Source: a virus
Taxonomy: Duplodnaviria > Caudoviricetes
Length of the DNA stretch: 55,020 nucleotides
Strand: one strand, 5' to 3'
Virus record (IMG/VR): IMGVR_UViG_3300009156_000035
Span: 1-55,020 of that record
The translations under genes and the position numbers were made by a program. The notes under the pieces were generated by a model. It ran no database searches. It had not been told where the DNA came from and was given only the letters and a program-made list of their open reading frames with translations. The first letter of the stretch is position 1. Each line of letters opens with the position of its first letter. This document shows, in pieces, positions 1 through 55,020 of this stretch.

Positions 1-1
1 C

Positions 2-3000
2 GTTGACCGACAGCTGGAACTGGTTACCGGTGGTCGATCGAATCGTGATCGCCCCAAGCTCACTCAGCGAGACCGTGCCGCTCGTGTAGGTCGTCTGGGA
101 GTTGGCGATGCCGGAGATCGCGGTCTGCGTCTCGACGGCGTTCGCGGCGCTGATCGTGATCGTCCCCGAAGCGCCGTTGAGCGACTGGCTCAGCGTGACG
201 TTGTTCCCGCCCGCGAAGAGGAAGCGCACCTGACCACCGGACGCGATGCCGGTCGTGCCGCTCGTGTTCCCGATGTTCGACATCCCGATGCTCTGGGACT
301 CGACGGTCTGCGCATTGACGCTGAGCTGGTACTGGTTGCCCGTCGTCGACCTGATGGTGATCGCGCCCAGCTCGCTCAGGCTGACCGTCCCTGACGTGTA
401 CGTGGTCTGCGAGTTGGCCAGGCCCCCGATGAACGTCTGGGTCTCCGGCTGCACCGACTGCGAGGCGCTGATCCGCAGCGAGCCACCCGAGTAACCGACG
501 GAGACGATCCCGTCGCCACGGAGCGAGATCGTTCGCGCGTCGAAGGTCGTCGAGGAGGACTGGCCCGTCGTGTTCCCCAGGGCGTACCAGCCCTCGCTCT
601 GGTTCGTCTGCGCGTTGACCGAGAGCTGGAACTGGTTGCCGGTCGTGGAGCGAATGGTGATGGCTCCCAGCTCGCTCAGGGACACCGTTCCGGACGTGTA
701 CGTCGTCTGGCTATTCGCGAGGCCGCTGATCGCCGTCTGCGTCTCTGGCTGCACGCTCTGGCTGGCGCTGATGCGAACCGAGCCGTTCGAGTAGCCCAGG
801 CTGACGATGCCGTCCCCGCGAAGCGAGATCGTTCGTGCGTCGAGGGTCGTGGACGAGCTTTGGCCCGTCGTGTTGCCGAGCGCGTACCAGCCTTCACTCT
901 GGTTCGTCTGGCTGGCAGCGGAGATGGTGATCGTGCCCGACGCGCCGTTGAGCGACTGCGAGAGGGTGACGTTGTTGCCGCCCGCGAGCAGGAAGCGCAC
1001 CTGCGCGCCCGAGGCGATCCCGGTCGTCCCCGAGGTGTTGCCGATGTTCGACATGCCGAACGACTGGGACTCGGCCGTCTGTGCAGCCACGGAGAGCTGG
1101 AACTGATTCCCCGTCGTCGAGCGGATGGTGATAGCCCCCAGCTCCGAGAGGCTGACGGTGCCAGAGGTGTACGTCGTCTGGCTGTTCGCGATGCCCGAGA
1201 TGGCGGTCTGCGTCTCGGGCTGCACCGACTGGCTGGCGGAGATCCGCAGCGAGCCGTTCGAGTAGCCGAGCGAGACGATGCCGTCGCCCCGGAAGGAGAT
1301 CGTGCGCGCATCCCGTGTCGTCGAGGAGGACTCGCCGACGGTGTTCCCGAGCGCGTAGAGGCCCAGGGTCTGATCCGTCTGCGCCACGGGTGCTGCGACG
1401 CTGAGATCCACCCGCTGGCCGGTGTTCGAGCTGACGGTGATGCCACCGCCGACCCCGGTGAAGCGCACGTTGCCGGACGTGTAGAGCGTGTCCGAGGCGC
1501 TGATCCCGGCGATGAAGGTCTGGGTCTCCGGCTGGACACTCTGAGAGGCGCTGATCCGGATCGACCCGTTGGAATACCCCAGCGAGACGATTCCGTCGCC
1601 ACGGAGGCTCACGGTGCGCGCGTCGAAGGTGCTGGAGCTGCTCTGCCCGGTCGTGTTGCCGAGCGCGTACATCCCGAGCGTCTGGTTCGACTGGGAGTTG
1701 ACGCTCAGCTGGAACTGATTGCCGGTGGTGGAGCGAATCGTGATCGCTCCCAGCTCCGAGAGCGAGACCGTCCCCGACGTGTAGGTGGTCTCCGAGTTGG
1801 CGAGACCGCCGATGAACGTCTGCGTCTCGGGCTGGACGCTCTGCGGGTTGACACTGAGCTGGAACTGGTTCCCGGTGGTGCTCCGGATCGTGATCGCGCC
1901 AAGCTCGCTGAGGCTGACGGTGCCGGACGTGTAGGTGGTCTGGCTGTTGGCGATCCCGGAGATGCCGGTCTGCGCGCCGCCGACGTTCGGGCCGGAGATC
2001 GTGACGGCGTTCCCGTTCTGGGAGACCGTGATGTTGTTGCCGCCTGCGAGGGTCAGCGTCCCCGACGAGACCAGCGCCTGCGCCCCGGAGGTGTTGCCCG
2101 ACAGCGTGACGGCCACCATGTTCTGCGTCTGGACGCTCTGGGAGGCCCCGATGATGGAGATGGTCGAGCCGTTGGTGCTGAGCGTGACGCCGTTCGCCCC
2201 CGTCAGCAGCGAGGTGGCGGGGGCGACGATGGAGATCGTCTCAGAGGCACCGTTCGTCGAGCCGGAGAGGGTGATGTTGTTGGCACCGGCCAGGACGACG
2301 CGGCCTGCGACCGTGCCGGTATTGCCAGCGGTGTTGCCGCCGGAGATGCCCGCGCTGAACTGGGTGCCGGTCTGAGCGACGGGCGCTGCGACGCTGATGT
2401 CGACGCGCTGCCCCGTGTTGGTGCTGACCGTGACCCCGCCGCCGACGCCCGTGAGCCGCACCGTGCCCGAGCTGTAGGTCGTGTCGCTAGCGGCGATGCC
2501 TCCCAGGAAGGTCTGCGTCTCCGGCTGCACGGACTGCGCCGGGACGCTGATCTGGATCCCCTGCCCGGTGGTGGAGCGCACCGTGACGTTGCCGAGCGCC
2601 AGCATCCGCACGGTGCCGCTCGTGTAGGTGGCGTCGCTCGCGGCCACTCCACCGACGAAGGTCTGCGTCTCTGGCTGGAGCGACTGCGTGGGCGCGCTGA
2701 TCCGGATGGAGCCGTTGCTGAAGCCGACGCTGACCGCGCCGTCACCGCGCAGCGAGATGGAGCGCGCGTCGCGGGTGGTCGAGGAGGACTAGCCGGTCGT
2801 GTTGCCGTTCGCGAACAGCCCCAGCGTCTGATCGGTCTGCGCTGCGCCCCCGGCGCTGATGGTGATCGCGTTGCCGTTCTGCGAGAGGGTGATGTTCGCC
2901 CCGCCCGCCAGCGTCAGCGTCCCCGAGGAGACCTCCTGCAGGACGCCGAGCGTGTTCCCGGCCAGGGTCAGGTTGAAGCGGTTCTGCGTCTGCACCGACT

Positions 3001-3325
3001 GCGGTGTCGTCACCGCCGAGCCGGAGATGGTGATCGTCGCCCCCGCCGGGCCGGTCACCTGCGAGAGGGTGACATTCCCCTCGCCCGCGAGCACCACGCG
3101 CGTGCCCGTGACGCCCGTCTGCCCGAGGGAGTTGCCGCCGGTCGAGACGCCGAGGCTGAACGAGCCTGCGCCGCCGCCGCCGCCTGCGACGCTGCCCATG
3201 AACAGCTTCGAGGCCGAGGTCTCCCAGATCGGGACGTCGCCCTGCTGCGGCGGACTGGCGTCCGTCCGCACGAAGGAGACGTCGTGGAGCTTCGAGAAGA
3301 GCGAGATGACGCCTGCGGCTGGCAT
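2..3325 (-). CDS. Large Gly/Ser/Thr-rich repeat protein (tail fibre/virion appendage-like), 3' end outside the window, with in-frame TAG at 2789-2791
   Basis: ATG at 3325. The same frame is still in register at the window edge (…QFQLSVN), with ~100-aa repeats (GNTTGQSSSTT.DAR…GxVSxGYSNGSxRISA…TTYTSGTV…TTGNQFQLSV). Lies directly downstream of the tail/capsid genes. Confidence 0.65.
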
Positions 3326-3344
3326 CAGCTCACCCCGGTGCCGG

Positions 3345-3385
3345 GGGACGGCGGGCTATGAGAGTGCCTGTGCACCCGCCGTCCC
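3345..3385. terminator. GC-rich hairpin between major tail gene and fibre gene
   Basis: GGGACGGCGGG (3345-3355) pairs with CCCGCCGTCCC (3375-3385); intergenic; no U-tract. Confidence 0.4.
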
Positions 3386-3399
3386 TCCCGGTAGTTGTC

Positions 3400-4068
3400 C
3401 TAAGTTGCCGTCGTCTGGTAGCCGCACTCTGCGGTCGGCTGCGCGGCCTGGTCGTACCAGAAGCCGCCCGGCGCAGCTGCAGGGATCGGCTCCGGCATGT
3501 CGCCGTACGGCCCGTCGCCCCAGCTCTCGTTGGTGCGCGAGAAGCCGTTGACGACCGGCTGCGAGAAGTCGTTGCCGAGCTGCAGGTTCCCCATCTGCCA
3601 GAAGGTGCGCGGGAAGAGGAAGTGGATGTACGGCCAGTCGGCGTCCGGCGCGTCGTTGACCCACGCGTCGGCCCAGAACTCGACCGCGACAGCCGTCGGC
3701 TCGAACTCGCAGCCGACCTGCGACGGGTACCAGACGCCGATCGGCACCGGAGACGTCGAGGCGTCTTCGATCACCGTCGCGCCGATCAGCATCTCCAGGA
3801 GCGCAGGCTCCAGAGCGCCGGAGTTGATCACGAAGTCGAACCGCTTGAGGCGATCCGGGTCCTTGCGCGTTGCGACGATGCAGCCGCAGCCGCCGATGAG
3901 GTCGGTCTCCTGACCTGCGACGACGTTCGGGTTCATCTGCACCGTGATGAGATCGTCGGACACGTAGCTGTTGTCCGGCCCTGCTGCGACCGTCCCGTCC
4001 GCGTTCAGCCGCGTCACCCGGAAGCGGCAGACGTGGAGGGGGATTGCGCAGATCTCTGGGTTCTGCAT
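3400..4068 (-). CDS. Probable major tail (tube) protein
   Basis: 222 aa acidic protein with N-terminal RVTRLxxxG motif typical of actinophage tail tube proteins; follows capsid genes; RBS AGGAGAG. Confidence 0.55.
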   Translation of the reverse strand: MQNPEICAIPLHVCRFRVTRLNADGTVAAGPDNSYVSDDLITVQMNPNVVAGQETDLIGGCGCIVATRKDPDRLKRFDFVINSGALEPALLEMLIGATVIEDASTSPVPIGVWYPSQVGCEFEPTAVAVEFWADAWVNDAPDADWPYIHFLFPRTFWQMGNLQLGNDFSQPVVNGFSRTNESWGDGPYGDMPEPIPAAAPGGFWYDQAAQPTAECGYQTTAT

Positions 4069-4081
4069 GTCTCTCCTCTCC

Positions 4082-4948
4082 TTACGTCCTGTCCACGAGC
4101 ACGGCCGCTTGAAGCTCCGTGTCCCAATCGACGAGGTAGTAACGCTCCGCCCTGTACGTCACGACGTTGTGCTGGCGGTCGAGTGCCTCGGCCAGAGAGC
4201 CGGGCACCATCTCTACGTTGGAGCGCCGGATCTGCACCGGGCCAGTAGCCCAGGCCCAGCTGCTGGTCGCAGCCGGAGCGCCCTGCCCATCCGGTCGCGC
4301 CCCCACGTAGCCGTAGCCGACGACGATCGGGGTGCCGGTGGCGACGGCGCGCATGTACGCGCCCTCCTTCTCAATCAGGTACTGGCTCGCCCAGGCCGTT
4401 GCCGTCGCCGGGTCGGCGTGGATCATCCCCATCTTCCCGGTCTCGGCGATCTCGTTCTCCAGGCGAGCGAGCGCCTCCATCGCCTTGAGCGTCCCCAGGG
4501 ACTGGTAGTTCGGCAGCGAGACGTCGGCCAGGTACGGGCTGCCTGTGGCCCCGACTGCGGCCCCCTCGGCGAACTCGCGCTCGACCAGCGCCGCCTCCAG
4601 CCCGTTGAGGCCGATGACCGCACGGTTGCGGAAGTCCTCGTCGTTGCCGATCCCGCGAGCGGTGCACGTCTCCGCGATGTAGACGGTGAACGCGTTGAAC
4701 TCGGGCAGCAGGTTCGAGCCGCCTTCGATCTTCTCGCGCTCCGTCCCGGTCGCGCAGCCAGCCTGCACGCCGCCGTCGTTGTAGTCGGGATCATCGGAAA
4801 GCGTCGGGTACGGGTAGACCGCCCCGCCCGCCATCCAGTGGTAGTCGAGGTCTTCGTAGATCGTTGCGTTGACGAGCAGGCTGTAGCGGGGAGGAACAGG
4901 GATCGGGCCGTCGAGGACCCTTGCTGGTCCCACCGTGACCGTCGACAT
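4082..4948 (-). CDS. Capsid pentamer/decoration-type protein
   Basis: 288 aa, immediately after the MCP. Layout resembles the hexamer+pentamer capsid gene pair of cluster-B-like actinophages; RBS GGAGG. Confidence 0.55.
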   Translation of the reverse strand: MSTVTVGPARVLDGPIPVPPRYSLLVNATIYEDLDYHWMAGGAVYPYPTLSDDPDYNDGGVQAGCATGTEREKIEGGSNLLPEFNAFTVYIAETCTARGIGNDEDFRNRAVIGLNGLEAALVEREFAEGAAVGATGSPYLADVSLPNYQSLGTLKAMEALARLENEIAETGKMGMIHADPATATAWASQYLIEKEGAYMRAVATGTPIVVGYGYVGARPDGQGAPAATSSWAWATGPVQIRRSNVEMVPGSLAEALDRQHNVVTYRAERYYLVDWDTELQAAVLVDRT

Positions 4949-4977
4949 CCCGTTCCTCCCCTCTCAGCCTCAGCGAC

Positions 4978-6738
4978 TCAGCAGGTGATTGCCGTCGCCG
5001 TCGGACCCGTCTCACCCGTCGGGCAGACCGTGGATTCGATCTCCAGGGACTCCGGCCCGACGAACGCGACCTGCTCGAACGACTCGCCGAAGATCCGGTA
5101 GTCGTTCGTGTTGTTGAGCGTGGAGTCGCGGACGATCCCCAGCTCCAGCGTGCCCCCGTCGAGGAAGAGGAAAGACCCCTCGGGGAAGATGTACCAGACC
5201 ACCGTGTCGGGGAAGTCGAGCACCGCTCCGGTGCCCTGAGCGCCGAAGATCTGGCCCTCACCCGTCGGCGAGTCGAGGTAGAAGCTGATCGACACGCGCG
5301 CGAGCGACTCCAGGAGCTGCTCGACGCCTGCGATCGAATACTCGAAGCGGATGAACTGGCTGTTGACCAGGTCCGCCACGAGCAGGTCGGCCGTCCAGGC
5401 GGGCATGATGACCCGCAGCCGGGCGTTCGGATCCATGCGGTGCCGGGAGCGCATCCCGGCCGCTGCGCGCAGGATCGTGTAGAGCAGCGAGGACGTCGCG
5501 CCGTAGACCTTCGTCGACGTGACGGCCGTCGAGTAGCTCGCGATCCCGTCGAGCAGAGCGGTCTCCGCCACGCGCGCGTGCGCGGCCATGACCAGCTCGT
5601 TGAACTGCGCGACCTGCTCCGGCCAGGCTCGGGAGTTGAGGTTCCCGAACTGGACGCAGTGGTAGATCATGGAGAGCAGTGCCTCTTCGAAGTCGGGGCA
5701 CGCCACGATCTGGCAGCTCTTCTCGGCCGTGGTGCCACCGGCCGCGTCCTGCGCGGCGGTGCGGATCCCGACCGCTCCGTTGGAGCCGGACGTCTCGACG
5801 TCCGTCAGCACGGGCACCTGCGCGAAGCGGAGACCGCCGCGCGAGGCGATGAACCCTGCGAGCGCGTCCCGCACCGGGCGGGCCGTGGTCGAGATGTTCA
5901 TCAGGTCGTAGTACGGGGTGACCGGGGCGCAGAGACCGCCGGAGGCGACCAGTGCGTCCCTGGAGACGACGGCGTCGATCTTCTCCTGGTCGTTCGGCTC
6001 GCCACGGAGGACGCGCTCCTCCGGGAACAGCTCGCCGTACTTGACCGAAGCGACGAGCGCCTTCTCTTCGACGCCCTGCCTGGTGCCGACGCCCTGCTCG
6101 CGCTTCTTGATGATGGCCTTCGCCAGCTCCATCCGGTCGAGGTGCACGCCCTCGCCGAAGCCGGGGACCCCGGCCGAGGCGACGATCGCTGCACCACTCG
6201 GCTCCGCCGGGAGCGGCTGCTGCTCGGCGGTGGGCACCGGCAGCGGCGGCTTCTTCTCCGCCTTGCGCTTCGCGGGAAGCTCACCGGCTGCGAGCACCGG
6301 CTCCGCCTCTTCGACGATCTCGACCTCGGCCTCTGCGACCGGCTCGTCGGCCTCGGCCTCTGCCTCGGCGCTGACCGGCACGCTCTCGTCGTCGGGCGTG
6401 TCGCCCTCGGGCGTGTCACCCTCCGGGGTGTCGCCTTCCGGCGCGTCCCCTTCGACGTTGATCCCCGCGCCCTTGGCCAGCTCTTCGAGCGCAGCCTCGA
6501 ACTCGGTGTCGGCCTGACCGAGCACTTCGAGCCGCTCGGTGATCGTGTCGATGTCGGCCTTGACGTTCTTGAACACTTCGAGCGCCTCGGCGCGGCTCAT
6601 GTCTCCGAGCAGCTCCGGGTCTCGGTCGAAGATGCGCTTGCCGATCCCGCGCAGCTCCGTCAGGTGCTCCTGGAGCTTCTCGGCGTCGAGCGCCTCGAAG
6701 TTCTCCGGAAGATCGGGATAAAGCCTGTCTTCTGCCAT
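4978..6738 (-). CDS. Major capsid protein precursor with N-terminal acidic scaffold-like domain
   Basis: MAEDRLY start with RBS GAAAGG; acidic/coiled N-terminus with EGDTP repeats; LVASGGLCAP junction; C-terminal LDGGTLELGIVRDSTLN.TNDY motif of cluster-B-like MCPs. Confidence 0.85.
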   Translation of the reverse strand: MAEDRLYPDLPENFEALDAEKLQEHLTELRGIGKRIFDRDPELLGDMSRAEALEVFKNVKADIDTITERLEVLGQADTEFEAALEELAKGAGINVEGDAPEGDTPEGDTPEGDTPDDESVPVSAEAEAEADEPVAEAEVEIVEEAEPVLAAGELPAKRKAEKKPPLPVPTAEQQPLPAEPSGAAIVASAGVPGFGEGVHLDRMELAKAIIKKREQGVGTRQGVEEKALVASVKYGELFPEERVLRGEPNDQEKIDAVVSRDALVASGGLCAPVTPYYDLMNISTTARPVRDALAGFIASRGGLRFAQVPVLTDVETSGSNGAVGIRTAAQDAAGGTTAEKSCQIVACPDFEEALLSMIYHCVQFGNLNSRAWPEQVAQFNELVMAAHARVAETALLDGIASYSTAVTSTKVYGATSSLLYTILRAAAGMRSRHRMDPNARLRVIMPAWTADLLVADLVNSQFIRFEYSIAGVEQLLESLARVSISFYLDSPTGEGQIFGAQGTGAVLDFPDTVVWYIFPEGSFLFLDGGTLELGIVRDSTLNNTNDYRIFGESFEQVAFVGPESLEIESTVCPTGETGPTATAITC

Positions 6739-6838
6739 GCCTGACCTTTCCTCTGAACGAGTGCGGTGCACTGCTACTCGCCCGAGGCGCTAAGGCCAGG
6801 GCTGACGACCAGCGGCTAGGCGGCTGCTCGTTGGCGCG

Positions 6839-6861
6839 AGGATAACGGGGGGAGCGGCGGT
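6839..6861 (-). promoter_or_regulatory. Putative late promoter ACCGCCG-N10-TATCCT upstream of MCP
   Basis: Same motif and spacing upstream of the protease, portal operon and terS. Confidence 0.6.
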
Positions 6862-6924
6862 CGCTCGTTTGCAGATCCCCCGGAACGGGGTAACCTCCGC
6901 CGCCCAAGCGAACAGGAGGCAGGC

Positions 6925-7170
6925 ATGACCGTGCAGGTGAACGTGGAGCGCAAGGCCGTAGAGGTCACGTGGGACGCCGACGCAGCTGACGTCGACACCG
7001 TCACTCTCTACGCGCAGGGGGCCGACAACGACTGGCACAACACCGTCGAGATGCCGAACGACGGCAGGGCGGCGCTCAGCTACCCGGCTGGCTTCACCGG
7101 CAGCTCGAAGGTCGAGGTGCGCGACGGCGACGGCAACGTGGTCGACGAGGGCGAGATCGAAGTCGGCTAG
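6925..7170 (+). CDS. Hypothetical 81-aa beta-rich acidic protein (only clear plus-strand CDS)
   Basis: RBS AGGAGG, GC3-biased codons, TAACCT -10-like element at 6891. Confidence 0.7.
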   Translation: MTVQVNVERKAVEVTWDADAADVDTVTLYAQGADNDWHNTVEMPNDGRAALSYPAGFTGSSKVEVRDGDGNVVDEGEIEVG

Positions 7171-7175
7171 CGCGT

Positions 7176-7188
7176 AACGCGCTATACT
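7176..7188 (+). promoter_or_regulatory. Early-type promoter -10 region (AACGCGCTATACT)
   Basis: Matches the GCGCTATACT motif found 9 times on the minus strand; not followed by an RBS or ORF. Confidence 0.55.
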
Positions 7189-7194
7189 CGCGCA

Positions 7195-7330
7195 GCACGC
7201 TCAGAGCAAGGGAGCGCCGTTAGCCTCAGAGCTTACGCCTTTGTAGAGGCAGGCAGGTCTTCTGAGCGGCCTTCCGGTGCGGACGTGGCGTACCCGGCGG
7301 CGCTCCCCGCGAACCCAGGTTCGCCCCCTA
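7195..7330 (+). ncRNA. Putative structured small RNA
   Basis: Promoter upstream and terminator downstream; closing stem GGGAGCGCCG/CGGCGCTCCC (7210-7219/7298-7307); inner stem CTCAGA/TCTGAG; no ORF. Confidence 0.45.
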
Positions 7331-7336
7331 GAACGC

Positions 7337-7363
7337 CAAACGCCCGCTCGGAGCGGGCGTTTG
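7337..7363. terminator. Bidirectional intrinsic terminator-like hairpin
   Basis: CAAACGCCCGCTC-G-GAGCGGGCGTTTG inverted repeat between convergent units. Confidence 0.7.
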
Positions 7364-7406
7364 ACCGTGAACGCTCAACCAACTACGGGCTAGAGCTTAC
7401 TCCCCC

Positions 7407-7727
7407 CTAGCGGTCAGTGCCAGGGCGGACCCGTCGGGGCCAGCCGATCGGCATCGACTCCTCCAGCGTCGGGCCGTCGCTCGACTCAGACTCCTCCTCG
7501 GCGACAGCCGTCTGCAGCCCGTCGAGCACGCCTCGCAGGTACGAGAGGCACTCACGCTCGGAGCCTACGACGACCATCAGCCCGCCGTCGTTCGCTCCCT
7601 CGGTGTAGCGGTACACGCGGGCGCTCCCCGACTCGGTGTCTCGCGAGACGTAGGCGTAGCGGACGCCGTGGAGGAGCGAATTCACCCCCTCGGCGGCTGA
7701 CGTGACGAGTGTGTCCTTGACGTTCAT
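7407..7727 (-). CDS. Hypothetical protein
   Basis: ATG (MNVKDT) with RBS GGGAGG; good codon bias. Confidence 0.65.
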   Translation of the reverse strand: MNVKDTLVTSAAEGVNSLLHGVRYAYVSRDTESGSARVYRYTEGANDGGLMVVVGSERECLSYLRGVLDGLQTAVAEEESESSDGPTLEESMPIGWPRRVRPGTDR

Positions 7728-7738
7728 GGCGGGCCTCC

Positions 7739-7894
7739 CTACGTCTTGTAGACGTTCTGCACGCGCTCGTCGAGGCGCATCCACGTACGTGCCTCGACAC
7801 GCGCCTTCTCGGCGGTCGTCGCCTGGACGCGCACGGTGCGCACGCCACCCCACTTGCCAGCGAGGGCCACGACCCAGGTTGTCTTCGTCGCCAT
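7739..7894 (-). CDS. Hypothetical 51-aa protein (not in ORF track)
   Basis: MATKTTWVVALAGKWGG…VYKT*; RBS GGAGGTG; abuts neighbouring genes. Confidence 0.55.
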   Translation of the reverse strand: MATKTTWVVALAGKWGGVRTVRVQATTAEKARVEARTWMRLDERVQNVYKT

Positions 7895-8137
7895 CTAGCT
7901 CACCTCCACCTTGACAGCCGTAACGGTCGAGAGGGTCTCCGCAACGCGCTTCGCCCCGCGCAGCCTCGAATGGAAGGTCTCGTCGCCGGTCGTCGTGTCG
8001 TGCAGCAGGTAGCCGACAGTCGTGAACCGCTCACTGCCGTCCGCGCGGAAGCCCGCCGACGTTGCCGCCAGCCGCTCGACGCGGAAGCGCCCGCCACTCG
8101 ACACGTAGCCGGTGCCTGTGCGATGCCATCGCAGCAT
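7895..8137 (-). CDS. Hypothetical early protein
   Basis: Promoter at 8157-8170 then GGAGGTGG RBS, then ATG (MLRWHRT). Confidence 0.6.
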   Translation of the reverse strand: MLRWHRTGTGYVSSGGRFRVERLAATSAGFRADGSERFTTVGYLLHDTTTGDETFHSRLRGAKRVAETLSTVTAVKVEVS

Positions 8138-8156
8138 GCGTACCACCTCCACCTTC

Positions 8157-8170
8157 AGTATAGCGCATTC
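8157..8170 (-). promoter_or_regulatory. Early-type promoter -10 (AATGCGCTATACT)
   Basis: Repeated motif, followed by RBS GGAGGTGG. Confidence 0.65.
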
Positions 8171-8177
8171 AGCGCAC

Positions 8178-8515
8178 AGCCGGGGGGCCGGGGTTCGAAC
8201 CCGGTGGCGCTACCCGGCCGCAACCGGACGCCCGCCTGCTCTTGTTCGGCACACCGCGCCTCAACCAGAGTGGAATCCGGGTTCTCGCGCTGGATCGCTC
8301 ACCCGGTGCCCAGTGGCCGCTGCTCCCCCCAGCTCTACGCTGGAGCCGATCCTGACGAGAGGGGGATCGTGGCCTGGGCGCGCTGGCTCGACCGTACGTT
8401 GCCACTTCGCCTCCCAGGGACTGACCACGCCCCTCTCGCCCGCCGTGCCTCGGAGGCGGGGAAGGGCCACCCGGCTTTGTTGCGGGAGCGACCCGCGCAA
8501 CCGTCGCCCTACCAC
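8178..8515 (-). ncRNA. Putative structured RNA with tRNA-like 3' domain
   Basis: T-arm CCGGG-TTCGAAC-CCCGG (8204-8188), then CCCCCCGGCT pairing with AGCTGGGGGG (8334-8325); own promoter at 8526-8538; no canonical cloverleaf or CCA. Confidence 0.45.
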
Positions 8516-8525
8516 CTCCATACGT

Positions 8526-8538
8526 AGTATAGCACAAT
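8526..8538 (-). promoter_or_regulatory. Early-type promoter, extended -10 (TGTGCTATACT)
   Basis: Repeated motif just downstream of a terminator. Confidence 0.6.
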
Positions 8539-8540
8539 AC

Positions 8541-8570
8541 GAGAGAGGCCGGGCGCTAACCCGGCCTCTC
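8541..8570 (-). terminator. Terminator-like hairpin
   Basis: GAGAGGCCGGG/CCCGGCCTCTC inverted repeat closing the 8850-8545 unit. Confidence 0.6.
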
Positions 8571-8850
8571 CCAGGTGAAGGTGGCCACCCTCACCCGCCG
8601 TCGCCTTCCAGGTGCGCACCCTTCTGGCTCAGACTCGGCGGGGCACTTGGCGCTGAGTGTCGCGCGGTGTGCGCGGGGCGTATCCTTCCGGCTTTCGCTG
8701 CCGTGGCTTGCCCGTCCAGCCGTTGCCCTAGGACCTGGCTGACGTCGCGCCACCGTTCGTGCTCGGTGTCGTTACCCCCGGAGGGACCCGGATGGACTGC
8801 GTTTCCGATGGCCCCGCCTGGTGGCCGGGAGCGGGTCTCCCCTCTCCCAA
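8545..8850 (-). ncRNA. Putative ~300-nt non-coding RNA
   Basis: Bounded by a consensus promoter and a hairpin; several GNRA-capped hairpins (GCGAAAGC, CCGGAAGG); no ORF with phage-like codon bias. Confidence 0.4.
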
Positions 8851-8858
8851 CCAACTAG

Positions 8859-8887
8859 AGTATAGCGCATTCTTTGGAGGGTGTCAA
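8859..8887 (-). promoter_or_regulatory. Near-consensus sigmaA/sigma70 promoter TTGACA-N17-TATACT
   Basis: TGTCAA at 8882-8887 and AGTATA at 8859-8864 on plus strand, 17-bp spacer. Confidence 0.85.
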
Positions 8888-8981
8888 GTGAGCCAGTCGT
8901 GTAGTGGCGGCGGGATTCTTCCTTGACATGGGATAACCCGTCACCTTCGGCCCGGCCCACTAATGAGCCACCGCTAAGAGA

Positions 8982-9164
8982 TTAGCGCATTTCGCGAGTG
9001 GTGCCGAGCTTCCTTATCGCCGCCGCCGACGCAGCCATCGCATCACCCGTCGCCGCCAGCGCCGCCGTCGCCGCCTTGATCCGAATCTCCCACATCGGCG
9101 GTCGACCGAGCGCCTGCCAGTACAGATGCTGGCGATTCAGCTCTCGCGGTAGCTCGCCCTTCAT
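8982..9164 (-). CDS. Hypothetical 60-aa protein with RxxxYxxALG motif
   Basis: ATGA overlap with upstream gene; contains RQHLYWQALG. Confidence 0.55.
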   Translation of the reverse strand: MKGELPRELNRQHLYWQALGRPPMWEIRIKAATAALAATGDAMAASAAAIRKLGTTREMR

Positions 9165-18186: not shown

Positions 18187-18455
18187 GTGCCGCTCTCCCA
18201 CAGGTACGGGTCTTCGGGCGATCCTGGGTTCGTGGGGCGCTCGTCGAGCAGGTGCAGCTGCGCTTCGAGCGCGCGGCTGCAGCGCTCCCAGAACTTGCTC
18301 GGGTAGCGAACCCCGACGCGCTTGAGGACATCGTTGGCCGCGTCCATCAGCTGGTCGGCGCGCTCGTCCGGCACGTCGCCGTGGCTGACCGCGTGCGCGC
18401 AGCTGAGCGCCACCAGCTCCACCAGGTCGTCGCCCGTGATCTCGTAGCGGATCAC
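18183..18455 (-). CDS. Hypothetical protein
   Basis: GTGA overlap; codon bias. Confidence 0.55.
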   Translation of the reverse strand: MIRYEITGDDLVELVALSCAHAVSHGDVPDERADQLMDAANDVLKRVGVRYPSKFWERCSRALEAQLHLLDERPTNPGSPEDPYLWESGT

Positions 18456-19252
18456 GGGTCGCCCATCATCTTCTTGATCGACGCCGCGAACATCTCGAAC
18501 ACCGGGTCGCCCTTCTTCGGCGCTGCGGGCAGCGTCTTCTTGACCGGGTCGCCCATCGACGTCACGTCGATCGGCTCGTCCACGACGCCCGTGCTCCACT
18601 CCTCCGCCGCCGTCTGCGCCAGCTCCGACATCGGCTCAGGCTCGGGTGGGTCGAGCACGACGATCGGGATCCCGTACAGCTCGGCCGTCAGCTTCAGCTC
18701 GTCGACGATCTCGTACGGCGCGAGCAGGCTCTTCGGGTAGGCGTACTGTGCGCGCACACCGTTCGACCCAGGGACGACGTTGCCCCAGAGGGCCACCTCG
18801 GCGATGACGCCTTCCGGCTTCACGTAGCTGAGGCAGTCCGACGGCTGCGAGACGGCGTAGATGCCGCAGGTGCAGCCCTGCGCCGGGGCCTCGTGCGTCA
18901 GCGGCTCCCAGCTCCAGCTCCAGCCGGGGGGCAGCGGGTTGCTCGGCTTGACGTTGACGGGCGCTTGAGTCGGCATGCTGGAGGAGGAGGAGACGACCGA
19001 AGTAACCGCCACGAGACGACCAGCGGGCACCGTCTTCGTCGCGTCCATCTCGCGCGGCTTGCCCTCGACCGGCACCCAGCTCCACTGCGACAGCCCGCGC
19101 GTGCACACCGCCTCCAGGCGGTGCTTCGCTGGCCACTGGATCGACTCGCTCGGGGACCAGAGCGTTCCGTCGCGGCTGATGTTGAGCGCCTTGAAGCCCT
19201 TGTACGGTTCGATGCTGTCCGGGACGACCGGCAGCTCCAGGATCTCGCTCAC
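18452..19252 (-). CDS. Conserved actinophage-type hypothetical protein (CTCGIYA…ALWG motif)
   Basis: KGFKA…LWSP…HEAP…CTCGIYA…EVALWG…GVRAQYA; RBS GAGG. Confidence 0.65.
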   Translation of the reverse strand: MSEILELPVVPDSIEPYKGFKALNISRDGTLWSPSESIQWPAKHRLEAVCTRGLSQWSWVPVEGKPREMDATKTVPAGRLVAVTSVVSSSSSMPTQAPVNVKPSNPLPPGWSWSWEPLTHEAPAQGCTCGIYAVSQPSDCLSYVKPEGVIAEVALWGNVVPGSNGVRAQYAYPKSLLAPYEIVDELKLTAELYGIPIVVLDPPEPEPMSELAQTAAEEWSTGVVDEPIDVTSMGDPVKKTLPAAPKKGDPVFEMFAASIKKMMGDP

Positions 19253-19512
19253 GCTGTCACCGCCTCGGCGCAGAGGTGCCTCAGCCCTCGGGTGATCGTG
19301 CAGGTCGGACACCCGCAGCCGAAGTCGAAGTCGTCGGGCAGAGCTGCGCGAATCTCAGTCGCCCACTCCCCCACGAACGTGGAGAGCGCGTCGTGGCTCA
19401 TCTTCTGCAGATCGGCTTCCTCCACCCACGCGAGCAGGTCGGCGCTGCCGGTCTCGTCGATCAGCTTGCGCACGGCGAGCCGACGGCGGGCACGCTCCTG
19501 GTATGCGCTCAC
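19249..19512 (-). CDS. Hypothetical protein
   Basis: GTGA overlap; RBS AGGAG. Confidence 0.55.
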   Translation of the reverse strand: MSAYQERARRRLAVRKLIDETGSADLLAWVEEADLQKMSHDALSTFVGEWATEIRAALPDDFDFGCGCPTCTITRGLRHLCAEAVTA

Positions 19513-19697
19513 AGCAGCGTCTCCTGCTTCGGCGCGATGCCGAGCTTCATCAGCCGGATGCACGAGTCGTGGGCGAGCTGGCCCGTCTGGGTGGCGAGGG
19601 TCATGCCCTTCGCCCCGTGCGGGCTGACCCAGCCGATCGACTCGCGCCAGGCCTGCCTCGGCTCCGTGATCTCTTCACCGCAGAGCTTGCAGGTCAC
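19509..19697 (-). CDS. Small Zn-finger-like protein
   Basis: CKLC…HDSC; RBS GGGAGG. Confidence 0.55.
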   Translation of the reverse strand: MTCKLCGEEITEPRQAWRESIGWVSPHGAKGMTLATQTGQLAHDSCIRLMKLGIAPKQETLL

Positions 19698-19879
19698 GCG
19701 GCCTCCCAGTCGGTCCAGCTCCAACCGCACTCGGTCTTGCTGGTTCCCATCACGGGCTTGTGCACGTAGCCCTTCGGCGAGACGACGTACGGACGGATCA
19801 TCCGCGTCGGCGCGGTCACGTCCTCCAGGCTGACGGCGTGGCCGTAGCAGCGGCGGCAGACCTTCTTCGGGGTGGTCAT
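19694..19879 (-). CDS. Small Cys-containing hypothetical protein
   Basis: CRRC; overlaps neighbours. Confidence 0.55.
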   Translation of the reverse strand: MTTPKKVCRRCYGHAVSLEDVTAPTRMIRPYVVSPKGYVHKPVMGTSKTECGWSWTDWEAA

Positions 19880-20019
19880 GCGGGCACCGCCGCAGGCACC
19901 GGCTCCTCGACGGGAGCTTCGACCGGCTCGGCCTCGACCGGCGCAGGCTCGCGCTCAGCGGGCACCGGGTCCTCGACCGGTTCGATCACGATCATGGGCT
20001 TCTCCGTCCCGATCTCCAT
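19876..20019 (-). CDS. Small Pro/Glu-rich peptide
   Basis: MEIGTEKPMIVIEPVEDPVP; RBS AGGAGG. Confidence 0.6.
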   Translation of the reverse strand: MEIGTEKPMIVIEPVEDPVPAEREPAPVEAEPVEAPVEEPVPAAVPA

Positions 20020-20092
20020 CACGCCTCCTACCAGTCGCGGATCCCGCCGACTCCTCGGCGAACCCAGGTTCGGATGGTCTCGACGAGCCGTC

Positions 20093-20986
20093 TCATCGAC
20101 CGGCTCCCGGCACCACAACCGCGCCACTCCCTCCAGGCCAACAGCTGAAGCCTGCCGGAAGAGGGGTGCCCTTGGCAACCATGTCGAGGCACTTCGAGAC
20201 GAGCACGTTCGGCTCCCTGGAGATCGTCGCCGTCAGCGCCTTGTTCGCCTCGGCCTCCTTGATCGCCGTCTGCACCCGCTGGCCAGCGATCCGGGTGTCC
20301 GCCTTCGCGGCCTGGTACTGGTTGATCTTCGTCTGCGTCTGCTTGTCGTGGTGCACGATCGGGATGAACACCGAGAGGATCTCAATCTGCTCGCCCACGC
20401 GATCGACGAGGGTGTCGTGCGTCCGCTTGCTCAGCTCTTCGAGCGATGGCCCGGCTGCAGGCGCGTCGGTGTTGACCGCCGCGAGCGGGTTGTAGTCGAC
20501 GAAGACGTCGTTGAGAGACTGATTCAGGTCGCGGACGACCAATGACTCGCGAACGTGCTCGAAGCCCCTGTAGTCGCGATACAGCGCCTCTGCGGCTAGC
20601 TGACGGATGCGCCAGCGGATGGTCACGTCGAGGCAGGCGACCGACTGGTTGCCGATGCGGACGTCGATCCCGTTGTTGTCGCGCCCGCCGTCCTCGCGGC
20701 AGAGGAAGTTGTCCGTCTGGATCGCGCCGTCCATCTCGTGCACCTTCTGCCACGGCCACTTGTGGTGCAGCCCGTTGTCGAGGTTGCCGACCGGCTTGTT
20801 GAAGGTCGTGACGACGCCCACCTGCTTGGTGTGGACGATCACGAAGTTGGAGACGATCAGGCAGGCCAGCGACAACGCGGCGACGCCGATCGTGAGCGAC
20901 CACTTGTAGTTGACCGGCGGGTTCGGGAGCGCCAGGCAGATCAGCGCCACCACTCCCAGGATCAGCGCGAAAACGAAGAGGTACAC
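20093..20986 (-). CDS. SPFH/band-7 domain membrane protein
   Basis: Two N-terminal TMs, then IVxTKQVGVVTTFNKP…GLHHKWPW and a C-terminal coiled coil (AIKEAEANK). Confidence 0.8.
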   Translation of the reverse strand: MYLFVFALILGVVALICLALPNPPVNYKWSLTIGVAALSLACLIVSNFVIVHTKQVGVVTTFNKPVGNLDNGLHHKWPWQKVHEMDGAIQTDNFLCREDGGRDNNGIDVRIGNQSVACLDVTIRWRIRQLAAEALYRDYRGFEHVRESLVVRDLNQSLNDVFVDYNPLAAVNTDAPAAGPSLEELSKRTHDTLVDRVGEQIEILSVFIPIVHHDKQTQTKINQYQAAKADTRIAGQRVQTAIKEAEANKALTATISREPNVLVSKCLDMVAKGTPLPAGFSCWPGGSGAVVVPGAGR

Positions 20987-20991
20987 GACGG

Positions 20992-21390
20992 CTACCGGTA
21001 CGCCCGCGAGCGCGGCGAGGTGCCGAACAGGAACTCGCGGCGCAGCAGGTTCGCCATCATCGGGTCGCCCAGCCGGTAGCGCGCGGTCACGTGCGACATC
21101 ACGTCGACCATCGACTCGTCCGGCACCCGCTCGACCGCGCCCAGCGCAGCCGCCTGCCGCTTCGCCTTGACGACCCGCTGGCCCGACGGAGTGAGGATCC
21201 AGCACTTCGCCTGCTCGTCGAAGTCGAACATGCCGAAGCGCCGCATCCAGGCCGCGCGTACCGCCGCGCCCTGAACGCCCGCGCCTCCGAGGCCAAGCGC
21301 CTCGCTCAGGCCGTGCGACGTCAGCCCGCCGTCCTTCTCGACCGCGAGCATCAGGTCAAGGTCGCGGAACTCCATCAGTCCAACGCTCAT
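20992..21390 (-). CDS. Hypothetical protein (possible winged helix)
   Basis: LTSHGLSEALG…WILTPSG pattern. Confidence 0.55.
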   Translation of the reverse strand: MSVGLMEFRDLDLMLAVEKDGGLTSHGLSEALGLGGAGVQGAAVRAAWMRRFGMFDFDEQAKCWILTPSGQRVVKAKRQAAALGAVERVPDESMVDVMSHVTARYRLGDPMMANLLRREFLFGTSPRSRAYR

Positions 21391-21791
21391 CGGATCACCT
21401 CGTAGGTCTTCTGGCCTCCACGGCCGGTCTTGACGAGCCGCAGCTCGCCGTTCTCATGCATCACGCGGAGCGCCTGGGCCACGGTGGCCTCCGACGGCAG
21501 CCGCTGGGTGTAGGTGCGCGCCAGGCCTGACGGCGTGAACGGAGCACCGTTCACCTCGGCGACGACCGCGCGCACCAGCTCCACGCTTGCGGCGCTGACC
21601 ACGTACTTCTTCTTGTCGCTCGGCTTCGGCTTACGGTCGGACGGCCCGATCGCCTCCGGCGCGAGCGAGGAGACCGCCCGCCGGAGCTTCTCGCGCTTCT
21701 CGCGCAGGCCCACGATCGTCTCCATCGCCGCCTTGTACTCGGCCTCGACGCGCTCGTACTCCTCGACGAGCGGCTTGACGTAATCATCCAT
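21387..21791 (-). CDS. Coiled-coil plus winged-helix-like protein
   Basis: N-terminal coil; FTPSGLA…TVAQALRVM…GELRLV. Confidence 0.6.
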   Translation of the reverse strand: MDDYVKPLVEEYERVEAEYKAAMETIVGLREKREKLRRAVSSLAPEAIGPSDRKPKPSDKKKYVVSAASVELVRAVVAEVNGAPFTPSGLARTYTQRLPSEATVAQALRVMHENGELRLVKTGRGGQKTYEVIR

Positions 21792-22092
21792 CGCGCTCGT
21801 CCTCCCGCTCGTAGCCGTTGGCGCGCATCCACGCCTGCCACCGGGGCAGGAGCTGGTGGAGTAGGTAGCGCGCGGCCAGCAGGATCTGAGACTGCCGCCA
21901 GAGGTCGGCCTCGCCGCCCCCGACGCTCATCGCCGACCAGCCGCCGCGTGGCCCGACCCTGCCGATGGACGCGCGCGGTGGTGCGCCGTTGTTCAGCGAC
22001 ACACGGATCGTGAGTCCCTCGACCGTCTGCTCGACGCCATCGTCCGTCACAACCCCGTCGATCCCGTCGTAGTCGAACGGCACGAAGCCCAT
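21784..22092 (-). CDS. Hypothetical protein
   Basis: MGFVPFDY with RBS GGAGG. Confidence 0.6.
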   Translation of the reverse strand: MGFVPFDYDGIDGVVTDDGVEQTVEGLTIRVSLNNGAPPRASIGRVGPRGGWSAMSVGGGEADLWRQSQILLAARYLLHQLLPRWQAWMRANGYEREDERDG

Positions 22093-22231
22093 CACGCGGC
22101 CTCCGCGCACTCGGCGCAGACGTTCATGTTGCTGGTCGTCTGAGTGACGAAGTGCCGCCACAGGCCGGTGACGAAGCGCCGACACTGCGCGCAATGGTTG
22201 CGGTAGCCCGCGCACCAAACCCAGCCGGTCA

Positions 22232-22429
22232 TCAGACCTCCACCTCCTCTAGCACTTCGTCCGGGAGCAGCACCAGGACACGTCCCGGCCTCCCGGTCTC
22301 ACGGTGATGGCTGATCGCATCCTTGAGCGCGTCGACCAGGAGCTGCGGCAGAACGCGGCCGTCGGCAATCGCGCTGGCGACCTCGGGGGTCATGCACAGC
22401 TCGGCGTTGATCTCCCACGGCTTCATCAC
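22232..22429 (-). CDS. Hypothetical protein
   Basis: GTGA overlap. Confidence 0.55.
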   Translation of the reverse strand: MMKPWEINAELCMTPEVASAIADGRVLPQLLVDALKDAISHHRETGRPGRVLVLLPDEVLEEVEV

Positions 22430-22758
22430 AGCCCCCCGTCCGCGTCGGAGTAGACGGTGCCGGACGCCATGTCGACCGCGCCTCCGGCTGAGCGAGCGAA
22501 CTCCTCCAGGTCCTCGACGGCCCCGAGGTTGACGCCGTTGACGGCGAAGCGCCCGTCGCGCTCAGCGGCGCGCTCGGCGTAGGCCTCCCGCTCCAGCTCG
22601 TTGACGAGGTTGAGCGCCGTGAGGAACGCCGCCTGCCGCCCGGAGGCGAACTCTGCGTCAGCATCCCTACCCTCGGCGCGGCGCGTAGCCGCAACCTGTG
22701 CTGCAGCGTCAGCCGAAAGCCGCAGCCGCTCCCTAAGTGCTGTCACGTCGATCGTCAT
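22426..22758 (-). CDS. Hypothetical early protein
   Basis: Promoter at 22777 and RBS GGAGGTGG. Confidence 0.65.
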   Translation of the reverse strand: MTIDVTALRERLRLSADAAAQVAATRRAEGRDADAEFASGRQAAFLTALNLVNELEREAYAERAAERDGRFAVNGVNLGAVEDLEEFARSAGGAVDMASGTVYSDADGGL

Positions 22759-22776
22759 CTCACCACCTCCACCCAC

Positions 22777-22789
22777 AGTATAGCACGAT
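22777..22789 (-). promoter_or_regulatory. Early-type promoter, extended -10 (GTGCTATACT)
   Basis: Repeated motif plus RBS. Confidence 0.65.
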
Positions 22790-22798
22790 TGGCTTAGC

Positions 22799-23083
22799 TC
22801 ATTCGCAGCACCGGTCGCAGACAGAGACGGTTGTGAACTGGCCGCAGACCATGCAGGTGCCGCGCCTCGCGCCTTCCGGCCCCAGCGCCTTCTCGTACAG
22901 CTCGTACCGATCGCGGAAGTCGTAGCGCTGCTGGAGCTGTCGCACGAGGACGCGGTAGTCCGTCATCTCGACCGGGGGCTTGTCCAGCTCGCGCCGCACG
23001 CTGCCGACGACTACGTAGAGCACCAGGCCGATCAGGAACCAGAAGCCCAGGGCAGCGAGCAGGCCGAGGAGCGCGATCATCAT
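22799..23083 (-). CDS. Membrane protein with RxxxYxxALG motif and C-terminal Zn ribbon
   Basis: N-terminal TM; RYELYEKALG; CMVC…CDRC. Confidence 0.65.
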   Translation of the reverse strand: MMIALLGLLAALGFWFLIGLVLYVVVGSVRRELDKPPVEMTDYRVLVRQLQQRYDFRDRYELYEKALGPEGARRGTCMVCGQFTTVSVCDRCCE

Positions 23084-23376
23084 CCGAGGAACCCGAAGCG
23101 CCGCTGTAGCGGTCCCGCCGTCCAGGGTGCCTGCTGGTCAGCGATCAGCTGCGCGCGCTCGTCCTCGGTCAGCGTGATTCCCTGCTCAGCGAGCGCCGCT
23201 TCGAGATCCTGCATCGCGGGCACCGCGTGCTTGCCGTCGCCGATCCACCAGATGCACTCCTCCTCGTCCTCGGGCTGCGTGGCGGCGAAGATCTGCGCGA
23301 AGAACGTCCCCAGCGGGGGATCCCAGCCGACGGCGACCTCGCGCCGTCCGGTGTCTTCGATCACATAGCGACTCAC
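23080..23376 (-). CDS. Hypothetical protein (VGWDPPLxTFFAQ family)
   Basis: MSRY start with RBS GGAGGGAGG. Confidence 0.7.
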   Translation of the reverse strand: MSRYVIEDTGRREVAVGWDPPLGTFFAQIFAATQPEDEEECIWWIGDGKHAVPAMQDLEAALAEQGITLTEDERAQLIADQQAPWTAGPLQRRFGFLG

Positions 23377-23424
23377 TGTGCCCTCCCTCCTCACTGGATT
23401 GTTCTCCAGCTCCTCGTATCCCAC

Positions 23425-23667
23425 TCAGATCACTCCGCGCGTCGTGTGGCGCTCCGGGTAGTCGAGCTGCGAGTCGAACGGCTCGCGGCGCTTGCTTGCC
23501 GTCAGGAAGTCATCGACCGCCTTCCCGAGCGTCCTCCCGGTCGTGCCGACGTAGGTCACCCCGTCGCGCATGTACGAGTAGAGCTGGACGCCGTCAAGCC
23601 AGCCGCGCTCGTAGGGCGTCAACGCGTCCCAGCCGCCGTGCTTCTTGATCGCCTCCTCCAGCCTCAT
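23425..23667 (-). CDS. Hypothetical protein
   Basis: RBS GAGGAGG; TGATG overlap. Confidence 0.65.
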   Translation of the reverse strand: MRLEEAIKKHGGWDALTPYERGWLDGVQLYSYMRDGVTYVGTTGRTLGKAVDDFLTASKRREPFDSQLDYPERHTTRGVI

Positions 23668-23984
23668 CAGCCCCTCCTCGCCGTGTGGCTCAGGTCGACG
23701 CCCTCGCCGGTCGCCTCGTTCCAGGCCTCGACCGGCTCGCGCACGGCGGTCTCATGGTCGCCGTCCTGCCAGGTGAAGGTCGCCCCCCGGCCGAGACTGG
23801 GATGGTCGACCTGCTCGTCGCTCAGCTGCGACTCGTTCGTCTTCCAGTAGCGCCCCATCGCGAACGTGGTGTACGCGCTGGACAGCCCCAGCACCAGCTC
23901 ACCCGGCAGCGGCCAGATCTCGTCTGGCGTCTGGTGCAGCTGGCCGTCGAGCGGCCCTCCCTCGAAGCGCGCGTAGTTGCTCAT
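23667..23984 (-). CDS. Hypothetical protein (FxGGPLDG motif)
   Basis: RBS GGAGG; N-terminal motif common in phages. Confidence 0.65.
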   Translation of the reverse strand: MSNYARFEGGPLDGQLHQTPDEIWPLPGELVLGLSSAYTTFAMGRYWKTNESQLSDEQVDHPSLGRGATFTWQDGDHETAVREPVEAWNEATGEGVDLSHTARRG

Positions 23985-24112
23985 CTCTTCGCCCTCCTCA
24001 GAGCCTCCTGGATCTTCTCGTATAGCGCGGCGACCTCTGGGTCGGTCACGCTTGGGTTCTCAAGCGCAGCCAGGATCAGCTCCGCTTGTCGTCTTGTCAG
24101 TCTCACGGTCAT
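23981..24112 (-). CDS. Small hypothetical protein
   Basis: MTVRLTRRQAELIL; RBS GGAGG. Confidence 0.5.
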   Translation of the reverse strand: MTVRLTRRQAELILAALENPSVTDPEVAALYEKIQEALRRAKR

Positions 24113-24123
24113 CTCCGGCCTCC

Positions 24124-24429
24124 TCAGCAGTAGCAGTCCCAGATCGGCCGACGGCAGAGGCCGCAGACCCGGCTGTTCGCCTTCTTGTACGCCTCCCAGG
24201 CCTCCGCGCAGTACAGCCCGGCGAAGCGCCGACCGGCGTGCGGCTTGGCGTGCCACTCCTGGTGGCCGGTGCAGAAGAACTCGTCGCCGTTCTCGTAGCG
24301 CTCGACGGAGGCCTCGGCCTCCTCGCGCGTGGTCGCGTTCGGGAGCGCCGTCCCGCCGTTGTCAGCCCAGAGGAAGCCGGAGTGTGCGCCCCACCATTTG
24401 CCCGTGCTCCCGATCACGACACCGGTCAT
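24124..24429 (-). CDS. Cys-rich hypothetical protein
   Basis: C-terminal CGLC…CYC. Confidence 0.6.
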   Translation of the reverse strand: MTGVVIGSTGKWWGAHSGFLWADNGGTALPNATTREEAEASVERYENGDEFFCTGHQEWHAKPHAGRRFAGLYCAEAWEAYKKANSRVCGLCRRPIWDCYC

Positions 24430-24432
24430 GCC

Positions 24433-24618
24433 TCAGCCCTCCCTGCGCATCCAGATGATCTGCCCCTTGGGGATCATGTAGCGCACCGTCTTGTCGTCCT
24501 CCTCGACGTCGAGGTGGATCGACAGCCCGTCGCCGCCGACGACCACCCCGCGCATCTGCCCCAGGCCACCGCCCAGCTGGATGGTGACCTGCTCGTGCTG
24601 CACGTCCTCGTACCTCAT
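24433..24618 (-). CDS. Small hypothetical protein
   Basis: RBS GGAGG; ATGA overlap. Confidence 0.6.
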   Translation of the reverse strand: MRYEDVQHEQVTIQLGGGLGQMRGVVVGGDGLSIHLDVEEDDKTVRYMIPKGQIIWMRREG

Positions 24619-25079
24619 GCGGCCCTCCAGTCGTCCATCGTGTAGGTGCCGCCTGCCCGCCGCTCGGCATCGGCAACCGCCTCGTCGATGGTCGAGCCGA
24701 ACGAGTACAGCTCCAGGTGCTCGCCGTCGTCGTTCGTCAGGTCGACCCGAACCCCGACGCCGTCGAGCCGGACGAAGCCGATCCCGGCCACCGCGAAGCG
24801 CGTCCCGAGCACCTCCAGGACATCGCCGACCGAGAGCGAGCGCTCCGCGTAGACGTCGTCGCCGACGAAGACGCCCGAACCCCGGTTCGTCATCGCGTAG
24901 GCGCGGTTGAGCACCGCGTTGGCCCGGTCGCCGGTCACGTCGGAGACGTCGACGTTGAGCGTCACGACGTGCTCCAGCTCGTCGTCGGCCTGGTAGGTCG
25001 ATTCCCCTCCACCGAAGCGCGAGAAGAGATCCTCGGCCCGGTTCAAGAACACCTTGACGTCGACTGTCATCGTGCTCAC
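24615..25079 (-). CDS. Hypothetical protein with YodL-like RSLSVGDV motif
   Basis: RSLSVGDVLEV…FAVAGIGF. Confidence 0.6.
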   Translation of the reverse strand: MSTMTVDVKVFLNRAEDLFSRFGGGESTYQADDELEHVVTLNVDVSDVTGDRANAVLNRAYAMTNRGSGVFVGDDVYAERSLSVGDVLEVLGTRFAVAGIGFVRLDGVGVRVDLTNDDGEHLELYSFGSTIDEAVADAERRAGGTYTMDDWRAA

Positions 25080-25267
25080 CCCTTCCCCTCGCTTGTCAGC
25101 CCCTCGCGCCGCGCGGTGGTCTCGTACACGCTGACCTCCACGCCCGAGTGGCCGATCCCGGCTTCGATCCTGAGCAAGCGGCCGTCCTCCGTTCGGACGA
25201 CCACTTCAGCCCACCCGACCGAGACGACCGTTGCCCCAATCGCCTCGCCGTTGCTAACCATCGCCAT
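25076..25267 (-). CDS. Small hypothetical protein
   Basis: RBS GGAGGG. Confidence 0.55.
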   Translation of the reverse strand: MAMVSNGEAIGATVVSVGWAEVVVRTEDGRLLRIEAGIGHSGVEVSVYETTARREGLTSEGKG

Positions 25268-25276
25268 CGGTCCCTC

Positions 25277-25621
25277 CTACCCGTACCGGTCGTAGTCGCG
25301 CTGCTCCAGCTCGCGGTAGAGCTGCTCGCGGAAGTCGCTGCCCGCCTCCGAGATCGCGTGGATCTGGGCGACGTCGTGGTAGCCCTGCTGGTACTCGGCC
25401 TCGTCGCGCCGCGCGAGCTGCGCGTCGACGTCGACCTCGTAGTCGCCGATCGACCCACCGTCGCCACCGCGCGTCCGGCTGAGGCCGGTGTCCGCGTAGC
25501 AGCGATCGTTGTCGTGGAACGCGCCGGTCTGCTTCGACCAGAGGATGTCCGAGCCGACGGCGATCACCTCGCCGCAGCCCTTACAGCGCCCTCGGAACTT
25601 CGCCTGCATCTTGCGCATCAC
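25277..25621 (-). CDS. Zn-ribbon protein, paralogue of 26321-26578
   Basis: MQAKFRGRCKGCG…H…C; RBS GGAGGTGA. Confidence 0.65.
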   Translation of the reverse strand: MMRKMQAKFRGRCKGCGEVIAVGSDILWSKQTGAFHDNDRCYADTGLSRTRGGDGGSIGDYEVDVDAQLARRDEAEYQQGYHDVAQIHAISEAGSDFREQLYRELEQRDYDRYG

Positions 25622-25811
25622 TCACCTCCGTCGTCAGCCACGATCGTGACGATGTAGCCGCGCTCGGCGGTCATCGGATCGACCCGCCGCGCCTTCACCG
25701 CGCGCCAGCCCTTGTAGACGTACTCGGCGCGGCGCTTCGCGCTCCGCGCGGTGCGCTCGTCCGAGTAGTGGACTTCCTTGCGGCGCTTCACTCGTCACCA
25801 CCTCCACCTGC

Positions 25812-25824
25812 AGTATAGCACGTT
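25812..25824 (-). promoter_or_regulatory. Early-type promoter (GTGCTATACT)
   Basis: Repeated motif plus GGAGGTGG RBS. Confidence 0.6.
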
Positions 25825-26030
25825 TAGTCCTCGACCACCGTCCAGCGGCCGACCGTGTTGCCGTTGCCGTCGCGCACGTGGAAGGAGTCCCCGGCCCGAA
25901 GCGTCGAGCTGTCGCCCGAGAATCCGAGCGCCGACTCGGCCGCGTCCAGGGACGCCGCGATCGCGCGCTTGACGTCGACGAGATCACTCATCGCGTCATT
26001 CCCCAGTGTCAGTTCGAGCACAAACCTCAT
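25824..26030 (-). CDS. Hypothetical protein (RDxNGNTVG motif)
   Basis: RBS GGAGGTGG. Confidence 0.65.
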   Translation of the reverse strand: MRFVLELTLGNDAMSDLVDVKRAIAASLDAAESALGFSGDSSTLRAGDSFHVRDGNGNTVGRWTVVED

Positions 26031-26051
26031 CTCGCCACCTCCGTAGCGGTT

Positions 26052-26071
26052 GGGGGCTGGCCGGAGCCAGC
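26052..26071. terminator. Short GC hairpin
   Basis: GGGCTGGC-CGGA-GCCAGCCC between two small genes. Confidence 0.4.
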
Positions 26072-26078
26072 CCGCCGG

Positions 26079-26306
26079 TTAGTCAGTGAGCAGTGCGCGG
26101 AGCGCCCTGTGGGGGCCACCGATCGACTGGAAGTCGATCCCGCGTCGCTGCGCCTCGTGGTACGTCCGCATCATCGCGTCGCTGTCGGCGAGGAACTGCT
26201 CGACCTGCCCGTGCTGCTTGAGCGACTCAGCCATCGCGATGATGCCCGCGTCCTGCTTCAACCGCGCCTCTTCCTCGCGGTAGTGGTTGGCTTCGAGAAC
26301 TGCCAT
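26079..26306 (-). CDS. Hypothetical protein
   Basis: RBS AGGAGGTGG. Confidence 0.65.
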   Translation of the reverse strand: MAVLEANHYREEEARLKQDAGIIAMAESLKQHGQVEQFLADSDAMMRTYHEAQRRGIDFQSIGGPHRALRALLTD

Positions 26307-26320
26307 CTGCCACCTCCTGG

Positions 26321-26578
26321 CTAGTAGTCGTTCCCGACCTGGACGCCGCGCTCGTAGTCGCGGTCGGCGTAGTACTGCTCGGCGGAGAGACCCGCCATCC
26401 GGTACTCCGCCTGCGTCTCCAGCTCCATCTCCGCGCGCTGCGTGAGGTAGGAGTCGCAGACCTCCTGGTCCGCGTGGAGAGCGCCCGTCGCCCGCGAGTA
26501 GCGGATCGTGTCGCCAGCGTAGAGCTGGCCACCACAGTCGCGACAGCGCCCGTCGTACCTAGCTGTCATGCGCTTCAT
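26321..26578 (-). CDS. Zn-ribbon protein, paralogue of 25277-25621
   Basis: MTARYDGRCRDCG…H…C; promoter at 26601. Confidence 0.65.
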   Translation of the reverse strand: MKRMTARYDGRCRDCGGQLYAGDTIRYSRATGALHADQEVCDSYLTQRAEMELETQAEYRMAGLSAEQYYADRDYERGVQVGNDY

Positions 26579-26600
26579 GTGCCACCTCCCTTCCACACAC

Positions 26601-26613
26601 AGTATAGCGCATT
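26601..26613 (-). promoter_or_regulatory. Early-type promoter (AATGCGCTATACT)
   Basis: Repeated motif plus RBS. Confidence 0.65.
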
Positions 26614-26626
26614 AGAGGGAGCGCCG

Positions 26627-26818
26627 CTAGTCGACGCTCCCTTCGTTCATGCGCTTCGCGGCAGCCTGGGCCTGGCGGAAGGTCTTGTGGAACGAGACCC
26701 GTCGCGCGCCCTTGCCGCCCTGCTTGTCCTGCGTGTCGATGACGGCGAACTTCTTGCCGTCTCGCTGGCCAGCGGATCCGGATGCACGGAAGCGCCAGCT
26801 CTTCTGCTCGTGCATCAT
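26627..26818 (-). CDS. Small basic hypothetical protein
   Basis: RBS AGGAGGTGG. Confidence 0.6.
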   Translation of the reverse strand: MMHEQKSWRFRASGSAGQRDGKKFAVIDTQDKQGGKGARRVSFHKTFRQAQAAAKRMNEGSVD

Positions 26819-26829
26819 CTCGCCACCTC

Positions 26830-27048
26830 CTAGACGTACTCGACGTTGACCCACTGCTCGACGACGTGCAGCAGGTTGTCACCAGCGGCCGTGGCCTCCT
26901 TGACGAAGTCCCGGATCGCGTCATCACTAGCCCCCGCCCGGCGGAGCGCAGCCTGAACGCGCCCCATCAGAAAGTGGGCGTTGCCATCCGCGCCCATCAG
27001 GGTCACGGTCAAGGTGACGTCGTAGAGAGCAGCCTGTCTGACTGCCAT
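26830..27048 (-). CDS. Hypothetical protein (LxGxDGNAxxLMGRV family)
   Basis: First gene after the promoter at 27077. Confidence 0.7.
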   Translation of the reverse strand: MAVRQAALYDVTLTVTLMGADGNAHFLMGRVQAALRRAGASDDAIRDFVKEATAAGDNLLHVVEQWVNVEYV

Positions 27049-27076
27049 CGTCACCACCCCCTTCACCTCCACCCAC

Positions 27077-27089
27077 AGTATAGCGCAAT
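27077..27089 (-). promoter_or_regulatory. Early-type promoter (TTGCGCTATACT) opening the accessory block
   Basis: Repeated motif; divergent TACAAT at 27094-27099 on plus strand. Confidence 0.65.
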
Positions 27090-27184
27090 ACGCTACAATG
27101 TGGGAGCCGGACAGGCGGCGGGAGGGGGGATGTCGCGGCGCTACCAGGGCCGGAGAACCCCTCCCGCCTAACAGCCTACTCCTG

Positions 27185-27259
27185 TCAGCGCAGTGCGCGG
27201 AGAATGGCGACGACGAGCAGGATGATCAGCAGGATGATCAGGATCGTGCCGAGCGTCAT
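27185..27259 (-). CDS. 24-aa hydrophobic peptide (not in ORF track)
   Basis: MTLGTILIILLIILLVVAILRALR; ATGA overlap. Confidence 0.55.
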   Translation of the reverse strand: MTLGTILIILLIILLVVAILRALR

Positions 27260-27441
27260 GGGCGGCGCATCCTCTCCTTGAGCTTCTTCGCGCCCGCCTC
27301 GGCGCGCTCCAGCTCCTCCGGCGTCATCTTCGAGAACGGCTTGCGGTCGCGCACGTCGATCTCGCCCCAGTCGGCCACGTCGCTGGGCTTGTCCGGCGCG
27401 TAGCCCGGCTCGCCCCAGGGCTTGTCCTGGTCCTCACTCAT
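27256..27441 (-). CDS. Small protein downstream of zeta-like gene (possible antitoxin/immunity)
   Basis: MSEDQDK start overlapping the end of the upstream gene; function inferred from position only. Confidence 0.5.
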   Translation of the reverse strand: MSEDQDKPWGEPGYAPDKPSDVADWGEIDVRDRKPFSKMTPEELERAEAGAKKLKERMRRP

Positions 27442-28828
27442 TCGCCTTCGCCTCCATCTGCGCGTACCGCTTCCGGTCAAGGATCTCAATCGGGCCACCC
27501 GCCACCCGGTGCGCGATCATCCGTCGACCACCCTGGGCGTCGTCGTCGTTGGCCCAGACCTCCCAGTCGCTGGCCATGTCGCGCCACTCCAGGTGCCGCT
27601 GAGTGACGTTCTTGTGCAGGCTGCGGATCGCCGACTCGGAGACCTTACGCCCAGCGCCGCCGTACTCCTTCGCCTCGTCCTCGGTGCGCTTCTTCGCCCG
27701 CTTGATCGCCTCGTCGGTGGGGATGTCCACCATCACGATCTTGGTGCGATAGCCAGCCGCCTCAGCGGCGCGTACCTTGTCCATGAACTTGCCCTCGGGG
27801 TAGCGCTCCGACGGTCCCTGCGCGTCACCCGTGCCGTCGACGACGATCGGGAAGCCCGCCTCTTCGGCGTCCTTCTTGATGCTGGCCGCGATGTAGCTCG
27901 ACTCCTCGTGCGAGAGCATCGCCCAGCGCCAGTCGTTGCTCTTGATCAGGTCCTGCGCCTCATCCGACAGCGGCTTGATCTCGTCCGGATTGACGAGCAC
28001 GTTCCCCTCGCCGACGTCGAGCAGCCCTTCCTTGAACTCGCCGCTGCCGTCCATCTTCGGCTTGCCGACGATCGAACTCTTGCCGGAGGCCGTGCCGCCA
28101 GCCATGAACAGCGCCATCGGCTTCTCCCCGGCGGGCGGCTGGTGGCCCTCTCCGATGAAGAAGGCGCGCGTGGCGGCGTGGAACTCCCGGCGCTCGGGCG
28201 TGTACTCGCCGTTGGGCGCGAAGTTGTGGTGGAACGCCTCCTTGTGGGCGTCCAGCTCAATGGCGAGGAAGGCTTCGTAGCCGTCGGGGAAGTGCTGGTT
28301 CATGGCCTCGACCACGCCGACGGCGTTCAAGTCTTCGAGCGGGATGCCGTGCATCTCCGTGACACCGTTCTCGGTGAGCCAGCCTCGCGCGTCTGAGATC
28401 GCCTCGCGCGGGCGCAGCGCCTTGTAGTAGCCCGCTGAGGCGTCGTCGTCGGCTGGCCCCTTCAGCCAGGCGGGGCGCTTGTGCCCGCGCTCCTCGTCCT
28501 CGCCGGAGGGTGCGCTCGTGTCGTCCTTGCGCCGGAACTCCCCGCCTGCCTCGCTGCCCTTCGGGTGGCGGGGGTGATCGGCCTCGACGAACGCGGCTGC
28601 GGTGATGGAGGCGACGATCCCGACCACCTCGTCCTCGTCACCCTTGAACGGCGTCCAGTAGCCGCGCGAGAGGATCGACTGCACGTAGGCAGGCTCTGAG
28701 ACGGTGCGGCGGCGGGTGTCGACGATGACACCGCGCGTCTGATCGAACGGCGTCTCACCGCTCGGGTCTGGGTCGATCTGCACCAGCACGATGCTGCTGT
28801 TGCGCTCAGCTACGGCCTTCACCGCCAC
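27434..28828 (-). CDS. HPR-tagged zeta-toxin/P-loop kinase family protein
   Basis: MAGGTASGKSS Walker A, VNPDEIK, HEESS, VVDGTG, GRKVSE motifs; RBS AGGAGGAGG. Confidence 0.8.
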   Translation of the reverse strand: MAVKAVAERNSSIVLVQIDPDPSGETPFDQTRGVIVDTRRRTVSEPAYVQSILSRGYWTPFKGDEDEVVGIVASITAAAFVEADHPRHPKGSEAGGEFRRKDDTSAPSGEDEERGHKRPAWLKGPADDDASAGYYKALRPREAISDARGWLTENGVTEMHGIPLEDLNAVGVVEAMNQHFPDGYEAFLAIELDAHKEAFHHNFAPNGEYTPERREFHAATRAFFIGEGHQPPAGEKPMALFMAGGTASGKSSIVGKPKMDGSGEFKEGLLDVGEGNVLVNPDEIKPLSDEAQDLIKSNDWRWAMLSHEESSYIAASIKKDAEEAGFPIVVDGTGDAQGPSERYPEGKFMDKVRAAEAAGYRTKIVMVDIPTDEAIKRAKKRTEDEAKEYGGAGRKVSESAIRSLHKNVTQRHLEWRDMASDWEVWANDDDAQGGRRMIAHRVAGGPIEILDRKRYAQMEAKANE

Positions 28829-28846
28829 CTCCTCCTTCTATCGAGC

Positions 28847-31462
28847 TTAGCTGTCATCCATGTCCCCTGGCTCCTCGCCGTTCTCGTCGACGACCTCCAG
28901 CCTGATCCCGCGCGCCGCGAGCCGCTTGCGGTAGTCGCGAAGCTGCGCGAAGTCGGCGCTGTCCCACGCCCCGTAGCTCGCCGTCTCCACGCGGACGGCC
29001 TCGACGTCGTCGAGCGTGACGCCGCCGTGGTACTGCGTTTCGATCGCGTCGCCGTCGAAGAGGCCCGTCTCGTTGACGTGGTCGCTGACGTCCACTATGC
29101 CCAGCCCCGCGTCTCCGTAGCCGGGCGGCACGGTCGAGCGCCAGCCGGGGTTCCTGAGCGGCCCTGGGACAACCGGTCGCGAGAGGCTGTCCACGAACGT
29201 GACGGTCGTGCGCGACTTCAGCTCCGGCTTCAAGAACCACGTCACCTCGCCGTACTGGCTGAAGTCGTTGTCGTCTTCGGGGTGGTCGAGCCAGCCGTAG
29301 ATCGGCCTCTGCTCGGCAGGCAGGTCCTGCGGGTAGCCGAAGAACATCTCCTCCTGCGCCGCGCGGATCGGCGGGCTGAAGAAGCCCCCGGAGCTGGCCG
29401 TCTCGAACTGCGTCTTGAAGCGCGGCTCCTCGTCCATCATCGACTGCATCGCCTCGAAGGTGGTCGTGGTGCGTAGCTCGCCCTCCTCGCCGATCTCGCG
29501 CATCCTCTCCTCGACGTCGTCGCGGTAGGTCGCGAGCTGCTTGTCCCACTCGGGGCCACCGACCTCGACCGGCTCGTCGCGCGTCCAGTAGTCGCGGTCG
29601 ATCGTCTCGCGCATGTAGTCGAAGTCGACCGAGTACGGCATCGCCGGGTTCAGGTCGCCTCTCCAGGCCGTGTCGGAGTTGGCGACCATGTCGTAGGTCG
29701 CGCCCCGGTACTCGGCCTCGCGCGGCAAGACGGCCGGGCCTTTCCAGCTCGGGTCACGAGCTGAGCCGAGCGTCTCTGGTGCGACTGGTTCAGCTGGGCC
29801 AATCCTCAGCGGGACAGGCTCTCCTGGGAAGAAGCCTTCCGGAGGCACCGGCCGCTCGTAGATTCGGCCGGTAGGCAGCACCTTGAACCACACGCCGGAC
29901 TCCTGCTTCTCCCACACGCCGGGGTTCGGCCCCCCCGTCACTCGGATCCTTGTTCCCACCGGATAGCGGGTCAGCTCCTCCGAGTCGAGCGCGCCCACCT
30001 GCGGCGGCTGTTCAACCCCACCTCCATCCTTCGGCCTGAACTCACCACCGATGCCGCCGGGGGTGCCCGCTGGCCAGCGCGGGTGCTCGCTCTCGACGTA
30101 GCCAGCCGCGCCTAGCTGCCGCCGGAGCACCGGCAGGTACAGGTGCTGGTGCCCGGCGCGCATCGCTGCCGCCACGCGGTTGTGACCGTCGGCGATGTAG
30201 AGCCGCCCGTCGTCCCCCTCTGCGACGCGCACCGAGTCGAGCAGCTCCGGCAGGTTGCCCTCCTCGCGCAGCTCCTGCAGGTACTCCTCGACGCGCACGG
30301 CGGAGACGACGTCCTGTGTCGGCACCAGCTGGCTCACGTCAACGGTCTCCATGTCCGGCCGCTGCTCTCTGAGCTGCCCCCAGTCGCTCACAGCGGCCTC
30401 CAGGGACGTCGCGGGCGCTTGGGCGAAGATCTCACCGACCGGCGTGCGCGGGCGCTCTCCTTCGATCCTGACGCGTCCTGGGCCACGTTCGAAGCCCTGC
30501 AGCCCGACGAAGGTGTCCTGGACGCCCTTCGGGGCGAACTCGCCACCCTCCGGCGTGCCCGGCGCGTGGCGCGGGTGCTTCGCCGGATCCCAGCCTGCGG
30601 CGGTCACTCCGGCCAATCCCTCGACGAACCGACGCATGTGGCCAGCCCACTCCGGCCAATCCTCCTCCCGGAACTTCGGGTCGGTCACCACCGCGAACGC
30701 CTCCGGAAACTCCTCGTCCCCAGTGATGTCCGAGTAGGTGGACAGCTGCTCGCGGATGTCCGGAGAGCGCGGCATGAACGAGCGGAACTCCTCGCGCTGC
30801 TCAGGCGTAAGCTCTGCCTCCACCTGGTGGCCGTATTCGTGCCTGAGCGTGGCTGGAGCGCCGCCTGTGTCGTTCACATACGACTGCCCCGGCTTGATCG
30901 GACCCGAGACCGCCTGGTCGAGGCCAAGCTCGCGCACCACCGACATCCGGTTGCCGGTCAGCCGCTTGGCCGTGCCCGGCGGCGTCAGCAGGTTGGTCGC
31001 CTCGTCACTCGCCTCGCTGACGATCGGCAGCACCTCGTCCGGCCCGAAGATCTTCTCCACCTGGACGAACAGATCCGAGCGGCGGTTGTACTCAAGCGCC
31101 TTCGCGATCTGCGCGTGGATCCGGGGGTCCTGGGAGATCGCGGTCTCCGCGAACCGCGCCCAGTTCTCCTCCGCCTTCAGCACATCAGCCGGGTCCGTGG
31201 TCTTCCCCCTGCGCCGGGCCGTCTCCTCAATCCCCTTGGCCAACCGCTTGCCCACGTTCTTCGGCGCGAACTGCCCGCCTTCCGCCACGCCCTCGGGATG
31301 GCGAGGGTGCTTCGACTCGTCCCACCCGGCAGCCTGCAGCCGGTCTCCGGTGACGTCCTCCAGCGGCTCCGCCTTGAGCAGCTCGTACGCCTCACCGAAG
31401 GCGACGCCCAGCCAGTCCGCGTAGGCGGCGACGAAGTCGTCTGTGAGCTGGTCGACTGCCAT
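28847..31462 (-). CDS. Polyvalent protein: HExxH peptidase-like + ParB/Srx-like + DUF3626-like modules, 3 HPR tags
   Basis: HEYGH…EEFPEAF; LVPTQ…IADGHNR; RFKTQFETASSGG…RPIYG…QYG…ETQYHGGV. Confidence 0.75.
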   Translation of the reverse strand: MAVDQLTDDFVAAYADWLGVAFGEAYELLKAEPLEDVTGDRLQAAGWDESKHPRHPEGVAEGGQFAPKNVGKRLAKGIEETARRRGKTTDPADVLKAEENWARFAETAISQDPRIHAQIAKALEYNRRSDLFVQVEKIFGPDEVLPIVSEASDEATNLLTPPGTAKRLTGNRMSVVRELGLDQAVSGPIKPGQSYVNDTGGAPATLRHEYGHQVEAELTPEQREEFRSFMPRSPDIREQLSTYSDITGDEEFPEAFAVVTDPKFREEDWPEWAGHMRRFVEGLAGVTAAGWDPAKHPRHAPGTPEGGEFAPKGVQDTFVGLQGFERGPGRVRIEGERPRTPVGEIFAQAPATSLEAAVSDWGQLREQRPDMETVDVSQLVPTQDVVSAVRVEEYLQELREEGNLPELLDSVRVAEGDDGRLYIADGHNRVAAAMRAGHQHLYLPVLRRQLGAAGYVESEHPRWPAGTPGGIGGEFRPKDGGGVEQPPQVGALDSEELTRYPVGTRIRVTGGPNPGVWEKQESGVWFKVLPTGRIYERPVPPEGFFPGEPVPLRIGPAEPVAPETLGSARDPSWKGPAVLPREAEYRGATYDMVANSDTAWRGDLNPAMPYSVDFDYMRETIDRDYWTRDEPVEVGGPEWDKQLATYRDDVEERMREIGEEGELRTTTTFEAMQSMMDEEPRFKTQFETASSGGFFSPPIRAAQEEMFFGYPQDLPAEQRPIYGWLDHPEDDNDFSQYGEVTWFLKPELKSRTTVTFVDSLSRPVVPGPLRNPGWRSTVPPGYGDAGLGIVDVSDHVNETGLFDGDAIETQYHGGVTLDDVEAVRVETASYGAWDSADFAQLRDYRKRLAARGIRLEVVDENGEEPGDMDDS

Positions 31463-34400
31463 CAGCTGGTCTGCATCTGCTTGAGCTTGCGTTCGCGCTC
31501 AGCGTAGACCTCGGCTGCTGCGTCGCTGACCTTGGGCTTCGCGACACCGGCTGGCACCTTGAGCAGGCCGCGCTCTTCGAGCACGCGATCCCAGGCGGCG
31601 TTGACGTTCTCCAGGTCCTTGCCCTTGAGGTAGCCGGGGTACTCCGGCGGGAAGAGGTTCGTCTCCTGGCTGAACGCGTGGCGGGTGGTGCGGGCGATCT
31701 TGCTGCCAGGATTCTTCGCGGCGATGTACTGCTCGAACGAGCGTGCCACCATCTCCTCCGGATTCATCAGGTACTGCACGTGCCTCGGCCCCGGCCGGAA
31801 GTAGCGACCGCCGTACTGGAACTCCGCGCCCTGCATGCCGCCCGCCAGCCCTCGGTACATGTCCGTTTCCTTGATCGCGGTGACGACCGGAGCGAGGGTG
31901 CCGTAAGGATCGGAGGACGAGTAGTTGAACCAGTTCTCTCGGCCCTTCTCGCTACCGACGTACTTCGGGTCGGCCCAGGCGTCCTGGCCGAGCAGCGAGT
32001 CGAGGTAGTGGCCCAGCTCGTGCGTAGCCGAGCTGATGGGGTTCACGCCGTCGGGCGCGAGCGTGATCCGGTCGGGCTTCATCGTGCCCTCGTAGCGCCA
32101 GAAGACGCCCTGGTTCGCCTTCCCTTTCTGCCCCGGCCCCACCTTCAGGCCCGGCTCGCCGGGCACCGCTGGCCAGTGCATCGTCTGGTCGATCGTCTTC
32201 GCGGCCTCTAGCACCGGCTCGACGATGTCGGGGCCGCTGATGACCAGCTTGTCGAGCACCGAGCGGACCTCGCCGCGCTGCATCGGCCCAGTCGAGCGCT
32301 CGCCGGGGTCCGGGAGCCGGAGCAGCTCGCGCAGGTTGAACGGATCCTCGGAGACCTCACTGCCGTTCTTGGCGCGGAACTCGCCGCCGCGCTCCGACCC
32401 CTTGGGGTGACGGGGGTGGTCTGCCTCGACGAAGGCGGCTGCCCGCACCGGCTGCTCCTTCAGGTCGCGGTCGCCGACGAGGATGACCTCCTCCGACTCC
32501 GGCTCACCGATCCCTGTCCAGGGCAGCGACCAGACGTTGCTGGCCGGGGTCACCATCTTGCGGACGACGCCGTCGGCGGGCTTGCCGTACCAGTTCGACA
32601 TCCCCTTTGCGTAGTCGTCCGCCGTCTCGCGGCGGAGCGCCGTCGCGGACGCGGGCCACAGCCCTTCCGGCTGGCGCGTCGTGTCGCCCCGGTAGAGCGT
32701 CAGCTGGTCGATCCCGAGCCTGTCCAGCTCCGCCTGTGTCTCGCCGTACACGGCGCGCACGAACTTCCGCAGGCCGGGGTGCCCGTAGGCTGGCCCCATC
32801 TGGCTGTAGTACGAGTTGTTGCGCCAGCGATCCTTGGCCAGCATCGCGGCGGGCTTGTCCAGCCCGAACTCGTCAGCGACCGCGTCCTTGATCGCCATCG
32901 CCGTGAAGGTGTCCTGTCCGTTGGCCCAGCCCTGGTGGAGCGCCTGCACCTTCTCCAGCGTCGTGCCGAACGGCATGTAGCGGTCACTCTCGTCCCCGAC
33001 CTCCAGCGCGAAGATCTCTGGCAGCTCAGCGAAGTCAGGGTCACCCTCCAGCCGATCGGCGAGGCGCTGGGTGACCTTCGTGTAGTACGCCTTGCGGTGC
33101 TTCAGCTGCTCGGCGCGCGCTTCCCGGTTCTCGGGCTTCCAGTAGTCCCCGGTGGGGATCTTGACGCCCCCGCTGGCCTCCTCGACGTTCTGCTCCATGA
33201 CCGCCAGCAGCCTGTCCTCATCGAACTTCTCGCCCTCCGGCCGCGTGTGCGGCTCCTCCTCCTTCCGCTTGACCGCCTCCGCCGACTGCTGCTCGCGGAC
33301 GGCCACCCAGTCGACCCACTGACCGCCGTGCTCACCACCGGGGTCGCGCGGCTGCGCCGGGTTGTAGCCTGCGGCGCTCAGCGCCTCGACGAGCGCCAGC
33401 GCGGCGTCGCGGATCTCTGTCCCTGCAGAGGCGCGGACGGTGTCGGCCGGTTCGATCGCGCCGTTGCGCAGCCGCGCCTTCTTCTTCAGCTGGAACTCGT
33501 GCTCGCCGGTCTGCATCAGCATGTGCCGGGGGATGCGGAACGAGCGGAGCGTCGGCGGCTCGCGGTTGATGTCCTGCGCGAACTGCGCCGTCGGGATCCC
33601 AGCGAACCACTTGCCGGTCGGGATCTCGTCGCCTTCGAGCCAGGCGTCGTACTCGGTGTCGGACATCCCCCGGTAGATCGTCACGAACCCAGGTTCGTCC
33701 GGCAGCCCACGGGCGGCATCGACGGCACGCGCGTAGTCACCGGCCAGGTCTGAGTCCGGCCCGTCCGGGAAGAAGTCCGTGTCGGTGATGTCGAGGACCT
33801 CTTCGACCTGGACGCCCTCCGGTTGCTCGAACCAGTCCTCGTCGGTCTCGTGCCGCTTGTTCGCTCCCTCCGGGTACGTCCAGACGGTGAAGCTCGGCTC
33901 CATCCCTCCCTCGGCGGCGGGCAGCGTCACCTCGAAGTCAGGCCCGCTGTCGGCGGCGCGCTCCGGGTCGAGCGCCACGTCCATGTCGCCGTCCGTCTGC
34001 GGGTTGAGCTGCGGCGTGATCTTCAGGCCAGCCACCTGCGCGCCGTTCAGGCGTGCCTGCAGCTTGGGCAGCTCACGGTTGACCCAGTCCTGGTACGTGC
34101 CCCAGGCCTCTTCCTGCAGGCCCTCGAAGTAGCCCACCGGGTAACCCTCCGCCTCGGTGTAGTAGGGGCGCATCCCCTCCGACCAGTCTCTGAACTCCTT
34201 CTCGGCCGTCGACCAGTCGACCTGCGCGCCAGCGGCGTTCTCGGCTCCGGACTCTGCGTCCTGCGCCTGCCGCGCGTCCTCGGCGGCTTCCTGGTACGTC
34301 TCGCGCACCGGCCCGGCCAGGGTGCGGCCTTCGTGCTTGCCAGGCACGTCGCGGTCCATCCGAAACGCCTGGTAGCCGATCGGCTTGTCGTTCTCGTCGC

Positions 34401-37400
34401 GGGCGATCATCGCGCCGTGGTAGAAGCCCTTCGGGGCGAACTCGCCGCCCTCGGGTGAGCCAGCCGGGTGGCGCGGGTGCTTGGCCGGGTCCCACCCTGC
34501 TGCCGTCAGGACTCCGACGATGTCCTCCTCGCGCAGCTCGACCTCCACCCAGACCGCTGCCGCGAGTCCTCCCTCGACGATCTCCTGCGCGTCTCGGATG
34601 TCCTTGCGGTGGCGGGCGGCGACCTGCTTTGCGATCTCCTCGTCGTCGTAGTCGTTGGGTGTCATGCCGTGCCCGGCCATGATCTTGTTCCCGAAGTTGA
34701 CGTCCCCGACCGGTAGTCCGAGCGCCGCCGTCATGTGCGAGTGATGCGGCTTCCCGTACTTGTCGACGAACCAGAACGCCAGCTCGTTGCCAGCGTGGTC
34801 GGTGATCGCCTTCCAGACAGGCTCCCCGTGCAGGGTGCCCATCCTGTTGGGCCAGAACTTGACGCTGTCCTTCGGCTCGAAGATCCCCATCGGGAAGTGG
34901 TCTGGCATCCGGCCCTGGCCGTACGTCTTCGCCCGCTCTGCCCGCTGGCGCTGGATCTCCTTCTCCAGCTGCGCTCCGAGTGGGCGGGATTGGCCGATGA
35001 ACTTGGGCGCGAACTCGCCGCCCTTGTCGGTTCCGGCGGGGTGACGGGGGTGCTGGCCCTCGACGAACGCGGATGCGTCCAGACCGCTGGGGCCGGTCTT
35101 GTGCGTGGCGCGCTGCTCGCGAGGCTTCTCGGTGATCGTCGTCTTCGTCTTCGGCATCGGCCCACCGGCCTTGCGCGGCAGCGGAGCCTTGTATTCGATC
35201 GTCACGAAGAAGTCGCCGCCGAAGTCGGCTGGCTCGTCCTGGCCGGTGAACGGGTTGGCGACGGTGCCGGGGTGGCGCACGGTCGCGTCGGCCTTGAACG
35301 AGGTGACGTGGCCGTACTTGACGTTCGTCCGCAGCGGGTGGATCTCGGTGATGAAGAACGGCTTCCCGAGGGGCATGATCCGATCAGCCGTCCCCCACGG
35401 GTCGTAGACGCCCTTCGTCTTCAGGTACTCGCCCAGCCCGGAACGGATGTCGCCGCTGATCGTGCCCTTGCGGAACTCCCCGCCCTCGTCGCTGCCCTTC
35501 GGGTGCCTGGGGTGCTTCGTCTCGTCCCAGGCCGCAGCAGCGAGAGCACGATCCTGCTGATTCTCCGGCAGCATCGCGTTGGCATCACGGATGTCGCGTC
35601 GGTGACGCTCGACGATCGCGTAGGGGTCTTGCTTCACGTAGTTGATGCTTGAGACGACCTCCCCGTAGCCAGAGGGCAGGAAGTAGAAGGCCCGGTCCTT
35701 TGGCAGCCCGAGGGCGTCGATCATGTGAAAGTGGTGCGGGCTGCCGTTGACGTTGACGAACCAGAACGCCTTCTCCTCTCCGGTATCAGCGTCGATCAGC
35801 GCCTTCCAGAACGGCCCGTACGGGGCGTCCTGCTGGAAGCCGGAGTAGGCCCCCATCTTCTCCGGCCAGAACTTCACGCTGTCCTCCGGCGTGAACTCGC
35901 CGGGCGGGAACCCCCGTGGCGCGTCGGTGCCCGCGCCGGTCTTGACCCACTGGCCCCCGCCTTCTCCGCCGGGATCTCGGGGCTGCGTCGGGTCGTAGCC
36001 AGCGGCGCTCACCGCCAGGTCGCCCTTCATCACGATCTGCTTGATCCCCGGAGGCCCGAACGCGTCCTTGCCGTAGATCAGCGTGCAGCGGCAGTTGATC
36101 ACGTTGCCGTCCGAGGCCGAGGGGTCGCCGGGGTAGAGCAGCTGCTCGCCGCCGACTGTGAACGGCTGTGAGATCGGCACCGTCTGTCCGTGCGCGTGGC
36201 GGTGGTCCATGCGGGTGCGCTCGTCCGGGGTCGCCAGCCAGGTCTTGAACTGCAGCTCCGGGCTGTTGACGACCACGGCTCGCTGCTGGCTTGCGCCGTT
36301 GGCGAGCGCGATCAGGTCGGTGCGCGCCAGCATCGTCGCCTGCCAGGGGGCGATCCCGTCGATCTTCTCCGTCAGTGCCTTCGCCGTCTGCGGGATCGAC
36401 CAGCCCTCGTGGAGGGAGTCGAGCATCACGTTGGCGGCGGCGTCCTGCACCCCGGCCACGAGGCGCTCTGCCTGCACGCCGACCTGCTGCTCCAGCAGCT
36501 TCGAGTACTCGGCGATTGCCTTCAGCTCGGCTGCGCGCTCCTCCGCGTTGAGGCCGTAGATGATGAGCAGCGCGTTGAGGATCTCGCGCAGCAGCTCGCG
36601 GCGGGCGACTCCGGTCAGACGGAGGAAGCTCTCGACGAGCGCAGCGGCCTTGACGACCTCCTCCGGCAGCGGCCCTCCGGCAGCCTGCACCACCACGCTC
36701 GCGGCCTTGTAGTCGACGGCGGCGCGACGGGCGGCGCGGCGGTAGACCTTCTCGTACTGGCGCTGCAGGCGCTCGACCGCCTTGAGCAGCCTCTCGTCGT
36801 CGAGGAGCGCTGAGGCAGCCATCGCCGGGGCGACGGAGATGATGTTCGCGTCCTTGATGTCCTTCTTGTGCCGCTTCGGGACCTCCTCGACGGCGTCCAT
36901 GATCAGCGAGTGCAGCTTGTTGCCGGTGCCCTCCAGCCGCATCATCTCGTCCTTCTTCACGCCCAGGTCGTTCGCGAAGTAGGAGGCCATCCAGCCCATG
37001 TCGGTGCTCGGGCCGAAGCCGCTGACCCGCAGCGGCCCCACGAGCACCTCGTCCATGCTTGGCGGCGTGATCCCGAGCGCGTGCGCCATGTCGAGGTGGT
37101 GCGGAGCGCCCATGTCGGTGACGAACCAGAACGCCAGCTCCTTGCCGCTCTTCGGATCGACCCATGCCTTCCAGGCAGCGCCGCCGGAGCCTTTGCCGAT
37201 CGGCAGCCCCCGGCCGATCTTCTCCGGCCAGAACTTGACCGGCCCGTCCGGGTCGAACTCGCCGGGCGGCAAGCGCCGGATCGGCTGTACGTTCCCCTCG
37301 CGGTCGACGAACCCAGGTGCGCCCTTGGGCGCGAACTCGCCGCCGGTCGAGCCGGGTGCGCCAGCGGGATGCCGGGGGTGCTTCGCCGGGTCGAAGGCGA

Positions 37401-37410
37401 CGACGGTCAC
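31462..37410 (-). CDS. Giant MuF (head morphogenesis) polyvalent protein, ~1982 aa
   Basis: MuF motif KTWLATPDERTRMDH…PGDP…NVINCRC; 7 tags; triplicated KFWP domain; two YRG ADP-ribosyltransferase-like modules; C-terminal HELGH…EMVARSFEQY (LPD1/zincin-like). GTG 37410 with GGAGG RBS preferred over 37563. Confidence 0.8.
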   Translation of the reverse strand: MTVVAFDPAKHPRHPAGAPGSTGGEFAPKGAPGFVDREGNVQPIRRLPPGEFDPDGPVKFWPEKIGRGLPIGKGSGGAAWKAWVDPKSGKELAFWFVTDMGAPHHLDMAHALGITPPSMDEVLVGPLRVSGFGPSTDMGWMASYFANDLGVKKDEMMRLEGTGNKLHSLIMDAVEEVPKRHKKDIKDANIISVAPAMAASALLDDERLLKAVERLQRQYEKVYRRAARRAAVDYKAASVVVQAAGGPLPEEVVKAAALVESFLRLTGVARRELLREILNALLIIYGLNAEERAAELKAIAEYSKLLEQQVGVQAERLVAGVQDAAANVMLDSLHEGWSIPQTAKALTEKIDGIAPWQATMLARTDLIALANGASQQRAVVVNSPELQFKTWLATPDERTRMDHRHAHGQTVPISQPFTVGGEQLLYPGDPSASDGNVINCRCTLIYGKDAFGPPGIKQIVMKGDLAVSAAGYDPTQPRDPGGEGGGQWVKTGAGTDAPRGFPPGEFTPEDSVKFWPEKMGAYSGFQQDAPYGPFWKALIDADTGEEKAFWFVNVNGSPHHFHMIDALGLPKDRAFYFLPSGYGEVVSSINYVKQDPYAIVERHRRDIRDANAMLPENQQDRALAAAAWDETKHPRHPKGSDEGGEFRKGTISGDIRSGLGEYLKTKGVYDPWGTADRIMPLGKPFFITEIHPLRTNVKYGHVTSFKADATVRHPGTVANPFTGQDEPADFGGDFFVTIEYKAPLPRKAGGPMPKTKTTITEKPREQRATHKTGPSGLDASAFVEGQHPRHPAGTDKGGEFAPKFIGQSRPLGAQLEKEIQRQRAERAKTYGQGRMPDHFPMGIFEPKDSVKFWPNRMGTLHGEPVWKAITDHAGNELAFWFVDKYGKPHHSHMTAALGLPVGDVNFGNKIMAGHGMTPNDYDDEEIAKQVAARHRKDIRDAQEIVEGGLAAAVWVEVELREEDIVGVLTAAGWDPAKHPRHPAGSPEGGEFAPKGFYHGAMIARDENDKPIGYQAFRMDRDVPGKHEGRTLAGPVRETYQEAAEDARQAQDAESGAENAAGAQVDWSTAEKEFRDWSEGMRPYYTEAEGYPVGYFEGLQEEAWGTYQDWVNRELPKLQARLNGAQVAGLKITPQLNPQTDGDMDVALDPERAADSGPDFEVTLPAAEGGMEPSFTVWTYPEGANKRHETDEDWFEQPEGVQVEEVLDITDTDFFPDGPDSDLAGDYARAVDAARGLPDEPGFVTIYRGMSDTEYDAWLEGDEIPTGKWFAGIPTAQFAQDINREPPTLRSFRIPRHMLMQTGEHEFQLKKKARLRNGAIEPADTVRASAGTEIRDAALALVEALSAAGYNPAQPRDPGGEHGGQWVDWVAVREQQSAEAVKRKEEEPHTRPEGEKFDEDRLLAVMEQNVEEASGGVKIPTGDYWKPENREARAEQLKHRKAYYTKVTQRLADRLEGDPDFAELPEIFALEVGDESDRYMPFGTTLEKVQALHQGWANGQDTFTAMAIKDAVADEFGLDKPAAMLAKDRWRNNSYYSQMGPAYGHPGLRKFVRAVYGETQAELDRLGIDQLTLYRGDTTRQPEGLWPASATALRRETADDYAKGMSNWYGKPADGVVRKMVTPASNVWSLPWTGIGEPESEEVILVGDRDLKEQPVRAAAFVEADHPRHPKGSERGGEFRAKNGSEVSEDPFNLRELLRLPDPGERSTGPMQRGEVRSVLDKLVISGPDIVEPVLEAAKTIDQTMHWPAVPGEPGLKVGPGQKGKANQGVFWRYEGTMKPDRITLAPDGVNPISSATHELGHYLDSLLGQDAWADPKYVGSEKGRENWFNYSSSDPYGTLAPVVTAIKETDMYRGLAGGMQGAEFQYGGRYFRPGPRHVQYLMNPEEMVARSFEQYIAAKNPGSKIARTTRHAFSQETNLFPPEYPGYLKGKDLENVNAAWDRVLEERGLLKVPAGVAKPKVSDAAAEVYAERERKLKQMQTS

Positions 37411-37631
37411 TCTTCCTCCACGGGCGTCTCGGTCGTCACGATGCTCCAGCAGAGCAGCAGCAGCGTCAACGCCTGGAGCACGCGCAGGGCGACCGTCTTC
37501 TCGACGGACGTCCAGGTGAGGATCGTCGCGAGCACGAACACGACGCCCAGCCAGAAGCCCCACGCGCGTCGCTCGCGGGCGCTCGTCCGGGAGGCCAGCC
37601 AGTCGCTGGGTCCGAAGAAGATCCGCTTCAC
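37407..37631 (-). CDS. Small two-TM membrane protein
   Basis: GTGA overlaps on both sides; two hydrophobic helices. Confidence 0.6.
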   Translation of the reverse strand: MKRIFFGPSDWLASRTSARERRAWGFWLGVVFVLATILTWTSVEKTVALRVLQALTLLLLCWSIVTTETPVEEE

Positions 37632-39601
37632 AAGACCCTGTCGAGGTAGGCCCGGAGACGCGGCGGGAGCGGCGGCGGGTTCTCCTCGAACAGCGTCTTG
37701 GCGGCGTGCTCCTCCAGCATCAGCGCGATGCGGCGACCGATCGCCGGATCGACACCGAACTCGGCGGCTACGTCGGCGAAGCCGTCCCCGGCCCCCTTGA
37801 CCAGCTCTTGCGGCGTACCCAGGCTCGCGCCGGAGCACTTCTCCATCCCGAGCAGCGCCGCTACGCCGGTCGTCCCCGACGGGGGCACGCTGGCGACGAG
37901 CGCGTGCAGCCCCTCGTCCTTGCGCACGCGGGTGCGCAGACGTGACCCGGCCAGCTCGCGTGCTCGGCGGGTAGTTGCCCTAGCAACACCGGCCAGCTCT
38001 GCGGCGTAACCGGAGGCAGCGACGGAGCTGTTCCCGTTCTTCTTCACCGTCTTGTCGTCGACCTGATCGACCTGCGACTCCTCCTCGACCTCGGCGCTGT
38101 CGTCCTTCTCCGGAGGCGGCTCCCCCTCGGCGGTGTCGTCCTGCAGCAGATCGTCGACCGACGGCTGCGGCATGACCGGCTCCGGCTTCTCCGGCCGGTA
38201 CTTCTCGGGCAGCATCTGCGGATCGTTGAACTGCTTCGCGAGGGCGATCCGGAACTCCTCGTCGTCGGGTTCGTCGTCGTCGTTGAAGCCGCCCGCGTCG
38301 CGCCAGGTCGCCCCGCTCAGCTCTCCCTGCGCATACAGGGCGGCGGCGTCCTTGTTGCGGTCGGGGTTGTTGATGACCTCGGCCGGGTCGTACCAGATCG
38401 TGTAGTCGGCCCAGTTCTCGACGCCCTGCTTCTTCAGGTACGGGCGCAGGTAGACGCCGGTCAGATCCTCGACGAAGAGGTTGGCCATCGGCTGCAGGTG
38501 GGCGCTCCAGGTCTGGTCATCGACCAGCCAGGCGCTCCAGTGGTTGGCGTCGCCCACGCCGAGCAGCTGCTCCTTGGGGAAGTCGAGACCGATCGCGATC
38601 CGGCTGATCAGCTCCGTCCGCAGCCCCTGCTCCTCGTACTTCTCGTTGGGACTGCCGATCGGGATCCAGCGCAGCTCCTTGAGGTGCTCGGCAGGACCCT
38701 GGATCACGATCGGCACCACTGCGGCGGCTGAGCCAGGGTCGCGGATCGCGGTGGTCGCCGCCCTGTGCAGCAGCTGCATGACCGGCGACTTCGTCTGGTC
38801 CTGCTCTGCGCCGGTCGGCATGTTCGCGAAGATGATCTCGGTCGGCACGGCGAGGATCCCGGCCCCGTTGAGGCGGGAGCGCGCGCGGGCACGGACGGCC
38901 AGCTGGAGCAGCTGTAGCTCCTCGAACAGCGTCAGGCAGGCCCGCATCGGCGCGTCGGCGAGCATGGAGTAGCTCGGGTGCCTGCGCCAGAGGCGGTAGA
39001 CGACCGCCGTCTTCTGGTTCCCCTTGTCGACCGGCTCGAAGTCGTCGTCGGGTGCAGTCAGCAACTCCTCCGGCGAGACGGACGGCGCGGCGTAGCGGAC
39101 GTAGCCCCGGCCGGGCGCGAGCCGCAGCTCGTTCGAGGACAAGCACTCCCAGACCTCCTCCTCGGTGTCCGGGTTCTCGGTCACGGTCAGGTAGGTCTCT
39201 CCGGTGAGGAACATCAGCCGTGCCCACGCGGCCTGGAACTGGGAGCGGCCCCCGCTCGGGTCCTTGATCCGCTCCAGCGCCTGGACGCCGGGGTCGTCCG
39301 GCTCGTCCTTCAGCTCCGTGACCTCGCCCTGCTCGTCCTTCTTGGCGATGTAGAGCCTCAGCTTGCCGATCGCGCGCGCGTAGAACTGGGCCGCGTACCA
39401 GGCCTCACCGCAGCTGTCGTACATGGTGAGCGCCTCGTTCTGCCACAGCTGGCTGAGGCGGCGGTACTGCTCGGCGCGCGAAGGGTTGACGCGTTGCCCA
39501 CCCGCAGTGAGGGCCTTGCGGTCTGCGCCAGGAACGAGCGGGATGTCCTCCTCGGGGAAGAAGACGCCGCCGTTCGTAGGCAGCTTGCGTGGGCGTGCCA
39601 C
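37628..39601 (-). CDS. Portal protein
   Basis: ~657 aa upstream of MuF; GETYL, RLWRRHP…ADAP, RSRLNGAGIL, GLDFPKEQLLG.GDANHWSAW motifs of cluster-B-like portals. Confidence 0.85.
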   Translation of the reverse strand: MARPRKLPTNGGVFFPEEDIPLVPGADRKALTAGGQRVNPSRAEQYRRLSQLWQNEALTMYDSCGEAWYAAQFYARAIGKLRLYIAKKDEQGEVTELKDEPDDPGVQALERIKDPSGGRSQFQAAWARLMFLTGETYLTVTENPDTEEEVWECLSSNELRLAPGRGYVRYAAPSVSPEELLTAPDDDFEPVDKGNQKTAVVYRLWRRHPSYSMLADAPMRACLTLFEELQLLQLAVRARARSRLNGAGILAVPTEIIFANMPTGAEQDQTKSPVMQLLHRAATTAIRDPGSAAAVVPIVIQGPAEHLKELRWIPIGSPNEKYEEQGLRTELISRIAIGLDFPKEQLLGVGDANHWSAWLVDDQTWSAHLQPMANLFVEDLTGVYLRPYLKKQGVENWADYTIWYDPAEVINNPDRNKDAAALYAQGELSGATWRDAGGFNDDDEPDDEEFRIALAKQFNDPQMLPEKYRPEKPEPVMPQPSVDDLLQDDTAEGEPPPEKDDSAEVEEESQVDQVDDKTVKKNGNSSVAASGYAAELAGVARATTRRARELAGSRLRTRVRKDEGLHALVASVPPSGTTGVAALLGMEKCSGASLGTPQELVKGAGDGFADVAAEFGVDPAIGRRIALMLEEHAAKTLFEENPPPLPPRLRAYLDRVL

Positions 39602-39603
39602 GG

Positions 39604-39741
39604 TTACTTCTTGGCCTGCGTCTTGTTGACGCGAGCGGCGACTTCCTGCCTGCGGGCCTCGCGCTGAGCAGCTCTGCGCTCCATGCGAGCCTGCATCTCC
39701 GCCTGCTTCTCCTCCCTCGTCTTGCCACAACCACAACCCAT
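39604..39741 (-). CDS. 45-aa basic peptide starting MGCGCGK (not in ORF track)
   Basis: RBS AAGGAG; first gene after the late promoter. Confidence 0.6.
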   Translation of the reverse strand: MGCGCGKTREEKQAEMQARMERRAAQREARRQEVAARVNKTQAKK

Positions 39742-39775
39742 GTGTGCTCCTTCACGTTGGACTAAGCCAGCGCGA

Positions 39776-39798
39776 AGGGTACGGCGGGGGGCGGCGGT
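39776..39798 (-). promoter_or_regulatory. Putative late promoter ACCGCCG-N10-TACCCT
   Basis: Upstream of the portal operon. Confidence 0.6.
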
Positions 39799-39802
39799 GG
39801 CC

Positions 39803-40111
39803 CTAGTGGTCGAGCTTCGCGATCAGAGCGACGGTGGCGCTGAGTGCCCAGGGGAACGCCAGGCCGATCGTCCAGTCCGGCGACAGCAGCCACGCCAGCC
39901 ACACGATCACGCCGAGCCAGAAGCCCAGGCACCAGGGGCAAGTGATCAGCTTGTCGAGCTTCTCCAGGCGCTCCTCAGCGAGCTTGTCGAGCGCCCACTC
40001 GCGCGGCCGGTCGGCGATGTCGTCCTCCGCGATCAGCCGATAGACGCGGAACACGGCCAGCGCCAGGATCAGCGCCCCCCACCAGTCCGGTATGTGGTCA
40101 GGCCAGCTCAT
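39803..40111 (-). CDS. DUF1360-like membrane protein
   Basis: RVYRLIAEDDI…LITCPWCLGFW signature. Confidence 0.75.
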   Translation of the reverse strand: MSWPDHIPDWWGALILALAVFRVYRLIAEDDIADRPREWALDKLAEERLEKLDKLITCPWCLGFWLGVIVWLAWLLSPDWTIGLAFPWALSATVALIAKLDH

Positions 40112-41027
40112 GTGCCGACCTCCGCCACCAGTCCTCCCTCGGTAGCCCATCATCACCCAGCGTCCGCACCCACTCCAGCGTGCGCTCCATCCCCTCTTCC
40201 AGCTCGACCTCCGGTGCCCAGCCCAGCCTGCGAATGCGCTTGGTGCTGAGCCGCTTGACGACCGTCTGGTTCGAGGGAGCGCGGATCTCCTTGATCAGCG
40301 AGTACGGAGCGTCCGTCAGCTCGCAGGCGATCCCGGCCACACGGCGCATCAGGACGGCGGCGTCGTCGCGGCCGACGTTGTAGACGCCCGCCTTCCAGTC
40401 TTCGATCACGAGCCGAGCTGCGCGGACGGTGTCGCCGATCCAGCACCAGGAGCGCTCCGCCCCCAGGTGGACGGGGATCGTTGCCCGGCGCTCCGCCTGC
40501 CAGAGCATGTTGACGATCGCCGCCCTGCCCCGGCCTGCCGGAAGCCCCGGCCCGTAGGGCATGCTGAAGCGCAGGATCGCCAGGTCGCGGGGGGCGTAGA
40601 GCTGACAGACGTGCTCGCCCCAGTACTTGCTCAGGCCGTAGATGTTGTGCGGCAGCACGAACGGCCCCTCGACCTCGTCGCACTCCCGGTCACCGTTGTC
40701 GCCGTACACCTCGCTGGTCGAGGCGTAGACGAGTCGTGCGCCGCAGTTGGCGGCTGCTTTCGCCACGAGCGCTGTCATGCAGGCGTTGTCGGCGATCGTC
40801 TCCGCCGGGTTGTCCTCGCCGAACAGGCGACCGACCTTGGCAGCCAGGTGCACGACGCAGTCGGGCAGCCAGGCCTCGACGACGCGCTCCGCAACACCGG
40901 GGAGCCGCAGGTCGTCGGTCGGGTCGGTGAGCATGTCGATCCCGTAGACGGTGTGGTCGTGCTCCTCCAGCTCGCGCGTCAGGTGCTGGCCGATGAAGCC
41001 CCGGTAGCCCGTGACCAGGACCCTCAT
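40098..41027 (-). CDS. NAD-dependent epimerase/dehydratase (extended SDR)
   Basis: VTGYRGFIG, HLAA, ASTSEVYG, YGLSK catalytic motif. Confidence 0.9.
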   Translation of the reverse strand: MRVLVTGYRGFIGQHLTRELEEHDHTVYGIDMLTDPTDDLRLPGVAERVVEAWLPDCVVHLAAKVGRLFGEDNPAETIADNACMTALVAKAAANCGARLVYASTSEVYGDNGDRECDEVEGPFVLPHNIYGLSKYWGEHVCQLYAPRDLAILRFSMPYGPGLPAGRGRAAIVNMLWQAERRATIPVHLGAERSWCWIGDTVRAARLVIEDWKAGVYNVGRDDAAVLMRRVAGIACELTDAPYSLIKEIRAPSNQTVVKRLSTKRIRRLGWAPEVELEEGMERTLEWVRTLGDDGLPREDWWRRSAHELA

Positions 41028-41347
41028 ATGCCGTACTCGTTGAGCAGGCTCTGCAGCTGCTCGTCCTCGCTGGGTGGTCGGTACACCGCCAGCTGCGCCT
41101 GCAGCTCCTGGATCACCGTGCGGTAGCCCGCGCAGCGCGACTCCAGCTTGCGCTGGTACTCCGCCGTCTCCTCCGCCAGCCGCACCATCGTCGCGAGCCG
41201 CTCCTCCAGCTCGTCGAGGACGGAGAGCGCCTCCGGCGTCAGGTCGAGATCCTGCGCACTGCCTGGTGCGTCGCTATGCGCCAGCGCCTCGCAGGTATCG
41301 ACTGATGACGTGATCTTCGGTGGTGTCATCGACCCGCAGGATCGCAC
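41024..41347 (-). CDS. Coiled-coil hypothetical protein (start uncertain)
   Basis: Helical, codon-biased 3' part. Confidence 0.5.
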   Translation of the reverse strand: MRSCGSMTPPKITSSVDTCEALAHSDAPGSAQDLDLTPEALSVLDELEERLATMVRLAEETAEYQRKLESRCAGYRTVIQELQAQLAVYRPPSEDEQLQSLLNEYGI

Positions 41348-41480
41348 GCTCTCCGGGCTTTGTCATGTAGAAGCCCCGGTCGTCCTTCTCCAGGGTCGCC
41401 CCCGCCGCTGCGGCCTGCGCCTCCAGCCGCTTCTTCAGCTCGCTCTTGCTCTCCTTCTTCGGTGCCTTCGTCTCGGCCAT
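41274..41480 (-). CDS. Small basic hypothetical protein
   Basis: RBS AAGGAGG. Confidence 0.65.
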   Translation of the reverse strand: MAETKAPKKESKSELKKRLEAQAAAAGATLEKDDRGFYMTKPGERAILRVDDTTEDHVISRYLRGAGA

Positions 41481-41534
41481 GACTGCCTCCTTGGTGGGTT
41501 TGCCGCTGCGCTCCTACCCGGATTCGGCCTACGC

Positions 41535-42146
41535 CTATCGTCGGCGACCCTGCCGCCGCGTGTACTGCTGGAACCTGACCGAGTCGGCGGCGAGGCGCTC
41601 GTCCGCCATCTCGCGGCGCTCCGGGGCCAGGTGGTGCGTGAACAGGTAGTCCTGCTTGACGCGCGTGTCCGCCGCGCCGCTCTGTCGCGCCGCCCAGGTG
41701 AACCAGTTGTCCGTGTAGTAGTGCATGTCCTCGGGGAAGGGGCCGATCTGCTCGAACAGCTTCTCCGGCCCCCAGGGGATGCGGCAGATGTCGGCGCGGG
41801 TGCCGTCGGGCACGCGCTGGGTGCCATTGCCGCAGGACTGCGTCGTGCCGTCGCTGTTGAGGATCAGCGGCGAGGGGATGTAGCCCTGCGCCGAGGCCTC
41901 CACTCCGGCGAGCCACCACCCGTCGTGGGGGACGATGTCGTCGGCGGTCAGGTGGATGTAGGCCCCCTGCGCCAGGGCGATCCCTTCGTTCCAGGCGATC
42001 GCGCAGGTCTCCCGGTCGGTGATCACGATCCGCTCGGTGTGGATGGAGCTGGTCGTCTCGACGTAGCCCGCGATGCACTTCTCCAGCCAGTGACCGCGCT
42101 CGCTGATCGTGGGAATGACGATGGAGATCAGCGGCTGCTCGTTCAC
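41535..42146 (-). CDS. GT-A/GT2 glycosyltransferase
   Basis: ISIVIPT…WNEGI…TADD…YTDNWF. Confidence 0.8.
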   Translation of the reverse strand: MNEQPLISIVIPTISERGHWLEKCIAGYVETTSSIHTERIVITDRETCAIAWNEGIALAQGAYIHLTADDIVPHDGWWLAGVEASAQGYIPSPLILNSDGTTQSCGNGTQRVPDGTRADICRIPWGPEKLFEQIGPFPEDMHYYTDNWFTWAARQSGAADTRVKQDYLFTHHLAPERREMADERLAADSVRFQQYTRRQGRRR

Positions 42147-42481
42147 GTGACGACCTCGACGGGAATGCCATGCGCTCTCGCCTGCGTCAGCATGTGCGCC
42201 GTGCCCGTCGAGCGGCCGTCCCAGAACGCGATGCAGAGATCCGCGCCCATCACGGCCATCTGCTCGTTCCGAATGAGGCCCGCGCGCTTGCCGTGCGCCT
42301 CCCACATCGCGGGCCAAGGTTCGACGAGCAGCCCGAGCTTCTCCGCCTCCTGGGCGGCGATCCGGTCGGCTCCGCCCGCCGCGCCGTGAACGATCGTCGA
42401 GTCAGGGGGGAGGTCGAAGAGCCTGCTGGCGATCTGCTGGCGGTCGGTCCAGCGACGCGAGCCGCAGACGATGACCCTCAC
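42143..42481 (-). CDS. SLOG family (DUF2493/YspA-like) protein
   Basis: VIVCGSR…IVHGAAGGAD…AGLIRNEQM…STGTAHM. Confidence 0.85.
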   Translation of the reverse strand: MRVIVCGSRRWTDRQQIASRLFDLPPDSTIVHGAAGGADRIAAQEAEKLGLLVEPWPAMWEAHGKRAGLIRNEQMAVMGADLCIAFWDGRSTGTAHMLTQARAHGIPVEVVT

Positions 42482-42613
42482 GCGGTCCGCCGCTCGTGCA
42501 GCCAGTCGCGAAGGATCCTCTGCACGAGCACGCGCAGCTCGACGGACTCCTCCTGAGCATGGTCTTGTAGTTCGATCACCTCGGTCGGCTTCATGCCGAG
42601 CGAGAGCAGCTGC

Positions 42614-43303
42614 TTAGACGCGAGCTTCACCCTTCTCCCACTTTGCCCGTTCCAGCAGCTTGCTGATCCCGCGCTCTGCGTAGGTGCGCTCGTAGTAGGG
42701 GTCGTCGAGGTGGATGTGCGGCAGCATCTTGTCGCCGATGTGCACGATGCACGGCTCGGTGACGCGGCTCCACTGGAAGCCTGCGGCGCGTACGCGCTGG
42801 TTGAAGTCGCCGTCCTCCCAGGGAACCGACGACCACGGCTCGGACGTGTAGCGCACCCCGGCCTCCCAGACCTCGCGCTTGATCACGTTGTTGCCGCCGA
42901 CCGCGTCCTGGAACAGCTCCTCGACATCCGTGCGCAGGCTGATCTGCCCCAGGTTGTTGATGGGGGTGAACTCGAAGGCGAGCCGCACCTCGCTCGGCCA
43001 GCCCGGCAGGTATTCGATGTCGTTGTCCGAGCGGTGCAGGTAGCGCGCACCCAGGTTCGCCAGCTTCCAGCCTCGGTTCGTAGCTGCACCGGGGTAGAGG
43101 TTCTCGCCGTAGTAGACGACGTTCGCCATCCCGCAGTTCTCAATGTCGTCGAGCAGCTTGAGCGTCTCCGGATCGCTGCCGTTGTCGACGATCAGCAGCT
43201 CGCAGTGGTCGTCCTTCGTCTCGGTGTAGCTCTTGACGGTGCGCCAGAGCAGCTCGGGTCGGTCGAGGCTCACGAGCACGGTGAAGATGTCGGTCCGCAT
43301 CAT
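42614..43303 (-). CDS. GT2 glycosyltransferase
   Basis: IVDNGSD, SDND and WEDGDF motifs. Confidence 0.8.
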   Translation of the reverse strand: MMRTDIFTVLVSLDRPELLWRTVKSYTETKDDHCELLIVDNGSDPETLKLLDDIENCGMANVVYYGENLYPGAATNRGWKLANLGARYLHRSDNDIEYLPGWPSEVRLAFEFTPINNLGQISLRTDVEELFQDAVGGNNVIKREVWEAGVRYTSEPWSSVPWEDGDFNQRVRAAGFQWSRVTEPCIVHIGDKMLPHIHLDDPYYERTYAERGISKLLERAKWEKGEARV

Positions 43304-43527
43304 GCGGGCTTCCTCCGCTTCCTGGTCAGGTCATGGTGCTCTATCCGGCGGATGCCCCGGAACAGCACACCGTTCTCGAACATCACGTAGGCCTTCGTGT
43401 CGTTGCCGTGACCGCAGCAGGCCTCGACGACACCGGGGAGCATCCCGATGCAGGGGTCCGGCTCCGCGCTCGGCGCGTACGCGCGCCCGCACTTCTTGCA
43501 GTCGACGACGAGCAGCTCATCGGTCAC
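43300..43527 (-). CDS. Small Cys-rich protein
   Basis: CKKCG…DPCIG.LPGV..ACCGHG. Confidence 0.6.
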   Translation of the reverse strand: MTDELLVVDCKKCGRAYAPSAEPDPCIGMLPGVVEACCGHGNDTKAYVMFENGVLFRGIRRIEHHDLTRKRRKPA

Positions 43528-43967
43528 CTTGGGTTGCCGTCGCGATCTAGCCCGTGCTGGCGGTAGCGCTCGCGGTGATCCAGCGAGTAGCTGCCCTCCC
43601 ACATGTCGATGCGGTCGGCGCGGGCGAGCACATGCGCTTCGTAGCTCTGCGCGCGGCTGCTCTCGTGTCCCAGCGAGCGCGCGTGGGTCAGGTCGCTGTA
43701 GATGGAGAGCGGCGTGCAGATCGTCCGGATCTTCCAGGTGCCCGGCCAGCTGTCGGCCTCGCGGCACAGCCGCCGGATCACGTCGAGGAACGAGAGCACG
43801 TGGCGGGTGCGGATCTGACGGCCGCGTGGCCCCACCTTCGACTCCCAGGCGAAGCCTGCGCGATGGACGGTGCGCAGCTCGTCCTCGTCGTCGAGGTTCA
43901 CCAGGGTCACGATCGCGCCGTCGTACGCGCGCGAGTCGCCGTTGCCCTCCATCGCGTTACCTCTCAC
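43524..43967 (-). CDS. Hypothetical protein with own early-type promoter
   Basis: Promoter at 43988 and GGAGGTGG RBS. Confidence 0.6.
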   Translation of the reverse strand: MRGNAMEGNGDSRAYDGAIVTLVNLDDEDELRTVHRAGFAWESKVGPRGRQIRTRHVLSFLDVIRRLCREADSWPGTWKIRTICTPLSIYSDLTHARSLGHESSRAQSYEAHVLARADRIDMWEGSYSLDHRERYRQHGLDRDGNPR

Positions 43968-43987
43968 CTCACCACCTCCAGGCGAGG

Positions 43988-44000
43988 AGTATAGCGCATT
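43988..44000 (-). promoter_or_regulatory. Early-type promoter (AATGCGCTATACT)
   Basis: Repeated motif. Confidence 0.65.
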
Positions 44001-44598
44001 AGACGGCCAGGCCGTGCTTCACCCGGATCTGATGATAGGTGTGCGCTGCGACGCGGCGGTGTCCGGGGGCGTTGCGCGACACACGGCTGACGTGCGCCTT
44101 GTAGACCGCGTCGGGCACGTAGACGATCGGCACCCCGCGCAGATGCACGGTCAGGAACAGATCCCAGTCCTCGTAGCACGGCCACTCCTGGAAGCCGCCC
44201 GCCTCGAAGAAGGTGTGGCGACGGATCAGGGTGCCGATCACGCAGCGGTTGATCGCGCGCATGTCGCCAGGCTCGTTCGGAAGGCAGGCCGGAGCGGTCT
44301 TCCGGCGGGGGTCGATGTACTTGACCGCCGGGGCCAGCAGCGCCTCCCCCCCATCCACGTAGCGGCTCATCGCGTCGACGTAGCCGAAGTCCAGCTCGTC
44401 GTCAGCGTCGAGGAAACAGAGCCACTCCGTCTCCACCTGCTCGGCGGCGAAGTTGCGCACCTCAGCGAGCGTGGCGTCGGGTAGGTGGAAGACGTACGTG
44501 TTCGCCTGCCCCGTCGCCGACGGGTACGCGCGTGAGAACGCCAGGTCGCGCCAGCGTTCGTCGCCGTGCGAGCAGATCAGGATCGTGAGGTCTTCCAC
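43999..44598 (-). CDS. GT2 glycosyltransferase
   Basis: FLDADD, GGF and YEDWDL motifs. Confidence 0.8.
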   Translation of the reverse strand: MEDLTILICSHGDERWRDLAFSRAYPSATGQANTYVFHLPDATLAEVRNFAAEQVETEWLCFLDADDELDFGYVDAMSRYVDGGEALLAPAVKYIDPRRKTAPACLPNEPGDMRAINRCVIGTLIRRHTFFEAGGFQEWPCYEDWDLFLTVHLRGVPIVYVPDAVYKAHVSRVSRNAPGHRRVAAHTYHQIRVKHGLAV

Positions 44599-45335
44599 AG
44601 CCGCTCTCGCTGGCGGAACAGTCGCAGGTCGGTTCGCGTCTTGGCGGCACCGAGCTGGTAGACCTCGTCGCGCTTGCCCTTGCGCCAGACCGGGTGCAGG
44701 TGCTCGACGACCGCCTCCTGGCAGTAGCCGTACTCGCCGCGAGCCTGCGCCGTCCACATGAACTCGGTGTCGACGTAGGTGTGGTCGTAGCCGGTGTGGA
44801 AGATCGCGTTCGGCTCGTCTGCTGTGCCGCGCTCGAAGTACGAGCGCGCCACGAGGAAGTGGGGGGCCGGGGGGATCTTGTGCCGCGAGGCCCAGCGACC
44901 CAGGTCATTCACGCCCATGGCGTGCTTGCCCTGTGTCTCGGCGCAGGCGATTGCCTTCTCCGCCCAGCCCGGTTCGAAGTGCAGGTCGTCGGCGGCGGTG
45001 AAGATCCACGGCTCCTTCGTGAGCGCCGCGCCGAGGTTGATCTTGCGCGCGTAGTCGCCGGGCCTGCGTCCCTCGTACAGCTGCACGTAGTCGCAGTCGA
45101 GGGCCTTGACCGCCGCCATCTCCTTGCGGTCGTGGAGGCTGACCATGAACACCGGCCGCAGGGCCACCTCGACCACCGACTCCATCAGAGACGAGTAGAC
45201 GAGGAGCGCGCGCTGCGGCCTGTAGAGCACAGGGAGGACGACGCGAACGCCGTCCTCCCTGGTGTCGAGACGCTGCTCGGCGATGCCCACGTCTACAGGC
45301 ACCAGCGATAGCCCTTCATGTTCAGACCGCCCCAC
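44577..45335 (-). CDS. GT-A glycosyltransferase (start uncertain)
   Basis: VVLPV…KINLG…AADD…YVDTE…EHLHP. Confidence 0.7.
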   Translation of the reverse strand: MGRSEHEGLSLVPVDVGIAEQRLDTREDGVRVVLPVLYRPQRALLVYSSLMESVVEVALRPVFMVSLHDRKEMAAVKALDCDYVQLYEGRRPGDYARKINLGAALTKEPWIFTAADDLHFEPGWAEKAIACAETQGKHAMGVNDLGRWASRHKIPPAPHFLVARSYFERGTADEPNAIFHTGYDHTYVDTEFMWTAQARGEYGYCQEAVVEHLHPVWRKGKRDEVYQLGAAKTRTDLRLFRQRERLWKTSRS

Positions 45336-45351
45336 CAGGGGACGCAGTCGC

Positions 45352-46212
45352 TCATCCCAAACACCAGTGGCAGCCCTCCTTGCCGTAGAACTTCATGTAC
45401 CCGGCCGTCAGCGCCTGCGCGAGCGGGTCGAGCCACGGCTGGTACTCGGCGGGGCCACCGCGATCGGGCCACCTGGGAAGGGTGAAGCCGTGAGCGCGCA
45501 TGTCCTCGACCATGTGCCGATAGTAGGGCGCGAAGGTGCTGAAGCGAAACTGCATCCAGCCGCCCACGGTGTCGGCTCCGAGGAAGTCGTCGCCGATGTG
45601 GTAGCCCCGCCAGGGTCGTCCTCCGTACCAGACCCAGTCGCCGTGCCCGCCCTCGCGATCGGAGGTGCGCAGGAGGAAGTCGCAGACGTCCTGCCTGGCG
45701 TAGACCTTGCTGCAGACGTAGCGGACGGCGGTGACCCAGTCGTTGATCAGCGGCAGCTCGTGGTCAAGCCTGTACTCGGCTGCCTCCGCCAGCCGGTGGT
45801 GCAGGTGGAGCTTCGCGCGGGCGAGTGTGCACGAGCGCTGCCAGGCCACCGACCAGCACTTTGCCTTGTTCGGGGCCAGCACCCAGCGGTGCCTCGGGTT
45901 CTTGAAGAACGCCACGACGGACAGCGACTTCCGCATCTGCGGCGCAAGCCACTTGCGATCGGCGCGTCCCAACTTCCAGACGCGTCCGAGTGTGTCGGGG
46001 AGGACCAGCGCCGCCTGCCGCTTGGAGGCGGAGCTGAGGCGGATCAGAGTCGGGGGGGCCTGCGCTTCCGGCGTGAACGACACGGGCGGGAAGTGCATCT
46101 GGCGTTCGATGACATCGTCTTCATGCTGCTGTGCTGACGTTGACGGTGAGGCCCAGGCCGCTGATGCGGATAGCGCCAACACCGGTAGAAGCAGTGCGAT
46201 GGCCCTCTTCAC
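45352..46212 (-). CDS. Secreted lysozyme-like/lytic transglycosylase protein
   Basis: Signal peptide; REGG (catalytic Glu candidate)…GWMQF..STF…DPLAQA…HW. Confidence 0.6.
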   Translation of the reverse strand: MKRAIALLLPVLALSASAAWASPSTSAQQHEDDVIERQMHFPPVSFTPEAQAPPTLIRLSSASKRQAALVLPDTLGRVWKLGRADRKWLAPQMRKSLSVVAFFKNPRHRWVLAPNKAKCWSVAWQRSCTLARAKLHLHHRLAEAAEYRLDHELPLINDWVTAVRYVCSKVYARQDVCDFLLRTSDREGGHGDWVWYGGRPWRGYHIGDDFLGADTVGGWMQFRFSTFAPYYRHMVEDMRAHGFTLPRWPDRGGPAEYQPWLDPLAQALTAGYMKFYGKEGCHWCLG

Positions 46213-46552
46213 TGGTCATCCTCCTGCTCGGGGACGGGATAGGCACGCTTCGGCGTGCTGCGCCGGGGTGGACCATCGACGCGATCTCAATCACCTCGTG
46301 GCGAGAGAGACCGGAGTCGTGGAGCCACCAGTCGGCGTACTCCTCCGTCTGGTCCGGCGTGCAGGGTTGGGCCGTCTCGACCCGGCGACAGGTCTCACAG
46401 AGCCGTCGCGTTTCGCCCTTCTGGATACGCCGTGCCTGGCGGACACTTGTCTCGTAGTACTCCTTGCATTCGCCGCAGCGGATCAGCGCCACCCGCGCGT
46501 CGCGGGGGCGCTGGTAGTCCCTGCGCTTGACCTCCCACGTTTCCGCTTCCAT
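46121..46552 (-). CDS. Zn-binding hypothetical protein
   Basis: CGEC…CETC; TGATG overlap with terL. Confidence 0.55.
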   Translation of the reverse strand: MEAETWEVKRRDYQRPRDARVALIRCGECKEYYETSVRQARRIQKGETRRLCETCRRVETAQPCTPDQTEEYADWWLHDSGLSRHEVIEIASMVHPGAARRSVPIPSPSRRMTSEEGHRTASTGVGAIRISGLGLTVNVSTAA

Positions 46553-48096
46553 CAGATCTCGCCCTCCGGGATGAAGATCCCCCCCAGGCCTACGTGAGGG
46601 TTGGCGTTGACCCAGTTGATCGCCTGGCTCCAGGCGTCGACCTGGTCGTCGTTCGCGCCCCGGTTGAACTGGGCGCACTCTTCGATGAAGTCCTGCACCC
46701 AGCCAGGGGTCTGGGCCGAGTCGCAGTCGGTCTGGTTGGCGTTCGCGACGCCCGGCAGGAAGCAGTTGTTCGACTCCAGGGTCGGCTGCGCCGTGCTCGC
46801 CCGCAGGTACTTGTCCGTGCTCACGGTGACGTCGACGACGCCAGTGATCTCGCGCTTCAGCTCGGCGATGATGTCCGCGCCGTTGCCCGACTTCTCAATC
46901 AGGTGGTTGAGCGGCAGGTAGGGCCAGATCCCTCGGATCCAGCCGTTGAACTCCTTCATCGCGCGCTTGGTCGCGCCGTAGAGCATCTGCTCGCGGTGGC
47001 TGCGGAGGAGGAAGAAGTCGGCCCCCTTGACGCCCCAGACCTGGCCGACCACGTAGTCGCTCGACGTCTTGTCCTTGAAGGCCGTGTCCCAGCTCGTCAC
47101 GATCCGGTCGAAGGCGAAGCTGCTCGGCTTCTCGTCGAAGCGCTTGCGGTCGAAGTAGCGCCAGTCCGCGCGCTTGAGCAGGTCGCCCTCACGGGCGGAC
47201 GGGCGCTGCTGCAGCTGCCCTGCCGCCTCGTGCGCGCCGAGCTTCTTGGCCCGGTTCTTGTTCTCGCGATCGCTGACGCGGGCAGGCCAAAGCAGCTCCC
47301 CCTCCTGCACGCGCTCGTCCTGCGGCCAGACGAACGGATGCGACGGCTCGTAGCGCTCCGGCAGGCAGACGATCTCCCAGTCGTCGTAGTACTGCAGCGC
47401 GTAGCCCGCCAGGTCGTTCGTGTGGAGGCGCTGCATGATGATCACCTCGGCCAGCTCGCCGGGGTCGGCTGCTCGGGTGGCCAGCGTGCCGGAGTACCAC
47501 TTGTTCGCCTTCTCCAGCTTCGAGCCGGAGGCGATCTCCATCGGCTTGAGCGGGTCGTCGATCACGATCCTGTGCGCGTGACGGCCGGTGACGCCGCCGT
47601 CGGGGGAGGTGACGTAGCGGCGACCGCCTGCGGTCGTGACGTAGTCGCCCTTCTGGTTGGCGTCCTCGCGCATGCTGACCTGCCAGCGGCGCTGGTACCA
47701 CTCGCTGAGCACGACGTCGCGCGTCTTGGCCGAGAAGTCGAGGCCGAGGCTCTCCTCGTAGGAGCCGGTGATGTAGCGCAGCCACGGTCTCCGCGTCCAC
47801 TCCCAGGCGGGCCACAGGATGCTGGCGAGGATGCTCTTCATGGAGCCGGGCGGCACCCAGATCTGCAGGTGCCTCACGTCACCGGTCGAGACCCAGGTGA
47901 GTGCCTCGCAGATCGCGGGGATGTGCCAGTTGTCCTTGAACGGCGTGTGTGGCTCTATCTCCCGCCACGCCGCCTTGACGAAGGCGTAGTAGCTGTGGCT
48001 GAGCAGCTCCGCCTCGGTGCGGAGCTGGTCCTCGGCCTCGAAGCGGAGGCGCATCTCCCCTGCGGTGAGGGGGCGCTCCTCCTCGGTGATCGTCAC
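46552..48096 (-). CDS. terL: Terminase large subunit
   Basis: PPGSMKS Walker A-like, TGRHA…IVIDDP Walker B, IMQRLH, SWDTAFK nuclease motif, DDQVDA. Confidence 0.92.
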   Translation of the reverse strand: MTITEEERPLTAGEMRLRFEAEDQLRTEAELLSHSYYAFVKAAWREIEPHTPFKDNWHIPAICEALTWVSTGDVRHLQIWVPPGSMKSILASILWPAWEWTRRPWLRYITGSYEESLGLDFSAKTRDVVLSEWYQRRWQVSMREDANQKGDYVTTAGGRRYVTSPDGGVTGRHAHRIVIDDPLKPMEIASGSKLEKANKWYSGTLATRAADPGELAEVIIMQRLHTNDLAGYALQYYDDWEIVCLPERYEPSHPFVWPQDERVQEGELLWPARVSDRENKNRAKKLGAHEAAGQLQQRPSAREGDLLKRADWRYFDRKRFDEKPSSFAFDRIVTSWDTAFKDKTSSDYVVGQVWGVKGADFFLLRSHREQMLYGATKRAMKEFNGWIRGIWPYLPLNHLIEKSGNGADIIAELKREITGVVDVTVSTDKYLRASTAQPTLESNNCFLPGVANANQTDCDSAQTPGWVQDFIEECAQFNRGANDDQVDAWSQAINWVNANPHVGLGGIFIPEGEI

Positions 48097-48311
48097 GCGC
48101 CGTCGCCGCCGTTCACGAACGCGACCCCTTCGAACACCTCGCCGAAGATCTCGTAGTCGCTGACGCCCTGCAGCTGCGAGTCGCGGACGAGGCCCAGGTC
48201 GAGGGTGCCGCCGTCGAGGTGGATCCACGAGCCGCCGACGGGAACGTCGTCGACCATCGCGAGCGGCTCTGGTAGCCCGAGCGCGCGCCGGTAGAGCGCC
48301 TCACGGTTCAC
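48093..48311 (-). CDS. Microprotein carrying an MCP C-terminal fragment and RxxxYxxALG motif
   Basis: GSWIHLDGGTLDLGLVRDSQL…DYEIFGEVFEGVAFV aligns with MCP GSFLFLDGGTLELGIVRDSTL…DYRIFGESFEQVAFV; GTGA overlaps. Confidence 0.75.
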   Translation of the reverse strand: MNREALYRRALGLPEPLAMVDDVPVGGSWIHLDGGTLDLGLVRDSQLQGVSDYEIFGEVFEGVAFVNGGDGA

Positions 48312-48544
48312 TGGTCAAGCTCCTCGGGGATCGGCAGGAGCAGCTCCGGGGGGAGGTCGAAGCCGTGGGCGATCTTCTTGATCGCGTCCATGCGGATCGT
48401 GTGGAGCTGGTAGACGGGGCTGAGTGGAGCGCAGATTCCCCCGGTCGCGAACTCGAAGCGCAGGTCATGGATCCGGTCTCGCAACCCGAGCGCCTCCCGG
48501 TACTGCCGCTGGCGGTGGTACAGCGTCAGCGAGTCGAGGCTCAC
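48308..48544 (-). CDS. Microprotein carrying MCP and portal fragments and RxxxYxxALG motif
   Basis: ATGGICAPLSPVYQL vs MCP ASGGLCAPVTPYYDL; IRMDAIKKIAHGFDLPPELLL vs portal LRTELISRIAIGLDFPKEQLL. Confidence 0.7.
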   Translation of the reverse strand: MSLDSLTLYHRQRQYREALGLRDRIHDLRFEFATGGICAPLSPVYQLHTIRMDAIKKIAHGFDLPPELLLPIPEELDQ

Positions 48545-49044
48545 TGCGTGATCTCCCTGACCACCTCGGCGTCGATCACCTTGTCGTCGGGCAAGGTGGC
48601 GAGGATGTCACGGATCGCGCGCAGCTGCTCGGTCGGCAGCGAGCGCGGGTCGAGCACCAGTCCGTGCTCGTGCCGGGTGCGCTGGTCGATCCGCCGGGTG
48701 CGTTTGTAGTCCATCTCCCCAAGCCGCGCCTCCGCCATCAGCACCAGCAGGCGGGGAGAGGCTTCGTCCCTGCGGTCGAAGGCGCGCTCCATCACCTCGT
48801 GCCGGATCCGCTCCTGCACCTGCTCCTCGAAGTCCGGCAGCAGCTGGTTGTAGAGCGCGCGGAACTCCTGATCGTGGCGCAGCAGGCTGACGAAGCGACG
48901 GCCGGTGGAGCCGACCGCGCGCGCTGCAGCGACGTGAGACATCCCCTCTTCGCGGCAGGCCAGGTAGCGAAGCTGCTGCTCCCGAGTCGGCTTACGAGAG
49001 GCTGGAACCAGTCGCGTGTACGTCTCTTGGAGAGTTTCGCCCAC
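48541..49044 (-). CDS. Probable terminase small subunit
   Basis: N-terminal HTH-like (AAARAVG), helical body, C-terminal IDAEVV; upstream of terL behind a late promoter. Confidence 0.65.
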   Translation of the reverse strand: MGETLQETYTRLVPASRKPTREQQLRYLACREEGMSHVAAARAVGSTGRRFVSLLRHDQEFRALYNQLLPDFEEQVQERIRHEVMERAFDRRDEASPRLLVLMAEARLGEMDYKRTRRIDQRTRHEHGLVLDPRSLPTEQLRAIRDILATLPDDKVIDAEVVREITQ

Positions 49045-49056
49045 GGATGGGAGTAG

Positions 49057-49079
49057 AGATTAGCGCTCTGACCGGCGGT
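49057..49079 (-). promoter_or_regulatory. Putative late promoter ACCGCCG-N10-TAATCT
   Basis: Upstream of terS. Confidence 0.6.
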
Positions 49080-49083
49080 TTAG

Positions 49084-49914
49084 CTAGAGCGGCAGGTCGT
49101 CTTCAGGGGAGGCCGGAGGGGTAGGGGCGTCAGCTGACGCGGCACCGCTCTCCCCCTCCGGGGCTGGTGGCACAGCCACTTCCTCCCCCGAAGTCTCGGG
49201 CACGGGCGCGGCGTGGCGCTCGTAGGCCTCGTTGAGCGCGGTCACGATCACGTCCTTCGCGCTGCGCACCTTGTAGGCCTGCTTCAGCAGCCGCACCTGC
49301 TCCTCGTACCGGTCGTGCTCGTCCTGCGTCAGGTCGATCGGCACCTTCTTGTAGCTCTTGGTCGCCCGCACGCGCGCGGCTGCTTCCTCGGCGGTCTCGG
49401 CGGGAGGCCCCTTCCACGGCTCGACTTGGGCCGGTGGTGCCTCGACTCCGGATTCGGCGCGGAGCTGCTCGACGGTGTCGATGTCCCAGCCGGTGCCCTG
49501 CAGGTTGTCGCCGATCAGGTCGAGTAGCGCGAGCTGCTGCTGCACGGAGGCGTCCTCGTCGCCCACGCGCGCGAGGCGGTTGTCCGCCATCAGGTAGGCG
49601 AGCGCCTCCCCTTCGTCGGAGAACTCGGCAGCGATCGCGGCGATATGCGTCCAGCCCAGCTCCTCGGCGGCGCGCGTCACGTGGTGGCCGGTGCGGATCG
49701 TGGTGCCGTCGGAGGCGTCGATCGTGATCGGCCTCGTCTGGCCAAAGCGGGTCAGGCTGGCCTTGAGACGGCCGACGTGCGCCTTGCCCTTGTCGGGGTT
49801 GCCCTCGGTCGGCTGCAGCAGGCTGATCCGGCACAGGTACGGCCGCAGCTGCTCAGCGCCGCGCCAGGTGTGCTGATCGTCGGTCTTCGACTGAATCTCA
49901 GTCTGTTCGCTCAC
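49084..49914 (-). CDS. ParB/Srx N-terminal domain protein
   Basis: GNP…SLTRFGQTRPI…TGHH…AAEELGW…ADNR. Confidence 0.8.
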   Translation of the reverse strand: MSEQTEIQSKTDDQHTWRGAEQLRPYLCRISLLQPTEGNPDKGKAHVGRLKASLTRFGQTRPITIDASDGTTIRTGHHVTRAAEELGWTHIAAIAAEFSDEGEALAYLMADNRLARVGDEDASVQQQLALLDLIGDNLQGTGWDIDTVEQLRAESGVEAPPAQVEPWKGPPAETAEEAAARVRATKSYKKVPIDLTQDEHDRYEEQVRLLKQAYKVRSAKDVIVTALNEAYERHAAPVPETSGEEVAVPPAPEGESGAASADAPTPPASPEDDLPL

Positions 49915-50315
49915 TTCGCCACCTCCAGTGGGAACTTCCGTTCGATGTAGTCCGCCGCCGCTTCCTCGCCCAGCTTACTCACCAGGTAGGCGTACTCCGC
50001 GTCGGTCAGCTTGACCCCTTTCAGCACCCCGGTGCCGTGGTACTCGTCGTGGGGCTTCTTCGAGAGAGGGAGGATGTTGTCCTCGACGTCATCGCCCCCC
50101 TGCGAGCGCAGGAGGATGTGATGCCCATCCGTAGCGCGTTTCCCTGTCGCGCGGCAGGTCTGGTCGCTCGCTAGCTTCCTGTCGCGAGCGGCCGAGTCCA
50201 GCTTCCTCCCCCTCCCTGTGCGCGCCTGGCGTTCCGGGCGCGTCTCTTTCGCTGGCTGGGGCTGGCCAGGTTCCTTGCCACCCTTCCAGTCAGGCTCGTA
50301 GCTCCGCTTGCCCAA
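49911..50315 (-). CDS. HNH endonuclease
   Basis: DGHHILLRSQGGDD..DN…H..YH; start uncertain. Confidence 0.7.
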   Translation of the reverse strand: MGKRSYEPDWKGGKEPGQPQPAKETRPERQARTGRGRKLDSAARDRKLASDQTCRATGKRATDGHHILLRSQGGDDVEDNILPLSKKPHDEYHGTGVLKGVKLTDAEYAYLVSKLGEEAAADYIERKFPLEVAK

Positions 50316-50320
50316 GGCGC

Positions 50321-50482
50321 TCAGTACATCTCCTCGCCCTGGCGGTTGTAGTTCTTCCGGTTGCCGCACCCCTGCTCCATGCACTGGAAGATGCTGACCG
50401 GCTTCTTCTCGCCTCGGTTCTTGCGGCCCGTGCGCTTCATCTCGACGCCACAGCTGGGGCACTTCGGGATCGGCTTGATCAC
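50321..50482 (-). CDS. Small Zn-ribbon protein
   Basis: CPSCG…CMEQGC. Confidence 0.6.
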   Translation of the reverse strand: MIKPIPKCPSCGVEMKRTGRKNRGEKKPVSIFQCMEQGCGNRKNYNRQGEEMY

Positions 50483-50967
50483 GTGACCATGACCGCCACC
50501 CGCACCTCCGCTCGCGGCGGGTCGCCGTAGCGCTTCCTGACGATCTGCTCGACGATCTGGGCGTCGTCGCGCCAGAGGATGCCGCTGAGCGCGTCTTCGA
50601 GCGGGCGCAGCAGCTTGGTCGTGTCGGGGCGGACTGCCGGGTAGCGGGGCGCGCGGTGCTTGACCCCGTGCACGCCGAAGTGGGCCTTCGGCCGGGGCAT
50701 GTAGAAGTCGACGACGAGCATCAGCGGCCCCTCGTACATCGGCCGGGTGCCGATCAGACTGGAGGCCACCATTTCGATCTCGTTCTTCCAGGGCTTCAGC
50801 CGCTTCTCGTTCATGTCGACGACGACGACACCGACTTTGCCGCTCTCCTTGTTCTTGCGGGTGAAGGCGCGCTTGGAGCCTCCGGGCTGCGGACGTCCGT
50901 AGACGGTGAACTCGCAGCCGAGCGCGGTGAAGCGGAAGCGCTGCTGCTCTGGCGCGAGGAGGCTCAT
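50479..50967 (-). CDS. rusA: RusA-family Holliday junction resolvase
   Basis: PQPGGSKR, RPDTTKL…DAL…DDAQI…KRYG. Confidence 0.88.
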   Translation of the reverse strand: MSLLAPEQQRFRFTALGCEFTVYGRPQPGGSKRAFTRKNKESGKVGVVVVDMNEKRLKPWKNEIEMVASSLIGTRPMYEGPLMLVVDFYMPRPKAHFGVHGVKHRAPRYPAVRPDTTKLLRPLEDALSGILWRDDAQIVEQIVRKRYGDPPRAEVRVAVMVT

Positions 50968-51164
50968 GCGACCAGGCCGAGGTCACGCACGAGGCCGTCA
51001 ACGACACGTATGGGTAGGTCGGTGAGAATCCGCCCGTCCGAGAGGTAGACGTCGAGCAGACCGGGGATGTTCGTGACCTCAATGCGTGCGTGCTGCCAGG
51101 GCTGTCCGCACGACTGGCATGGCGTCCACAGCACCTCGGCCTTACAGCGTGGGCAACGCGTCAT
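50964..51164 (-). CDS. Small Cys-rich protein
   Basis: CPRC…CQSC; RBS GGAGGAGG. Confidence 0.55.
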   Translation of the reverse strand: MTRCPRCKAEVLWTPCQSCGQPWQHARIEVTNIPGLLDVYLSDGRILTDLPIRVVDGLVRDLGLVA

Positions 51165-51403
51165 ACCTCCTCCCCTCTGAGTGCCCTCTCCGCGATCACG
51201 CGCGAGCGGACCTCGTGCACGTAGCGCGCCTGGCCCGAGACGCCGGTTGTCTTCTTCACCGGCACCCGCTCCCGTTCGTCGCGGATTCGCTCCAGCGCGC
51301 GCTCGGCCAGCGAGAGGCGGCGGACAAGCTCGTCGAGCGGCCACTCTGGCCCCTGCCACACGCCCCAGGTGCGGATCTGGTTCGCCAGCTCCTCGGGGGT
51401 CAT
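51161..51403 (-). CDS. Hypothetical protein
   Basis: ATGA overlaps. Confidence 0.55.
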   Translation of the reverse strand: MTPEELANQIRTWGVWQGPEWPLDELVRRLSLAERALERIRDERERVPVKKTTGVSGQARYVHEVRSRVIAERALRGEEV

Positions 51404-52023
51404 TCGACGATCGGGTCCTCGACCCCGAGGGCGTCGGCGAGGTTGTGGATCGCGCGGCTCTCGACGAGGTAGTACTCCGGCGTCTCGCTTACCTTGGCGC
51501 TGGCGTACACCTGCTCGGCGGCGGAGAGGACGCGCTCGACGACGTAGTTGCTCGGCAGGAAGGCGGTCGGCGGCGGCTCCGGGATCCGGCCCTTGGCGGC
51601 GTCCTCCAGCTGCTGCTTCGTCCAGCCGTTGTCGATCGCCAGCTGCAGGAACTTGTCGCACTCCTCCGGTTCGAGCATGCAGACGGCGCGGTGATGCGAC
51701 CAGTGCAGCTCCGGCACCCGACGGCGCGGCCCCGGCGGGATCTTCTCGGCCACCTGCATCAGGTACTGACGCATGCGGACGCTGAGGTTGAGCACCTCGC
51801 TGTACTGGTAGAAGTCGTCGCCGAAGATGCCGTGGCCCTGGATCAGCCAGTCGCCGACGGCCCAGCGCCAGCCCTCGCCCCAGGCGTAGAGCAGGGTGCC
51901 GATCGCCTCGTAGCGGGCGGGGGTGATGTCGGCCGGGAGGATCAGCCCGGCAGGGCTGAGGTTGCCGGTCTCCTCCAGCTGCGCGAGGAGTGCGTGCGGC
52001 CTGAGCTGCAGTTCCTGGCTCAT
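51400..52023 (-). CDS. LmbU-like DNA-binding regulator
   Basis: WAVGDWL..G, RRVPELHWSHH..V, A…WT…L pattern. Confidence 0.6.
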   Translation of the reverse strand: MSQELQLRPHALLAQLEETGNLSPAGLILPADITPARYEAIGTLLYAWGEGWRWAVGDWLIQGHGIFGDDFYQYSEVLNLSVRMRQYLMQVAEKIPPGPRRRVPELHWSHHRAVCMLEPEECDKFLQLAIDNGWTKQQLEDAAKGRIPEPPPTAFLPSNYVVERVLSAAEQVYASAKVSETPEYYLVESRAIHNLADALGVEDPIVE

Positions 52024-52199
52024 GGTTCGAGCGCCCTTCGGTAGAGGTCTCGTCTCGCACTGAGGATGTGGCGCTGGCGCTTCCACTCGCGCTGGCGCAC
52101 CTGGGTTCGCCGCTCCCAGTCGGCCTTGCGCTCCTCCCGCGTCTTCCTCGGCACGCGGCCAGCCAGCCAGTCGTCGAGGGTGGCCCGCTCGTCACCCAC
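52020..52199 (-). CDS. 59-aa basic protein with RxxxYxxALE motif (not in ORF track)
   Basis: MGDERATLDDW…ARRDLYRRALEP*; stop overlaps the next ATG. Confidence 0.55.
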   Translation of the reverse strand: MGDERATLDDWLAGRVPRKTREERKADWERRTQVRQREWKRQRHILSARRDLYRRALEP

Positions 52200-52419
52200 C
52201 GAGCGCCGCCTCGTACAGTCGCATCCGATCGTTCGCCTGCGTCCAGAGCGTGAAGCCGTTGACGACGCTGTCGCGATGAATCAGGAACCAGTGGTCGCCG
52301 ACCTTGGAGATGCGCGGCTTGCGCTCGCGGACGACCGGCGTCGGTGGATCCTCGCGCAGCTGGTGCGCGCGCATCTGCTGCAGCCGGTGCTCAGCGGCCT
52401 TCCGCTCCCAGTTCCTCAC
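52192..52419 (-). CDS. Hypothetical protein ending in RMRLYEAALGG
   Basis: RBS AGGAGGTGG; GTGA overlap. Confidence 0.6.
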   Translation of the reverse strand: MRNWERKAAEHRLQQMRAHQLREDPPTPVVRERKPRISKVGDHWFLIHRDSVVNGFTLWTQANDRMRLYEAALGG

Positions 52420-52619
52420 GCCACCTCCTTGGGGCAGGGAATGTGCACCGTATACCTCGGCACGTCGCTGGCGATCGTCTCGTGTCGGTGGTGGAGCACG
52501 CCTTCGGCGTCGAGGAAGTGATCGCCCTTCGGGTCCTGCTCGACGGCGATCGGCACGCGACGACCGTTCTCCAGTGGCACCCAGCTGATCAGGGCCTTGC
52601 AGCCGGGGCAGCGCATCAT
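52416..52619 (-). CDS. Small Zn-ribbon protein
   Basis: CPGC.A.I.W…H..C. Confidence 0.6.
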   Translation of the reverse strand: MMRCPGCKALISWVPLENGRRVPIAVEQDPKGDHFLDAEGVLHHRHETIASDVPRYTVHIPCPKEVA

Positions 52620-52621
52620 CC

Positions 52622-52828
52622 TCACGCGCCCAGCGCCTCTCGGTAGAGGACCTGCCTTCGATACTCGTCGGTCGCGATCCCCATCAGCTTCCGGGCGTGC
52701 GCGTTGGAGATAGCGCCTTGCTTCAGCAGGGCCTGCAGGTGGTCGAATGCCTGCTGTGCTTGCACCGCGTCGGCGGCGACGTGCACAACGACCGAGCCGT
52801 CCGGCTGGAAGTCGATCCCGACGCTCAC
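52622..52828 (-). CDS. Hypothetical protein ending in RQVLYREALGA
   Basis: GTGA overlap with upstream gene. Confidence 0.55.
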   Translation of the reverse strand: MSVGIDFQPDGSVVVHVAADAVQAQQAFDHLQALLKQGAISNAHARKLMGIATDEYRRQVLYREALGA

Positions 52829-53211
52829 GGCTTCGGGTTGCGCCCACGCCGCACCAGCTCGTAGGGCAGCTGGTAGTGCGCGCTCAGCACGTGGATCACC
52901 GACGACGACTGCGTCGTCTTCCACTCGCGTGCGGCGCTCCAGAACGACGCCCAAAGAGGGTGGTAGTGCGGGATGCTCAGCTGCAACTGGTCGCTCAGCG
53001 TCGGCTCCGAGCGCGAGCGGTTGCCGGTTGCCGGACACTCCGTGCCGAAGTGCTCCGCAAGGATGCAGAGCGCCACGTCGCTCACCGACAGCTCCTGCCG
53101 CTCGGCGTCCGCGATCAGCGCCGCCTTGACGCCCTTGGGGACGTTACGGATGTTGAGCAGCCGATCGCGTCCCAGGTCTGTCGTGACCGCCTGTGCCTCT
53201 TCGTCTGGCAC
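52825..53211 (-). CDS. Ribbon-helix-helix (FitA/Arc-like) DNA-binding protein
   Basis: LNIRNVP..VK.AL…A….SV; RBS GGAGGT. Confidence 0.6.
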   Translation of the reverse strand: MPDEEAQAVTTDLGRDRLLNIRNVPKGVKAALIADAERQELSVSDVALCILAEHFGTECPATGNRSRSEPTLSDQLQLSIPHYHPLWASFWSAAREWKTTQSSSVIHVLSAHYQLPYELVRRGRNPKP

Positions 53212-53355
53212 GTTCCACTACCTCCGTGATCCTTGCTGCATGGTTGTCCAGGTCTATGCCAGGAGCGCCCGTGCAGGCCGCACGGACGCGCTCGAATGTC
53301 GCCTTCCAGGAGGCGGGGAGCGCCGCAGTGCCCCCCGCCCCGGTCCCCCTCCGGA

Positions 53356-54474
53356 TCACGCTGCCGCCACTGCGACGCGCGTCCAGTCCTGCTTCGTGAA
53401 CTCGGCCAGCTCTCCGGCCTTCTCCTCCAGCTCGGCGAGCCGGTTGAAGGTCGTCGCCTGCTTGGCCGTCTCGGTCAGGGCGTTGATCGCGCCCCACTGG
53501 CTCAGGTCGCCGTCGGCCCGCAGGAAGTTGAGCACCGACTGGCCCTCGCCCTCTGTCAGGTCGAGCCGCTTGCTGAGCACCTGCACCGCTGCGACCGGCT
53601 CCGCGATCTGCTCACCCGTGGCCGTCGCCCGCAGCTGCTCGACGATCCGGCCGAAGGTGATGTCCGAGAGTGCCGCCCGTGCCATGTCCGCCGCCTTCAT
53701 AAAGAAGGCCTTGTCGTCCTGCGCGATCGTCTCGTCGCGGAAGATCCCGAGCACGTCGTCGGTCTCTTCGATCCGGCGACCGGCGTGGTACTTCCGGATC
53801 GCCACCTTCGACGTCATGCCGTTGAGGCAGTCGAGTCGAAGGATCCAGGGGCTGACCGTGAGCGAGCCTCGGCCGACCTCGGAGTTGGAGATCTCCACTC
53901 CTGCCTGGACGGTGTCACCGACCCGGATCTCGCCGGTCAGCCGGGGCAGGGTCGCCCGGATGAACATGCGCTCCGGCGTCAGCGAGGTAACGAAGAACTC
54001 CAGCCCTTCGACTTTGAACAGCTCCGGGAGCACGTATTCGATCAGGTCGACGTTGTCGAGCGGCCGGTAACGATCCGAGAGCACCGCGCGCACGTTGCCG
54101 TCGAGCGTACGGAACATCCGCTTCTCCGGATCGTTGACGAACCAGTGGTCGACGTTGCGCTTGAGCAGAGCTGGAGCCTCGCCCCGCATCCGCTCGTAGT
54201 ACTTCTTCGGGATCCCGAGCCGCGTGCCGATCTGCTCGTGCGCGATCTCGTTGATCCCGAACGCGCTCGGCGCACCGACCTGGTCGTTGATCCCGTCGAT
54301 CGTCAGCTCGAAGTCGCTGGCGGAAGCCCCATCGCTCCCAATCACCGGGACCTCGTGGAAGCCGACCCGGCGCGTGTCCGCGACGTAGTCGTGCTTCGTG
54401 TCCTGCTGCGCGTGAACGCGCTCGGCAAGCTCTCTGATGTTCAGAGCCTGCGCATGATCACGTGCTGTCCTCAC
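53356..54474 (-). CDS. DUF932/DUF945-like protein
   Basis: RAVLSDRY..LDN, NSEVG.GS, RLDCLNGM, WGAINALT; early promoter at 54512. Confidence 0.75.
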   Translation of the reverse strand: MRTARDHAQALNIRELAERVHAQQDTKHDYVADTRRVGFHEVPVIGSDGASASDFELTIDGINDQVGAPSAFGINEIAHEQIGTRLGIPKKYYERMRGEAPALLKRNVDHWFVNDPEKRMFRTLDGNVRAVLSDRYRPLDNVDLIEYVLPELFKVEGLEFFVTSLTPERMFIRATLPRLTGEIRVGDTVQAGVEISNSEVGRGSLTVSPWILRLDCLNGMTSKVAIRKYHAGRRIEETDDVLGIFRDETIAQDDKAFFMKAADMARAALSDITFGRIVEQLRATATGEQIAEPVAAVQVLSKRLDLTEGEGQSVLNFLRADGDLSQWGAINALTETAKQATTFNRLAELEEKAGELAEFTKQDWTRVAVAAA

Positions 54475-54739
54475 CCTCACCACCTCCAGTGGCTGTTGCG
54501 TCATTGCGCTCAGTATAGCGCATTTGATCCGACTCTGCACGCCGCCGCTTCGCCTTCACTCCTGGCTTCGTGCCCAGGTGGTAGTAGTCGCAGTGCGGGC
54601 AGAGGTAGGCCATCATGTCGCCGCGACCGGCGAACGTCCGCGCGCGTCTGAGGTGCAGCTTCGCCCGCTTCTTGGTCGCGAACTTGAACTTGCCGAAGCA
54701 CTGACGCTCCGGCGCGTCGATGTAGCCGTTCGTGCTCAT
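54458..54739 (-). CDS. Small basic Zn-binding protein
   Basis: CFGK..F…AYLCPHCDYYHL. Confidence 0.6.
   Translation of the reverse strand: MSTNGYIDAPERQCFGKFKFATKKRAKLHLRRARTFAGRGDMMAYLCPHCDYYHLGTKPGVKAKRRRAESDQMRYTERNDATATGGGEGEDST
54512..54524 (-). promoter_or_regulatory. Early-type promoter (AATGCGCTATACT)
   Basis: Repeated motif. Confidence 0.6.
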
Positions 54740-54740
54740 C

Positions 54741-55019
54741 TCACCCACCTCCGTCCTCGTCGATCTTGATGCCCAGCTCCTCCTCTATGACCTCCTTGAA
54801 GATCAGGCGGTATGCCTCCCGCTCGACGGTAGGCCAGCACTGCCCGCAGTAGGCGATCGGCTTCCCGGCATCCTGGTATCCGGTGGGAACGGCGCTGCGA
54901 CCGATGTACGCGATGGACTCGCGCGGCAGCTTCCGCCTGCACTCCAAGCAGAGGATCAGGTCAGACCGGGACGCCCCGAGCGAGCGGGCGAGGCCGGACT
55001 GGCGTGCGGATCTCTTCGA
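54741..55019 (-). CDS. Hypothetical Cys-containing protein, 5' end possibly outside the window
   Basis: Frame is open to the window edge; CLEC…CGQC. Confidence 0.45.
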   Translation of the reverse strand, partial: SKRSARQSGLARSLGASRSDLILCLECRRKLPRESIAYIGRSAVPTGYQDAGKPIAYCGQCWPTVEREAYRLIFKEVIEEELGIKIDEDGGG

Positions 55020-55020
55020 C

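What the first reader, a model, noticed from the sequence alone, without database searches (positions are those of the whole stretch)
48093..48544. Two microproteins between terS and terL built from fragments of the capsid and portal proteins (possible decoys/mimics)
Seen: 48093-48311 contains ~40 aa aligning ungapped with the MCP C-terminus (LDGGTL[DE]LG[LI]VRDS.L….DY.IFGE.FE.VAFV). 48308-48544 joins the apparent mature-MCP N-terminus (GGICAPLSPVYQL vs GGLCAPVTPYYDL) to a portal segment (IAHGFDLPPELLL vs IAIGLDFPKEQLL). Both have an RxxxYxxALG helix near the N-terminus, are coupled by GTGA overlaps and have diverged from this genome's own genes, so they do not look like recent duplication debris. 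Known: capsid and portal proteins trigger host defences (CapRel, Lit, Avs4). Inference: these are epitope decoys that titrate immune sensors, or dominant-negative assembly regulators acting on own, competitor or satellite capsids.
Basis: partly seen in the sequence, partly recalled or inferred. Interest (0 to 1): 0.87.

Follow-up and report, generated by a model that had tools for sequence, protein, structure and literature searches.

The report
Phage microproteins built from capsid/portal blocks
Between the two terminase genes of an uncultured soil phage lie two small conserved genes whose products are stitched together from copies of the best-conserved pieces of the phage's own capsid and portal proteins; this kind of self-mimicking microprotein fits no described family, and its job is still open.

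Summary
ORFs 48308-48544(-) (78 aa, "micro2") and 48093-48311(-) (72 aa, "micro1") lie between terS and terL. They are joined by GTGA overlaps, each has an SD-like hexamer 8 nt upstream, and both have coding-type GC3.

Micro1 carries a copy of the MCP C-terminal beta-hairpin (block C; hhalign E 5e-23). Micro2 carries the start of the MCP N-arm (block B; E 1.5e-8) and, less surely, the most conserved portal block (block D; E 5.8e-5, probability 66%). Both begin with the helix motif R..LY..ALG (A).

They are not debris:
- Syntenic terS-micro2-micro1-terL homologues occur in two further lineages.
- About 20 metagenomic homologues shuffle the same modules (A-C, A-B-D, A-B, A-B-C, A-C-D, D-A-B-C).

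Block C also occurs behind TAT-like signals and zinc ribbons. No Pfam, PHROG, NCBIfam (above cut-off) or PADLOC family fits. Of 19 other phage records with the same MCP family, 0 carry a micro1-like gene.

Function is untested. My best reading (about 0.35) is self-mimicry docking tags directed at the phage's own capsid or portal. The immune-decoy reading (about 0.2) is not excluded. The complex prediction gave no verdict.

The parts
48541..49044 (-). Putative small terminase subunit (167 aa). Its stop overlaps the micro2 start (GTGA).
   Evidence: phrog_4044 E 0.005 only. 75% identical homologue in the same position in L042. Overlap seen.
48308..48544 (-). micro2, 78 aa, module order A-B-D.
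   Evidence: ORF. GC3 0.91. Homologues P0005, P0059, P0060, P0064, P0065, P0066, P0068, P0069. No Pfam hit at E<=1. Only a weak PHROG hit to the portal family phrog_776, E 0.1.
48485..48514 (-). Module A in micro2 (aa 11-20, RQRQYREALG).
   Evidence: The same motif forms a helix in the AF2 model of P0021, residues 6-14.
48386..48457 (-). Module B in micro2 (aa 30-53, FEFATGGICAPLSPVYQLHTIRMD), a copy of the start of the MCP N-arm.
   Evidence: BLASTP E 9e-6. hhalign probability 95.5%, E 1.5e-8.
48323..48385 (-). Module D in micro2 (aa 54-74, AIKKIAHGFDLPPELLLPIPE), resembling the most conserved portal block.
   Evidence: BLASTP E 3e-4. hhalign probability 65.6%, E 5.8e-5. phrog_776 E 0.1. Conservation of the portal block shown.
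48093..48311 (-). micro1, 72 aa, module order A-C. Its start overlaps the micro2 stop and its stop overlaps the terL start (both GTGA).
   Evidence: ORF. GC3 0.92. Homologues P0002, P0006-P0010, P0025, P0039, P0042. NF033847 MCP model matches aa 27-64 at 14.7 bits, below the cut-off of 75.
48276..48305 (-). Module A in micro1 (aa 3-12, REALYRRALG).
48114..48233 (-). Module C in micro1 (aa 27-66), a copy of the MCP C-terminal beta-hairpin.
   Evidence: BLASTP 27/40, E 3e-16. hhalign E 5.2e-23. tblastn hits to MCP genes in 25 GenBank phage records.
46552..48096 (-). Large terminase subunit (514 aa).
   Evidence: phrog_38 E 7e-86. Terminase_6C. TIGR01630.
4978..6771 (-). Major capsid protein (597 aa), HK97 fold with a long N-terminal scaffold-like part. 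Source family of modules B and C.
   Evidence: phrog_777. NF033847 at 332 bits. AF2 model. Foldseek hits to HK97-type capsids.
5878..5955 (-). MCP block matching module B (aa 273-298, ALVASGGLCAPVTPYYDL...).
   Evidence: Coil with pLDDT below 50 at residues 278-283 in the model.
5059..5178 (-). MCP block matching module C (aa 532-571). In the model: strands 534-547 and 557-570 with a short helix at 550-554.
37628..39736 (-). Portal protein (702 aa).
   Evidence: phrog_776 E 8.5e-108.
38555..38638 (-). Portal block matching module D (aa 367-394, ...LISRIAIGLDFPKEQLLGV). It lies just before the nearly invariant DANHW.
52192..52419 (-). Unrelated small ORF (75 aa) ending in module A (RMRLYEAALGG*).
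   Evidence: No family hit.
52622..53038 (-). Unrelated ORF ending in module A (RRQVLYREALGA*). Its true start is uncertain.
8982..9164 (-). Unrelated small ORF (60 aa) with module A near its N-terminus (RQHLYWQALG).
22799..23083 (-). Unrelated small ORF (94 aa) with module A followed by a CxxC...CxxC tail.

Best explanation
What is there. Two real late genes, translationally coupled to terS and terL, encode a pair of paralogous microproteins. On their own these are largely disordered. Each has an N-terminal amphipathic helix motif (A, R..LY..ALG) followed by copies of the most conserved sequence blocks of the virion shell:
- B, the start of the HK97-fold MCP N-arm;
- C, the long C-terminal beta-hairpin of the MCP, placed by inference in the P-domain;
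- D, the best-conserved portal block.
The ancestral form was probably A-B-X, that is, an internally deleted mini-MCP.

Proposed mechanism (inferred, not shown): self-mimicry docking.
1. A free copy of an element that packs against other parts of the capsid or portal binds the complementary surface on unassembled or procapsid MCP or portal, folding on binding.
2. Blocks B, C and D therefore act as address tags that put the microprotein on or inside the phage's own procapsid at the time of packaging.
3. Module A is a lineage-specific short motif, also carried by four other small proteins of this phage. It would be the part that acts on a so far unknown partner.

The outcome could be either delivery as a small internal or ejected head protein, or local tuning of assembly at the portal vertex.

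What is shown: the genes, their conservation, and the MCP origin of B and C (the portal origin of D is probable only).
What is inferred: binding, location and effect.
For: Real genes:
- coding GC3;
- SD-like sites and GTGA overlaps;
- the order terS-micro2-micro1-terL is conserved in L042/L043, where TerL is 68% and TerS 75% identical, and on an 1854-nt soil-metagenome contig (record 17, which I take, by its length alone, to be the 1854-nt contig listed for P0005 and P0007);
- codon positions 1 and 2 are better conserved than position 3, and NG86 dN/dS is about 0.5-0.6 with saturated dS.

Origin of the blocks.

Modularity. The following architectures were found:
- A-C: 9 proteins
- A-B-D: 7
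- A-B: 2
- A-B-C: P0021
- A-C-D: P0009 and P0022
- D-A-B-C: P0062
The relative's micro1 still shows a degenerate B (LKASGGVAV). Fusion and splitting of the same blocks among one or two adjacent ORFs suggests that they work together.

Block C behaves as a portable unit:
- 9 zinc-ribbon proteins end in ...DGGTLDLGLVRD..L...ND[YF].[IV]F;
- 5 proteins carry it behind a TAT-like signal.

Copied blocks are the family's most conserved parts:
- B and C are the two best-conserved blocks of 28 MCPs;
- D is the best-conserved block in 13 of the 15 portal-region ORFs aligned; one row (L089) was a wrong ORF picked by my script and one (L084) diverges.
- Micro-type C blocks are as close to MCPs (55%) as to each other (54%), so they are held near the MCP consensus.

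Disorder: the AF2 model of the A-B-C protein has mean pLDDT 58 and only helix A is formed. This is compatible with folding on binding.

Precedents for short portable tags that load diverse cargo into HK97-type shells:
- The core of block C, G-T-L-D-L-G-L-V-R, fits G[ST]L.[IL]G.[LV][KR]. That pattern occurs only in the MCP and micro1 in the six-frame translation of the window.
- The T4 capsid targeting sequence sits on diverse internal proteins (passages of PMC3012670).

Module A:
- 6 copies in the window against 0.06 expected;
- 0-1 copies in each of 17 other records;
- present on non-homologous proteins.
Against: - No binding, virion location or phenotype is shown.
- A copy of an internal beta-hairpin has no obvious free site on a folded MCP.
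- The micro genes are absent from 19 of 19 other phage records with the same MCP family, 10 of them complete. They are also absent from the 25 GenBank phage records whose MCP genes match block C. They are therefore dispensable for assembly of this capsid type.
- The invariant MCP motif LDGGTLDLG has decayed to QDPAWLELG in the L042 micro1. Strict mimicry of that strand is thus not always kept.
- The window's own MCP is not closer to micro1 than foreign MCPs are, so there is no sign of co-evolution with the supposed docking partner.
- Module A also sits on proteins encoded in the non-structural part of the genome, which does not fit a purely capsid-related role for A.
- The portal origin of D rests on 26 columns at 66% probability. 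Motif D also looks like the last helices of XRE-type HTH domains.
- The genomic context of the zinc-ribbon and TAT-type carriers could not be seen.
Confidence: 0.35

Rival explanations
1. Immune decoys. The copied blocks are the parts of MCP and portal that host sensors recognise. The microproteins occupy those sensors without activating them, or soak them up, and so protect late gene expression.
For: - The copied pieces are exactly the most conserved blocks of the MCP and portal families. A broadly acting sensor would be expected to target such blocks.
- The blocks are held near the family consensus and not near the phage's own allele.
- The genes are accessory: absent from 19 of 19 related-capsid records. 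This is typical of counter-defence genes.
- The overall sequence evolves fast (43% and 32% identity, against 75% and 68% for TerS and TerL).
- Bacterial immunity proteins that directly sense a capsid protein or small phage proteins are described (CapRel: abstracts of PMC11578894 and PMC13423816 as listed).
Against: - Sensors described so far are activated by binding their trigger, so a peptide copy might trigger the sensor instead of blocking it (my recall, not tested here).
- The sensors described are said to read folded proteins, whereas these microproteins are predicted to be disordered.
- The N-terminal module A, the zinc-ribbon fusions and the TAT-like fusions have no role in a simple decoy.
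- There was no PADLOC hit, and no defence or anti-defence gene was identified next to the pair.
- The host and its defence repertoire are unknown.
- My searches listed no paper whose title or abstract start describes a structural-protein decoy.
Confidence: 0.2
2. Assembly poison aimed at others. The fragments act as dominant-negative pieces that spoil capsid or portal assembly of co-infecting phages or satellites with the same widespread MCP/portal type. The producer tolerates them.
For: - Truncated pieces that keep only contact elements (N-arm, P-hairpin) are what one would expect of a dominant-negative design (inference).
- The blocks match the family consensus, hence would have a broad spectrum.
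- This MCP type is abundant in the same soils. Many unrelated contigs pile up on block C only (depth peak at 48146-48227), and 204 IMG/VR stretches carry the motif.
- A phage-encoded defence that works by blocking virion assembly is known: Tab (abstract of PMC10884400).
Against: - The producer's own MCP and portal carry the same blocks, and no self-immunity feature was found.
- The genes sit in the late packaging operon of a lytic-looking genome, not in a prophage immunity region.
- The role of module A is unexplained.
- Nothing was tested.
Confidence: 0.12
3. The resemblance is historical only. The blocks were captured from MCP and portal genes but now serve as generic building material (a beta-hairpin for oligomerisation, a helix-loop-helix) in small proteins with an unrelated job, for example a small DNA-binding or packaging-initiation factor working with terS.
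For: - The pair sits next to terS and terL.
- micro2's nearest look-alikes by language-model features are XRE-type HTH proteins (score 0.91, weak).
- Motif D matched an HTH-like repeat of a large protein (P0063).
- The L042 micro1 has lost the invariant LDGGTLDLG.
- Block C is combined with zinc ribbons, which often bind nucleic acid.
Against: - No Pfam HTH hit at E<=1.
- Atlas scores of 0.9 arise by chance 4-10 times in 100, by that tool's own statement.
- Three different virion-protein blocks recurring together in shuffled order is hard to explain without a link to the virion.
- The blocks stay close to the MCP consensus.
Confidence: 0.15
4. Non-functional remnants of rearranged capsid and portal genes that happen to remain open.
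For: They are short, lack any family assignment, and evolve faster than their neighbours.
Against: - Length, order and overlapping start/stop signals are kept in three lineages whose TerL proteins are only 68% identical.
- About 20 intact homologues exist with conserved motifs.
- The codon-position pattern is that of coding sequence.
- SD-like sites precede both starts.
Confidence: 0.03

Closest known systems
Major capsid protein family NF033847 (MCP_Sipho) / phrog_777, HK97 fold
   Same: Modules B and C are homologous to two blocks of this family. The window's own MCP is a full member.
   Different: The microproteins keep only about 20 and about 40 residues of a roughly 550-residue protein. 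They score far below the family cut-off (14.7 bits against 75). They cannot form the HK97 fold and are predicted to be disordered.
Portal protein family phrog_776
   Same: Module D resembles the family's best-conserved block, I..IA.GLD.PPE.LLG.
   Different: Only about 26 columns align, at 66% probability. The micro2 hit to phrog_776 has E 0.1. The adjoining DANHW motif is not copied.
Encapsulin Family 1 targeting peptides (consensus GSLxIGSL)
   Same: Both are short portable peptides attached to diverse proteins and are linked to an HK97-fold shell. The core of block C (GTLDLGLVR) fits a pattern shared with GSLxIGSL[KR]. In the zinc-ribbon carriers the block is C-terminal, like a targeting peptide.
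   Different: Here the peptide is a copy of a strand of the shell protein itself. No encapsulin gene is present and binding is untested. In micro1 the block is internal and about 40 residues long. The resemblance is a lead, not a homology call.
T4 internal proteins with a capsid targeting sequence (CTS)
   Same: Both are small, diverse, late-made proteins sharing one short conserved N-terminal element (passages of PMC3012670). Module A is the constant N-terminal element here, and block B copies the MCP segment where the scaffold-like part meets the shell part.
   Different: There is no sequence similarity. Module A also occurs at C-termini of other proteins. Packaging into heads and cleavage are not shown.
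Tab, a prophage-encoded blocker of virion assembly (PMC10884400)
   Same: It is a phage-encoded small factor acting on the assembly of virion parts (abstract).
   Different: Tab targets tail assembly, is expressed from a prophage, and is not described there as built from pieces of the target (abstract only seen). There is no sequence relation.

Membership tests
HK97-fold major capsid protein (NF033847 / phrog_777) | Whole-protein score above the family cut-off (75 bits for NF033847). | tested here: not met
   micro1 scores 14.7 bits and micro2 has no hit. The PHROG scan gave no phrog_777 hit at E<=1. The window's true MCP scores 332 bits.
HK97-fold major capsid protein (NF033847 / phrog_777) | Complete HK97 fold (N-arm, E-loop, spine helix, P and A domains). 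| tested here: not met
   The proteins are 72 and 78 aa. The AF2 model of the A-B-C relative P0021 has pLDDT 58 and only one helix.
Portal protein (phrog_776 / PF04860) | Significant match over the portal core. | tested here: not met
   micro2 matches phrog_776 at E 0.1 over 24 residues. No Pfam hit.
Encapsulin Family 1 targeting peptide | GSLxIGSL-type motif at the cargo C-terminus. | tested here: inconclusive
   GTLDLGLVR fits a merged pattern, which occurs twice in the window's six-frame translation: once in the MCP and once in micro1. The position is C-terminal in 9 zinc-ribbon carriers but internal in micro1. The consensus is taken from passages of PMC12140327.
Encapsulin Family 1 targeting peptide | Binds the luminal groove between the P-domain and the N-terminal helix of an encapsulin shell encoded nearby. 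| not testable with these tools
   No encapsulin gene was identified. The shell here is a phage MCP. No binding result is available.
T4-type CTS-bearing internal head proteins | Present in proheads and virions, with the tag removed by the prohead protease. | not testable with these tools
   This needs virion proteomics. The window does encode a prohead protease (10907-13183, phrog_18402 and phrog_859).
XRE-type HTH regulators (PF01381 / PF13443) | Match to the HTH domain model. | tested here: not met
   No Pfam hit at E<=1 for micro2. There is only a weak feature-based resemblance of 0.91.
Known defence or candidate defence proteins (PADLOC-DB) | Match to any PADLOC model. | tested here: not met
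   No hit at E<=1 for micro1, micro2, P0062, P0047 or P0015.
The new A-B/C/D microprotein family itself | N-terminal R..LY..ALG helix motif plus at least one of blocks B, C or D, in a protein of about 65-120 aa. | tested here: met
   Both window ORFs meet this. So do 20 further proteins in alignment A13.
The new A-B/C/D microprotein family itself | Location between terS and terL, translationally coupled. | tested here: met
   Met in the window, in L042/L043 and on the 1854-nt contig. Unknown for the other members, whose contigs could not be fetched.

The most novel reading that the evidence does not exclude
The pair is the first example of a viral 'self-epitope' system: microproteins that display the invariant linear blocks of the capsid and portal proteins. 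Two forms of this reading remain open.
(a) They blind host immune receptors that watch for those blocks.
(b) They form a portable address code, derived from the shell protein's own strands, that loads small effector peptides into HK97-type capsids for delivery into the next cell.

On either form, the same capsid block found behind zinc ribbons and TAT-like signals would mean the code is used widely in soil Actinomycetota phages.
Probability: 0.3. Interest if true: 0.9.

Novelty: categorically new. Interest (0 to 1): 0.78.

Why it matters
The finding gives a concrete, conserved and testable case of a virus encoding small proteins made from copies of its own most conserved structural blocks.

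- If the blocks are docking tags, they offer a natural, minimal address label for loading cargo into HK97-type phage capsids. This would parallel encapsulin targeting peptides, and it would show how such labels can arise, namely by internal deletion of the shell gene.
- If they are decoys, this would be a new principle of counter-defence. It would also point directly to the parts of capsid and portal that bacterial immunity reads.
- Either way, the family (no Pfam, PHROG or PADLOC match, and NCBIfam only below cut-off) shows that microproteins in the packaging operon deserve annotation and are not noise.
- The shared R..LY..ALG motif hints at an unrecognised short linear motif used by this phage lineage.

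Tried and rejected
Complex prediction. MCP residues 265-597 (alignment A7) with micro1 (alignment A14) gave no verdict: score 0.00 against a mark of 0.32, and the controls were not run. This is no evidence either way.

Expression. No RNA holder was listed for the stretch. Only contigs could be laid, so nothing can be said about expression.

More relatives and genomic contexts:
- terS alignment A3 found nothing in metagenome contigs or genome contigs. In IMG/VR it found only the two known loci.
- micro2 alignment A9 found nothing in metagenome contigs or viral contigs.
- micro2 alignment A2 in IMG/VR gave two loci at 39% identity that lie in long ORFs of 329 and 2176 aa. I judged these unrelated.
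- micro1 alignment A1 in IMG/VR gave 37 loci, all full-length or end-truncated MCP genes.
- TAT-type alignment A10 in genome contigs gave two loci, both MCP genes.
- Zinc-ribbon alignment A11 in IMG/VR confirmed 204 stretches, of which 80 were kept. All lie in MCP-length ORFs or in MCP genes cut by a contig end.
- As a result, the genomic context of the zinc-ribbon and TAT-type carriers remains unseen.

Other negative or discarded results:
- GenBank phages: tblastn with micro1 hit only MCP genes in 25 records; micro2 had no match.
- PDB sequence search of the MCP gave nothing. For the portal it gave one chance hit to a mannitol dehydrogenase.
- The ESM Atlas gave no usable hit for micro1.
- Module A as a DNA-level signal: rejected. 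The L042 micro2 keeps the peptide pattern LYADAL with different codons.
- Module A as a copy of an MCP or portal block: hhalign gave no such match.
- Recent duplication or gene conversion with the window's own MCP: rejected.
- tRNA and Rfam scans of the window found nothing.
- Literature searches listed no paper whose title or abstract start describes capsid- or portal-derived microproteins. I saw only the listings and the passages cited. Supplements are closed.

Full report
1. Setting.

The window is a 55,020-bp IMG/VR virus record. It is linear, CheckV completeness is 81%, and GC content is 68%. Nearly all genes are on the minus strand.
- The closest GenBank DNA matches are short stretches of terminase genes of Microbacterium phages. 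A 99-nt stretch inside micro1 also matches the major capsid gene of an Actinomycetia phage.
- The record is held by rhizosphere and soil metagenome runs.
- Reading the minus strand, the order is: ParB-like gene 49084-49914, putative terS 48541-49044 (phrog_4044, E 0.005 only), the two small ORFs, then terL 46552-48096 (phrog_38, E 7e-86).
- The portal is at 37628-39736 (phrog_776, E 8.5e-108).
- The prohead protease is at 10907-13183.
- The MCP is at 4978-6771 (phrog_777, E 4e-82). It scores 332 bits against NCBIfam NF033847.
- An AF2 model of the MCP was built on 28 sequences (mean pLDDT 74). It shows a helical N-terminal part, a disordered linker and an HK97-type body. Foldseek's best PDB matches are HK97-type capsid proteins.

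ORFs and signals:
- The minus-strand sequence shows ...agggagatcacgcaGTGAgc... at the terS/micro2 junction...gaggagcttgaccaGTGAac... at micro2/micro1, and ...gcGTGAcg... at micro1/terL.
- This means three GTGA overlaps, and an SD-like hexamer 8 nt before each small ORF.
- GC by codon position is typical of genes in this genome (GC3 0.92 and 0.91).

Similarities:
- micro1 aa 27-66 aligns without gaps to MCP 532-571 (27/40, E 3e-16).
- micro2 aa 33-54 aligns to MCP 276-297 (11/22, E 9e-6).
- micro2 aa 45-72 aligns to portal 367-394 (11/28, E 3e-4).
- In a control BLAST of all 80 small against all 22 large coding-like ORFs of the window, these three were the only hits with E below 0.01.
- With family profiles the MCP links become strong: E 5.2e-23 for block C and 1.5e-8 for block B.
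- The portal link stays moderate: probability 65.6%, E 5.8e-5.
- The curated NCBIfam MCP model independently picks up block C in micro1. It picks up both B and C in the fused relative P0062. All these scores are below the family cut-off.

3. They are conserved genes and part of a modular family.

Homologues:
- A word-indexed search of 5.8 billion proteins found one clear full-length homologue of each ORF (58% and 59% identity).
- A profile search for micro1 then found 56 proteins of 39-126 aa.
- An exhaustive profile search for micro2 found 12 proteins. Three of them are very long proteins matched only over a short stretch, which I set aside.

Synteny in three lineages:
- The window itself.
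- IMG/VR loci L042/L043, where TerS is 75% and TerL 68% identical. There a 75-aa micro2 homologue and a 72-aa micro1 homologue sit between terS and terL with ATGA and TTGA overlaps.
- An 1854-nt soil-metagenome contig that lies on terL, micro1, micro2 and terS in the same order (record 17). By its length I take it to be the 1854-nt contig listed for P0005 and P0007.

Divergence, window against L042 (NG86):

| gene | aa identity | dN | dS |
|---|---|---|---|
| micro1 | 45% | 0.58 | 1.13 |
| micro2 | 39% | 0.68 | 1.17 |
| terS | 75% | 0.20 | 1.27 |
| terL | 68% | 0.26 | 0.75 |

- The small genes are much more diverged than terS and terL.
- Codon positions 1 and 2 are still better kept than position 3 (0.62/0.63/0.42 and 0.52/0.60/0.44).
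- Because dS is saturated, the ratio is only a rough sign of constraint.

Four modules recur across the family:
- A: N-terminal R..LY..ALG.
- B: LVASGGLCAPLSPVY.
- C: G.F.YLDGGTLDLGLVRDS.L...NDY.IF.E.FE.
- D: I..IA.AFDLPPELLLP.P.

Architectures seen:
- A-C: micro1 and 8 others.
- A-B-D: micro2 and 6 others.
- A-B: P0066 and P0068. In P0066 the MCP similarity appears to run on into the next MCP block, as judged by eye.
- A-B-C: P0021.
- A-C-D: P0009 and P0022.
- D-A-B-C: P0062, 119 aa.

The L042 micro1 still has a degenerate B (LKASGGVAV) between A and C. I therefore read micro1 and micro2 as paralogues of an A-B-X ancestor, and A-B-C as an MCP from which everything between the N-arm start and the C-terminal hairpin has been deleted. 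This is inference.

4. What the copied blocks are.

- In the alignment of 28 MCPs, B and C are the two best-conserved stretches. Invariant residues are G279 and C281 in B, and L537, D538, G540, G545, R548, D549, S550, L552, N556, F561 and E563 in C.
- In the MCP model, C forms a long beta-hairpin: strands 534-547 and 557-570 with a short helix between them, with mean pLDDT per ten-residue block of 69-95 over this stretch. B is a coil just before the shell body, with pLDDT below 50 at residues 278-283.
- Placing C in the P-domain and B at the start of the N-arm rests on the usual order of HK97-fold elements. I could not get coordinates.
- In the 15 portal-region ORFs aligned, D lies in the best-conserved block...RIA.GLD.PPE.LLG..DANHW, in 13 rows. 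One row (L089) was a wrong ORF picked by my script and one (L084) diverges. One of these portals (L082) carries an intein-like insertion of about 430 residues directly after DANHW.
- The micro-type C blocks are on average 54% identical to each other and 55% to MCPs. MCP blocks are 68% identical among themselves.
- The window's own MCP (24/38) is not closer to micro1 than foreign MCPs are (best 25/38).
- So the copies are old, evolve more freely than the MCP, and are still held near the family consensus.

5. Block C travels.

- Among the 56 short proteins, about half are MCP C-termini cut by contig ends.
- Nine proteins have a CxxC...CxxC zinc-ribbon-like N-terminal part and end in ...DGGTLDLGLVRD..L...ND[YF].[IV]F.
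- Five proteins have a TAT-like signal directly joined to block C. Pfam TAT_signal matches P0015 at E 2.3e-5.
- Two proteins have another N-terminal part.
- I could not see the genomic context of any of these.

6. Distribution.

- In 19 other IMG/VR records with the same MCP family (10 of them estimated complete), the micro1 profile matched only the MCP gene.
- In GenBank phages, micro1 hit only MCP genes (25 records) and micro2 hit nothing.
- The pair is therefore an accessory of one lineage and not part of the capsid assembly kit.

7. Module A.

- The pattern R...Y..ALG occurs six times in the window. All six are in coding frames of the minus strand. The mean in 200 codon shuffles is 0.06, with a maximum of 1.
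- As a degenerate DNA pattern it occurs 0-1 times in each of 17 other records.
- Besides micro1 and micro2 it sits at the very C-terminus of two ORFs (52192-52419 and 52622-53038), near the N-terminus of one (8982-9164), and before a Cys-rich tail in one (22799-23083). None of these has a family assignment.
- In the relative G020 it is found in yet another, non-homologous protein.
- In the AF2 model of P0021 it is the only structured element, a helix at residues 6-14.
- I read it as a lineage-specific short linear motif whose partner is unknown.

8. How it may work.

The data show small late proteins that are disordered alone and that display the invariant blocks of the shell and portal, with a common helix motif in front. 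Three families of mechanism fit.

(a) Docking by self-mimicry. This is my preferred reading, at about 0.35.
- It accounts for the tag-plus-variable-partner architecture.
- It accounts for the fusions of block C to unrelated domains.
- It accounts for the late, terminase-linked expression.
- It has precedents in encapsulin targeting peptides and in the T4 capsid targeting sequence. Encapsulin targeting peptides have the consensus GSLxIGSL and bind at the P-domain/N-helix interface (passages of PMC12140327). The T4 sequence is described in passages of PMC3012670.
- The core of block C (GTLDLGLVR) resembles the encapsulin consensus. I treat this as a lead only.

(b) Immune decoys, about 0.2.
- This reading explains why exactly the invariant blocks are copied, and why the pair is an accessory and evolves fast.
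- It does not explain module A or the fusions.
- It has no described precedent in the searches I ran.

(c) A poison for competitors' assembly, about 0.12. Tab (abstract of PMC10884400) shows the principle for tails.

Two further readings:
- The resemblance is only historical, and the proteins do something else next to terS (about 0.15).
- Debris. This is nearly excluded (0.03).

9. Limits.

- There is no expression, binding or phenotype data.
I could therefore not name sources or see contexts for most family members.
- Supplements of papers were closed, and none was needed for a claim made here.

Noticed in passing
window 52192-52419(-), 52622-53038(-), 8982-9164(-), 22799-23083(-); L177 (G020) 3861-4475(+): The helix motif R..LY..ALG of the two microproteins is also carried by four unrelated small ORFs of the window, and by a non-homologous TM/Cys-rich ORF in the relative. 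There are 6 copies in the window against 0.06 expected, and 0-1 in each of 17 other phage records. It looks like a lineage-specific short linear motif.
   Followed up: partly
window about 100-2800 (+ strand): A cluster of small plus-strand ORFs (102-233, 246-494, 570-794, 807-1106, 1125-1265, 1569-1718, 1785-1934, 1935-2375, 2628-2792) share mosaic similarity with each other (up to 76% identity over 46 aa, E down to 3e-27). This looks like a tandem, shuffled paralogue family at the record's end.
   Followed up: no
window about 8150-8980: This stretch of about 800 nt, between the protease/MCP-side genes, has no ORF with coding-type GC3. ARAGORN found no tRNA and Rfam found no family in the whole window.
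   Followed up: partly
L082 (G002, 92-kb record with terminal repeats), portal ORF: The portal of this related phage carries an intein-like insertion of about 430 aa directly after the invariant DANHW, which is immediately downstream of the block that module D copies.
   Followed up: no
L042 3477-3557 (+): In the relative, a 26-codon ORF encoding a purely hydrophobic peptide (VSIPDGLMLVIVLLMILVVIHLLVAH) sits between terS and the micro2 homologue. The window has no counterpart.
   Followed up: no
window 4978-6771(-) MCP: The MCP family has four conserved cysteines: C281 and C358 are invariant, C353 and C372 nearly so. C281 lies inside block B and is kept in most micro2-type proteins. A possible disulfide or metal site in the N-arm region was not examined.
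   Followed up: no
window 10907-13183(-) and overlapping ORF 9799-11304(-): The 758-aa prohead protease protein and the next ORF downstream both contain copies of a motif of the type HPR.PKG...GG.F.PKG (GLHPRHPKGTEKGGQFAPKG; HPRHPKGSEAGGEFRPKGGG; GLHPREAKGSPKGGEFAPKAGG).
   Followed up: no
window 40098-41027(-), 43999-45335(-), 9161-9799(-): Sugar-metabolism-like genes lie among the structural genes. One is nucleotide-sugar epimerase-like (phrog_540, E 2.6e-49). One is a weak glucosyltransferase-like hit (phrog_854, E 3e-4). The two 252-aa ORFs between terL and the portal were not scanned.
   Followed up: no
window 48146-48227: When soil metagenome contigs are laid at 80% likeness, many unrelated contigs pile up on the DNA encoding LDGGTLDLGLVRDS only (depth peaks in runs X6 and X8). 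This shows how common this MCP type, and this very block, is in those soils.
   Followed up: no
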